A stretch of 64,000 nucleotides of DNA, taken from NCBI GenBank assembly GCA_024679065.1, contig JAGIQG010000009.1, forward strand, positions 85,932,001 to 85,996,000. The letters are read 5' to 3'. Origin of the DNA: Sphyrna mokarran (lineage: Eukaryota). The position numbers and the translations under genes are program-made. Of the stretch, positions 1 through 64,000 are shown in pieces; position 1 is the first letter of the stretch; each line of letters opens with the position of its first letter. Under the pieces are notes generated by a model that saw nothing but the letters and a program-made list of their open reading frames with translations, ran no database searches and was not told the DNA's origin.

Positions 1-427
1 ATTGTTTCTCATTTCATGGATAGTCCCTAGTCTTTTGTTGATTCATTTGTGGGATGTGGGTGTTGCTGGCTGGACAAGGATTTATTGCACAACCCTAATT
101 GCCCCTTGGGAAGGTGGTGGTGAGCTACCTGGAACTGCTGCAGTCCCTGAGGTGTTGGTACAGCTACAGTGCTGTTGGGGAGGGAATTACAGGATTTAAT
201 TAACTGAGTATTTAATTGCATTCAAGCAGTTGGTATTAATTGGGGATTCACTTATCCTCCCATGAATAAGAATAAATTTACGCTGTAGTTGTTGGATTGG
301 GAGGGGCATTGTCGTCTATCATTAAAAATTTGGCAGCGTGTAGATTATAACAAGAGCTTCCATTTATATAGCATTTATATGTAATTACGAAATTCAAAGG
401 AGCTTTGCAGGAGCATTAGAAAACATG

Positions 428-642
428 GGGGCACAGTGGTTAGGGTCCAGATAGGGTCACTATCTGTGTGGATTTTGTACGTTTGCATGGATTTCCTCAG
501 GCGCTCCAGTTTCTTCCTACATTCTGTGCTGGTTAGTGCATTGACCTGAACTGGCGCAGAATAGTGGCAACTAGGGAAATTTCACAGTAACTTCATTGCA
601 ATGTTAATGTAAGCCTTACTTGTGACTAATAAATAAACTTTA
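428..642 (+). mobile_element. V-SINE with alternative (non-CR1) tail
   Basis: V-domain followed by TTCACAGTAACTTCATTGCA.TGTTAATGTAAGCC...TGTGACTAATAAATAAACTTT. Confidence 0.8.
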
Positions 643-2044
643 ACACAAAATGCGATTCTGAATCACATGAGGGTTGAATCAGAGGCATCATAGCTGCTAA
701 CCCACACTCTGCTAAGTAGGGGGGAAGGCCTATTCCCTGGTGCTGAGTGGGCCACTGTGCATGCATCAATCTGTCATTACTGAACTCTCAATTGTTGGCC
801 TCCAATTGCTGGCTAGCCCACGATCACTGGGTCGCTGACCTTCTGACAACCTACTCTGCCAATTGTTGGCCTCCCAGACCCCCACCTACCCCTCCCCCCA
901 CTCACCCACTCTTTCTCCAGACAGTCTCAAATTCTTCCCTCTACCACTGCTACCAAGTACTCTCTTCCCCAACACCAATGGCCAACCCCAATAGCATTGT
1001 CCTTTTCTCCTCCAGTTATCGTGATTACAGAGTGGCAGCAGGCCCCCCCTCCAACCAATTGCACCCCTGGCACTGTCCAGAACTCAGTAGGCTGTGCCAA
1101 TGTGACTAGTGGGTAATGCCAGTTTGCCCCTTGGGCAGGGCCAGGGTGCAGGGATGGCACTGCCAGGCTGAGAGTGCCCAAAGGTACCCCTTCTAACCCT
1201 GACCTCCTGGGGGTGTTCTCAGCAACTTCTCTTATCATTAGCAGTCAAAAATGCGACTCTTAGGAACTACTCCCAACATGATTGAGGGTTGGAGCCTGAG
1301 AATATTATCCCAGGCCTACTAACCATATTGAAATGTTCATTTCGAGATAATAATCAGCTCACTATAGAGCTTATTTCACTCAAAAAAAAGCATCTGGGAG
1401 ACTTGCGACCAACATAACGCCATTCGCAAACCTCAGTACCAGCCCCGTGCTGCTGACTCCTAGGCCATTAGCCTGCTCAAGCAGCGCAGCTAGCTGGGAG
1501 AACCCTGTCCATTATTCTTTTCTCAGAGCCATTGAGCACAGTGGACAGGGCAAACCCATAATCCTACTCAAACCCATAACCCATAATCCATCTCCTTGCT
1601 TGCTCAAGAAACCAGTTGCAAATTGAATCCAATTCAAGGGCCCACACGAAAGTAGCATGCAAGATCCAAGCTGGTAAGAAATGGTTTTAAGCCTGATCTC
1701 AAGCTTGATCCGACCGTTGATCTTGCTCACTCATTTACCAATTCTCTGCTCTGTTGGGCTCTCTCTCAAGCCATTTACACCAACTCAACCCAATTTGTCT
1801 TGATTGCCAATGATACTAAGATTCAGACCAGTGCACCAGGGAAAGTCAGTTGTTTTGAATTGATTACTCCCCAAAAATATTCTCCCTATGGGATGAACAC
1901 TTTGAAATCTCTGCTGCCAGAACAGGGTGTTTGTCAGGACTGTTAGCAAATAATTCACACTGTACATCAATAATCTGAGAGCAGGATTAAAGTCTGCCCG
2001 CATCTCAAAATCAAAATTTATTTGAGGAGCCCATGCTCCTCAAG

Positions 2045-2760
2045 GGAAGAAGCTATTCTTGACTTGGATGGTATGTGATCTCAGACTTTTGTATCTCTTT
2101 CTGCTGCCATCAGACTTTTGAATGGACCTACCTCATACTGAGTTGATCTTTCTCTACACCAGTTTTGCACTTTCTCTTTTTCTTCTCTATGAACAGTATT
2201 TTTTATCTGTATGGTGCACAAGAAACAATACTTTTCACTGTGTGTTAACACATGTGACAACAATAAATCAAATCAAAATCCATAAAAATAGTCGCATTAT
2301 TTAACCTCACTTCCTCCATCGTAACCTTGGAACAAAAATTGTGGAAGGTGGAAAAGAGAATGTCTGGGGTGTGTGGGATCCTTAATTATGCTGGCTGCTT
2401 TGCTGAGGCAGTGGGAAGTGTAGTCAGAGTCAATGGATGGGAGGCTGGTTTGCGTGATGGATTGGGCTACATTCATGACCTTTTGTAGTTTCTTGTGATT
2501 TTGGGCAAAGCAGGAGCCATACCAAGCTATGATACAACTAGAAAGAATGCTTTCTATGTGCATCTGTAGAAGTTGGTGAGAGGCATAGCCGACATGCCAA
2601 ATTTCCTTAGTCTTCTGAGAAAGTAAAGGCATTAGTGGCCTTTGTTAACTATAGCGTCGGCATTGAGAGACCAGGACAGGGACCAGCTTATTGGTGAAAT
2701 AAACACCTAAAAACTGAAGCTCTCGACCCTTTCTACTTCGTCTCCATTGACGTAGATACT
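2045..2760. mobile_element. Rex1/Babar-like LINE with inverted segments
   Basis: Minus ORF 2297-2632 IESILSSCIIAWYG...KDPTHP; a plus-strand 3' end with (AATCA)n tail lies at 2080-2280. Confidence 0.8.
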
Positions 2761-3467
2761 AAAAGTCAATATATTGTCAATGTAAGTAATACATTGACAA
2801 GTTTAAATCAAAATAAATCATGCAGCATGCTTTGTTAATCATTGATGGCTAAGTCTGATTTAACCCTTGCATCCATCAAGTAATGTGTGTGTAAACGTCA
2901 CAGGAAGGAACTGTCCAATCTGGTCAACCGATTCAAACGTCATCACAAACAATAGCAATGCTGCCAACTTCATTATTGTGCACCTCAAACAGGAGGTCAG
3001 TACTCACTGTACCCCATGGCACATGCATGGTGCTGCTGACATCATCACTGTGTGCCTGGAACAGGGACTTACTGTCCATTCTGTCCATGGCACACGTGCA
3101 GTGCCACTGACATTATCATTGTGAGCCCAGTGAACACACTGCTGCGGTGGCCGTAAATGCAGTCTCTAAACATTTACAATTCCCTCTTTACTCAATCAAA
3201 TTCGGGCTGTTACACACATCAATAGTCAATGTCAGGCCCTGAAAATGTAAGTCCATTTTGTAAAAGGGAGGGAAACAGAAAACAGGGAACTACAGCCAAT
3301 TAGCTTAACAGCTATTATAGGGAAAACATTAGAAGGGTTAACGTTTCAGAAGAACATTTCAATGACCGGGTTTCTCCACCAAAGCCAAGGGTTTAACCAA
3401 ATTCTACTTTCATTTACAAAGCTGGAGTGAAGCTGCCAGATTGATGCTCAGAAATAAGGAGCAAAAA

Positions 3468-3815
3468 TGGGCAGCACTGTAGCACAGAGGTTAGCACTGC
3501 TGCTTCACCGCTCCGGGGACCTGGGTTTGATTCCTGGCTTGGGTCACCGTCTGTGTAGAGTTTGCACATTCTCCTCATTTCTGAGCGGGTTTCCTCCAGC
3601 TGCTCCGGTTTCCTTCCACAATCCAAAGATGTGCGGGTTAGGTTGATTAGCCATGCTAAAATTGGCCCTTAGTATCCTGAGATGCATAGGTTAGAGGGAT
3701 TAGTGGGTAAATATGTAGGGATATGGGGGTAGGGCCTGGGTAGGATTGTGGTCGGTGCAGACTCGATGGGCCGAATGGCCTCTTTCTGCACTGCAGGGTT
3801 TCTCTGATTCTATGA
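3468..3815 (+). mobile_element. HE1-type tRNA-derived V-SINE with CR1/HER1-type tail
   Basis: A-box TAGCACAGAGG, B-box GGTTTGATTCC, V-domain GTTTGCACATTCTCC...CCAAAGATGTGC, tail GGGCCGAATGGCCT...TTCTATGA. Confidence 0.9.
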
Positions 3816-4583
3816 ATTCTCCGAAACCCCTGCTGTTGGGGGACCCAAGAATCAGTTTTACGTCAGTGTGGATTTCCGACTTAAGCTGGCATTAACACGA
3901 TGAATTGAGAAAGCCTCTGGAGTGGACATGAAACTGATTTTCATTCCACTAATGGAGGGCAGAATCCACAGCCCCAACTCCTGATTCTCTGTGACGACCA
4001 GTTCAGAACACAGTTGGGAAATCCCTTCTGGAATATCAGGACATGCAGATATCTGGAATCCTCTGAAGAATGCTTGTGGCCGCCTCCAGAGTTCCGGATG
4101 ACATAAAGCTGGGTGGGAGGTGAGCTGTGAGGAGGATGCAGATGTGCTTCAGTGTGTTTTGAACAAGTTGAATGAGTGGACAAATGAATGGATGACGCAG
4201 TCTAATTTGGATAAATGTGAGCTTATCCACTTTGGAAGGCAGGCTATTATCTAAATGGCCATAAATAAGGAGAGGGGAATGTGCAATGAAACAAAATGTC
4301 TTTGTGCACCAGTCACCGAAAGTAAACACGCAGGTGAAGCTAGCAGTAAAAAAAACAAGTGGTATTTTGGCCTTCATAGCGAGAGGTTTCAAGTATAGGA
4401 GCAGGGATGTGTTGTTCCAATTACAGAGGACCTTGGTGAGACCACACCTGCAATATTGTGTGTAGGTTTGAGCTCCTTATCTGAGGGAGAAAGTTCTTGT
4501 TCTAGGAGTGCAGAGAAGGTTTACCAGGCTGGTTCATGAAATGGTGGGACTAACATATGAGGACATACTGAGTTGGTTAGGAT

Positions 4584-5930
4584 TTGGGCAAGGTATTGGA
4601 GAGAATTATTAGGGACAGGATTTATAGTTATTTAGAGAGAAATGAATTGATTGGGGACAGTCAGCATGGTTTCGTGAAGGGTAGGTCATGCCTTACTAAC
4701 CTCATTGAGTTTTTTGAGAAAGTGACCAGAGAGGTGGATGGGGGTAAGGCGGTTGATGTAGTATATATGGACTTTAGTAAGGCGTTTGATAAGGTGGCCC
4801 ATGGAAGACTTCTACAGAAAATGCAGATGTGTGGAATAGAGGGTGATTTAGCTAATTGGATTAGGAATTGGCTGGCAGATAGAAGACAGAGGGTGGTGGT
4901 TGATGGGAGATATTCATCGTGGAGTTCGGTGACGAGTGGTGTGCCTCAGGGGTCTGTTTTGGGGCCCCTGCTGTTTGTAATTTTTATAAATGATCTGGAT
5001 GAGGGTATTGAGGGATGGATCAGTAAATTTGCAGATGACACTAAAGTCGGTGGAGTGGTAGATAGTGAAGAGGGGTGTTATAGTTTACAGAGTGACTTGG
5101 ACAAGTTGCAGAGCTGGGCCGAGAGGTGGCAAATGGAGTTTAATGTGGAAAAGTGTGAGGTAATGCACTTTGGCAGGAACAATAAATGTGTAGAGTATAG
5201 GGCTAATGGTAGGGCTCTTAATAGTGTTGAGGAACAGAAGGATCTTGGTGTATGTGTCAATAGATCCCTGAAAGTAGGCAGTCAAGTGGATAAAGTTGTT
5301 AAGAAGGCATATGGAGTCTTAGCTTTTATTGGTAGGGGGATTGAATTTAGGAGCCGCAGCATCATGTTGCAACTGTACAAAACTCTAGTGCGGCCGCACT
5401 TGGAGTATTGTGTGCAGTTCTGGTCGCCACATTATAAGAAAGATGTGGAGGCATTGGAGAGGGTACAGAGGAGGTTTACCAGGATGTTGCCTGGTATGGA
5501 GGGCAGGTCTTATGAAGAGAGGCTGAGGGATTTGAGGTTGTTTTCGTTAGAAAGGAGGCGGCTAAGAGGGGACCTTATTGAAACATATAAGATGATTAGA
5601 GGTTTAGATAGGGTGGACAGTGATAGCCTTTTTCCTAGGATGGAGAAAGCTAGCACGAGGGGACACAGCTTTAAATTAAGGGGTATGAGTTATAGGACGG
5701 ATATCAGAGGTAGGTTCTTTACTCAAAGAGTGATTAGGGAGTGGAATGCCCTGCCTGGAGCTGTTGTAGATGCGCCAAGTTTGGTGGCGTTTAAGAGGTT
5801 AATTGATAAGTATATGGAAGAGAAGGGAATGGTTTAGTTTGGAGGGGCATTGCTTTTTATTTTGGTCGGCACAACATCGAAGGCCGAAGGGCCTGTTCTA
5901 TGCTGTATTGTTCTATGTTCTATGTTCTAT
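4584..5930 (+). mobile_element. Young 5'-truncated CR1 LINE (RT domain open), nested in an older CR1
   Basis: 417-aa ORF with [21 protein letters not shown] and FADD motifs; 3' GGCC-GAAG-GGCC hairpin; (TTCTATG)n tail. Confidence 0.97.
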
Positions 5931-6155
5931 GTATATTCACTGGAATTCAGAAGAATGAAACCTATTCATACAGAAACCTATAACATTCTAACAGGACTGG
6001 ACAGAATAGACGCACGAAAGATGTAACCAATGGTGGGGGAATCCAGAGCCAGGATTGACAGTCTGAGGATATAGAGTAGACTGTTTAGGACAGATGAGGA
6101 GAAACTTCTTCATCCAGAAAGTGAGCAGCCAGCAGAATTCACTGCCATAGAAAGT

Positions 6156-6780
6156 ATTTGATTTGATTTATTATTATCACATGTATTGCATGTCATAATA
6201 TGCGAAAAGCATTGGTTATTATGTTCTTTACAAACAAAGCATATTGTTCATAGAATACATAGGGGAGAAGGAAAGAGAGGATGTAATGTTACAGTCATAG
6301 CTGAGTTGGAAAGAAATATCAACTTAATACATGGTAGTCCATTTAAAAGTCTGACGGCAGCATGAAAGAAGCTGTTCTTGAGTTGGTTATTACATAACCT
6401 CAAATTTTTGTATCTTTTTTCCAGTGGAAGAACATAGAAAATTAGAACATTACAGCACAGAACAGGCCCTTCAGCCTTCGATGTTGTGCCAACCAATTAG
6501 GAAAAAAAACGGTGGAAGAGAAAATATCCGGAGTGCATGGGGTCCTGGATTATGGTGGCTTGAATTCTGAAGCAGTGGGAATTATTGGATTGGAATGAGG
6601 CAGTCACTGAATGTTAAAATGGGCGGCACGGGCTTGTAGGGCCGAAGGGCCTGTTCCCTGTGCTGTGTTGTTCTTTGTTCTTTGTAGGCGGAGTTAATGT
6701 TCCTTGTGGTCTTCATTCGAGCAGCAGCCATACCAAGTTGTGATATATCTGGAAAGGATGCTTTCTATGGTGCATCTCTG
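6156..6780 (-). mobile_element. Rex1/Babar-like 3' fragment with two nested CR1 tail fragments
   Basis: (TTTGA)n at 6156; NQLKNSFFHAAVRLLN; CR1 tails at about 6430-6500 and 6620-6685. Confidence 0.75.
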
Positions 6781-6969
6781 CATTGAGAACAAAACATTGT
6801 TTGTTTTGAAGAAGCATTTAGATAAAACATTTGAGGCAAAGGGGATCAAGAGTAGGGAAAAGGTGGGATCTGGCTATGGCATTGGATGATCAGCCATGAT
6901 TATAATGAATGGTGGAGCAGACTCAAAGGGCCAAATGGCCTCCTTTTCCTATTTTCTATGTTTTTATCC

Positions 6970-7215
6970 ATTGAATCATCACAAAACCAAAAGAAGCCTT
7001 TCAGCCCATTGAATCTGCACCAACTCTCTGTCAGATTATTTAAGGTGCACTCCCCTCCACCCTCTCCCCATAATCCCATACATTCACAATGGCTAGTGTA
7101 GCTATACTCCTCATCTTGGGACACTAAGGGGTAATTTAGTTTGGCCAAGCCATCTAATGTGCACATCTAGGAAGTGTGCAAAGAAACCCATACAGACAGG
7201 CAAACTCTGTACAGG
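6970..7215 (-). mobile_element. Decayed HE1-type SINE
   Basis: GGACACTAAGGGGTAATTTAG...CAAACTC remnants. Confidence 0.65.
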
Positions 7216-7269
7216 CTCCCACCTGCTTTGTTGCAGTTACTTGGCCCAGCCTACGCTGACACTGCCCAG

Positions 7270-7540
7270 ATTCAGCAGGGTGAGAGAGTGATGGAGGAGA
7301 ATGGGGAGACAGAGGGGAAGAAACTTAGGGCTGGGTTGGGGTGGAAGGGTTTTTGGGGAGAGATGATGTGGTTGGGGAGGTAGTGAGACAGAGAGAGAGA
7401 GAGAGACTGGGAGGGAGAGAAAAACGATAGGAGGAGGGAGCCAGAAACAGAATGACAAACTCTGGGAACAGGGAGAGAGAGAGAAAGAGAGATAGAGACT
7501 GGGAGGGAGAAACAGAGGGAGAGAATGGAGGGAGAGTCTG
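7270..7540. repeat. GA-rich low-complexity tract
   Basis: (GA)n runs and strong purine skew. Confidence 0.8.
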
Positions 7541-8289
7541 CTTATTTCCATATTGAGTTTCAAAAACGAGTCATATTGATTTGAAATATATTTTTCTGTC
7601 TCCACTGAGCCTGCCAAAACTGCTCCATTTTCCTGGATTTTCCATTTTTATTTCAAATCTCCAGCATCCAAGGAATTTAGCTTTTATAATCCTTTTGCTG
7701 CTTTTGGGATCTTGCTGTGCACAAATTTACTTGCAGCATTTCCCACATTTACAATGATGACTGCATTTCAGAATTCAGTTTTTCTGTTCTGTGATTCTCT
7801 CTCTGTCCCAGTCCATTCATCTCCATTTTTGTCTCCATCTTCACCCACTCCACCCCCAGCCCCATTCAATTTCTCAAAACCATTGACAATTACAAATTAT
7901 TATCACAATGTGATTGTCACTGGGGGCAATGAACCATCTGGCTGTGTCCAATTTTTGGCATGATGCCGTGATAAAATGGGGCATAAAGCACTTAAAGCGA
8001 TTGGAACCTGGTTTTCGTGACTGGTGCCACTTTAGGAGCACCAGATTTTCAGCACAGTCAGCCTCTGTAGGGATTCTATGATTCTACTATATGACTAAGT
8101 CTGAGATCAGGAGAAAATGAGAAAAAAAGAGTAGTGGAAGAGATGGCAGCTCAACAGGAATAGCTAATAGAAGAGGAGAGGAAGCTGAGTGCATTTGATG
8201 CAATAAGTGGTAAGTGGAATATCTGGTGTAACATTTACAGTAGAAACAGCAATCCTGTGTTGAGTGAATACAGAGGCAGTGAATGGGGG

Positions 8290-8578
8290 AGGGATAGTGG
8301 CTTAGTGATTAGCCAGGGACCCGGATTCAATTCCAGCCTTGGGTCACTGTCTGTGTGGAATCTGCACATTCTTCCCATGTCTGATTGGGTTTCCTCCAGG
8401 TGCTCCCGTTTCCTCCCATGTCTGAAAGACGTGCAGGTTGGGTGAATTGACCATGCTAAATTCTCCCTCGGTGTATCTGAACAAGTACCGGAATGTGGCG
8501 ACTAGGGAATTTTTACAGTAACTTCATTGCAGTATTAATGCAAGTCTACTTTTGACACAAATAAATGAAACTTAAAAA
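8290..8578 (+). mobile_element. V-SINE with alternative tail
   Basis: Same tail as 570-642. Confidence 0.82.
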
Positions 8579-8893
8579 AATACAGTGGCAGGGGTGTTTG
8601 TGCTTTTATTACCAGGGCAGAAACAGATTGGGGCACAGAGGGAAAAACAAATTGAAATGAGAAGTTAAATTAGAGAGAGAGAGATACTCTGGATGTCTCT
8701 AGTGTTTAGTCACTGCCCAACTCCCAATCTCTGGAGAAAAGCCTTTCACCCATCTAACTCCTCTTGCACAATTCAAATCCAAGGATTCTCAATCCTGGGA
8801 CAAGGAGATTTGCACCTTTCACTTCTAGTAAAAATACTAAATTGTGCACTCTCTGCCCAGACTGGGGCCTAGTCCTGACTCCAAGCCTCTGTT

Positions 8894-9260
8894 TCCCCTT
8901 GTGAACCTGTTCCTGGGCCTGGCGAAGCCTGCCATTTACAGGTCCAATCGGTGGGTGATCAAGGGGGCTGTGCATCCTGACTGTCTTCCCCTCTACCGTG
9001 GTTACGTTCATGGCCAGGTGAGCGTGGAGAAGGAGCATGAAGTGTCCGCGGGCGCAGTTAACCCCTTCCGCATCCGTTCGATATTGCAGGGGTTGGGGTG
9101 CATATTGACCCCAATAATCACATTTTAATTCGATGTGTCCAAGTTTCGTTTGTACTTTGATTTTATTTGCTCTGTTTTCCCCCACCTTTTGGGGAACTGC
9201 CCCTTTTACTTTATCCTGATTTAACTTGAGTTTGTTTATTTGGTTTGACCTTAAAAGAAA
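8894..9260 (+). mobile_element. Tx1-like (L1 clade) LINE 3' fragment with 13-bp TSD
   Basis: LVNLFLGLAK...PDCLPLYRGYVHGQVSVEKEH resembles Tx1-type ORF2 C-termini; CCAAGCCTCTGTT at 8881-8893 and 9261-9273. Confidence 0.8.
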
Positions 9261-9471
9261 CCAAGCCTCTGTTCAGTTAGCTGAGAATTGCAGGAAATTT
9301 TCTCAACAATGGGTCTTGGGAAAGACAAGTTATCAGATTGTCAAAAAAACACTCCTTGGAATCTATCTGCTCAGTTGGATTAATGTTAAAATGGTCAAAG
9401 AAATGAAAGCACTCTTAAACCACACCTCACCTTCTAAAGATGGGTGATCTGGACTTGAATATAGAGCATAG

Positions 9472-9990
9472 AACATAGAACACTTCAGCACGGTACAGGC
9501 CCTTCGGCCCTCAATGTTACGCCGAGCTATGTCCAATCTCAAGATCAAGCTATCCCACTGCCTATAATTCTGGTGTGCTCTATGTGCCTATCCGATAACT
9601 GCTTGAAAATTCCTAAAGTGTCCGGCTCCACTATCACAGCAGGCAGTAAATTCCACACTCCAACCGCTCTCTGAGTGAAGAATCTACCTCGGACAATCCT
9701 CCTATATCTCCCACCATGAACCTTATAGTTATGCTCCCTAGTAACAGCTACATTCATCCGAGAAAATAATTTTGGCACATCCACTCTATCAATCCCCCTC
9801 ATCATCTTATAAACTCCTATTAAGTCGCTTCTCATCTTCCTCCACTCCAAAAAGAAAAGCCCCGACTCCCTCAACCTTTCCTCATAAGACCTACCCTCCA
9901 AACCAGGCAGCATCCTGGTAAATTTCCTCTGCATTCCAATGCTTCCACATCCTCACATACAGTGAGGTGACCAGAACTAAACACACTGAA
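9472..9990 (-). mobile_element. CR1 3' fragment
   Basis: ORF 9545-9934 QRKFTRMLPGL...FFTQRAVGVWN; tail. Confidence 0.92.
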
Positions 9991-10380
9991 ATGTTTACTC
10001 TGTTCCTCTTTTCACAGATATTGCCAGATCGACTGGGTTCAACCAGCATTTTCTGTATTTATTCCAGATTTCCAGCATCTGTACTATTGTGCTTTTATTC
10101 CTGAAAGATAGTTTGGGTGAGTAAATGGAGATGGGAGAATTAAATGAGCTATAGGATCTTGCTGAATCTTTTATTTTCAATGTCCTGACTATATGTTTAT
10201 TAATTTTCTTTGCTCTTTCCAGTAGGTGTCTCATTGTGGAATTCATTTTCAGAATTAGCGAGAGAAAAAAACATTTGGCTGTGTGGATTTTTTTTTAAAC
10301 AAAGACAGGGACGTGTTTGTTCAAACAGTTTGAGAATTATTCAAGATGGGCTGGTATATACAAGCTGGTATATACAAGGT

Positions 10381-10645
10381 GGGTGGCATGGTAGCACAGT
10401 GGTTAACACTGCTGCTTCACAGCTCCATGGACCTGGGTTCAATTCCTGGCTTGGGTCACTGTCTGTGTGGAGTTTGCACATTCTCCTCGTGTCTGTGTGG
10501 GTTTTCTCTGGGGACTTCGGTTTCCTCCTACAGTCCAAAGATATGCGGGTTAGGTTGATTGGCCATGCTAAAATTGCCCTTAGTGTCCTGAGATGTGGTT
10601 GGTGCAAACTCGATGGGCTGAATGGCCTCTTTCTGAGCTGTAGGA
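10381..10645 (+). mobile_element. HE1-type SINE
   Basis: Same head, V-domain and CR1-type tail as 3468-3815. Confidence 0.9.
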
Positions 10646-10739
10646 TGTTTCTTATATAGTGTAAACCTGGATATTCAAATCTCTCCATGAAATCATTCAT
10701 TTAAATGTGGATCAAAGCTAGCAGAACTTTTTTCAATTG

Positions 10740-11045
10740 CTAGTGTTGCTGCCTGGGCCAGCATTTGTTGCCCATCCCTAATTGCCCTTAAGCCCTGTAG
10801 TTTACTCAGCCATGTCAGAGGGCAGTTAAAAGCCAATCACATTGCTAAGGTCTGGAGATCTGTAAAAGCTTGACCAGGTAAGGATGCAGATTTCCTTCCT
10901 TAAATCATATTAACAAACAGGTACAATACTCAGCAACAGTTTCATTGTCATCACAAGTTGACGCTTTTTCCAGATTTTTATTGCACTCAAATTCCACTAT
11001 TCTGCCATGGGTGTGGATTAGTTCAGTGACGATACCACTATACAA
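10740..11045. repeat. Unclassified interspersed repeat (related copies at about 40-200 and 60330-60590)
   Basis: Shared GCCAGCATTT.TTGCCCATCCCTAATTGCCC...GGTAAGGA.GCAGATTTC motifs. Confidence 0.7.
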
Positions 11046-11214
11046 CTAATTCCCTGTAAGTTTTTTACAATTAGTCAATACTGGGTGAGTACCAATGTGT
11101 CTGTGTAAAGCTGGTCTGGGAACCACTAAGTCATAATGCTGGTATATACAAGATGGGCTGAATGTCCTCCATTTGTATGATAACAATTCTATGATACTGT
11201 GCTCTTGCAACAAG

Positions 11215-11880
11215 AGCCCCAGATGCCGGTTGAGGCTGTCCTCTTGTGTGCGGAACTTGATTATCAGTCTCTGCTCAGCGAATCTGTGCTGTCGTGTGTT
11301 GTGAAGGCTGCCTTGGAGAATGCTTACCTGAAGATCAGAAACCGAATGCCCGTGACCGCTGAAGAGTTTGCCAACAGGAAGGGAACCGTCTTGCCTGGTG
11401 ATTGTCGAGCAATGTTCATTCATCCGTTGTTGTAGCGTCTGCACTGTGTCCCCAGTGTACCATGCCTCGGGACATCCTTTCCTGCAGTGTATTAGGTAGA
11501 CAATGTTGGGCGAGTTGCAAGAGTATGTGCCGTGTACCTGGTGAATGGTGTTCTCATGTGAAATGATGCATTCATGTCAATGATCCGGCATGTCTTGCAG
11601 AGGTTGCTGTGGCAGGGTTGTGTGGTGTTGTGGTCACTTTTCTCCTGAAGCGTGGGTAGTTTGCTGTGGACAATGGTCTGTTTGAGGTTGTGTAGTTGTT
11701 TGAAAGTGGGGGTATGGGTATGGCCCTGGCAAGATGTTCAGTGATATGTTGAAGACTCTGGAGAAGATGTCATAGCTTCTCCGCTCCAGGGAAGTACTGG
11801 ATGATGAAGGGTACTCTGTCCACCATGTCCCGTGTTTGTCTTCTGAAGAGACAGTATCCGTAACATATCGCACTACCTGT
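11215..11880 (-). mobile_element. Penelope-like element, GIY-YIG endonuclease remnant
   Basis: Minus-strand translation YSCNSPNIVYLIHCRKGCPEAWYTGDTVQTLQQRMNEH...AEQRLIIKFRTQEDSLN. Confidence 0.85.
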
Positions 11881-12200
11881 AATGCCCATGACTTGTCTGG
11901 GCTTGTAAAATCTCACTTACTGTCCTATCTGGAGACTATACACATCTCTTTAATCTATGCTAATCTATCTCCACTTGCATTGTCTGCATCTTTGAGACTT
12001 GAATAGCAGGTTAGCTGCAAAGTCTTGCATCCTAATCAGTATTCTGTAAACTGTGTGTGTCTTAATATGCCTTTCTGTGATCAGAACCTTCCACACACCT
12101 GACGAAGGAACACTGTTTCTGAAAGCTTGTGGGATTACAATCAAATAAATTGGTTGGATTTAAACCTTGTGTTGTAAGATTTCTTACTGTGATAACCCAA
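11881..12200 (+). mobile_element. Penelope-like terminal repeat (pLTR), inverted relative to the ORF remnant
   Basis: Shares sequence with 57760-58072 and 40290-40359; contains a hammerhead core. Confidence 0.75.
12092..12133 (+). ncRNA. Minimal type I hammerhead-like motif (degenerate)
   Basis: cac-CTGACGA-aggaacactgtttct-GAAA-gctt-gtg. Confidence 0.6.
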
Positions 12201-12691
12201 GTACAGGAAAACACTGGATGTGCTGCCAGGGGATGTGACAGAGAGCAAGGGTAGCGATTAGTACTTAGATCAGCTCATTCAAAATGCTAACACCCAGAAA
12301 CTGCCGAGTTCAACTTACTTAAAATCACAGAATTTTATGGTGCAGAATTAGACTGTTTGGTCCATCGTGTCTAAACCAGCTTTCCAAACAAGCATTATGA
12401 CTTAATGCTATTCCCCTGTTTTTTTCCCTTTACACCGGCACATCGATTATATCACATGCCTTCTCAAATGCCTTGATTGGACCTGCCTCCAAGTCATTTC
12501 CAGGCAGAACATTCCAGATCTGAACAACTCGCTGTGTGAAAAAGCCAATGGAACTGAGTGCTTGCTAGAGTTCAGCGCACACATTGACCTGTGAACAGCA
12601 GCATGAAGGGCATTGATGATCACACTGTATTGGCAAGGAAGATAATGAATTGTTAACTGTGCTGCTATTAAACCAATGTTGGACTCAAATT

Positions 12692-12896
12692 GGAAGATCC
12701 TAGTGTTGGAAGGGAGATCCCTCCCCCCTCCACGTCCTTCATTACTTGTAGACCCCTCTCTCTGTTCCTAATTTCCCTTTATTCTGTCATGTTCCTGATT
12801 AAATGACTTCTAGTTTCTTCTTCATTTCTCAAACCGGGCACAGTTTATCCTTCTCGCCAACTGATAATGCTGAGATGAGAGTATGTCTCTGATTGG
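12692..12896 (+). promoter_or_regulatory. Upstream kB site, ISRE-like motif and second X/Y-like module
   Basis: GGGAGATCCC (12712-12721) fits GGGRNWYYCC. AGTTTCTTCTTC (12812-12823) is ISRE-like with one mismatch. CAACTGATAATGCTG (12858-12872) is followed by CTGATTGG (12889-12896). Confidence 0.5.
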
Positions 12897-12943
12897 ACGG
12901 TTCATAGGTTTATTTCGACAGACAACCTGTCTGGAGATGTTCT

Positions 12944-13117
12944 ATGATACGGAGATGCCGTCTTTGGACTGGGATAAATGCAGTAAGAAGTCTCACAACA
13001 CCAAGTTAAAGTCCAACAGATTTATTTGGTAGCAAGCGCCACTAGCTTTCGGAGCACTTGCTGGCCCTTCATCAAGTGAGTGGGAATTCTGTTCACAAAC
13101 AGGGCATATATAGACAC
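12944..13117 (-). mobile_element. Penelope-like pLTR fragment inserted in the MHC promoter
   Basis: Homologous to 40163-40290 and 57575-57740; minus-strand hammerhead remnant cac-TTGATGA...GAAA-gcta-gtg at 13040-13078. Confidence 0.8.
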
Positions 13118-13184
13118 AACCTCTAGTTATGGTTATGTTCTACCCAGAGACTGCTGAGTCACAGTCTCCTTGTATTCTCATTGG
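13118..13184 (+). promoter_or_regulatory. MHC S-X1-X2-Y promoter module
   Basis: X1 CCCAGAGACTGCTG (13143-13156) overlaps X2 TGAGTCA (13155-13161). Y box CTCATTGG (13177-13184) lies 20 nt after X1. S-like AACCT at 13118-13122. Confidence 0.75.
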
Positions 13185-13259
13185 ACAGTCCTTTGCCATT
13201 GAACGAATCAGCAGCATGAATGTTGGATACAGAGAGTGACTGGGGTGTGAACAAGGAAG

Positions 13260-13305
13260 ATGAGGTTAATTCTGCTGGTGACTCTGTGGGGAGGTCTCTC
13301 TGAAG
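13260..13305 (+). pseudogene. MHC class I exon 1 (signal peptide)
   Basis: gaagATG then MRLILLVTLWGGLSE-G|gtgagc. The phase-1 donor joins the alpha1 exon as GCC (Ala). It lies about 75 bp downstream of a Y box. Confidence 0.85.
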
Positions 13306-14059
13306 GTGAGCTGTTTTCTGGGTCATAAAGTTGGTAGTCTCAGCAGTGCTCGCAGGAGAGGTGGTTATTGCGAGGGAGGCAGGGAGCCTGCAAGAGGGAA
13401 TGAAAGGCAATGTTTAAATGATTAAAGAGCTGAGGGCTGGACACAAACGAGGGGACTGCAAACCTTACTCACAGAGCCCTCTCTTTCCATAATACCCAGA
13501 AAAACAACAGTGTTCTTATTTCCCAGTTTAACTTTTTCAATTCAGGCAATGTTCTTAATTCCTGAAACATTAATGGGCCACTATCAGCATCTTTCTTAGC
13601 CACGAATAAAACCCATACTAATAATTATGGAGGAAAATAGTAGCACATTAATAACTGTGTTCAGCGAAAGGGTTAACAGAGGTAAATCACAAAAACCCAC
13701 ACAATCTTTAACTGCAGGAATGCTGGGCAAGGGCTTTAAATAAGGCATTGAGGAAGGAGTTGATTCTCCGACACAGCTGGGATATTTGAAGATAGTTGAA
13801 AACAATATCCAGTTGATGCAATTAAAAGTCTCATGACGATTGGATATTATAATTAAACAAGTATAAGGTGATTCCAATTCATTTTAAAAACTATGCTAAT
13901 CAATGAACGTGTGTGGATAGAGATAACTCCCAGACAATTTCTTATAAGCTATGCCTAGTATAACTTCTAATTCTGTCTTTTACTCTCGCTTTAACTCTTT
14001 TAAACTCTCTAACAATGCTCTAATTAAATCTTTTACAGATTTGGCAATTGTTAGGACCA

Positions 14060-14250
14060 TGGCAGATTTTTGAATGGACCTACTGTGCATTAAGTTGACC
14101 ATTCTGTACACCCCTAGCTATGGATGTAACATTACATCTACATTCTTTTCTTTCCTCCCCGATGAACGGTTTGCTTTGTCAGTATAACATGCACAAAACA
14201 ATACATTCCACTGTATACTAATGTGTGTAACAAGAATAAATCAAATCAAA
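14060..14250 (+). mobile_element. Rex1/Babar-like 3' UTR fragment
   Basis: Similar to 2110-2280; ends AATAAATCAAATCAAA. Confidence 0.7.
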
Positions 14251-14928
14251 CTTTTATTGGCATATATATGTTAATTATTTGTAATAAATTTGAACTATAA
14301 TTGCTTATATATTTCTGAATTTTTCACTCTGAATAACTTCATTCAGACTCCTATAGCAATAGTCTTTTAACAAATTCATCTTGAAACCAGTCTGTTGTTT
14401 TGTTTTGCTACTTGACAAAGTAGTCAAATAGTGAGAATGAGTTTTAAATAAACAAGAAAACCATTGTGACAGTCCCATAACAACCACCATTTACATTCCC
14501 TTTGTCTTCTTGTCTATCACACTTCTGTCAGTTTCCCCCCATCACCACCTAACACTGGCCCTCTTGTCCAGCTGCCGTATGTTCTAATGCATTCCCCCCT
14601 CACCCTAACAATATAATTATCATCCTGTTCTTCACTGTCTTCACCTCTGAGAAAGGATCATCCACACTCAATGTTGGCTCTATTCTCTCTCTACAATTGC
14701 TGTCAGACCTGCTGAAATTTTCCAACGTTTTCTCTTTTTGTTTTAGGTTCCAACATCTGCAGTATTTTGTTTTTATTTGTACTTCCTCATTTTCCTTCTG
14801 GGTTAGCAGGAAAACAAATCTTAACCAGTGTTTGGGGAAGCAGCAAGAGAATGTGCACTGCAGGAAGTGGAAGCTCCAGCTCTGTGTTGATGTCATTTAC
14901 AGAGGTGGATCCCATTTCCCTATTGCAG

Positions 14929-15176
14929 CCTCCCACTGGTACCGCTATTTTTACACCTTGGTGTCTGGCATCTCGGATTTCCCTGAGTTTGTATCGGTTG
15001 GTTACCTGGCTGATAAGGAGTTGAATTATTATGAGAGTGGGATGAAGGAGGTGGTCCCTCGACACAGAGCGATGGAGCTGACGGCTGATGAGGATTTCTA
15101 CCAGGCCTGCGGAGGTGGCAGCAGATTCACAAAGCCAACATGCAGGCTCTAATGGACCGCACTACCCAGTCTGGCA
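14929..15176 (+). pseudogene. MHC class I alpha1 exon (frameshifted)
   Basis: ttgcag|(A)SHWYRYFYTLVSGISDFPEFVSVGYLADKELNYYESGMKEVVPRHRAMELTADEDF, then in another frame LRRWQQIHKANMQALMDRTTQSG|gtgagc. Length is 248 nt, not a multiple of 3. Confidence 0.92.
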
Positions 15177-15469
15177 GTGAGCATTCCCTCCTCCCTGAGG
15201 GTTGTATCTGGGAATTAGGAAAAAGGCTGACTGTGGGACTTGGCGTAGTGAGTGGATCTTGCGTTCTAGGGATTATCTACACTGAACAGCATTCATCAGG
15301 GAGAGAAAGGGAGCTGGAAAATTTTAAATTCACCTGTCAGATTACCAGTTGGGCTGCAGGAGAATCTTTCAATTCACTAAATGGGATCCGGGGCGAATCA
15401 TTAAATTCACTGATTGGTGCCTTTGCAGAGGTGAGGGCACGGGGCAATCTTTAAATTCACCGAGTGATA

Positions 15470-16281
15470 AAACTTTACAGCATTGAAACAGGTCCTTCAG
15501 CTCAACTTGTCCATGCTGCTCTTTTTTGTAAACCACTAAACTAGTTCCAATTGCCTGTGTTTGGCCCAAATCCCTCTATACCCACGTAACTGTCTAAATG
15601 CTTTTTTAAAAGACAAAATTATACCTACTTTTACTATACCTCTGGCAGCTTGCTCCAGACACTTTCCACCCTCCGTGTGAAAATATGACCTTTTTGGATC
15701 CTTTTGAATCACTCCCCTTTCACCTCAACCTATGCCCTCTAGTTTTAGACTCCCCTACCTTTGGGAAAAGATGTTGACATTCTAGCTGATCTATGCCTAT
15801 CATTATTTTATAGATGTCTATAAGATCACTGCTTAGCTTCTTCCGCTTCAGGAAAAAAGTCCTCGTCTATCCAGCCTCTCCTTATAACTTGAACCATCAG
15901 GTTCCGAGAACATCAAAGTAAATCTTTTCTGCATGCTCTCTGGTTTAATATAAACCAAAACTATACATACTATTCCAAGTGTGGCCTTACTAATGTCTTG
16001 TTGAACTTCAACAAGATGTCTCAACTCCTGCATTCAATGTTGTGACCGATGAAACCAAGCATGCGAATGCTTCCTTCACCACTCTATCTACCTGTGATTC
16101 CACCTTCAAGGATGTATGAAACTGTACCCCTATATCTCTTTGTTCTATAACTCTCCCCAATGTCTGCCCTTGTTCGATTTACCAAAATGCATCACCTCAC
16201 ATTTGTCTAAATTAAATTCCACTTGCCACTCATTGGCCCATTGACCCAATTGATTACGGTTCCGTTGCAATCCCAGATAAC
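15470..16281 (-). mobile_element. Old CR1 3' region
   Basis: Decayed ORF2 C-terminus (15848-16033). Confidence 0.75.
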
Positions 16282-17180
16282 ATTCATAGAACATAGAACA
16301 CTACAGCACAAACAGGCCCTTCGGCCCACGAGTTGCGCCAATCACAACTATACCTACCCAGCCATAGACGTATCTATAATCCCCTATCCCATTAGTTCCC
16401 GTGTACTCATCCAGAAGACCCCAGCGAGTTCGCCTCTACCACCACCGACGGCAGCCGATTCCATTCACATACCACCCTCTGAGTGAAAAACTTACCCCTA
16501 ACATCTCCTCTGTATTTGCTTCCCTGCACCTTAAATCTGTGTCCTCCAGTAGCGACCATTTCAGCCTGGGGAAATAGCCTCTGAGAATCCACCCTATTTA
16601 TTCCTCTCAACATTTTATAAACCTTTATCAGGTCGCTTCTCAACCTTTGTCTCTCCGGGGGAAGAGTCCCAGCTCCCTCAACCTATCTTCACAAGGCCTG
16701 CCTCCCAATCTAGGCAGCACCCTTGTAAATCTCCTCTGCACTCTTTCAATAGCTTCCATATCCTCCCTATAGTGAGGCGACCAGAACTGCACACAGTATT
16801 CCAAGTGGGGTCTGACAAGTGTCTTATAAAGCTGCATCATTACCTCCCGACTCCTAAACTCAATTCCTCGATTCATGAAGGCTAGCACACCATACGTCTT
16901 CTTGACCACATCCTCCACCTGCGAGGCTGATTAAGAGTCCTATGGACACGGACCCCAAGATCCTTCTGCTCCTCAACACAGCTAAGACTCCTACCCTTGA
17001 TATTGTATTCCTTCATCCCATTATTCCTGCCAAAATGGACTACTACACATTTATCTGTGTTGAAGTCCATCTGCCACTTCTCCGCCCAGTCTTGCATCCT
17101 GTCTATGAGCCGCTGCAACTTTTGACATCCCTCCAGACCATCCACAACACAACCAACCTTTGTATCATTGGCAAAATTCT
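16282..17180 (-). mobile_element. CR1 3' fragment of the 58.4-60.2 kb subfamily, nested in an older CR1
   Basis: Frameshifted ORFs 16407-17199 match the C-terminus of the 546-aa ORF. Confidence 0.93.
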
Positions 17181-17499
17181 TTGCTGTCCCCTGTGTCACT
17201 CATCTTGGTTGCATCTTCAAACTTAGTAACTATGCCTCCTAAATTCTCAATAAATCATTAATATAAATGACAAATAATAGTGGACCAGCACTAATCCCTG
17301 AGGCACACCGCTGGTCACAGGCCTCCAGTTTGAAAAACAATCCTCTACAACCATCCTCTGTCTTCTGTCATCAAGCTGATTGGAATCCAGGGTGTATCTA
17401 AATTTACCAATGGGGTTCCAGGCAGAACCTTTAAATTCACCGATCAGTATATGGGGAACGCTAATGAGTGAAATTATAGCTCTGAGCAACAGTCTAGGG

Positions 17500-20400
17500 T
17501 CAAAGATTGTGGAGTTGATTTGAATGGAAGTTGCAAATGCCAAAGGAAGGAGAGAGTGGTAGGAGTGTTGCAAAAGCTGCCAAAAAGTAGCCACACTGTA
17601 GGAAAAAGTTTAAAATCAAGAAATAAAAGATGCATAAAAATAGAGCACTGCATTAATCATGGGCAACTTTAATTTTCATATAGATTGATCTAATCAAATT
17701 GAAATGCAGGCAAGAGAATCAATTCATAGAGTGCATTCAACATTTTGTTTTGGAACAATATGTTATGGAGAAAACTAGGGATCAGGCTGTTTTGGAACTG
17801 GAAATGAGGTAGGTTTGATAAATGATCTCAAGATTAACAATCCCTTAGGAAATAGTGATCACAGTATGATGGAATTTAGCATTCAGCTTGAGTGTGAGTA
17901 AATTAGGACTGAAATATCAGCTTTAAACTTAGAAAAGGGAAATTATTAAGACATGAGTGTTGAATTAGCCTAAGTGAATTAGTTATTATAGATTAGCAGA
18001 GAAGCCAATAGATCAGTGGCTGACATGTGGGGGAGATAATTCATGACACCTCGCAAAAATACATTGCAATGAGGAGGAATGACTCAAAAGGGTTTAAAAA
18101 AAAAACCTACTGTAAATAACCGGGGAAGTTAAGGAGGACTGTAAGTTGAAAGTAGAAACATATAAGCTGGAAAAGGTTAGTGGTAGCCCAGAAGAGTGGG
18201 ATAGATTCGGAATGTAGTAAATATGGAGTAAAAAGAAGTCAGGAGAGAAAAATAAACCATGAAGGCAGCTATGAAAATGATCAAAACAGATGAGTTTTTT
18301 TTCACATGTATTAAAAGGAAGGCAAAAATAAAAGAAAGTATTGGCTCCTTAGAGAATGAAACTGGATAAGTAGTTAAGAGAAACAAAGAAATGGCAGGGA
18401 AGTTAAATAGATATTTTGCATTGGTTTTTTGCTGTAGAGGATACTATAAGCACCCCAGAAATAGAAAAAAATATATAGGGGGGGAATTAAGTATAATCAC
18501 CATCATCAGATAAATAGTTTTAGGCAAACTCATGAGATTAAATGCTGACAAGCCCCCGTACCTGATGGTTTGTACCTCAGGTTCTAAAAAGAGGTGGCTA
18601 CAGAATTTGTTTTTTAGAGCAAGCAAGGAATGAATTTGTGTTTGCCTGGTCCATTCTGAGCATAGACTTTGTAACTTTAAGGATGGAATAAAATTATTTT
18701 TAAAAAAGGATACAGCTACAGAGATCATGATGCGTTGGTAGTCATTTTCCAACATTCCTTGAAATGTAGAACAGTGTGGAAGGATTGGAAAATTGCCCAT
18801 TTGGTCCTCATGTTCAAAAAGGAAAGAGCCAAAATGCAGGAAACTACAGGTCAGTTAGTCTAAGTTCACTATTTGGAAAAATATTAGAATTGATTAAGAA
18901 CAGAATAGCCATGCATTTGCAATGTTATAATCTGATCAAGCAGAGTTAGCATAGTTCCATGAAGGGGAAATCATGCTTGACAAAATTATTAGAGTTCTTT
19001 GAGGTATATCAGCCAGAATAGTTTGAGGAGAATCAGTCGATTTTGCATCTTTAAATTTTCAAAAGGCATTTGATGGGCTGCCGTAAAAAGGCTACCATGC
19101 AAGATAGGCATTGCTTATGGCGTTGGAGGGAGGTAACCAGTGAAATGCCACGGGGATTAGTGCTAAGACTGCAGTTCTTCACAATATATATTAATGATTT
19201 GAAGGACAGAACAGAGTGTACTATGGTTAAATTTGCAGATCATTCAAAGGCAGGTTGTAAAGAGGATGGTTACAGACAGATATTGATAGGTTAAGTGAGT
19301 GGGCACAAAATTGGCAAATGAACATCAATGTGTGAAAATTGACTATTCATTCTGGAAGAAAAAATATGAAGGAGGATTATTACATAAATTGAGAGAAACT
19401 GCAGAAAGCTGTAGCACAAAGGGACGTGGCAGCACAGTGGTTAGCACTGCTGCTTCACAGTCCCAGGAAGCCGGGTTCAATTCCAGTCGCAAGTAACTGC
19501 CTGTGTGGAGTTTGCTTATTCTCCCTGTGTCTGCGTAGGTTTCCCCTGGTGCTCCAGTTTCCTCTCACAGGCCAAAGATGTGCGGATTAGGTGGATTGGC
19601 CATGCTAAATTATCCTTTAATGTCAGGGGGTACTAGAGTAAAGTAAATACATGGGGTTATGGGAATAGAGCCTGTGTGGGATTATGGTTGATGCAAATTT
19701 GATGGGCCTCCTTTTGCATTGTAGGATTCAATGATTCTAGATGTTGCTACAACTGTACAATGTACTAGTGAGACCACATTTAGAATAATGTTTACAGTTT
19801 TGGTTCCCTCATTTAAAGAAATATGTATTATCAATGGAGGTAGTAGAGAGGAGGTTTACTAGGGATGGTCCTGGAGTGACAGTCATTTGAGGAAAGGTTA
19901 AACAGGTCAGCTCTGTAATCCTTGAAGTTCAGAAGAATAAGAAGTGATTTGATTAAAACAAAATTAAAACACTTGGCAAATGTTAGATCAGCTTTGGCCT
20001 TATGGTGGAGCAGGCTCGTAGGGCTAAATAGCCTATTCCAGTTCCTATTTCTATTACAAGATTTTTAGAGAGCTAGACAGGTAAATGTTGGGAGAATGTT
20101 TCCACTAAGGGAGAGCGTAAGACCGGAGGACATAGTCACAGAATTAGAGAGCACTGGTTTAAGAAGGATTTGAAGGAGAATTACTTCTCTCAAAATTTTG
20201 GAATTCTTTACCCCATGGAGCTATGGAGTCCTTGAACATTTTCAAGGCTGAAATCAGTAGAGTTTTAATCAAATGGGGAATTCAGCGTTATGAAAATAAG
20301 GCGGGAAAGTGGACTTGGCAAATGTTAGATCAGCTTTGGCCTTATGGTGGAGCAGGCTCGTAGGGCTAAATAGCCTATTCCAGTTCCTATTTCTCATGAT
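17500..20400 (+). mobile_element. Old, heavily decayed CR1 in MHC intron 2, interrupted by a SINE
   Basis: Endonuclease-to-RT remnants (IIMGNFN, NSDH, GNYR, KFAD) and a CR1 tail at about 20320-20400. Confidence 0.8.
19422..19740 (+). mobile_element. HE1-type SINE
   Basis: Same head, V-domain and CR1-type tail as 3468-3815. Confidence 0.88.
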
Positions 20401-20452
20401 CTCAATTCACTGAGTTCTCCTGTTCTCTGGCTGTGCTTTTGTGATTGACAAG

Positions 20453-20708
20453 GATCCACATCTATCAGCTGTGAGCTGCGAAAGGATGGCAGTACTGGCC
20501 TAGGATTTATTCAGCATGGCTGGGATGAAAGCGATTTCATGAGCTTTGACAAGGAACACAAGGTGTAGGTCACCCCACTGATGTGGGCACTGATGAGCAA
20601 GCAGAAATGGGATCAGAATAAAGCCTTTAATCAGCAAGAGAAGAGTTATCTGGAGGGAACATATATTGAGTGGCGGAAAAAGTACCTGCAGTATGGAAAG
20701 AGAGATCT
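20453..20708 (+). pseudogene. MHC class I alpha2 exon, main part (disabled, interrupted by CR1)
   Basis: IHIYQ (out of frame), then CELRKDGSTGLGFIQHGWDESDFMSFDKEHKV*VTPLMWALMSKQKWDQNKAFNQQEKSYLEGTYIEWRKKYLQYGKRDL. TAG at 20566-20568. The second Cys is replaced by Tyr. Confidence 0.92.
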
Positions 20709-22176
20709 TCAGGTTGTCGTTGGTTACAGGTATAGTGCCGGAAGACTGGAGGATAGCAAATGCTGTCCCATTGTTCAAGAAGGGGAATAGAGACTATCCT
20801 GGGAATTATAGACCGGTGAGTCTTACTTCTGTTGTGGGCAAAGTTTTGGAAAGAATTATTAGGGATAGGATTTATAGTTATTTAGAGAGAAATGAATTGA
20901 TTGGGGATAGTCAGCATGGTTTTGTGAAGGGTAGGTCGTGCCTTACTAACCTTATTGAGTTTTTTGAAAAAGTGACCAAAGAGGTGGATGGGGGTAAGGC
21001 AGTTGACGTGGTATACATGGACTTTAGTAAGGCGTTCGATAAGGTTCCCCATGGAAGGCTTCTGCAGAAAATGCAGATGTATGGGATTGAGGGTGATTTA
21101 GCTAATTGGATTAGGAATTGGCTAGCTGATAGAAGACAGAGGGTGGTGGTTGATGGAATTATTCATCATGGAGTTCAGTTACAAGTGGTGTACCTCAGGG
21201 ATCTGTTTTGGGGCCCCTGCTGTTTGTAATTTTTATAAATGATCTGGATGAGGGTATTGAAGGATGGATTAGTAAATTTGCTGATGACACCAAAGTCGGA
21301 GGAGTTGTAGATAGTGAAGAGAGGTGTTATAGTTTGCAGAGAGACTTAGACAAGTTGCAGAGCTGGGCCGAGAGGTGGCAAATGGAGTTTAATGTGGAAA
21401 AGTGTGAGGTAATTCACTTTGGCAGAAATAACAAATGTATAGAGTATAGGGCTAATGGTAGGACTCTTAATAGTGTTGACGAACAGAGGGATCTTGGTGT
21501 ATATGTGCATAGATCCCTGAAAGTTGGCACTCAAGTTGATAAGGTTGTTAAGAAGACACACGGAGTCTTGGCTTTTATTGGTAGGAGGATTGAATTTCGG
21601 ATCCGCAATGTCATTTTTGCAACTGTACAAAACTCTGGTGCGGCTGCAGTTGGAGTATTGTGTACAGTTCTGGTTGCCACATTATAAGGAAGATGCGGAG
21701 GCATTGGAGAGGGTGCAGAGGAGGTTTACCAGGATGTTGCCTGGTATGGAGGGAAGGTCTTATGAGGAAAGGCTGAGGGATTTGAGGTTATTTTCATTAG
21801 AGAGAAGGCAGCTAAGAGTGACCTTATTGAGGCATATCAGATGATCAGAGGATTAGACAGGGTGGACAGTGATAGCCTTTTTCCTTGGATGGAGAAGACT
21901 AGCACGAGGAGACATAGCTGTAAATTAAGGGGTGGTAGTTATAGGACAGATGTCAGAGGTAGGTTCTTTACCCAGAGGGTGGTGAGGGCATGGAATGCCC
22001 TGCCTGCAGCAGTTGTAGATGCGCCAAGTTTGGGGACGTTTAAGTGGTCAGTGGATAGGTTTATGGATGAAAAGGGAATGGTTTAGGTTAGAGGTTCATT
22101 GCTTTTTCTTAATTGGTCGGTGCAACATCGAGGGCCGAAGGGCCTGTTCTGTGCTGTAATGCTCTATGTTCTATCT
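20705..22176 (+). mobile_element. 5'-truncated CR1 LINE inserted in the MHC alpha2 exon
   Basis: Frameshifted RT ORFs 20666-22086; closely related to the 4584-5930 copy; CR1 hairpin and tail. Confidence 0.96.
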
Positions 22177-22190
22177 ATGACCCAGTAAGT
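22177..22190 (+). pseudogene. Displaced 3' end and splice donor of the alpha2 exon
   Basis: ATGACCCA|gtaagt directly follows the CR1 tail. Removing the CR1 restores GAT CTA TGA CCC A|gt (phase 1). Confidence 0.65.
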
Positions 22191-22720
22191 GAGAGAGAGA
22201 GAGAGAATCAGAGGGGGTGGGAGGGGACGGGTGGTCAGTTGGTGGAGGACAGGGGGGCAGGTAGGGCAAGACAATTAGTGATTGGGGTGTGAGATCAGAG
22301 ACTATGGTGAAGGAGGTCTTTGAGAGAGGAACATAGAACATTACAGCGCAGTACAGGCCCTTCGGCCCTCAATGTTGCACTGACCAATGGAGAAAAAGCA
22401 ATGACCCTCTAAACTAAACCATTCCATTTTCATCCATAAACCTATCCACTGACCACTTAAACGCCCCCAAACTTGGCACATCTACAACTGCTGCAGGCAG
22501 GGCATTCCATGTCCTCACCACCCTCTGGGTAAAGAATAAAGGGGGGCTATGTAGTGTGAGTGGCTGAGAGTTGGTGAGTGACTGGGTCTCAGTCTCAACT
22601 TGAGTGAGTATTCAGTCGTCTGAGCTCCAGTTCTACATCATTCTCTAGGGTCTTGCTTGAAGGGTTACCTATCATTCTCTGACTCTCACTGATTGGTTCT
22701 GATCTGTTTTGCTCTCTCAG

Positions 22721-22993
22721 TTCCTCCTCAAATGTTTCTTTATGTGGACAAGGCATCAGACATTGAACCAGTCCAACTTTCCTGTCTGCTCACGGGATTT
22801 TACCCTCGTGATATTAAAGTCACTCTCCTGAGAAATGGTGCAGTAATCATGGCGACATATTCCATTGGCATCCTGCCCAATCACAATGGCACCTACCAGC
22901 TCCAGAGATGGGCACAAATCAACCCTAAAGATGGAGCCACATATTCCTGTCAGTATGAACAGAGAGAGACAGGAATGGAGACCAGGGACAGGG
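22721..22993 (+). pseudogene. MHC class I alpha3 (Ig C1-set) exon, frame open
   Basis: ctctcag|PPQMFLYVDKASDIEPVQLSCLLTGFYPRDIKVTLLRNG...GILPNHNGTYQLQRWAQINPKDGATYSCQYEQ...G|gtaaga; 273 nt; CxxxGFYP and YSC motifs. Confidence 0.95.
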
Positions 22994-23209
22994 GTAAGAA
23001 CAACAGGAGGGGCGGGGGGATGGGTGTTGGAGGGAAGAAAGGAATACATTGGGTATCACTGACTGTAGTGGCAGGAGACACTGAGAATCAGTGACACTGG
23101 GATGGGGACCACTTTGTTTCAATAAGATAGAAAATGCTATTTAATCAATTCTCATCTCTGCTTTAAATTCTAACAGCCACATATCTGTACATTTGCCAGT
23201 ATGTTTCTC

Positions 23210-23830
23210 ATAGAATCATAGAACCATACAGTTCAGATGAGGCTCTTTGGCCCATTCAGTCCACACCAACATGTTAGAAACACCTGAATTCCCACCTAAT
23301 TCCTCTTGCCAGCACTTGACCATAGTCCTAAATGTTACGATGGGCCAAGTGTTCATCCAGATACTTTTGAAAGGATGTGAGGCTATCTGTTTCTACCACC
23401 TTCCCAGAAAGTGCATTCCAAACTGTCACCACCCTTTGGGAAAAAAGTTTTTCTTCTCTCCACCCCCTCCCACAAACCTTCTGCCTCTCAGCTTGCATCT
23501 CTGACCCTTTGTGACTGACCCTTCAACTAAGCAGAGCAGCTCGAACCATTCTGTCCATGCCCCTTATAATCTTGTATACATTGATCAATTTGCCCCTCAG
23601 TCTTCTCTGCTCTAACAAAAAGAACACAAGTCTATCCAATCTCTTTTCATAACTTACATTTTCTATCCCAGGCAATATCCTAGTGAATCTCCTCTGCATC
23701 CCTTCCAATGCAATCACATCCTTCCTATTATGTGGCAACCAGAACAGTACACAGTACTCCAGCTTTGGTCTAGCAAACTTTGGTACAATTCAACATGACT
23801 TCCCTGCTTTTGTAATCTATGCCTCAATTG
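23210..23830 (-). mobile_element. Old CR1 3' fragment (resumes briefly near 24495)
   Basis: ORF 23523-23738. Confidence 0.8.
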
Positions 23831-23831
23831 G

Positions 23832-24493
23832 TAACGGTATTGTAGATAAAATAATACCTCTGAGACTGTTAGTGAGTCAAAGTACAATGGTTTTTATTTC
23901 AAAGCTCTGGCATTTAATCCAGAGCTTTGGGAGAACTGGTAAGAATGGACTGCCAGATTTCTCATAGAACACAAAGAAAAGTGGGCATTTATTCATAATG
24001 AGCTCCAGCAGTAATCGCGATTCAAAGCTCCAATTCCGGCCAGACCTCCTGGTCTTCCTTCCCTGGTCACGGTTTAGTTTCAGAGTTGAGCAGAGATTAC
24101 TGTCCAGCTGGCAGCATCAGTCATGACACAGGCTCAATCTGGTCACAATTCAAAACCCCTCTGCAGCAATACTGACATCCCTGTCTTTGAAGTTACTTGT
24201 GTGATTGTGGCTGTCCCAACAGGACTCTTCCTGTTAAAAGCCGGTATCGTAAACTACCATCTGTGTAACAGTGTCCAACTAACACAAATAGGTAAGATTT
24301 GCAAAGTCTACAAAATGACAGCCACATTAAACCATCTGTCTTTATAAAAATGAGAGTTAAAGCATGTAAGATACGAACAAATAACTTATATTAATGCCAG
24401 GAGCAGTATAAGCTAAAGGAGATCAGCCATGAGGAAGGGTTATGTTTGTGACATATTCTAGGTGCAAAATGCATTAACCCTTTCCCTACTTCA
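23832..24493 (-). mobile_element. Unclassified LTR-like insertion within an old CR1
   Basis: CR1 sequence stops at about 23831 and resumes at about 24494; minus-strand AATAAA near 23895. Confidence 0.45.
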
Positions 24494-25119
24494 AAGGTAA
24501 ATGTCCCATATGCCTTTTCCACGACCCTATATCCTCCTGATCTCCATTTACAAATGCATTAAACATTTGAAATCGTTCCAACTAAACTTAAGTCCAGGAC
24601 ATTAATATAAATCAAATGGAGATGTGTTTCAATCACTGACCTATGAGGAACACCACCTCTCTCCAATCTGAAGATCCCTAGTGGCTTCAGGGAGGGAGAT
24701 GTGCTCCCTGACTGGATCAGGAGTTCACAGACATAGCTAGATAGCACAACTAATACAAATCTATATCTTGGGTGTTGAAACACAGGATCGCTTGCAGAGT
24801 GAGATTTAATTTGGAGATGCTAAAGCAAAGAATAATTAAAGACTAAAGATTTGGCAAATTGTCTAGAAATTAACAGTGGATTTATATTAATATTTAGCAG
24901 ATCGTGCCTATACATTAATTTGGCAGGTATTAATGTGTACGCTAGAACTATTGAAACTGGAATTCTGCTATCTCCCTCCATTGTATATGACCTCTGGGAA
25001 AATGTATTTCAACAGAGTGGGGTATAAAAGTCACACTATAAGAACTCTTTCTCCACAGAGAGATCTCTTTCTGAAGGTTCACGTCTCTCACTCCAACTCT
25101 ATTAAAGTCTGCTGTACAT

Positions 25120-26700
25120 TGGAATAAGGAGCAAGAGTAGGCAATTCAGCCCTTTGAGACCACTCTGCAAATCAACATGATCATGGCTGATCTCCATTCC
25201 ATTCTAACTTCCCTTCCTTGCCTTTTCCCCTGAGTCCTTTATCCCACTTTTGATCAAATGTTTATCTATTGCTTTCTTGAATCCATTGATTGATTCTGTA
25301 TCCACTGCTCTTTGGAGTACTGAGTTTCATAGATTCACAACCTTTATTGAGAAGTAGGTGCTCCTTTTCTCTGTCTTGAAGCTGCTCCCCCACCCCCTTA
25401 CTCTTACAACTATAACCTCTTGTCCTAGACTGTTCTAGAAAAGGAACATTTGGTTAACATTTACTTTATCAATCCCATTGAGTATGTTATAAACATCAAT
25501 CAAATCCTCTCTTTTCTTCTGTACTCAAGCGTGTACAAGCCCAAGCTCTTCAAATCTGCTCTTCAAATGATACTCCCTTCAAACCTGCAATCAATCTAAT
25601 GAACTTTTTCTGAACTGCCTCCAGTGTCATCACATTCCTCCTCAAAGAAGGTGACTAAAATTGAACATAATATAGTGTGGTCTTACCAACCTCTTTATCC
25701 AATTGTAAGAACACTTCTCTACTTTTATAGTCTAGACTCTTTGCAATAAATGCTAAGATTCCATTTGCCTTCCTTATAATATTCTGGACTTGCATACCTG
25801 CCTTCTGAGACTCATGCACAAGGGCATTCAGATCCCTCTACATAGATTCCTTTTGAATCTGTTTCTCATTTAAATAGTAATTTACCCATATATTTTTCTG
25901 GCCAAAATGGATAATCTTGCATTTATCCACATTAAACTCCATCTGCCAGATTCTGGCCCATTACCCTAGCCTTTCAATATCTGTTTGTGCATTTTTCATC
26001 TCCTCACCACAGCCTGCTTTCCCATCTATTTTTGCATCCTAGCAAATTTTGCTATGTTCCTGCTTGTAGATCATTGATGTAGATGGCAAATAGCTGTGGT
26101 CTGAGAAAAGAACCCTGCGGGACCCCAACTGGAGAAGAACCCATTTATCTCAGCCTTCTGCTTTCTATCAGTCAGCCAATCCTCAATCCAAGCCATACTC
26201 TACTCCCAGCCACCCAGGATCTAACCTTCAGGATCAGTCTGTTGTGTGGCACCTTATCAAATGCCTTCTAGACGTCTATATAGATCACATCCAAAGGATC
26301 CCCGATATCTATCTTGCTGGTTATCAGCTCAAAAAATTCTAGCAGGCTTGTCAAACAAGACTTGCCCTATAGAAAACTGTGCTTACACTGGTGAATTGAG
26401 CTATGCTTTTCCAGATGGTCAGTACCTCTTTCTAAATGATTGACTCCAGCAACTTTCACAGAAGTCAAGCTGATTGGTCTTTTGTTTTCCACTTTTAGTC
26501 CCTCTCCTTTCTTGAATAAGGGCATCACGTTAGCATGTTTCCAGTCTACCAGTAACTTTCCAATTCAGGGAATTTTGGAATATCATAACTATTGCATCCA
26601 GTATCTCTGCTGTCAATCCTTTAACGCTTTGGGGTGCAGGCCATCAGGTCCTAGGGACTTTTAAACGCTCAATTTACTGAGTATCTTGTCCCTGATAGTA
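25120..26700 (-). mobile_element. Old CR1
   Basis: Antisense CR1 RT signatures; tail near 25125-25190. Confidence 0.75.
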
Positions 26701-27097
26701 ATTTCACCAAGGTGTTTTTCAGACAGAATTACTACCTCCTTCTACATCCAGCTGAGATCTCATTGTGTTTTCTTTGTTTCTCTAAGTCATCCTCAATTCG
26801 GCAATAGTCCTCTCTAAATTATAGATCCCAATAGATTTTCTCCACAACCACCACTACTTATTCAACCATGTTTTTCCAAGTGTTAGTTCATTGTGTCCTG
26901 ATTATTACAACTTTAACAGGAGAGATTCGAGATTTGACAACAAACATTGGAAATCATTGGTAGAATTCAACAATAAGAGAGGACATTAAACTCTGATGGG
27001 AGTTATCTCCTAGTCCTGATAAGCACAATGAAGTGATGTGTATGCTACAGGAATTCCCCTCTCTTTCCTCACACTGTTACTATCCCAGTCTATATTT

Positions 27098-28700
27098 GAA
27101 ACATAGAAGATGGGAGCAGGAGGCTATTTGGCCCTTTGAGCCTGCTCTGCCACTCATTACGATCATGGCTGATCATCCAACTCAACAGCTAATCCTGCTT
27201 TTTCCCCGTAACCTTTGATCCCGTTCAGCCCAAGTACTTCTTGAATATGTTCAATGTTTTGGCATCAACTACTTCATGTTGTAATGAATTCCACAGGCTT
27301 GTCGCTCTTTGGGTGAAGAAATGTCTCCTTACCACTGTTCAAAATGGTCTACCCTAAATCCTCAGACTGTGACCTCTGGTTCTGGATTCCACTACATTAA
27401 GAATATCTTCTCTGCAGCTACCCTGTCTAATACTGTTAGAACTTTAAAAGTCCCTGTGTGATTCCCCCCTCATTCGTCTCAACTCCAGTAAAAACAATCC
27501 TAACCTAGTCAATCTGTCCTCATACATTAGTCCTGTCATCCCCAGAATCAGCCTGGTAAATATTTGCTGCACTCTCTCAAGAGCAAGAACACCTTTCCTC
27601 AGAAAAGGAGACCAAGGAATACTCCAGGTGTGGCCTCACCAATGTCCTGTGTAATGGCAACAACACACCCCTGCTCCTGTACTCAAAACCATTTGCAATT
27701 AAAGCCAACATGCTATTTGCCTTCTTTACCATCTGCTGTAGCTGCATGTTTATCTTTAATAACTGATGCAGAAGGACCCCCAGTTCCCGCTTCACATCCC
27801 GTCTCCCAGTTTACAACCATTCAGGTGGTAATCTGCCTTCTTGTTTTTGCTTCCATAGTGAATAATTTCACATTTACCCAAATTATACTGCATCTGCCAT
27901 TAATTAGCCCTCTCACCCAATCTGTCCAGATCATTCTGAAGGATGTCTCACCTATCTTGGTATCATCTGCAAACTTTGAGATGTTACATTTTTGTCCCCT
28001 CATCCAAATCAATAACATATATTGTAAATATTTGCGGTTCCAGCACATTTCTCTATAGCACTAGTTACTGCCAGACAATTTGAAAAGCATTCTTAATTCC
28101 TACTGTTTGTTTCCTCTCTGTCAACCAGTTTTCTACCCATTTCAATACACTTCCCCCAATCCCATGCACTTTAATCTTGCATGATAATCTCTTGTGCGGG
28201 ACTTTGTCAAACGCTTTCTGAATGTCCAAATATTCCACATCCACTGATTCCCCTTTGTCAACTCTACTAGTTACATCTTCAAAGAATTCCAACAGATTTG
28301 TCAAACATGATTTTCCCTACAAAATCCATGCTGACTCTGGATAATATATTTGTCTTTATCAACTTCTTTCTCTTTACAGTTCTATGTAAACTCTTTGTGT
28401 CTGTCTGCAAGCTACTTGTATTACCCTTCTTAATCAATACCTTGGTCCTTCTTCATTGAATTCTAAACTGCTCCAATCCTCACACCTATTACTTTCCCTG
28501 GCTCAATATGTATACATCTTCCTTAGATTGGATACTTTCTCTAATTTCCCTTGTAGGCCATGGACTGGCCTTCTTACCATTTTGCTTTTGTCCAGACCGA
28601 AGTAAACAGCTGCTGCAGTTCTCCCATGCATTCCTTGAATATTTGCCAGTGCCTATCCAATGCCATTCCTTTAAGTAACTCTCCCCAATGTATCTTTGAA
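27098..28700 (-). mobile_element. Old CR1
   Basis: ORFs 27577-28304 (KAFDKVPH, KFADD). Confidence 0.85.
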
Positions 28701-28782
28701 TAATTGAAGTCTCTCATTCTCTGATGTGTGTCTGTGTGTGTGTGTAAATTCTCGCTATCTCCTTCCCACTATTTGGTGATCT

Positions 28783-31195
28783 ATAGAACATAGAACATAG
28801 AACATTACAGCACAGAACAGGCCCTTTGGCCTTCGATGTTGCGCCAACCAATATAAAAAGCAATGCCCCTCCAAACTAAACCATTCCCTTCTCTTCCATA
28901 TACTTATCAACTAACCTCTTAAACGCCACCAAACTTGGCGCATCTACAACCGCTGCAGGCAGGGCGTTCCACTCCCGAACCACCCTTTGGGTAAAGAACC
29001 TGCCTCTGATATCCGTCCTATAACTATCACCCATTAATTTAAAGCTGTGTCCCCTCGTGCTAGCTTTCTCCATCCTAGGAAAAAGGCTATCACTGTCCAC
29101 CTATCTAAACCTCTAATCATCTTATATGTTTCGATTAGGTCCCCTCTTAGCCGCCTCCTTTCTAACGAAAACAACCTCAAATCCCTCAGGCTCTCTTCAT
29201 AAGACCTGCCCTCCATACCAGGCAACATCCTGGTAAACCTCCTCTGTACCCTCTCCAATGCCTCCACATCTTTCTTATAATGGGGGGACCAGAACTGCAC
29301 ACAATACTCCAAGTGTGGCTGCACTAGAGTTTTGTACAGTTGCAACATGATGTTGCAGCTCCGAAATTCAATCCCCCTACCAATAAAAGCTAAGACTCCA
29401 TATGCCTTCTTAACAACCTTCTCGACTTGACTGCCTACTTTCAGGGATCTATGCACATACACACCAAGATCCTCTGTTCATCTAGACTACTAAGAATCCT
29501 ACCATTTGCCCTATACTCTACACATTTATTATTTCTGCCATAGTGCATTACCTCACACTTTTCCACATTAAACTCCATTTGCCACCTCTCAGCCCAGCTC
29601 TGCAACTTGTCTAAGTCCCGCTGCAAACTATAACAACCCCTCTTCACTATCTACCACTCCACTGACTTTAGTGTCATCTGCAAATTTACTAATCCATCCT
29701 TCAATACCCTCATCCAGATCATTTATAAAAATTACAAACAGCAGGGGCCCCAAAACAGACCCTGAGGTACACCACTTGTCACCGAACTCCACGATGAATA
29801 TCTCCCATCAACCACCACCTCTGTCTTCTATCTGCTAGCCAATTCCTAATCCAATTAGCTAAATCACCCTCTATCCCATACATCTGCATTTTCTGCAGAC
29901 GTCTTCCATGGGCCACCTTATCAAACGCCTTACTAAAGTCCATATATACCACATCAACTGCCTTACCCCCATCCACCTCTTTGGTCACTTTTTCAAAAAA
30001 CTCAATGAGGTTCGTAAGGCATGACCTACCCTTCACAAAACCATGCTGACTATCCCCAATCAATTCATTTCTCTCTAAATAACTATAATCCTATCCCTAA
30101 TAATTCTCTCCAATACTTTGCCCACAACAGAAGTAAGACTCACTGGCCTATAATTCCCTGGAAGGTCTCTCTTCCCCTTCTTAAACAATGGGACCACATT
30201 CGCTATCCTCCAGTACTCCGGAACCACACCCGTAACCAACGAGGACCTGAAGATCAGAGCCAGAGGCTCTGCAATCTCCTCTCTTGCCTCCCAGAGACTC
30301 CTAGGGTAAATCCCGTCCGGCCCAGGGGACTTATCCAACTTCAAACCTCGAGAATATCTAGCACATCCTCCCTATCTACTTCGATACCTTCCAGTTTGCT
30401 ACCCTGTACCTCAGTGTTCTCCATAACTACATTTACATCACCCTGCGTGAATACCGAAGAGAAGTATTTATTCAGTACCTCTCCAATCTCCTCAGGCTCC
30501 ACGCACAACTTCCCACTGCTGTCTATGACTGGCCCTAATCTTGCCCTAACCAATCTTCTATTCTTAACATATCTAAAGAAAGCTTTAGGATTCTCCTTAA
30601 TCCTATCAGCCCAAGTCTTCTCGTGTCCTCTCTTAGCTCTCCTCAATTCACTCTTTAGCTCCCTCCTGGCTAATCTATAGCTATCCATTGCACTAACCGA
30701 GCCTTCAAGCCTCATCCTGACATAAGCCTCCTTTTTTCTTTTAACCAGCAAATCAACTTTTTTTGTACACCAAGGTTCTCTTACTCGACCATTTCCTCCT
30801 CGCCTGACAGGGACATACTTATCAAGGACTCGCAGTAGCTGCTCCTTGAATAAGCTCCACATTTCAGATGTTCCCAGTCTCTGTAGTTTCCTAGTCCAAC
30901 CTATGGACCCTAATTCCCTCCTTATGGCCTCATAATTACCATTCCCCCAGCTATAACTACTGTCCCCAGCTTCATGCCTATCCCTATCCATCACTAAGGT
31001 GAACGTAACCAAATTGTGGTCACTATCACCAAAATGTTCACCAACTTCCAAGTCTAACACCTGGTCTGGCTCATTGCACAGCACCAAATCCAATGTAGCC
31101 TCACCTCTAGTTGGCCTATCTACATACTGAGTCAAAAAACCCTCCTGCACACTTTGTATAAAAACTGACCCCTCCAATGAGCTAGAGCTATAGCT
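28783..31195 (-). mobile_element. CR1 LINE (end of endonuclease domain plus RT, frameshifted), same subfamily as 4584-5930
   Basis: ORF pieces 30341-31321 (SDH motif), 30075-30344, 29779-30063, 29034-29647 and 28876-29100; tail at about 28785. Confidence 0.96.
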
Positions 31196-31657
31196 ATAGT
31201 TTACACCCAGTAGTGTAATCACTACTTTATTGCTCCCATCGCTCTGTCCAGTTTGATTGTAATTTGCCCCCCTCCAGTACATTACCTTTTTCCAGTTTCT
31301 GTGATCAGTCCTCTCACCCATGTTTGCCTCTTGAGAAACCTGCTGCCTCCCATCACTATTGCCGCAAGTCCATTCTGAGATATTGTCAGGATTAATCTCT
31401 TCCGTAGGTGATGAGAAAGGACTTTGGAATGATAAGTAATTCCAATAAGCTGCATTTATTTAATCCAGATAAACATCCCAAAATGTTTCACAGGAATGTA
31501 ATCCCAGTCACACTGAATCTTTCTAATCTACATAATGCTATGCTTAGACTTTCCATCACGTCACACACTGGAATCAGTCTGGAACAGGGTTTGATACAAT
31601 GGTTTCTGAATGAGCAGACACTGGAGTTATTCATTGATCTTCTCATTCCCTATACAG

Positions 31658-31801
31658 ATGGAACATTCTGATTGACTGCAGGATCTTCGAAGGGAATAAA
31701 GTTCAATTTGATTGGTGGAATTATTTTTATTTCTATCGTTCTGATTGCTGCATTTATTGATGTGATTGTGATGAAGAAGAGAAATAGGAAATGAAGACAA
31801 G
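31658..31801 (+). pseudogene. MHC class I connecting peptide/transmembrane exon (two stops)
   Basis: tatacag|DGTF*LTAGSSKGIKFNLIGGIIFISIVLIAAFIDVIVMKKRNRK*RQ. Hydrophobic stretch followed by a basic stop-transfer cluster. The donor is uncertain (G|gcactc). Confidence 0.8.
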
Positions 31802-32109
31802 GCACTCACTCACTCAAGTTGTGAGGGATAGAAGCAGGAGGAAATAAAGGAAGTATCACCCATGCTATCAAATTGGAGAAGGAATGAAGTAGGAAGTGAG
31901 GGCAGGAAAGGGGGAGGCCATTACAGGAACTACAGTTAATAGAGAAGGTTGAAAGTGAGAGAGATGTGAAGGGAGAGATGTGACTGATGGGAGGGGAGTA
32001 TGGTATTTGTAACAGAGTGCCGTTGGGTGTGTACGGTAATTTTGTGTGGGTGAGGTGAGGCTATCAGATTTTTTTGTTTGTAATTGAGATTCTCTTTTGC
32101 CTATTATAG

Positions 32110-32136
32110 GACAGAAGAATTCTGCTTACACAAATC
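32110..32136 (+). pseudogene. MHC class I cytoplasmic mini-exon
   Basis: tattatag|GQKNSAYTN-C|gtaagt; 27 nt, canonical sites, phase 1/1, contains Tyr. Confidence 0.75.
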
Positions 32137-32447
32137 GTAAGTGTACAAATGGCCCAACTGTGTGCATGTGAATGTCTGTGGCTGGAGAGAAGAGGGTTAC
32201 TCTGCCTCTCAGATCCACCCCCCCCCCACCCCCATCTCTGTCACTCATTATCTCTCACTGCCTGTCTTTTGTGTTTCTCTTACCTTGTCTCTACTTTTCT
32301 CCCATCAGGCTATGTGCTGTTCTCTGTTTGCTTCTTTCACTCATGCTATCGTTCTGCCTCTTATCCACTCACTCGATCCCTCTGTGTTCTCTATACAGAA
32401 CATACACCACAATGTGAAATGTTTGACAGAATTTTTTCTTTTCACAA

Positions 32448-32521
32448 CTGCTGAGAAAGGAAGTTCATTGTCAGACTCATCAATCTACACCTGCAATACC
32501 GAGTCGCTCACTGCAGGTTGA
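32448..32521 (+). pseudogene. MHC class I terminal cytoplasmic exon
   Basis: Pyrimidine tract ending in caa (AG apparently mutated), then (P)AEKGSSLSDSSIYTCNTESLTAG*, a Ser-rich class I-like tail. AATAAA at 32686-32691. Confidence 0.65.
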
Positions 32522-33167
32522 CACCAGCTGCAACTATACCAAACAAGGTTATCAAAAGCAGGAATGGTGGGCCTGGGATATTGGAAGATACACCAGACTG
32601 AATTTCATTACAGTCTTATTCTTTTGGCAACAAGGATATTTCAAAAAAGCAATAACTTCACTAAGTAAATCAAAGAAATAGGTTTAATAAAGAAACTTCA
32701 TTACACCAACTCTTGGGCTATGTCCAGGCCACACAAGCCCCCTCTGCTTTCCTTTTAAACTGGATCAGCTGACCACTACATCATTTTACCATTGGTTACA
32801 TTGTCTATAAGGTCAGCTGACCCCTCAGCATGTTATCATTGGTCATCTTATACAGATTCCAATGTTATCGTTGGTTACATTAGAACAAGTATCGCTGCTT
32901 TTTCACGTGATGTCTCTATAGATTTCTAACTTAGTGAAAGCTGCGATCCCCCAGCCAGTGTGTAAGACACAAGCTCCAGTGATGGAGGAGTAACTTTGAC
33001 AGATGATGATATTACAGAGATAGAAATAGATTGTAGAGAACGACTGATGGAAAACGGTGATTGATGGTTATGATGCAATGTGGGATATGTGACCAAGTTG
33101 TACGTGACCAGGCTGAATGAGAGAATCTGAGTAAATTCACCTTACCTCCCTGTGGCAATGTGGTGAT

Positions 33168-33370
33168 TCATAGAACATAGAAATAGAACACTACAGCACA
33201 GAACAGGCCTTCGGCCTTCGATGTTGCGCCGACCAATATAAAAAGCAATGCCCTCCAAACTAAACCATTCCCTTCTCTTCCATATACTTATCAACTAACC
33301 TCTTAAACGCCACCAAACTTGGCGCATCTACAACTGCTGCAGGCAGGGTATTCCACTCCCGAACGACCCT
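33168..33370 (-). mobile_element. Short 3' fragment of the same young CR1 subfamily
   Basis: Nearly identical to 28790-28985. Confidence 0.9.
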
Positions 33371-34739
33371 GTAAGCTTAGGATTCTAAGCTTTTCACATT
33401 CAGAAAAGCTTAGGATGAAAGTGTGATATAGGTGTGAGATTGAAGAGCAGGCTGATTTAAAATCACTTCAAACACACAATTCACTGCGTTGTTTTGTAAA
33501 AATGAGTTGACTGAAGAAACACGTGATGTTCAGTGTAGAAACAGAAGATTGAGATAATTAGATCCCTCTCTGAAACTACCACTGAGTGAGGATATATGAG
33601 CAATAACAAGAGCAAAAACATCCAGAGCCACAATTGAGATTGCATTTTCCGGCTGCATTTTAAATTTTTCACTACCGTGTTGTGTTAATTTCTGTAACAC
33701 AATGAGTATTCAATCCAGTTTTAATAAAACATGGAACTGTTCTTTGTGTCTGTTTCTCATTCCATTCAGAAAGCTGTTTAAAACCCAGCCTCGCAGGACT
33801 AATGAGAAAAGCCAATACCATAAGCTGTACCATAGAATCCCTACAGAAACCATTTGGCCCATCAAGTCTGCACTGATTCTCCAAAAGAGCATCTTACCAG
33901 GCTGGTCCACTGCAATAGCAGTAACTCTGTGTGTTTACCATGGCCAATCCACCTAACGTACATATGTCTGCACATTTATGATTCAATTTAACAAAGAACA
34001 AAACAGTACGGGAAACAGGCCCTTCGGCCCAACGAGCCCGTGCTGCCACCTCAATGTTCCCACTTCTACCCGTGATCCCTGTCTACGTTTATAGATCTAT
34101 GGATCTCCTTCTGCACTTTAGCATGGTCAATCTATCCAAGCTGTATATCTTTGATGCATATAGTTTGGTGTGCTGACTTCCCTTTTAGAGTATGAACCAG
34201 GTGACCTACAGGCTATTGGTTCCATCTGGTGTCGGGCGCTGTGGACAATCTCAGAGCTGACTGCAAATGAGTGCAGATCTTCAATAAACAGCTCCCAGTA
34301 TTCCCAGTACCTAAGATTCTTTGCGAAGTGTAGGTTTATTTATTAGTGCATAAGTAGGTTGACAACACACTGCTGTGAAATTTAGCTTTGTGCAATTCCT
34401 CCTTGAAATTTCTCCGCTCATTTGTGTACCCAAACAGGCTACTATAGTGTGCGGCTTGCGTTTGCAAATCATTAATCAAGTTGCCACAGCTCGCGGTGCC
34501 TGTTGCGTCGGGTACCTGTAGGAAAATTTGCATGATCAATTAAGCCGCTCAAGCTCAACGTGTCTTTCTGGAGCTGTGGGAGGAAAACACCTTACACACG
34601 CAGACAGTGTAGGCAAATGTGGCAGACTGTCGTACTGACAGTAAACATAGAATCCATTGCAAGCGTCAGAACAGGCGTCCCACGTGGGGGGGATGACTGC
34701 CTCGATTTTCCGTGCCAGGGTTATGGCTGTACCGACCTT

Positions 34740-34770
34740 NNNNNNNNNNNNNNNNNNNNNNNNNNNNNNN
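34740..34770. other. Assembly gap
   Basis: Run of N. Confidence 0.99.
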
Positions 34771-35929
34771 TTCCCCTCACCCCTGTGCTACCACAAGTAC
34801 CCATACGCATGCTCAGATACGGACATGTTATCTCCAATACATTACTCCTCTTTACCCAGCCTTGACACTGTATGTAACTGATAACAGTGCGAAAGCAACA
34901 CCTAGCCTCAAAGTCCAGGAGGAAGTCAAACTCATCAAGTGTGTTCTGCTTGTATACAGTCTTCCTGGTGGGATACTTAATTGCAGAGGGAATAAAACTC
35001 CAGAGTGTTGGCTCTTTAATCATTCATGAGATGCAAATAGCATTCTTGACATAGCTGTATGGTCTTTAACCCATCATGAAAATAGGGTACAAAGATTCCA
35101 AACTGACTTCTTGCCACTAGGAGTCTGATTTCTGATTTTCCATCAAATCTTTGCTATTCTACCTGCTACAATTTCTGCTGCTGCTGAGAATGGAAAGTTC
35201 TGTCCACTGATTCATACATTGATTTCATTCTGGGGCTTGTTTGCAATACTGATTTAACAGTTAAATCTCATTCATTATTTGTGAGGGGAAGGGGAAAGAT
35301 TCAATAGAGCAATGATTCAGATCTCCATCTCTCAGCTGCTGGCTCTCAAATGCACAGTTGGGGTCTGGGAGTCCAACTGCACCAAGTCCAGCTGGTTTTT
35401 GCTGATTAAGTCCATGGGGCCTCGGTTCTGTACCATGTGGACAGCCTTAATTCTGCAGTAGGTGGGGGTGGGGAGCCTATTGAAGGGATCTGCTTCATAA
35501 GATTGTCCCGGGAAAAGCAAAGTGATTGGGAGGTACAACACAGTACAGGATACAGGCCCTTTGGCCTAACAAGCCCAAGCTGCCACCTCAACATTCCCAC
35601 TTCCACCCCTGAGCCTTGTCTGTGTTGACAGAAATCTGCATTGAAACCAAATTGATTTATGTTCCGTGACTTTACATAACACAGTTTTTGCTTGAGTAAT
35701 TGGGGATTGGAAAGGAGTACTTGGTTATGCTTTGCAAAAGGTGATTTAATTTGTATTTGCTATTTTATATTAAGTTCTAATAAATTAGATTTGGACTCCA
35801 AATCTGTCTTTGTCAAATGTATCTAACAAATAATAAGGAACATTCAAATCTTGTAACAATCAAATTCCCCAAGTATCTCAGTGTTTAATATTAAAAGTGT
35901 GATTTATTTCAAACTTGTCAGAATGGATG

Positions 35930-38270
35930 GAAATCAAGAAATGGGAGGGAGGAAGTTGAGAAAATTACAGTCAGCAGGAAGTGCTTTTGAGAAAATTGGA
36001 ATTGTGGACTGAGAACCCCAGGCCATTATGGATTTCATTCTATAATCTTGAAAGAAATGCTTCATAAGATGATTGATGCATGAGTTTAAATCTTCCAAAA
36101 TTCCCCAGATTCGGAGGTTTATATTAAATTAGAAAATTACAAATATAATTCCTTTGTTCAAAAGGGGAGACAGAAAGCAGGAAACTACAGGCTAGTTAGT
36201 CTAACATCTGCCATGGAGAAAACGTTAGTCATTATAGAAAAAGTTGTAACCAGATGCTTAAATTCAAACAATCAAGCAGAGCCAACATGGTTTTGTGAAA
36301 AAGAAAATTCTGTTTAAACACTTGTATTGAAGTTCCATGTAATATGGGTAAAGAGAAATTGGTAGATATACTATTTGGATTTCTAGAGACATTTGATAAG
36401 GTGCCATATCAAAGGTTATTGTAAATCAAAGCTCATGGTGTGTGGGTAATATATGCATGAATTGCAGATTGTTTCCTGTTAGTTTAACCAGTTGGTATAA
36501 ATGGGTCTTTTTCTATTTGGCAGGAATGAATTGTGTACCATGGATCAGTGCTGGGCCTCAACTTTTTACAGTGTATATATAAATGGATAAATCTTGATAA
36601 ATTTGCTCATTGCTTATGTGTCAAAGCAGACATTGAGGATGTTACAAAGGGATATGTCAAATGGAAAGTTTCCATTTTTTGGTGGGAATTAATAAAAGTA
36701 ACTTTATTGAAATTGTTATAAATTGCAGAGCTGATATGCACATAGGAACACTAACAATGTTATTTATTTTGAGGGGAAATTCCTAATTACAAAGTTAGGA
36801 AGGTTATGCGTACGTTGTAAAGGCATTGGTGAGACCACATCTGGAATATTGTATTGGTTTCTTTATTTAAGAACAAAGAACAAAACAGCACGGGAAACAG
36901 GCCCTTCGGCCCAACGAGCCCGCGCCGTCACCCCGATGTTCCCATCTCTACCCACGATCCCTGTCCATGTTTATAGATCTATGGATTAAAAACCAAAATT
37001 GAAACAATTTAGGGAGAATTTCTTTTGCCAATTAGCCTAAGAGCACATCTTTAGGATGTGGGAGGAAACCGGAGTGCCCGGAGAATGCGCAAACTCCCAC
37101 AGACACAGGCCCAAATCCATGTATCTGCACAGCACAGCAATAGTCACTGAGCTGTTGTGTTGCCCATCAAATGGTCCAGGTCAAGTGTACACTAACGACG
37201 TGAAGCACCAGGATACTCTCAAAAGATCCAAGAGCTGCCCTCTCATGACCCATTGCGTGTATGCCCCTCATTAGACAGCAAGGTGGACCAAAGCACCTGT
37301 AGGATAAAAACAAGTACATCAATATCATCATCTATTTACACACTTCCCAGGGACTCCCAAGGCTCATGATCCCTATTTTAAATCAGTTTTCTATACCTCT
37401 CCATTCCCATTCTCTTCATGTGCCCATCTGAGTATTTCTTAAATAACTCCAGAGTACCTGCCTCCACCACTTTATTTGGCAGTGCATTCCACACCCCCAC
37501 CACCACCTGTGTGAAAAAACTCCCTCTAGCATCCAAATTATACCTTAGCCCCCTCACCTAAGCCCGTGACCACTCGTGCTATTTGAGTCCATCCTAGGAA
37601 AAAGCTTAACCCTGTTTACACGATCTATCCCCTTCATAATCTTGTACACCTCTATTAGATCTCCTCTAAGTCTACGTCTTTCTAAGGAAGACGGTCCCAA
37701 TTTGCCTAATCTCTCCTCATAACTCAGATCTTCCATACCAGGCAGCATCCTGGTAAACCTCTCTGCACTCTCTCCAGAGTCTCCACGTCCTTCTGGTAGT
37801 AAGGCGACCAGAACTGGACAAAAAGATGTAAAAGGCTTTACAAGCAGTTCAGAAAAATGTTTACTGGATTAATACTAAGAATGGGTAAATTGTGTTATGA
37901 TAAAAGGCTGGAGAGGTTTTGTGTATCCAGGAGAGTTTCGAAGAGTAAGTGACAAATTGAGCCATACACGGAGAAAATGTTTCCTTACAGGAAAATCTAG
38001 AACAAGGTCACTGATTTACAGATAAGGATATTTAAGATTGAGATGAGGCAAATGTATGTCTCTCATAGTGAATTCAGTCTCTGGAACTCCCTTTTCAAAA
38101 GGCAGTGGAAACAAAACCTTTGAATCTTTTTATTAACAAGGGGGTGAAAGGGATTGGGGATGGACAGGAATGTGGAGTTGAGGTTGCAATCAGAAGCCAC
38201 AATCTTAGTGACTGAGCGGGCTTAAGAGGCCAAATATCCTATTCCTGTTCTTAATTCATATGATCATAGC
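35930..38270 (+). mobile_element. Old decayed CR1 hosting the 36870-37820 insertion
   Basis: GNYR, QHGF, FDKVP and LVRPHLEY remnants; continues after 37820. Confidence 0.75.
36870..37820 (-). mobile_element. Truncated CR1 with SINE-containing 3' UTR, inserted antisense into an old CR1
   Basis: ORF 37554-37748 plus the same UTR architecture. Confidence 0.93.
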
Positions 38271-39529
38271 AGCAAGTGTCAGAGTAAAACACAAGCATTA
38301 TCAACAAAGGTAAATGCTGAATTTAGTGATGAAAAACTGACCTTAATTAATGCCAAAGAAACAATAAATCATGCAAAAATAAAATATTCAACCGCAGGAC
38401 ACGAAATGGGAGGTTGATGTCGAGACAGTTGAAGTCCAAACAAAAATGCAGATTGAATTTTAGAGACTTTTGAAAAGGGACTAACAAAGAGGAAAAGGTC
38501 AGCAACATTATAGGATAGAAAAGTGCAGAAGCAAAGCTAGGGGTTCACGTATACATTAAATAAAACCTGATCTGCTTGCATTGTCACATTCAAATTAATG
38601 AGAAAATCCCCAATGTTGCTTCAATATTTAAGATTTGGAGGAATAAATGAGGCAGGTATGGACCTATTGGTCTCACATTTAGAGTAAATGAGCATTCGGA
38701 CAAGTATGATTATCAGAGATCCCAAAGTGAACAAAGTACAGCAATAGGAACAGGCCCTTTGGCCCTGAAAGATTTAGTTAGATCGTGCTGCCCTAACTAA
38801 AAAAAACCCAGCCTTTACTCGATCTGTATCCCTCTATTTCCTCCCTATTCACGTATCCATCCAGATGTCTTGTAAATATTGGTAACGTGCCTGCTACCAC
38901 TTTATTGTCTGACAGCATGTTCAAGGCACCCGCCGCTCTGTGTGGAAAAACTTCCTCAAACTTTCTCCCCTCACCTTGAACCTGTGCCCTCTTGTAATTG
39001 ACCCTACCAATCTTGAAATAAGCTTCTAACTATCCTGTTTATACCTCATAATTTTGGAGACTCTATCAGGTCATTATCAGCCTCCGTCTTTCCAGTGAAA
39101 ACAATCTTAGTTTATTCAACATCTACTCATACCCAACATCCTCAAGGCCAGGCAACATCTTGATGAATTTTCTTTGCACTCTCTCCAAAGTTTCCATGTC
39201 TTTCGGATAGTGTACCAAACAGAACTGCATCCAATAACTCTAAATGCAGCCTAACCAAGGCTTTATATAGCTGCAACATGATTTCCGATTTCCCAACTCC
39301 TGTACTCAATGCCCAGGCTGATGGGGGCAAGCACACCATATGCCTTCTAAATTACCTGGGCCATCTGTATTCTTCGAGTGAACTATGGACCTGCATGCCC
39401 AGATTCCTCTGTAAATGTTCTACCATTTTACAGTATAATTCACAATTAAATTTGATCCTCTAAAATGTATCACCTTATATTCATCTGGATCAAATTCCAT
39501 CTGCCATTTCTGTGCCCAAATCTCCAATT

Positions 39530-39928
39530 AAACGAAGAACAACACAGCACGGGAAACAGGCCCTTCGGCCCAACGAGCCCGCGCCGCCGTCCTAACGTCT
39601 TAATGACATATAGAGACCAATGTAGGGACAATTTGTTACCCAATCAGCCTAAGAGCACATTTTTGGGATGTGGGAGGAAACCGGAGCACCCGGAGAAAAC
39701 CCACGCAACCACGGGGAGAACGCACAAACTCCCGCAGACACAGGCCCAAATCCATGTGTCTGCACAGCAACAGCGATAGTCTCTGAGCTGTCATGTTGCC
39801 CATCTGATGGTCCAGTTTAAGCATACACTAACGACATGAAGCACTAGGCCACTCCTGAAGTAATATCCAAGAGCAGCCCTCGCACGACCTGCCGAATGCA
39901 TGCACCTCGTTGGTCAACAACGTTGGTC
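39530..39928 (-). mobile_element. 3'-UTR-only copy of the SINE-containing CR1
   Basis: Matches 40790-41225, lacking about 40 bp. Confidence 0.88.
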
Positions 39929-40162
39929 AATTTATCTACAATTCTCTTCTATCCTCTGACAATCCTCGGCACTATCAGCAACTCTTGCCAATCTTTGTGT
40001 CATTTGCAAACTTACTAATCAAACAACCACATTTTCCTCCAGATCATTTATATACACTACAAACAACAGAGATCCCAGCACTAAAACCCTGCAGAATACC
40101 ACTAGCTACAGATTTTCCATTCTGAAAAATACCCACCGCTATTCTCTGTCTTGTAGAGCCAA

Positions 40163-40359
40163 GATGTGGAAATGCCTATGTTGGACTGGAGTAAAAACAG
40201 TAAGAAGTCTCATAATACCCAGTTAAAGTCCAACAGATTTATTCGGTAGCACAAGCCACCAGGTTTCAGAGCGCTGCTCCTCAGTCTCACCTGATGAAGG
40301 AACAGCGCTCCGAAAGCTAGTGGCTTATGCTACCAAATAAACCTGTTGGACTTTAACCT
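40163..40359. mobile_element. Palindromic Penelope-like pLTR element
   Basis: Arms at about 40221-40282 and 40297-40357 are reverse complements. Confidence 0.8.
40288..40322 (+). ncRNA. Minimal type I hammerhead ribozyme motif
   Basis: cac-CTGATGA-aggaacagcgctcc-GAAA-gcta-gtg: intact core, short stem II, palindromic AGCT in place of stem III. Confidence 0.75.
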
Positions 40360-40787
40360 TGTATAACCAAGCCAGCTCGGTGTCCATCTAGCCAGCCCAC
40401 ACCAAGTCCCATCTGATTTTAATTTTTCTATCAGTTTGCCATATGGGACTTTGACAAACACTTAATAAAGTCCATATAAATATCCACAACCCTTTTCTCA
40501 TCAATTATCTTTGTCACCTTTTCAAAAAACTCAATGATGTTGGTGAGACATGACTTTCTTTGTACAAAACTGTGCCACCTGTCACTAACTGGTCCATTTT
40601 CCTCCAAATGAACATGTATTCTGTCAGTATTTTCTCCAAAAGCTTCCCCACCACTGAAGTCAGGTTCACCAGCCTATAATTTCCAAGATTATCTCTGCCT
40701 TCCTTCCTAAACAAGGGAACAATATTGGCCGTTCTCCAGTCCTATGGAAGCTCACTTGTGGTCAAAGACGATGGTATGGTATCTGTT

Positions 40788-42830
40788 AAGAACAAAGAGC
40801 AACACAGCACAGGAAACAGGCCCTTCGGCCCAACGAGCCCACGCCGCCGTCCTAACGTCCTAATGACATATTATGTCTTTAGGCTATGCCTATTGTTGAA
40901 GATTCCCATGTAGGGACCAATATAGGGACAATTTGTTACCCAATCAGCCTAAGAGCACATTTTTGGGATGTGGGAGGAAACCGGAGCACCCGGAGAAAAC
41001 ACACGCAACCACGGGGAGAATGCGCAAACTCCCACAGACACAGGCCCAAATCCATGTGTCTGCACAGCAACAGCGATAGTCTCTGAGCTGTCATGTTGCC
41101 CATCAGATGGTCCAGTTTAAGCATACACTGACGATGTGAAGCACTAGGCAACTCCTGAAGCAACCTCCAAGAGCAGCTCTCGCATGACATGCTGCATGCA
41201 TGCCCCTTGTTGGTCAACAAGGTGGACCAAATTGGCTGCGGAAACAATAAGACTTAATTAAACATGCTAAAAAAAAACTAAGACATTCCCGAGACAAAAC
41301 TAAAAATAGTCTACTACTATTTGGTCCTCTCGGTATTCAAACAGTCCTCCTATATCCCTCTATCTGCAGACCGCTCATGTGGCTGTCCAAGAGAACCCTT
41401 AAACAATCCTAGCGTGCCTGCTCCCCCACCTTACTCGGCAGTGCATTCCACACCCCACTACCCTTTTGTGAAAAACTGGCCTCTAATATTCGTCTTGTAC
41501 ATAGCCCCCCTCACCCTGAGCCCGTGACCCCTCGTTCTATCCATTTCTAATGGTGGAAAAAGCTTACCACCATTTATTCTATCTATACCCCTCATAATCT
41601 TATATACCTCTAAAAGATCCCCTCTCAGCCGGCGTCTTTCAAGGGAAAACAACCCCAGTGTTTTCAATCTTTCCTCATAAGACAGCCTTTCCATACCAGG
41701 CAGCATCCTGGTAAATCTCCTCTGCACTCTCTCCAGGGCCTCTACATCCTTCCTGTAGTACGGCGACCAGAACTGGACGCAGTACTCCAGATGAGGCCTA
41801 ACCAACGTTCTATACACCTGCAACATCAGACTCCTACTCTTGTATTCTATCTCTATACTCTGGATAGTTTTACCTTTTACCCTATAACTCCCGTCTACAT
41901 TATTCTGGCCAAAATGCATCACCTCGCATTTATCCGGATTAAATTCCATTTGCCATCTATCTGCCCAATCTACCAGCCTATCTATGTCATGTTTTATTGC
42001 CAGGCACTGCTCCTCAGTACCTGCCAATCCAATCATCTTAGTGTCATCAGCAAATTTGCTGATCACACCACCTACCCCCTCTTCCAAGTCATTTATATAC
42101 ACACAAATAGAAGGGGTCCTAGTACAGAGCCCTGTGGCACACCACTAGTGACAGACCTCCAGTTGGAAAAACAGCCTTCCACTACTACCCGCTGTCTCCT
42201 CCTCCCAAGCCAGTTCTCAACCCATCTACATACCTGCCCTGTATACCATGCGCCTTCACTTTTCTATCAGCCTACCATGAGGACCTTATCAAACGCCATC
42301 AAAGGTCTGAGCTGTTTCTCTGCTTGCCTCCTGCAGTAACCTAGGATAGATCCCATCCAGCTTGGGGACTTGTCTACCTCAGTGCAATTTAGGATGTCCA
42401 TCATTTTCTTCCTTTGATATACTGACATTCTCTCGAGCGTTGACAAACCTATTCCTGTCCTCAGCATCTGTCATATCCTCTTTGGTGAACACCGATACAA
42501 AATACTTATTAAGAATTTCACCGACTTTCTGTGGTTCCATGAAAAACTTCCCTCCATTGTCCTCGAGTGGGCCTACTCTTTCTCTTGCTACCCTCTTGCT
42601 CCCAATAAATGCATAAAAAGCCTTGGGATTTCTCCTTGACCCTGTTTGTTAACAACAGGTCATGGCCCCTGTTAGCCCTCCAAATTCCATGTTCAAGTTC
42701 CTTTCCATTTTTACTGTACTCAACAGTTTCTTCAGTTTTTAGATGCCTTGACCTATTGTACGCTTCCTTTTCCCTTTTGGCTAAGTTTACAATTTCCCCT
42801 TGTCATCAATGGTTCCCGAATCCTGCCATT
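40788..42830 (-). mobile_element. CR1 (sister subfamily) with SINE-containing 3' UTR and two internal deletions
   Basis: ORF 41458-42102; deletions near 41850 and 42300; UTR 40788-41340. Confidence 0.92.
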
Positions 42831-43428
42831 TCATCAACTTCAGGAAGCGTAAAGAAGAACGTTTACATCAATGGGGACAAAGTAGAAAGCATCTAGAGCT
42901 TCAAGTATTTAGGTGTCTAGATCACCAAACCTGTCCTGCTCCCCGTATGTCAACACTCCAGTTAGGAAAGCCCACCAACATGACTATTTTCTCAGAAGAC
43001 AAGAAATTTGGCATGTCAACTATGACTCTCACCAACTTTTACAGATGGACCATAGAAAGCATTCTTTCTGATTGTATTACAGATTGGTACGTCTCCTGCT
43101 CCGCCCGAGATTGCAAGAAATACAAAAGGTCATGAATGTAGCCCAATCCATCACGCAAACCAGCTCCCATCCACTGACTCTGTCTATACTTCCAGCTGGC
43201 TCAGTAAAGCAGCCAACATATTTAATGATCCACCCATCCCAGATATTCTTTCTTCCGCCTACTTCCTTTGGAAAAAAGATATAAAAGTCTGAGGTCACGT
43301 ACCAACTGACTCAAGAACATCTTCTTTCCTTCTGCTGTCAGGCTTTTGAATGGACTTATCTTGCATTAAGCTGATCTTCCTCTACACCCTAGCTATGACT
43401 GTAACACTACACTCTGCACTCTCTCCAA
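42831..43428 (+). mobile_element. Rex1/Babar-like LINE fragment
   Basis: TLTNFYRWTIESILSDCITDWY; QKVMNVAQSIT. Confidence 0.82.
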
Positions 43429-43859
43429 TGTGTCCACCCTCAGTACAGTTGTGATCTCCTCCTTAATCAGCAATGCAACTCTGCCACCCTTTTGTTTCCC
43501 TTTCTGTCCCATCTAAAACAAAATATATCCCACAATATTAAGCTACTAGTTTTGTCGCTCCTTCAACCATGTGTCTGTAAATTGCAATTACATTCAACTC
43601 AATGCAGTAATCCAGCTCTCAGTTCATCTGTTTAACCTGTTATACTTTTTGCATTGAAGAAAACACATTCTAGACCTACAATCCTGCCGAGTCCTGTGGC
43701 TTCCTTTTGCCTGCTCTTACTCTGTGTTATGTTTATCTCAGTCTTACTTTTTTCCCCAGTTTCTGTACTTACTGGCTTGTGTTTGGTCAGGATTCCAAGG
43801 AGAATTCTCCTGCCCCTGAAAATTGTGCGTAAAAACATATTCTGAGTGCAACAGGGCTT

Positions 43860-43980
43860 CAGTTTAACATTTTATCTGAAAGGGAGCACTTCCAACAGTG
43901 CAGCACTCCCTAAGTGCACTGACAGTCTAGATTCTATATTCAACATCCTGATTTAGAACTTGAGTTTACAACTTTCAGTC
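43860..43980. mobile_element. Possible Deu-domain SINE remnant
   Basis: CTGAAAGGGAGCACTTCCAACAGTGCAGCACTCCCT resembles the DeuSINE core as I recall it; not aligned. Confidence 0.5.
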
Positions 43981-43984
43981 CTTG

Positions 43985-44250
43985 CGACTTTCCTCCACAG
44001 CTTCCAATCTCATAGTCTATCAATGCCATACAGTCCGCTTCCATCTCTCCCAAAGATTCATGAACAGGATTGTCCCAGGAGGCCCATCAGATCCATCAGG
44101 AGCCAGTTCCTGCCCCACTGAACTCAACTCTTATCTTAATTCCAGCCTCTCTCCTCTTGATCAGTCCCTTCCCAACTATATCCACAATTCCTCTGATGCC
44201 CTAATCACATCAACTGTTTCCTGTCCCGTGGCCCAAACAGCCTCCTGTTT
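43985..44250 (+). mobile_element. Penelope-like RT N-terminal remnant
   Basis: PKIH..DCPG.P...SCPTELNSYLNSSLSPLDQSLPNYIHNSSDAL, read across frameshifts. Confidence 0.65.
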
Positions 44251-44256
44251 ACTACA

Positions 44257-44562
44257 GCGGCACAGTGGTTAGCACAGCTGCCTCACAGCACAAGGGATCT
44301 GGGTTCGATTCCCAGCTTGGGTCACTATCTGTGTGGAGTTTGCACGTTCTCCACGTGCCTGCGTGTGTTCCCTCCGGGTGCTCTGGTTTCCTTTCATACT
44401 CCAAAGATGTGCTGGTTAGGTGGATTATCCATGCTGAATTGCCCCTTGGTGTCAGGAAGATTAGCTAAGGTTTGGGGTTTTTGTGTTAGGGTCTGCGTGG
44501 AATTGTTGTCGGTGTAGACTCGATAGCCAAATGTCCCCTTTCTGCACTACAGGTTTCTACGA
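44257..44562 (+). mobile_element. HE1-type SINE
   Basis: B box GGTTCGATTCC; V-domain. Confidence 0.88.
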
Positions 44563-44752
44563 TAATCTTTGAAAACAACATAGACCTCTAATTCCTCTAC
44601 ATCTCCATTCCTCAGCGTAGTTTGAGCACTCTCCATTTCTTCCGGAATTGAACCTAGTTCTTACAACTGTTTGAATTCTGTGAGCCTTCTTAATTACATG
44701 TTGCACTCACATGTTATTTTGTCGTGAACCATGAAGTATTTCCACACATATC

Positions 44753-45310
44753 AAAGAACAAAGAATGACACAGCACAGGAAACAGGCCCTTTGGCCTTAC
44801 AAGCCCACACCACCATTTTAACATTCAATGAGTGCCTCATTCCAATCCTTCTTTTACCTGTGAATTTTGCCTACACCTCTTGGACTCCACAATAAAGGTC
44901 TGCAAATTTGGAGAATTATATGTGTGCCAGATTGAGGGAAGTCCAATTTAGGGACAATTTGTTAATACCAATCAGCCTAAGAGCACGTTTTTGGGGTGTG
45001 GGAGGAAACTGGAACACCTGGAGAAAACCCACGCAAGCACAGGGAGAATGTGCAGACTCCCACAGACACCGACCCAAGTCGGAGATCCAACCCAGGTCAC
45101 TGAACCTGCACAGCAAACAGTGATAGTTACTGAGCTGTCATGTTGCCCATCAGCTGGTCCAGTTTAAGAATACACTAATGACGTGAAGAACTAGGCAACT
45201 CTCAAAGCAACATCCAAAGGCAGCCCTCGCATGACACACTGCATGTATACCCCTTGTTGGCCAACAAGGTAGACTGAATCACCTGTGGATGTAAAAAAAG
45301 TCATCAATAA
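44753..45310 (-). mobile_element. 3'-UTR-only copy of the SINE-containing CR1, variant with a fuller tRNA head
   Basis: Same architecture; keeps the B-box-region segment (GACCTGGGTTGGATCTCCG on the minus strand) that the other copies lack. Confidence 0.85.
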
Positions 45311-46077
45311 ACATTTCTTTGTTCCCCCATAATAAATTCCCTTATAAGGGACCTACATTTGTCTTCACCAATCTTTTTGTCCTCACATACCTGTAGAAAC
45401 ATTTAGTCATTTTCTCTTTTCAATCAATCCCTTTATCTTCCTTTGCTGAATTCTAAACTTCTCCCAATCCACAGGTCTGCTGTTCTTTACTGACCAATTT
45501 GGATGTTTCTTCCCTGCATCAAATATTATCTCTAATTTCCCTTGTAAGTTATGATTTGACCAAGATTTCTATTTTTCTGTTATGCTAATAGGAATGAACA
45601 ATTGTTGCAGTTCCCCCATGCACTCTTTGAACGTTTGCCATTGCCTACCCACCGTCATCCCTTTAAGAAAAGTTCCCCAGTCTACCGTACCCATTTTGAG
45701 CCTCATATCACTGCATTCATTTAGATTTAGGACCCTCAACCCACAATCAATTTCCTCACTCTCCATCTTGACTAAGAATTTAATCGTATGATGGCTGCTC
45801 AGCCCCAAGTATTCTTGCACAACTAGATTGCCAATTATTCCTTTCTCATTACACAATACTCATTCTACAATTGCTTGCTCTCTAGTTGGTTCCCCAGTAT
45901 ATTAGTCCTGTATACACTCCAGAAATTCCTCCTCTATGGTATTGTGAAGAATTTGATTAGCCCAATCTACATGCAGGTTAAAATCACCCATAATGACAGA
46001 TATTCCTTTATCACATACATCTCTAATACCTGTTTAATGCCGTTACCAAAATTACCACTACAGTTTGGTAGTCTATG

Positions 46078-47790
46078 TAAGAACATAAGAACATCAGATA
46101 CAGGAGCAGGAATAGGCTATCTAGCCCCTCGAGCTAGATATATTCAGTAAGGTAGCCTCCACCACTTCAACTGGCAGAAAATCCCAAAGATTCACCACCC
46201 TCTGAATGAAGAAATTCCTCCTCAACTCCGACCTAAACCACCCCCCCCCCCCCCCTATTTTGAGGCTGTGCCCACTTGTACTGCTATCCTTTGTAAGTGG
46301 AAAGAAAATTTCTACCTCTACCCTATCCATCCCCTTCATTATCTTATTTGTCTCTATAAGATCCCCCCTCAACCTTCTAAACTCCAACGAGTACAAACCT
46401 ATTCTTACTCAATCTCTCCTCATAGGCTAACCTCTTCATCTCCGCTATCAGCCTAGTGAATCTTCTCTGTATTCCCTCTAAGGCCAGTATATCCTTCCGT
46501 AAATGCAGTGACCAAAACTATACACAGTACTCCAGCTGCGGCCTCACCAGCACCCTGTACAGTTGCAACAAGACCTCCCTACTTTTATATTCTATCCCCC
46601 TCGCTATAAAGGCCAACATTGCATTCACCTTCTTGATAACCTGCTGCACCTGCAGACTGGGTTTTTGCGATCGTGCACAAGGATCCCCAGATCCCTCTGC
46701 AGTGTAGCATGCTGCAGCTTTTCGCCTTTTAAATAATAATCCCTCCTACTATTATTTCTACCAAAGTGGATAACCTCTCACACTTGCTAATATTATACTC
46801 CATCTGCCAGGTCCTCCCCCACTCAATCAGCCTATCCAGATCCCTCTGCAAGCGTTCCACACCCTCCATGCAATTTGCTTTTCCATTCATCTTCGTGTCA
46901 TCAGCAAATTTTGTAACCCTACACTCAATTCTTCCTCCAGATCATCTATGTAAATGGTAAACAGTTGAGGCCCCAGCATCAATCCCTGGGGCACTCCACT
47001 AGTCACCAACTGCCAACCAGAATAGCACCCACTGAGTCCTACTCTCTGCTTCCTATTAGACAGCCAATCCTCTATCCATGCTAATACCTTGCACCTTAAC
47101 TTTTGCAGCAAACATTTGTGAGGCACCTTATCAAATGCCTTCTGGAAATCTAAAACCACCACATTCACCGGTTCCCCTCTATCTACCGCACTAGTCACAT
47201 CCTCATAGAAATCCAATAAATTCATCAAACACGATTTCCCCTTAACGAATCCGTGCTGCATCTGCTTGATCAAACAGTTCTTTTCTAGGTGCCTCGCTAT
47301 TTCTTCTTTGATAACAGATTCAAGCATTTTTCCGACTACAGACGTTAAACTAACTAGCCTATAATTCCCTGCCTTTTGCCTGCTACCTTTTTAAAACAGC
47401 AGCGTAACATTAGCCGTTTTCCAATCTTTCAGCAGTTCCCTGGAGTCCAGCGAATTTTGATAAATAATTACTAAGGCATCCGCCATCACCTCTGCCATTT
47501 CTTTCAGAACCAGGAGATGCATTCCATCCGGTCCTGGGGACTTGTCTACCTTCAGGCCCCTTAGTCTATCAAGCACTACCTCTCTAGTGACAGTAATCGC
47601 ATTAAGGCCCTCATCTCCTACATCCTTTGATCTTTAATGTCCGGCAAACTATTTGTGTCCTCCTCCGTGAAGGCCGACACAAAAAAGTTGTTTAAAGCCT
47701 CAGCCATTTCCTCATCACCTCCCGCTAAAATCCCCCTCTCATCCTCCAAGGATCCAACATTCACTTTAGTCAGTCTCCTCTTCTTTATAT
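46078..47790 (-). mobile_element. CR1 LINE RT region, frameshifted
   Basis: ORFs 46121-46396, 46887-47327 (QHGF, DFQKAFD, GVPQG) and 47391-47576. Confidence 0.92.
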
Positions 47791-49050
47791 ATTTTACTGT
47801 CTTTTTTTTATATTTAGATCCAGTTTAGCCTTATACTCTATCTTTCCTTTTCATTATCACCTTCTTAGTCATTCTTTGTTGTTGTTTAAAATTTCCCAAT
47901 CTTCTAATCGCTCATTATTTTCAGCCGCTCTGAACGCATCAGCTTTTAATTTAATACTCTCCTTTATTTCTTTCGGCAACCACGGCTGATTTCCCCTTCT
48001 CCTTTAGCCTTTCTTCATCAACGGAACCCCCATTGATGTTTTTTGCCCTGATGTTTCTTAGCTCTACCCATACAGATGCAATATTGTCAGAGCCAGTATC
48101 ATTCCTCAGAATAATGTTAATTTTCTCCTTCACTACAAATGCCATTCCATTGTCTTTCCCTTTTTGTCCAACCTTCCTAAATACTGAATACCCTTGGGAA
48201 TCCTGGGCACTCTGCAGCCATGTCTCCATAATCCTTACTATATCAGACACATTTATATCTGTTTGCATGATTAATTCATCCAATTTATTGTGAACACTCC
48301 ATGTGTTCAGTCACGAAGCCTTCAGGCTCATATTTTTAACATTTCTTATCCTGTTCCCATTATTTTTCACAGTGGCCCTTGTTTATTCCTGGCTCTTGAT
48401 TTCTCTGCCCATCACTTTTCTTATTCCCCTTTCCATCTTTTGTTTTTGTCCTTGATTTTTTCCTCCTCTGAATCTTTGCATCGGTTCCCAACCCTGCTGC
48501 CACTTTAGTTTAAACCCTCACCAATCTTGCTATCTTTGTGATCCTACTTTTCAGCTTGCTTTCTACCTCCCTATCTACTGCTTTTAGGACCTTATCCCCT
48601 ATTGTAGCCAGTGGTGTTTGTACCAATGTCCACATGACCACTGACTACCCCTCAGAATGTCCTGTAACTGCTCTGAGATGTCTTTGACCCTTCGCACCAG
48701 GTAGATAACATACCATCCTAGAGCCCTGCTTGTGGCCACAGAAACACTACCTATCCCCCTTACTGAATTCCCTATAACTATTGCATGTTTACCCATTTTG
48801 CCCCTTCCCTGTGCAGTAGAGCCAATCATGGTGCAATGAATTTGACTGTTGCTGCATTTCCCTAAAAACCCATCCCACTCAAAGCGGTATATTTGCTTTG
48901 GAAGGGAATGATCACGGGAGATTCCTGCACTGTCTGCCTAGTTATTTTCCTCTCCATGATGGTCATCCATTCCTTCCTGCTTTGTGGAGTGTCGCCTGTG
49001 ATATGACCATCTCTCTATATATGTTATTTGATAGCCTTCACCTTCCAGAT
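47790..49050 (-). mobile_element. Old CR1 5' portions: endonuclease and ORF1 esterase remnants
   Basis: 47951-48283 IMETWL...VWVELRN; 48599-48829 AIVIGNSVRG...VKDISEQLQDIL (GDSL/SGNH-like CR1 ORF1). Confidence 0.75.
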
Positions 49051-49068
49051 ACTCCCCATTGTGTAAAG

Positions 49069-50352
49069 TTTGATTTGATTTGATTTATTATGTCACATGT
49101 ATTAGTATATATGTTTTTTGAACATTATAATGACTAAGCGTACTGTACTTAGAGAAAGAGAGTAAAGAATGTGATGTTACAATTATAGCTAGGGTGTAGA
49201 GAAAGATGAATTTAATCTGACGTAGGTCCATTCAAAAGTCTGACAGCAGCAGGGAGGAAGCTACTTTTGAGTTGGTTGGTATATGATCTCAGACTTTTGT
49301 ATCTTTTTCCCGATGGAAGAAGGTGGAAGAGAGAATGTCCAGGGTGCGTGGCATCCTTAATTATGCTGGCTGCTTTTCCGAGGCAATGGGAAGTATAGAC
49401 AGTGTCCATGGACAGGAGGCTGGTTTAAGTGATGGACTGGGCTTCATTCACAACACTTTGTAATTTCTTGCGTTCTTGGACAGAGCAGGAACCATACCAA
49501 GTTGTGATACAACAAGAAAGAATGTTTTCTATGGTGCATCTGTAAAAGTTGCTGAGAATTGTAGTGGACATGACAAATTCCCTTTGTCTCTTGAGGAAGC
49601 AGAGGCATTGGTGGGCTTTCTTAACTGTAGTGTCCACATGGAAGGACCAGGACAGCTTGCTGGTGATCTGGACAAATAAAAACTTGAAACTCTCAAGCAT
49701 TTCTCCTTTATCCCCATTGATGTAGACAGGGGCACATTCCCCACTATGCTCCCTGAAGTTGATGACTTTGTCCTTTGTTTTATTGACATTGAGGGAGAGA
49801 TTATTGTTGTTGTACCAGGTCACCAGATTCTCTATCTCATTCCTGTATTCTGTCTCATCATTTTTGAGTTCCTACCCATGATAGTGGTGTCATCAGCAAA
49901 CTTGAAAATTGAGTGGAAGGGGAATATGGTCATAGTCATATATGTAAAGGGCTGAAGACACAGCCTTGCGGGCACTGGTGTTGAGGATGATTGAGGAGGA
50001 GATATTGTTGCCTATGCTTACTGATTGTGGTTGTGGGTTAGGAAGTCTAGGATCAGTCACAGAGGGAGGAGCTGAGTCCCAGACCATGAAGTTTGGAGTT
50101 GAGTCTCATAGGAATAATGGTGTTAAATGCTAAGCTGTAGTCTATGAAAAGGAGTTTGACACATAGGTGTCTTTGTTATCTGGGTGTTCCAGGGTTGAGT
50201 GTAGGGTCAGGGAGATAGTGTTCGCTGTGGGCCTGTTATATAGACAAATTGTAGTCGATCCAGGCAGTCCACGAGGCTGGAATTGATTTGTGTCATGACT
50301 AACTTTTTGAAGCACTTATTAAAGATGGATATCAGAGACATCGGACAATAGT
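49069..50352 (-). mobile_element. Rex1/Babar-like LINE (RT remnant and 3' end)
   Basis: ORF 49425-49823 NNLSLNVNKTK...FYRCTIENILSCCITTWYG; (TTTGA)n tail. Confidence 0.85.
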
Positions 50353-52470
50353 CAAAGAACAAAGAACAAAACAGCACAGGAAATGGGCCCTTCGGCCCAA
50401 CAAGCCCGCGCTGCCACCTTGATGTTCCCACTTCTACCCATGATCCCTGTCTATGTGTATTGATCTATGCATTGGAACCAAATTTGCGAGACAATTTAGG
50501 GAGAATTTGTTTTGCCAATCAGCCTAAGAGCACATCTTTGGGGTGTGGGAGGAAACCGGAGCACCCGGAGAAAACCCACGCAAGCACGGGGAGAATGTGC
50601 AAACTCCCACAGTCACAGGCCCAAATCCATGTATCTGCACAGCACAGCGATAGTCACTGAGCTGTCGTGTTCATCAACTGGTCCAGGTCAAGCGTACACT
50701 AACGACGTGAAGCACTAGGATACTCTTGAAAAAGATCCAAGAGCAGTCCTCTCACGACCCATCGCGTGTATGCCCCTCGTTAGACAACAAGGCGGATCAA
50801 AGTACCTGTACGATAAAACAGAAATACATCAATATCATTGTCAATTTAAACACTTCCCAGGGAACTTCCAAGGCTCATGATCCCTATTTTAAATCAGTTT
50901 TCTATACCCCTCCATTCCCATTCTGTTCATGTGCCCATCTAAGTATTTCTTAAATAACTCCAGAGTACCTGCCTCCACCACTTTACTTGGCAGCGCATTC
51001 CATACCCCCACCACCCTCTGTGTGAAAAAACTCCCTCTAGCATCCAAATTATATCTTACCCCCTTCACCCTAAGCCCATGACTCCTTGTGATATTTGAAT
51101 CCATTCTTTGAAAAAGATTAATCCTGTTTACTCTATCTATACCCCTCATAATCTTGTACACTTCTATTAGCTCTCCTCTAAGTCTATGTATTTCTGAGGA
51201 AAACAGCCCCAATTTGCCTAATCTCTCCTCATAACTGAGACCTCCCATACCAGGCAGCCTCCTGGTAAACCTCCTCTGCACTGTCTCCAGAGTCTCCATG
51301 TCCTTCTGATAGTAAGGCGACCAGAACTGGACGCAGTATTCCAAATGAGGTCTAACCAATGTTCTATACAACTGCAACATTAAAGGCCAGCTCTTGTACT
51401 CTATATCCCTTCCTATAAAGGCTAGCATACCATATGTTTTCTTCACAACCTTCTCCACCTGCTCTGCCACCTTCAGAGACTTGTGCACCTGCATTCCCAG
51501 GTTCTTCTGCGTTTCTATACTCTTAATAGGTCTACCCTTTATCATATACCTCCCCCCTACATTCTTTCTCCCGAAATGCATCACCTCACATTTATCAGGA
51601 TTGAGTTCCATCTGCCATCTATTTCCCCAAGCTACCAGCCTATCTATGTCCTGCTGCATCGCCTGGCAATGCTCCTCACTATTCGCAAGTCCAGCCATCT
51701 TTGTATCATCTGGAAACTTGCTGATCACTCCACTTACTCCCTCTTCCAAGTCATTTATATATATTACAAATAGAAGAGGTCCCAGTACCGAGCCCTGCAG
51801 CACACCACTAGTGACTGACCTCCAGCTAGAAAAACACTCTTCCACTATTACTCTCTGTCTCCTATTACCAAGCCAGTTACTTATCCATCTAGCTACCTGT
51901 CCTTGTATCCCATTAGTCTTGACCTTTTCAACTAACCTCCCATGAGGGACTTTGTCAAATGCCTTTCTGAAATCCATATAGACAACATCAACGGCTCGCC
52001 CTTCGTTGACCGTTTTAGTCACCTCCTCAAAAAAGTCTGCCAGATTTGTAAGGTACAACCTCCTCTTAACAAATCCATGCTGCGTATCTCTAATCAGATC
52101 ACAACGCTCTAAGTGCCCATACATCCTACCTCTAAGAATCCCCTCCAACAGCTTCCCTACCACTGACGTCAAACTCACTGGCCTATAATTTCCAGGGTTA
52201 TCCCTACTACCCTTTTTAAACAACGGTACAACATTAGCTATTCTCCAGTCCTCTGGGACCTCACCTGTGTCCAAAGAAGAGACAAAGATTTGCGTCAGAG
52301 GCCCAGCAATTTCACCTCGCACCTCCCTAAGCATCCTGGGATAAATGCCATCAGGCCCCAGAGATTTATCAGTTTTAATGCTACCTAGAAGCTCTAGCAC
52401 TTCCTCTCTCGGTATGGATATTTCCCTCAACTGGTCCACAGCTCCCTCAGAGACAGGAGCTATCAACTGC
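50353..52470 (-). mobile_element. CR1 LINE with a long SINE-containing 3' UTR (RT ORF open)
   Basis: ORF 50889-52553 (its first ~30 aa come from flanking DNA); UTR as in 61673-62217. Confidence 0.96.
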
Positions 52471-53349
52471 CTGGCTTTTATGGATATTGTCCTGTAGAAG
52501 AGCCAATGGGCTTGAAATGTTAACTGCATTTCTCTCTCCGCAGATGCTAACAAAGCTCTTGAGTTTACCCAGCACGGAAACAGGCCCTGTAGAATTCAGT
52601 GTCTGCAAACTAACCGCTGAACTGCCATGTAAGCTCTATAAAGTCTTCCGTCTTGTCTTTTTAACATTACCTGTCCTGTTCCCATTATTCAACACTTTTA
52701 GATTCTAGTCCTTCTATCAGTATTACCAACTTAACAGCGACAATATTTCATCATACGCTCCTCTCGCCAGGATCCTCTCTATATTTCTGAGAATTGGATC
52801 CTTGGTGTCATATTTGCCCCGGAGATGAGATTCTGATCATATTCTGCCATCACTAAGACTGCTGAGCTCCACCTCTGTAATGTCAGCTGATCTCACTCCT
52901 GTCTCAGCTTTTCTTCTGCCAAAACCCTTGTTCATACCTTCCCGTTGGACTTGACAACTCAACACTCTCCTTGCTGATCTCCCACACTCTACCTCTGGAA
53001 ACTTGAGATGATCTAAAATTCCACCACTGACATTTTTAACTTATGGCAAATCTCCTTTCCCCTATCACTTCCTGTGCTCACTGACTGGCTCCTGGTCATG
53101 CTACTTATGTTCAAATCCCTCCATGGCCTTCCCTATCCTTGTAAGTTCCTCCAGCCACACAACCCTCTGAGATCTCTGAACTCCTTTAATTCTGACCTCT
53201 TGGACATCTTGATTTAATTTCTCCACTATTGCTGTCTGCGTCTTCAACTGGTTTAACCTCAAGATCTCAAATAACTTCCATCAACCTCCACTTTCCTCCT
53301 TTCCTCCTCCCATAACCTCCCCCCTCTCTATCTCACTTTCCCCTCCTGA

Positions 53350-54383
53350 GCATTTTGAGAAAGTCACTAACATGGAATATTAAGGATTGTCTATGGGTTT
53401 ATTCTGTAGATTTCCAGGAGGTTTCCAAAAGATTCCACTCAAAAGATTGTTACTAAAAATGAGAGTGAATGGGATGGGTGATATGGATGGGGTCTTTTGA
53501 CTTTGGCTGGGAATAGTTTTGGGAGGTCGGAGGCAGGGATTGGGGTTAATCGGTAAGTAATCTGATTAGTGGGATGTACAGGGTGCTTGCGCAGAGATCT
53601 GTACTGGGGCCATAACTGTTCATCACATTTATAAATGTATCAGTGAAGGAAAGTTGTGTATCAAAGTTATAAATGTTACTAAGTTCAGATGGTCAGTAAG
53701 TTGCATTGATGGGAACAGAAAGTTCCAAAGGGATATTAACAGATAAAATGAGTGGGTAAAACTATAACAGATTGAGTTTAATGTGGGGAAGACAGGTCAC
53801 CCACTGTGGAATTTAAAAAATCAAACTGAATATTTCTGGCATGGTCTATAAAATCTATGGAAAAGAATCCCATAGAGCAGAAAGAGGCCATTTGGTTCTT
53901 TGGATCTGTGCTGACTCCCCAAAAAAGCAACGTACCCAGGCCCTCCTCCCTGCAACCTGCACATTTACCAGGGCTAATTCACCTGACCTGCACATCTTAG
54001 GACTGTGGGAGGAAACTAGAGAACCCAGAGGATTGGGGAATACGTGCAAATTCCACACAGTTACCCAAGACTGGAATTGAACGCCAGTCCCTCACACTGT
54101 GAGGGAGCAATGCTAACCACTGTGCCACCATGCTGTCCCAGACAGAAATTGGGAACTGTGGACAAGTCAAAAGATTTAGGGATTCAAAACTAAAAATATA
54201 TTGGACAGATAGAAACACTAATTAAAGAACCAAGGGCTGGAATACAGAGGGTCAGAGGTTATGTTCCAACTGAACAGAGATCTGTTTTTTCTTTCTGTGT
54301 TTAGTTTTTGGCCCTTCATATCCTATTGCCTTGGTGGGAATGAAGTGAAGTTTCAACAGAATGCTCCTGGAGTTAAAGGGGTT
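53350..54383 (+). mobile_element. Very old CR1 remnant interrupted by a SINE and an LTR-like element
   Basis: Decayed RT motifs; resumes near 55053. Confidence 0.6.
53862..54137 (-). mobile_element. HE1-type SINE
   Basis: Reverse complement of head, V-domain and tail. Confidence 0.82.
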
Positions 54384-55052
54384 TGTTGTCGGACAACAAA
54401 TTTTCTGAAATTGGATGCACAATATGGAAGTAGACTGAGGGCGCACTCCACTAAAAATCACAAGGGAACAGATCCAGAGACAAGCAGGCAAAAGACATGT
54501 TTTTAAAATGCACACAAAGAGAACCGGACAAAGAGAAGAGAACCTATGGAAGCTAAATTAAAAAGTACACCCCCCATCCGACCGAATCAGCATCTCTGAT
54601 CTAATCAAGTAACCCTCTATGGAGACACCTAAGGATTAACATAACTTCTTTGTTCTTTGTTCTTTTATAACTAAGGAAGCCTCCCTGGCCCCACAAACTT
54701 CCTGAGAATAGTCAAATACCCATTGTTCAAATCCCGGAGATTCTAGACCATTGATAAACCCATCAGACAGAAACGATTAACACACACTTAAAAACATCGA
54801 TACAATACTTGAAAACATTGAAACAAAACGGTCAGAGTCAAATACGGTAAACAAAACATTATCATTTGAATCATACAATGTGTCGAGGTTTCAGTATAAC
54901 TGTAGCCCATTGTGGTAGGCTTTTAAAGTGCTTTCGGGACAGTTCTGTTTGTACGCCCTGACTGCATTTCCATCGATGTTAAAATAAAGCTGTACCACTG
55001 TTGAACCTGACCCTGAGTCAGTAGTGGTCTTGTCTGCCCACTCGCGCTAACA
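54384..55052 (+). mobile_element. Probable solo LTR
   Basis: TGTT...AACA termini, AATAAA near 54983, interrupts an old CR1; no clear TSD. Confidence 0.5.
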
Positions 55053-55330
55053 AATTAAATTAAGAAGACAGGTTACACAGACTGAGCTTGCAGTGAATAA
55101 TGGAACTGTACCATCCAGTTTCACCTCTGTAACATCACCCAACCTCACCCTGTCTCAGCTCAACGACTGCTGAAATCTTCACTCCTGTTTCCATTACCCC
55201 TGGAGCTGTCTATTCCAACATACTCCCACCTTTTAACCTAAGTACACTAGAGGTCATTCAAAACTCAGCAGTCTGAATCTGAACCCGGGCCTGTCACTTG
55301 AGAATTGCTGACAGGTTGACAGATGCTGAC

Positions 55331-55630
55331 AGGGGCAGCACGATGGCACAGTGGTCAACACTGCTGCCTCACAACACCAGGGATGCAGGTTCGATTCCGG
55401 CTTGGGTGACTGTGCAGAATTTGCACATTCTCCCCATATCTGCATGGGTTTCCTCTGGTGCTCCAATTTCCTCCCACATTCCGAAAGATGTGCTGATTAG
55501 GTGCATTGGCCATGCTAAGTTCTCCCTCAGTACACCCGAACAGGTGCCGAAGTGTGGTTACTGGGGGATTTTCACAGTAATTTCATTGCAGTGTTAACGT
55601 AAGCCGAAATAAACTTTAAACTTTACTTTG
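55331..55630 (+). mobile_element. V-SINE with alternative tail
   Basis: Full tRNA head (GGTTCGATTCC), V-domain, same tail as 570-642. Confidence 0.85.
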
Positions 55631-55789
55631 AAGATTGGGTACCAGCCCACAATGCAGAAGGAGGCTATTTGACCCATGAAGTCTTCACTGACCCACAATC
55701 CCAGCCAGATTCCATCCGTTTACCCTGCTAATCCTCCTAACACTAAGAGGCAATTTAGCATGGCCAATCAACCTAACTGCAAAGTCTTC

Positions 55790-56163
55790 ATGTGAAAATT
55801 CTCTCCTTGTTTTCAAATCCCTCCATGGCCTCACTTCTTCCTCTCCTCCAGCCCCACAACCCTCCAATCTAACTCCATTCCTGTAGTGTTGGTCTCCTCA
55901 GCAACTGCAATTTTAATTGCTCCGCCATTGTTCACCAGTTCTTCAGCTGCTTGAACCCAAACCGTCTGGAATTCCCTCCTTAAATCTCTCCCCCTCTCTG
56001 CCTCAGACAATCCTTAACTGCTACCTCTGACCAAATACTTGTTATTCTGGCCTAATATCTCCTGATACAACTCACTGTCACAGCTCTTGCTAAAAGGTTC
56101 CTGTGAATCTCCACAGGACGTTTTATTGTGTTAAAGGGGCTATATAAATACAAGTTGTTGTTT
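55790..56163 (+). mobile_element. L2-like LINE 3' end (related pieces at about 52880-53300 and 55140-55300)
   Basis: TTCAAATCCCTCCATGGCCT...CTGGAATTCCCTCC...GCTATATAAATACAAGTTGTTGTT terminus. Confidence 0.6.
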
Positions 56164-56374
56164 TAATCTTTACCTGTTTACAATTTTTTATTGACAGATA
56201 AACACGAACCTTGCAATCCAGCAACCAGGATGTGAACTTATCCCAATTGTTGGGATCACAAGTGAATTCCTGACTAACTCCACTGTCTGAATGCAATCAA
56301 ACGTGCAATTAATTTATATTGAAGAGAAAGGGTTTAGACTAGAGAAACTGCTCCCTCTGGTGGGAGGAACATGA

Positions 56375-56504
56375 TGTAGAGATGCTGGCGTTGGACTGGG
56401 GTAAACTCAGTGAAGTTTTACAACACCAATTTTAAATCCAACCAATTTATTTGATAGTAAATCCGCGAGCTTTCGACGCTATGCGCTTTCGTCAGGATTT
56501 AAAA
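56375..56504 (-). mobile_element. Penelope-like pLTR fragment with 14-bp TSD and hammerhead core
   Basis: TGGGAGGAACATGA at 56361-56374 and 56505-56518; minus strand CTGACGA-aagcgcatagcgtc-GAAA-gctc at about 56466-56495. Confidence 0.8.
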
Positions 56505-57571
56505 TGGGAGGAACATGAACAGGGAACATCATCTCAAAATGAAACCTCAGCCATTCTGGAGAGTTGCCTATGCCAATATCCGTGCTGCTCTTACTTGCTC
56601 CTAATATGGGTTTTATGCTGTATTGCTCCATTCCACCACTGCTCCTTTTTTCTCTTGAGTTGTGGTGGAGTTTCCAGCCTGTGAAAGCTTTACACTTGCA
56701 TTCAATTTGGTTATCTTTGTGAAAGCAGTCAAGTTGTTTCCTGGTAGAGAGAGATCAAGAATCTCTTCTCTGCACCTTGTTATGGTGGTGTTAGTCAGAC
56801 TGTATGGAAGCAGTGTAGGTGCTGATGGCTGGATGTTAAGAGGTTGACAGTGAGGTACTGACTGAGAAGAAACACCTTGGTTGGATCTTTGAGTCCTCCG
56901 TTGTGAATATTCTTGCAGCATTGCTTCTGATTTCTAGACACTAGGCTGATGGAGATGGTAGGTTAGATAAGATGGAGATTAGTCCAGCTACATGGTGCGA
57001 GTTTTTTGTTGTAGGTAGAGTGGGTCTCACAAAGATTTCCTGAGTCTTGTGTAGTTGAATATTAACTGATGGCACATAACATTGTTCTGGGTACAGTCTA
57101 AGCTACACACAACTTCCATGCTTGTATCTACATGGGTCTCTGTCCAGTCCAGGTAAGGTGTCACTTTGCATCATACTGTGGATGATACTGTTTTCCAATC
57201 CCACATTAACCATTGCAATGCCAATTACCCATGCACATCTCTGTGATCTCTTGTTCAAATGATGAAGTAACTGAGAAAATACTGGTTTTTGTAGCATGGA
57301 TGTTTCTATAGGATCTTCTGATAGTCTCACTGCCAGAACAGGGTGTGGCTTATGAGAGGGTCATGTTCTGGACATTTTAACATGAAACTCACTCTGTTGG
57401 AGTTTACTTTCCCAGCACCTTCATTGTCTATCTCCCATCCAAAGATTCATATTCTTCCTCATTCAATTGAAATTTCCGAGGAGGTTCAGGTGGTCACCTG
57501 TCGAGTCTCAGATTAAGGATTGCTCAGGATCAGCATTTTAATCCTTTCTTATTCTGGTTTGTTGCATGAAG

Positions 57572-58074
57572 TCATGATGTAGAGATGCTGGCATTGGACT
57601 GGGGTAAACACAGTAAGAAGTCTGACAATACCAGGTTTAAGTCCAACCGATTTATTTGATAGTAAACACACAAGCTTCCGAGGTTATCCTCTTTGTCAGG
57701 TGAATGAGGTGTTCTGGTCTCAGACAGCACATATAACAGCACAGACTGTTTACAGATTACTGATTAGACTTGAATAGCAGGTTAGGTGTAAAGATTTGCA
57801 TTCTAATCAGTAATCTGTAAACAGTCCGTGCTGGTATATGTGCTATTTGGGAAAAGAACACCTCATTCACCTGATGAAGAGGATAACCTTGTGATAAACA
57901 TGGATAGGGATCGCGGGTAGAGGTGGGAACATCGGGGTGGCAGCGTGGGCTCATTGGGCCGAAGGGCCTGTTTCCCGTGCTGTTTTTTGTTCTTCTTTAT
58001 AACTCGGAAGCTTGTGAGTTTACTATCAAATAAATCGGTTGGACTTAAACCTGGTGTTGTCAGACTTCTTACTG
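57572..58074. mobile_element. Large palindromic Penelope-like pLTR element with a nested CR1 tail
   Basis: Arms at about 57610-57765 and 57800-58074 are inverted repeats; flanking TTGTTGCATGAAG direct repeat; CR1 tail at about 57891-57998. Confidence 0.82.
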
Positions 58075-58383
58075 TTGTTGCATGAAGAGAAGGAGTGTTA
58101 GCACTGATGACAATGATGTGCTGGTTCCTCAGTAGGGTGATTTGGGCAATCATGGATCCCTCACTTATCTCACAGGGGAGTCACTAAGGCTCCAGAGGAG
58201 TTCAGTTTTGATAGTGAAGTCCACTCCATGGGGCATCATTCATCTTCTGGAAAATCCTTCCAGAAAAAGGTGTACACACTACCTCGTTCCATCGGTTAGC
58301 ATTCTTCTGTATGTCTCTTAAGTACCGAATGTAGAATACTCAATGTTATACAGTGAAATTTGCAGACTTGTCCATGAACTATT

Positions 58384-60160
58384 AGAACATAGAACATAGA
58401 ACATAGAACAATACAGCACAAACAGGCCCTTCGGCCCACGAGTTGCGCCGATCATCTACCAATCCACAGACCTATCTATAACCCCCTATCCTATTCTTTT
58501 CCATATACTCATCCAGAAGTCTTTTAAAAGACCCCAGTGAGTTTGCCTCAACAACCTTCGACGGCAGTCGGTTCCATTCACTCACCACCCTCTGAGTGAA
58601 AAACCTACCCCTGACATCTCCTTTGTATTTGCTTCCCTGCACCTTAAATCTGTGTCCTCTCGTAGTGACCATTTCAGCTCGGGGAAATAGTCTCTGAGAG
58701 TCCACCCTATCTATTCCTCTCAACATTTTATAAACCTCTATCAGGTCGCCTCTCAACCTATGTCTCTCCAGTGAGAAGGGTCCCAGCTCCCTCAACCTAT
58801 CTTCATAAGGCCTGCCTCCCAATCCAGGCAGCATCCTTGTAAATCTCCTCTGAACTCTCTTAATAGCCTCTACATCCTTCCTATAATGAGGCGACCAGAA
58901 CTGTGTACAATACTCCAAGAGGGGCCTGACAAGAGTCTTATAGAACTGCATCATTACCTCCTGACTCCTAAACTCTATTCCTCGATTAATGAAAGCCAGT
59001 ACACCGTACGCCTTCTTGACCACTTCTTCCACCTGCGAGGCCGATTTAAGAGTCCTATGGACCCGGACCCCGAGATCCTTCTGCTCTACAACACAGCTAA
59101 GACTCCTACCCCTTATATTGTACTCCTTCATCCCATTATTCCTGTCAAAATGGACCACTACACATTTATCCACATTGAAGTCCATCTGCCACTTCTCCAC
59201 CCAGTCTTGCATCCTGTCTATGTCCTGCTGCAACTTTTGGCATCCCTCCAGACCATCCACAACACCACCGACCTTTGTATCGTCGGCGAACTTACTAACC
59301 CATCCCTCCACTTCCTCATCCAGGTCATTTATGAAAATGACAAACAGCAGGGGTCCCAGAACAGATCCCTGGGGCACTCCACTGGTTACCGACCTCCATG
59401 CAGAACAAGACCCATCCACAACCACTCTGTGCCTTCTGCCGGCAAGCCAGTTCTGGATCCACGAGGCCATAGCCCCTTGGATCCCATGCCCTCTCACCTT
59501 CTCCAGAAGCCTTGCATGTGGGACCTTATCAAACGCCTTACTAAAGTCCATGTACACTACGTCCACCGCCCTTCCTTCATCAATGTGTTCAGTCACATTT
59601 TCGAAGAACTCAACTAGGCTCGTAAGGCATGACCTGCCCTTGACAAAACCATGCTGACTATTTCTAATCAGCCCAAACTTCTCCAAATGTTCATATATCT
59701 TATCCCTCAGAAGCCTCTCCATCAGCTTACCAACCACTGAAGTCAAACTCACCGGTCGGTAATTTCCTGGACTATCCCTGTTCCCTTTCTTAAAGATAGG
59801 AACCACATCTGCAATCCTCCAATCCTCCGGAACCTCTCCCATTTCCATGGACGACGCAAAGATCATCGCCAGGGGCTCTGCAACCACTTCCCTCACCTCC
59901 CACAATAACCTGGGGTACATCCCATCCAATCCCGGAGACTTGTCTATCTTGATAGAATTTAACAGGTCTAACACATCCTCTTTCCTAACATCCACATACT
60001 CAATCTTTTCCGTATGCCTCAAACCTGCAGTGCAATCTCCCAGTTCACTTTCTACCGTGAATACCGAGGCAAAGTACTCGTTAAGCACCTTTGCCATTTC
60101 TTCCGGATTCACACAGACTTTTCCCCCTTCACCTTTTATAGGCCCTATCCCTTCTCTTCC
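58384..60160 (-). mobile_element. 5'-truncated CR1 LINE with an uninterrupted 546-aa RT ORF
   Basis: ORF 58472-60112; (AGAACAT)n tail on the + strand at about 58385. Confidence 0.97.
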
Positions 60161-60789
60161 CTTCTATATTGTTATAAGGTGTGGGATTAGGAATAATGTG
60201 GAGTTCACTGCACTACATGAGCTTGGTTCTCTGTTTGAAATTCAGCTCCCTTCATAATCCCAGTTCTCCTGATTGCAGACCAGCTTCTTTGGCCACAAAC
60301 CTGTCTCAGTTTATTTTCTATTCATCCAGAGGCTGTGGGTGTTTCTAGCTGAGCCAACATTTATTGACCATCACTAATTGCCCATTAATTGTGTAGCTTT
60401 CCCAGGGCACATGTAGACCAGAGCAGGTAAGAACGGCAGATTTCTTTCCTCGAAAGACATTACTGAACCAGTTTGGTCTTTACAACATATGACAATGGTT
60501 TCATATCATCATTAGACTTATAATTCCAGACTTCTTTTGCACTCAAATTTCACCATCTGTCATGGCGGGATTCCCACTTAGCTGCCCAGAACAGTAGAAT
60601 CATAGAATCAGACAGTATCTTCGGCCCATCGAATCTGTACCGACGTGCAAGAAACACCTGTTGCAGCATTTTACAGCCTAGTTCATCATAAAATAGTAAA
60701 ATCCTGCCTGAGGTCAACAGACTTTCTCATTGTCCGCCTCTCACCTGCTCCAATTCCTGAGAGTAAAATTCCGGCCCTGAACTGCCACC

Positions 60790-62217
60790 ATTTGTAATAT
60801 ATATAAATGATTTGGAAGAGGGAGTAAGTGGAGTGATCAGCAAGTTTGCAGACAATACAAAGATGGCTGGACTTGCGAATAGTGAGGAGCTTTGTCAGGC
60901 GATGCAGCAGGACATAGATAGGCTGGTAGCTTGGGCAGATAGATGGCAGATGGAATTCAATCCTGATAAATGCGAGGTGATGCATTTCGGGAGAAAGAAT
61001 GTAGGGGGGAGTTATATGATAAAGGGTAGACCTATTAAGAGTATAGAAACGCAGAGGGACCTGGGGGTGCAGGTGAACAAGTCTCTGAAGGTGGCAGAGC
61101 AAGTGGAGAAGGTTGTGAAGAAAGCATATGGGATGCTAGCCTTTATAGGAAGGGGTATAGAGTACAAGAGCTGGCCTTTAATGTTGCAGTTGTATAAAGC
61201 ATTGGTTAGAATTTATTTGGAATACTGCATCCAGTTCTGGTCGCCTTACTACCGGAAGGACATGGAGACCCTGGAGAGAGTGCAGAGGAGGTTTACCAGG
61301 ATGCTGCATAGGATGGAAGGTCTGAGTTACGAGGAGAGGTTAGGCAAATTGGGACTGTTTTCCTTAGAAAGATGTAGACTTAGAGGAGATCTGATAGAGG
61401 TGTACAAGATTATGAGGGGTATAGATAGAGTAAACTGGGTTAAGCTTTTTCCTAGGATGGACTCGAATAGCACGAGGGGTCACGGGCTTAGGGTGAGGTG
61501 GGTAAGGTATAATTTGGATGCTAGAGGGAGTTTTTTCACACAGAAGGTGGTGGGGGTATGGAATGCACTGCTAAGTAAAGTAGTGGAGGCAGGCACTCTG
61601 GAGTTATTTAAGAAATACTTAGATGGGCACATGAACAGAATGGGAATGGAGGGGTATAGAAAACTGATTTAAAATAGGGATCATGAGCCTTGGAGTCCCT
61701 GGGAAGTGTGTAAATAGATGATGATATTGATGTACTTGTTTTTATCTTACAGGTGCTTTGGTCCACCTTGTTGTCTAATGAGGGGCATACACGCGATGGG
61801 TCGTGAGGGGGCTGCTCTTGGATTTTTTTTCGAGAGTATCCTAGTGCTTCACGTCGTTAGTGTACGCTTGACCTGGACCATTTGATGGGCATCATGACAG
61901 CTCAGTGACTATCGCTGTGCTGTGCAGATACATGGATTTGGGCCTGTGTCTGTGGGAGTTTGCACATTCTCCCCGTGCTTGCGTGGGTTTTCTCTGGGAG
62001 CTCTGGTTTCCTCCCACATCCCAAAGATGTGCTCTTAGGCTAATTGGCAAAACAAATTCTCCTTAAATTGTCTCAAATTTGGTTTTTAATCCATAAATCT
62101 ATAAACATAAATCTATAAACAGGGATCATGGGTAGAGGTGGCAACATTGGGGTGGTGGCGTGGGCTCGTTGGGCTGAAGGGCCTGTTTCCTGTGCTGTTT
62201 TGTTCTTTGTTCTTTGT
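60790..62217 (+). mobile_element. CR1 LINE with a long SINE-containing 3' UTR
   Basis: ORF2 end 60812-61672; structured segment 61760-61879; V-SINE-derived segment about 61887-62050; hairpin plus (TTCTTTG)n tail. Confidence 0.95.
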
Positions 62218-62909
62218 TTGTTTAATCCCATCTACCAGCATTCGACTCACAGCATTAAATATTATGATGTGCCAGATACTTTTTAAAGAATGTGAGGCAA
62301 CTCGCTTCTACCATCCTCCTGGGCAGCGCATTCCAGACCATCACCATCTTCTGTGATAAAAAGTTTTTCCTCATATCCCCCTAAGCTTCCTGCCCCTCAC
62401 CTTGAACCTATGCCCCATCATGACTGACCCTTCAACTCAGGAGAATAGCTGCTCCTTATCGGCTTTATCCATGTCTCTCATTATCTTGTACACATCGATC
62501 AGGTCGCCCCTCAGTCTTGACTATTCCAATGAAGACTGTCCAAGTCTACTCAACCTCTCTTCATAGCTGTTCCACCCCAGGCAGTATCTTGGTGAATCTC
62601 TTCTGCACCCTCTCAAGTGCAATCACTTTCTTCTAATAATGTGGTGACCAGAACAGCACACAGTACTCCAGCTGTGATCTCAGCAAAGTTCTACACAACT
62701 TCAATATGATTTCACTGCTTTTGAAATTTATGCCTTGATTGATAATGTGTTCAATATGTTTTTTTTTCACCTACTAATATGTCGTTCCATCTTCAGAGAT
62801 TGATGGACAAACATACCCTTTGTTCCATACAACTTCCTAGTGTCATGTCATTCATCGAGAACTTCCTTGTCAAATTATTCCTTCCAAACTGTATCATCTC
62901 ACACTTAAA

Positions 62910-63242
62910 AATCATAGAATCCTACAGTGCAGAAGGAGGCCATATGGCTATAAGCCTGCACCAACAACAACCCCACCCAGCCCCTATCTCTGTAACCCTA
63001 CGTATTTACCCTGCTAATCCCCTAATCTACACATCTTGGGACACTAAGGGGCAATTTAGCATGGCCAATCAACCTAACCCGCACATCTTTGGACTGTGGA
63101 AGGAAATTGAAGCACCAAAAGGAAACCCACACAGACACGGGGAGAATATGCAAACTCAACACAGTCACCCCAGGACGGAATTGAATCTGGGTTGCTGGCG
63201 TTGTGAGATAGCAGTGCCAGCCACCCTACAATTGTGCCACCC
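62910..63242 (-). mobile_element. HE1-type SINE
   Basis: Reverse complement of head, V-domain and tail. Confidence 0.85.
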
Positions 63243-63319
63243 TTTCAACCTTTTTAGGATTAAATTCCATCTGCCACTTATATACCCAGTTTACTATTCC
63301 ATCTATACCTTCTATACCT

Positions 63320-63908
63320 TAGAATAGGGAGGTTCGGTTGCAGCTGTATAGGGTGCTGGTGAGGCCGCAGCTGGAGTACTGTTTGCCGCATTTGAGGAAG
63401 GATATATTGGCCTTGGAGGGGGTACAGAGAAGGTTTATTAGGCTGATATTGAGGGCGTTGGAATATGAGGAGAGACTGAAAAGGCTAGGTTTGTACTCTT
63501 TGGAGTTTAGAAGGCAGAGAGGGGATCTTATGGGGGCACATAAGATAATGAAGGGGATGGATAGGGTAGAGGTTGAGAGACTCTTCCCACTTAACAAAGG
63601 TAGCAGGACTAGAGGGCACAACCTCAAGATTGGGGGGGGGGGTGGTTGCGGTTCAGATCAGAGTTGCGGAGGAGTTTCTTCACGCAAAGGGTGGTGAATC
63701 TTTGGAATTCTCTGCCTGATGAGGTGGTGGAGGCTTCCTCGTTGAATATATTCAAGTCAAGAGTGGATAGGTTTTTGATTAAGGGTTACGGGGAGAAAGA
63801 GGGAAAGTGGTACTGAAACTCTACAGATCAGCCATGATCTTATTGAATGGCGGGGCAGGCTCAAGGGGCTAGATGGCCTATTCCTGCTCCTATTTCTTAT
63901 GTTCTTGC
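63320..63908 (+). mobile_element. CR1 3' fragment nested in an older antisense CR1 (about 62240-64000)
   Basis: ORF 63338-63697; related to 46078-46560. Confidence 0.88.
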
Positions 63909-64000
63909 AGCCCAAGACAGACCACTTCATCGTTAACCATCCAGCTGATCTTTGTGTCATCTGCAAATTTCCTAACTCCACATCTATGTTGTTTATATAA

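Follow-up and report, generated by a model that had tools for sequence, protein, structure and literature searches.

LINE consensus sequences with embedded SINE fragments, e.g., variants of BovB, occur in mammals and reptiles, where the SINE is propagated as a passenger by a LINE lineage; a literature search for such cases gave no confirmation, and the SINE part of such BovB-type passengers is not known to be under selection. In sharks and rays, the V-SINE HE1 and the CR1 element HER1 form a SINE-LINE pair (PMC3747384; HE1 as V-SINE, PMC4824008), in which the SINE borrows the 3′ end of the LINE and moves in trans. HE1 consists of a tRNA-like head, a conserved core, a CR1-type stem-loop and a microsatellite tail. 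A V-SINE that was captured and spread by another mobile element, with loss of independent transcription, is described for the MITEs MER6/MER6A (PMC6887750); there, the carrier is a non-autonomous DNA transposon without an RNA step, and in the portion of that paper that was available the authors see the variability as speaking against selection. Sense SINE-LINE fusions, attributed to template switching or RNA ligation, are known from chimeras of Alu or small RNAs with LINE-1 (bioRxiv 2025.02.02.635956) and from L1-BovB (PMC6036668). As far as the accessible text goes, the Alu/LINE-1 and L1-BovB chimeras are individual insertions with the truncated LINE part at the 3′ side, and no propagating lineage with a SINE in its 3′ UTR is described. 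The bipartite SINE bodies of Kojima 2018 (PMC5786205) likewise imply that modules are exchanged between the UTRs of LINEs and the bodies of SINEs, with a flow that runs mainly from the LINE 5′ UTR to the SINE (RTE, Vingi); recombination is suggested to have brought a Ceph-like piece into the 5′ UTR of an Ingi LINE, and the text covered contains nothing like the present case. According to a 2016 paper, such conserved SINE domains had not been found in LINEs. A literature search, with many subscription papers outside its scope, did not turn up any V-SINE within a CR1 3′ UTR; no such SINE-in-LINE case is reported in the covered portions of PMC5499810, PMC11481361 and PMC13343379. The CR1 consensus set of the latter is deposited at Zenodo, and its supplement gave no match to the module motif discussed below.

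The window, i.e., the whole 64-kb stretch of DNA that was analysed, contains a CR1-like LINE lineage that falls into three subfamilies (A, B, and C) and is represented by six long copies as well as four 3′ stubs. Its 3′ UTR consists of a spacer, a splice-acceptor-like motif, a 120-nt hairpin module, a tRNA-like head, a V-like core, a linker, a terminal stem-loop and a (TTCTTTG)n tail. The free SINEs of the window have the build of HE1. Unlike in HE1, however, head and core are here part of the UTR of the LINE itself, where they follow an open ORF2, and their Pol III boxes are broken. In contrast to MER6, they are carried by a retrotransposon that encodes protein, and the subfamilies have conserved the core. 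The capture is a variant of SINE-LINE module traffic, and what is new is a core that is conserved inside a coding LINE.

The reference copy of subfamily A, c6 (60790–62216, + strand), is a 5′-truncated element with 293 open ORF2 codons (60791–61672) up to the stop codon TAA at 61670–61672. Its UTR of 545 nt begins with the spacer (61673–61752), in the last part of which lies the candidate acceptor-like motif (61727–61752: a branch-like pentamer, a pyrimidine tract, and CAG), followed by the structured module (61760–61879), the tRNA-like head (61887–61944, aligned with eight free SINEs), the V-like core (61945–62049, assigned by its likeness to the free SINEs of the window), the last SINE-like ~20 nt and the variable linker (62050–62153), the CR1-type terminal stem-loop (62154–62198) and the (TTCTTTG)n tail (62199–62216), all on the + strand. 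The SINE-less CR1s of the window have UTRs of ~95–100 nt (~95 nt in the subfamily at 4584–5930), so that the difference in UTR length claimed by the first-pass annotation holds at both ends. An antisense CR1 appears to be the host of c6, which would lie in its 3′ end (60590–60790 and 62217–62745); the tail of this CR1 is of the GATTCTAT type, as in the free SINEs, and a further piece of ~130 nt adjoins it.

A BLASTN search of the window with 61673–62217 returned five further long copies with 78–89% identity over 312–549 nt, and when aligned all six are colinear, with the SINE in sense orientation and at the same position in each of them; the shared layout that had been recognised from the sequence at first reading is thereby confirmed. 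Subfamily A comprises, besides c6, the longest copy c5 (50353–52470, − strand; 532 open ORF2 codons), c1 (36869–37820, −), which has a private 23-nt deletion in the core, and three stubs at 33990–34104 (−), 35535–35655 (−; closest to A) and 57906–57994 (+). The latter is hosted by an element with internal inverted repeats (57570–58079). Subfamily B consists of c3 (40788–42297, −) and c2 (39531–39926, −), which begins at the module, and subfamily C of c4 (44752–45310, −), which retains the B-box region, together with one stub (6587–6685, +) that shares 86 of 97 aligned bases with it. The start of c3 had initially been placed at 42830; it lies at ~42297 instead, and 42300–42830 is part of an older host CR1. 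The copies c2 and c4 lack ORF2, as had been stated, and both are inserted in the ORF2s of older CR1s. Three subfamilies can indeed be distinguished, but linkage to ORF2 is seen only in A and B, since C has just one long copy and this copy is without ORF2. Seven of the ten lineage copies are on the minus strand; this bias was considered as a sign of acceptor use and rejected, since other CR1s of the window share it. The window is repeat-rich, with 47% of it made up of repeats shared within it, and includes a run of 31 N (34740–34770), i.e., an assembly gap.

The lineage exhibits the traits of the CR1 clade: a CR1-type reverse transcriptase, a 3′ stem-loop with a short tandem-repeat tail without poly(A), frequent 5′ truncation and short or absent target site duplications (TSDs). 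The ORF2 of c5 matches Pfam RVT_1 (E 6e-28), and the named relatives of the c6 ORF2 are reverse transcriptase proteins of Mobula (55% identity), Chiloscyllium (53%) and birds (38–48%); the ray and shark matches point towards a cartilaginous fish. None of the copies in the window is full-length. Relative to c6, c3 has an internal ORF2 deletion of ~110 nt (window 41850–41860, −; BLAST gap at query 258–368). Divergence between the ORF2s of A and B amounts to 0.20, 0.14, and 0.36 at codon positions 1, 2, and 3, respectively; since positions 1 and 2 are more conserved than position 3, the masters of the two subfamilies encoded an ORF2 under selection. An ORF2 scan of metagenomes yielded 80 loci at 29–57% identity, none of which matched the UTR or a free SINE beyond 18–20 nt. 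Among the sequencing runs listed, four of 23 hold at least half of the words of 60790–62217, under three organism codes, with ORF2 accounting for 62% of this stretch; since the best run may be the source of the window itself, these figures carry no weight as evidence here. Elsewhere in the window, a 372-codon open frame (30344–31459, −), without a Pfam match at E 0.01, lies directly upstream of the SINE-less CR1 at 28741–30373 and is probably the N-terminal part of its ORF2. A 176-codon frame (11049–11576, −) has a weak GIY-YIG match (E 0.002, below the cut-off) and is possibly a Penelope-like remnant. Two exon-like frames (14553–15149 and 22693–23091, both +), with matches to Pfam MHC_I (E 0.0013, below the cut-off) and the Ig C1-set (E 3e-11), probably belong to a gene of the MHC class I(-like) type and enclose, in sense orientation, at least one copy of CR1 (20704–22180, +).

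That the SINE is propagated as part of the LINE, as first proposed, is borne out by c3, in which ORF2 and UTR form one unit inside the older, SINE-less CR1 H (38720–42830, −; short UTR, TTTG-type tail), which is broken by c2 and c3. When a 966-aa CR1 ORF2 is mapped onto 38500–47800, H covers residues 326–496, is interrupted by the insertion, and then continues with residues 473–709, while c3 itself starts at ORF2 residue ~603 near 42300 and ends with the UTR and tail; c3 is therefore a single insertion that carries both ORF2 and SINE, with the host frame resuming beyond it. After the insertion of c2, H resumes at residues 713–959, and c4 interrupts the ORF2 of another CR1 whose frame is recognisable on both sides. 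The old CR1 at 38720–43770 (−) nests c2, c3, and further insertions near 40160–40350 and 42831–43424, and would be useful for ordering the subfamilies in time. In four copies ORF2 is joined to the SINE-bearing UTR, and the SINE is always found behind the module; it is not an independent non-coding unit. ORF2, module, SINE and tail insert together, and the copies are 5′-truncated to different lengths. A convincing TSD was found in one of the six long copies, namely the UTR-only copy c2 (5 nt), and in none of the other five. A 10-nt direct repeat that flanks the cassette in A was rejected as a TSD relic, as the chance expectation is ~0.14 (an estimate), the repeat is absent in B, and it lies within fast-changing linkers. 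The 12 flanks of the long copies (300 nt each) gave no mutual BLASTN match at E<1e-3; the copies are therefore not segmental duplicates, which had been named as a way in which the proposal might fail.

The embedded core, a putative V domain of a likely V-SINE by its likeness to the core of the free SINEs in the window, has a mean identity of 0.77 to the free copies and of 0.91 among the embedded copies. The eight free SINEs compared share one common core and have two different tails; those at 8312–8576 and 55326–55605 (+) combine this core with a tail that is not of the CR1-hairpin type. The embedded head is homologous to the free heads as well (0.57 identity), but its Pol III boxes, read against the A and B box consensus, are broken: the A box carries changes, and a shared 18-nt deletion has taken the B-box region out of A and B, whereas C keeps this region in altered form. 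ARAGORN finds no tRNA in the embedded head. A gain of new hairpins by the dead head was considered as well but found no support, given that the free heads fold equally well.

The shared diagnostic changes in the SINE, which were likewise claimed at first reading, amount to 27 of 147 comparable columns, in which the embedded SINEs have a common state unlike the majority of the eight free copies; a column was counted if at least four of the five embedded copies aligned, always including C, agree against the free majority. Some of these 27 states could derive from a donor SINE family that is absent from the window. A tree built from 14 ORF2 fragments of the window unites the ORF2s of A and B in one clade (bootstrap 97). 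Given the 27 diagnostic states common to the embedded SINEs and the sister relationship of the A and B ORF2s, the simplest assumption is that the SINE was captured once, and one origin, by template switch or recombination, is very probable.

How the SINE entered the UTR can be addressed by means of its 3′ end. Over the last 58 nt, seven lineage members have 66–81% identity to five SINE-less CR1 ends, vs. 52–72% to five ends of the free-SINE/HER1 type, and the SINE-less CR1 H has the same TTTG-type tail as the lineage. Since its terminus is closer to those of SINE-less CR1s, and the tail likewise, the LINE likely kept a LINE-type terminus, and an insertion of the SINE into the UTR ahead of this terminus appears the likelier route. 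The alternative, raised initially, is a replacement of the 3′ end: transcription of a CR1 would have continued into an acceptor, a module and a complete V-SINE lying downstream, reverse transcription would have begun at the SINE's CR1-derived tail, and this tail would have become the new end of the LINE and been retuned later. Read-through at a genomic locus would agree with the intron-exon-like boundary that the captured piece contains, and in subfamily A the distance from core to stem equals that of free SINE bodies: the linker, which measures 77–137 nt from the core end across the subfamilies and 83–91 nt in A, is matched by a body length of 83 nt in two free copies. Some pairs also show a weak local similarity of the linker to a free SINE (z up to 5, in one of 90 comparisons). 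However, in global tests against four free SINE bodies the linker reaches a z of at most 2.1 (the C linker reaches up to 3.3 against one LINE subfamily). Moreover, both the terminal 58 nt and the tail repeat conform to the SINE-less CR1s in type, and no relic of an earlier stem-loop was seen between the ORF2 stop and the module. Replacement of the 3′ end is therefore less well supported and the less probable route, although capture of the whole SINE together with its tail keeps some probability. It is a proposal about how the SINE was captured and does not conflict with selection on the core.

The first-pass annotation had overlooked that the captured head and core are far more conserved than the rest of the element. 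Between the majority of A and c3, 4 of 65 sites differ in the head, 6 of 101 in the core and 5 of 62 in the terminus, vs. 27 of 121 in the module, 93 of 366 in the ORF2 tail, 42 of 79 in the spacer, which is unalignable between A and B, and 27 of 50 in the linker, whereby such majority-versus-copy counts exclude A's private changes and the ORF2 counts include them. In percentages, head plus core differ at ~6–7% of sites between A and B, compared to 42% at four-fold ORF2 sites and more than 50% in both linkers; the sample consists of three, two, and one long copies per subfamily from one 64-kb window, with a single copy representing the ORF2 of B. A direct comparison of c6 and c3 gives 12 differences in 161 sites for head and core, 21 in 50 for four-fold ORF2 sites, and 14% at second codon positions; within A, 11 of 83 four-fold sites differ. 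The contrast between head plus core (10/166) and four-fold sites (21/50) is significant (Fisher p 8e-9). In C, the core has seven own changes in 101 sites, which approximates the copy's own decay, as c4 differs from its subfamily stub at 11 of 97 sites. The C linker resembles neither that of A nor that of B (137 nt vs. 77–91 nt). Constraint is uneven inside the cassette, with changes at 19 of 119 sites in the module vs. 9 of 166 in head and core (p 0.004), a pattern not expected from one wholesale swap.

Conserved blocks between saturated linkers would be the pattern expected from long-term selection on the RNA, the main alternative being an exchange of UTR pieces. Judged from this pattern, the core is probably under selection as a cis-element of the LINE RNA. 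According to the alternative, the SINE was captured once and is a functionless, neutral passenger, and head and core are conserved owing to recent UTR swaps by template switching, with the core as a possible crossover site; that conserved domains might be recombination hotspots is a published hypothesis (PMC5804259, in the part of the text available). If UTRs were exchanged, the ORF2 clock would be invalid for the UTR, and the crossover would lie in the unalignable spacer of B. It fits such an exchange that this spacer cannot be aligned with A's while the acceptor region of C resembles that of A (own changes in 30 nt: four in A, ten in B, one in C), and that own changes of A are overrepresented in its module (13 of 120, vs. 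6 of 227 for the head, core and terminus together). A recent swap of ~190 nt would also account for the dead head, whose conservation between A and B equals that of the core. However, heterogeneity of the A, B, and C changes over the four segments is non-significant overall (p 0.13), the ORF2s of A and B are sisters as under vertical descent, and swaps would be required in all three subfamilies, each sparing three different linkers between the conserved blocks. A neutral passenger maintained by exchange is thus rather improbable.

The second feature that had been overlooked is the acceptor-like motif, which is located just 5′ of the module in all five copies that span the site; the background of acceptor-like sites is 140 of 127,890 positions. 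In B the motif is kept despite ~12 changes in 30 nt, whereas the same number of random changes keeps it in 1.4–3.9% of trials, a hint only, given that the acceptor rule was set after the motif had been seen and that B passes at the threshold. No lineage copy starts at the CAG of the motif. It is rather doubtful that the motif works as a splice acceptor.

The module itself is predicted to fold into a three-way junction with a closing helix, a short hairpin and a long hairpin. Four copies have fold z-scores of −4.5, −2.8, −3.9, and −3.2, and the remaining two, which score −0.1 and +0.2, fold no better than shuffled sequences; the antisense strand gives −1.9 to +2.1 in six of six copies, i.e., the fold is confined to the sense strand. 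A MITE or DNA palindrome, for which a strand-symmetric inverted repeat would be expected, was rejected on these grounds as the source of the module. No two-sided compensatory changes were found in 43 predicted pairs, and pairing is kept by 8 of 12 subfamily changes vs. 5 of 9 private changes, which is no clear excess; the fold thus remains a predicted one, with no clear signal of selection on it. A model search of the window detected only the six copies, and the module always precedes the SINE and never stands alone. Rfam gave no gathering-level match in the window and chance-level scores only for the module copies (one each of A, B, and C), and the module pattern had no matches in metagenome contigs or viral contigs. 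Hammerhead, HDV-like, SECIS, snoRNA and Y RNA identities were rejected by inspection against known motifs and by Rfam, and a coding function was rejected owing to indels between the copies.

Two of the six longer copies begin within ~40 nt of the 5′ edge of the module, and the spacers of A and B are unrelated, as would be expected if module, head, core, and tail were a separate non-autonomous element, with c2 and c4 as full copies, that was fused to CR1 ORF2s repeatedly. But the starts of c2 and c4 differ, c2 lacks a B box and hence an evident promoter, and the lengths of the ten copies (about 100 to 2100 nt) are spread like those of ordinary 5′ truncation; with the A and B ORF2s being sisters and the module never alone in the window, a separate element is very unlikely. 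Finally, independent SINE insertions after LINE integration, or segmental duplication, might be suggested by the frequency of free SINEs and nested insertions in the window, but are refuted by the same SINE position in six of six copies, the 27 diagnostic states, the 18-nt deletion common to A and B and the unrelated flanks, and retain virtually no probability.

Taken as a whole, a lineage that carries and co-copies a SINE head and core, likely after one insertion, with a core likely selected as a cis-element that aids retrotransposition, is, on the sequence pattern, the probable reading. A single capture, through template switching or recombination, would have preceded the divergence of A, B, and C, and the captured piece would already have included both the module and the acceptor-like motif. 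With its Pol III boxes broken, the SINE would then be transcribed only from the LINE promoter, and the UTR-only copies would be ordinary truncations. Selection would act on the RNA, through its stability or its transfer to the protein encoded by ORF2, and not on a promoter. Speculatively, the acceptor could turn the cassette into a spliced terminal exon. The broader proposal that the LINE domesticated the conserved domain of a SINE, with V core, splice acceptor, and structured module forming a selected cis-acting 3′ UTR cassette, is put forward tentatively, as a serious possibility that falls somewhat short of an even chance.

Repeat annotation would split copies of this kind into a LINE and a SINE and thereby miscount both. 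The function of the conserved SINE core is called unknown in the covered part of PMC4824008. Here, the core lies behind a nearly intact ORF2 and the SINE promoter is gone, so that candidate functions of the core become separable: because the promoter is lost and the core is carried by a LINE, its conservation in this lineage is not about Pol III transcription or single-locus exaptation. What it points to is either an advantage that the core confers on the RNA during retrotransposition or an exchange with the core as its site, both of which are testable. If selection on the core holds true, this would be the first conserved SINE domain borne by a LINE, and the domain would benefit the retrotransposon RNA itself, independently of Pol III and of exaptation by the host.
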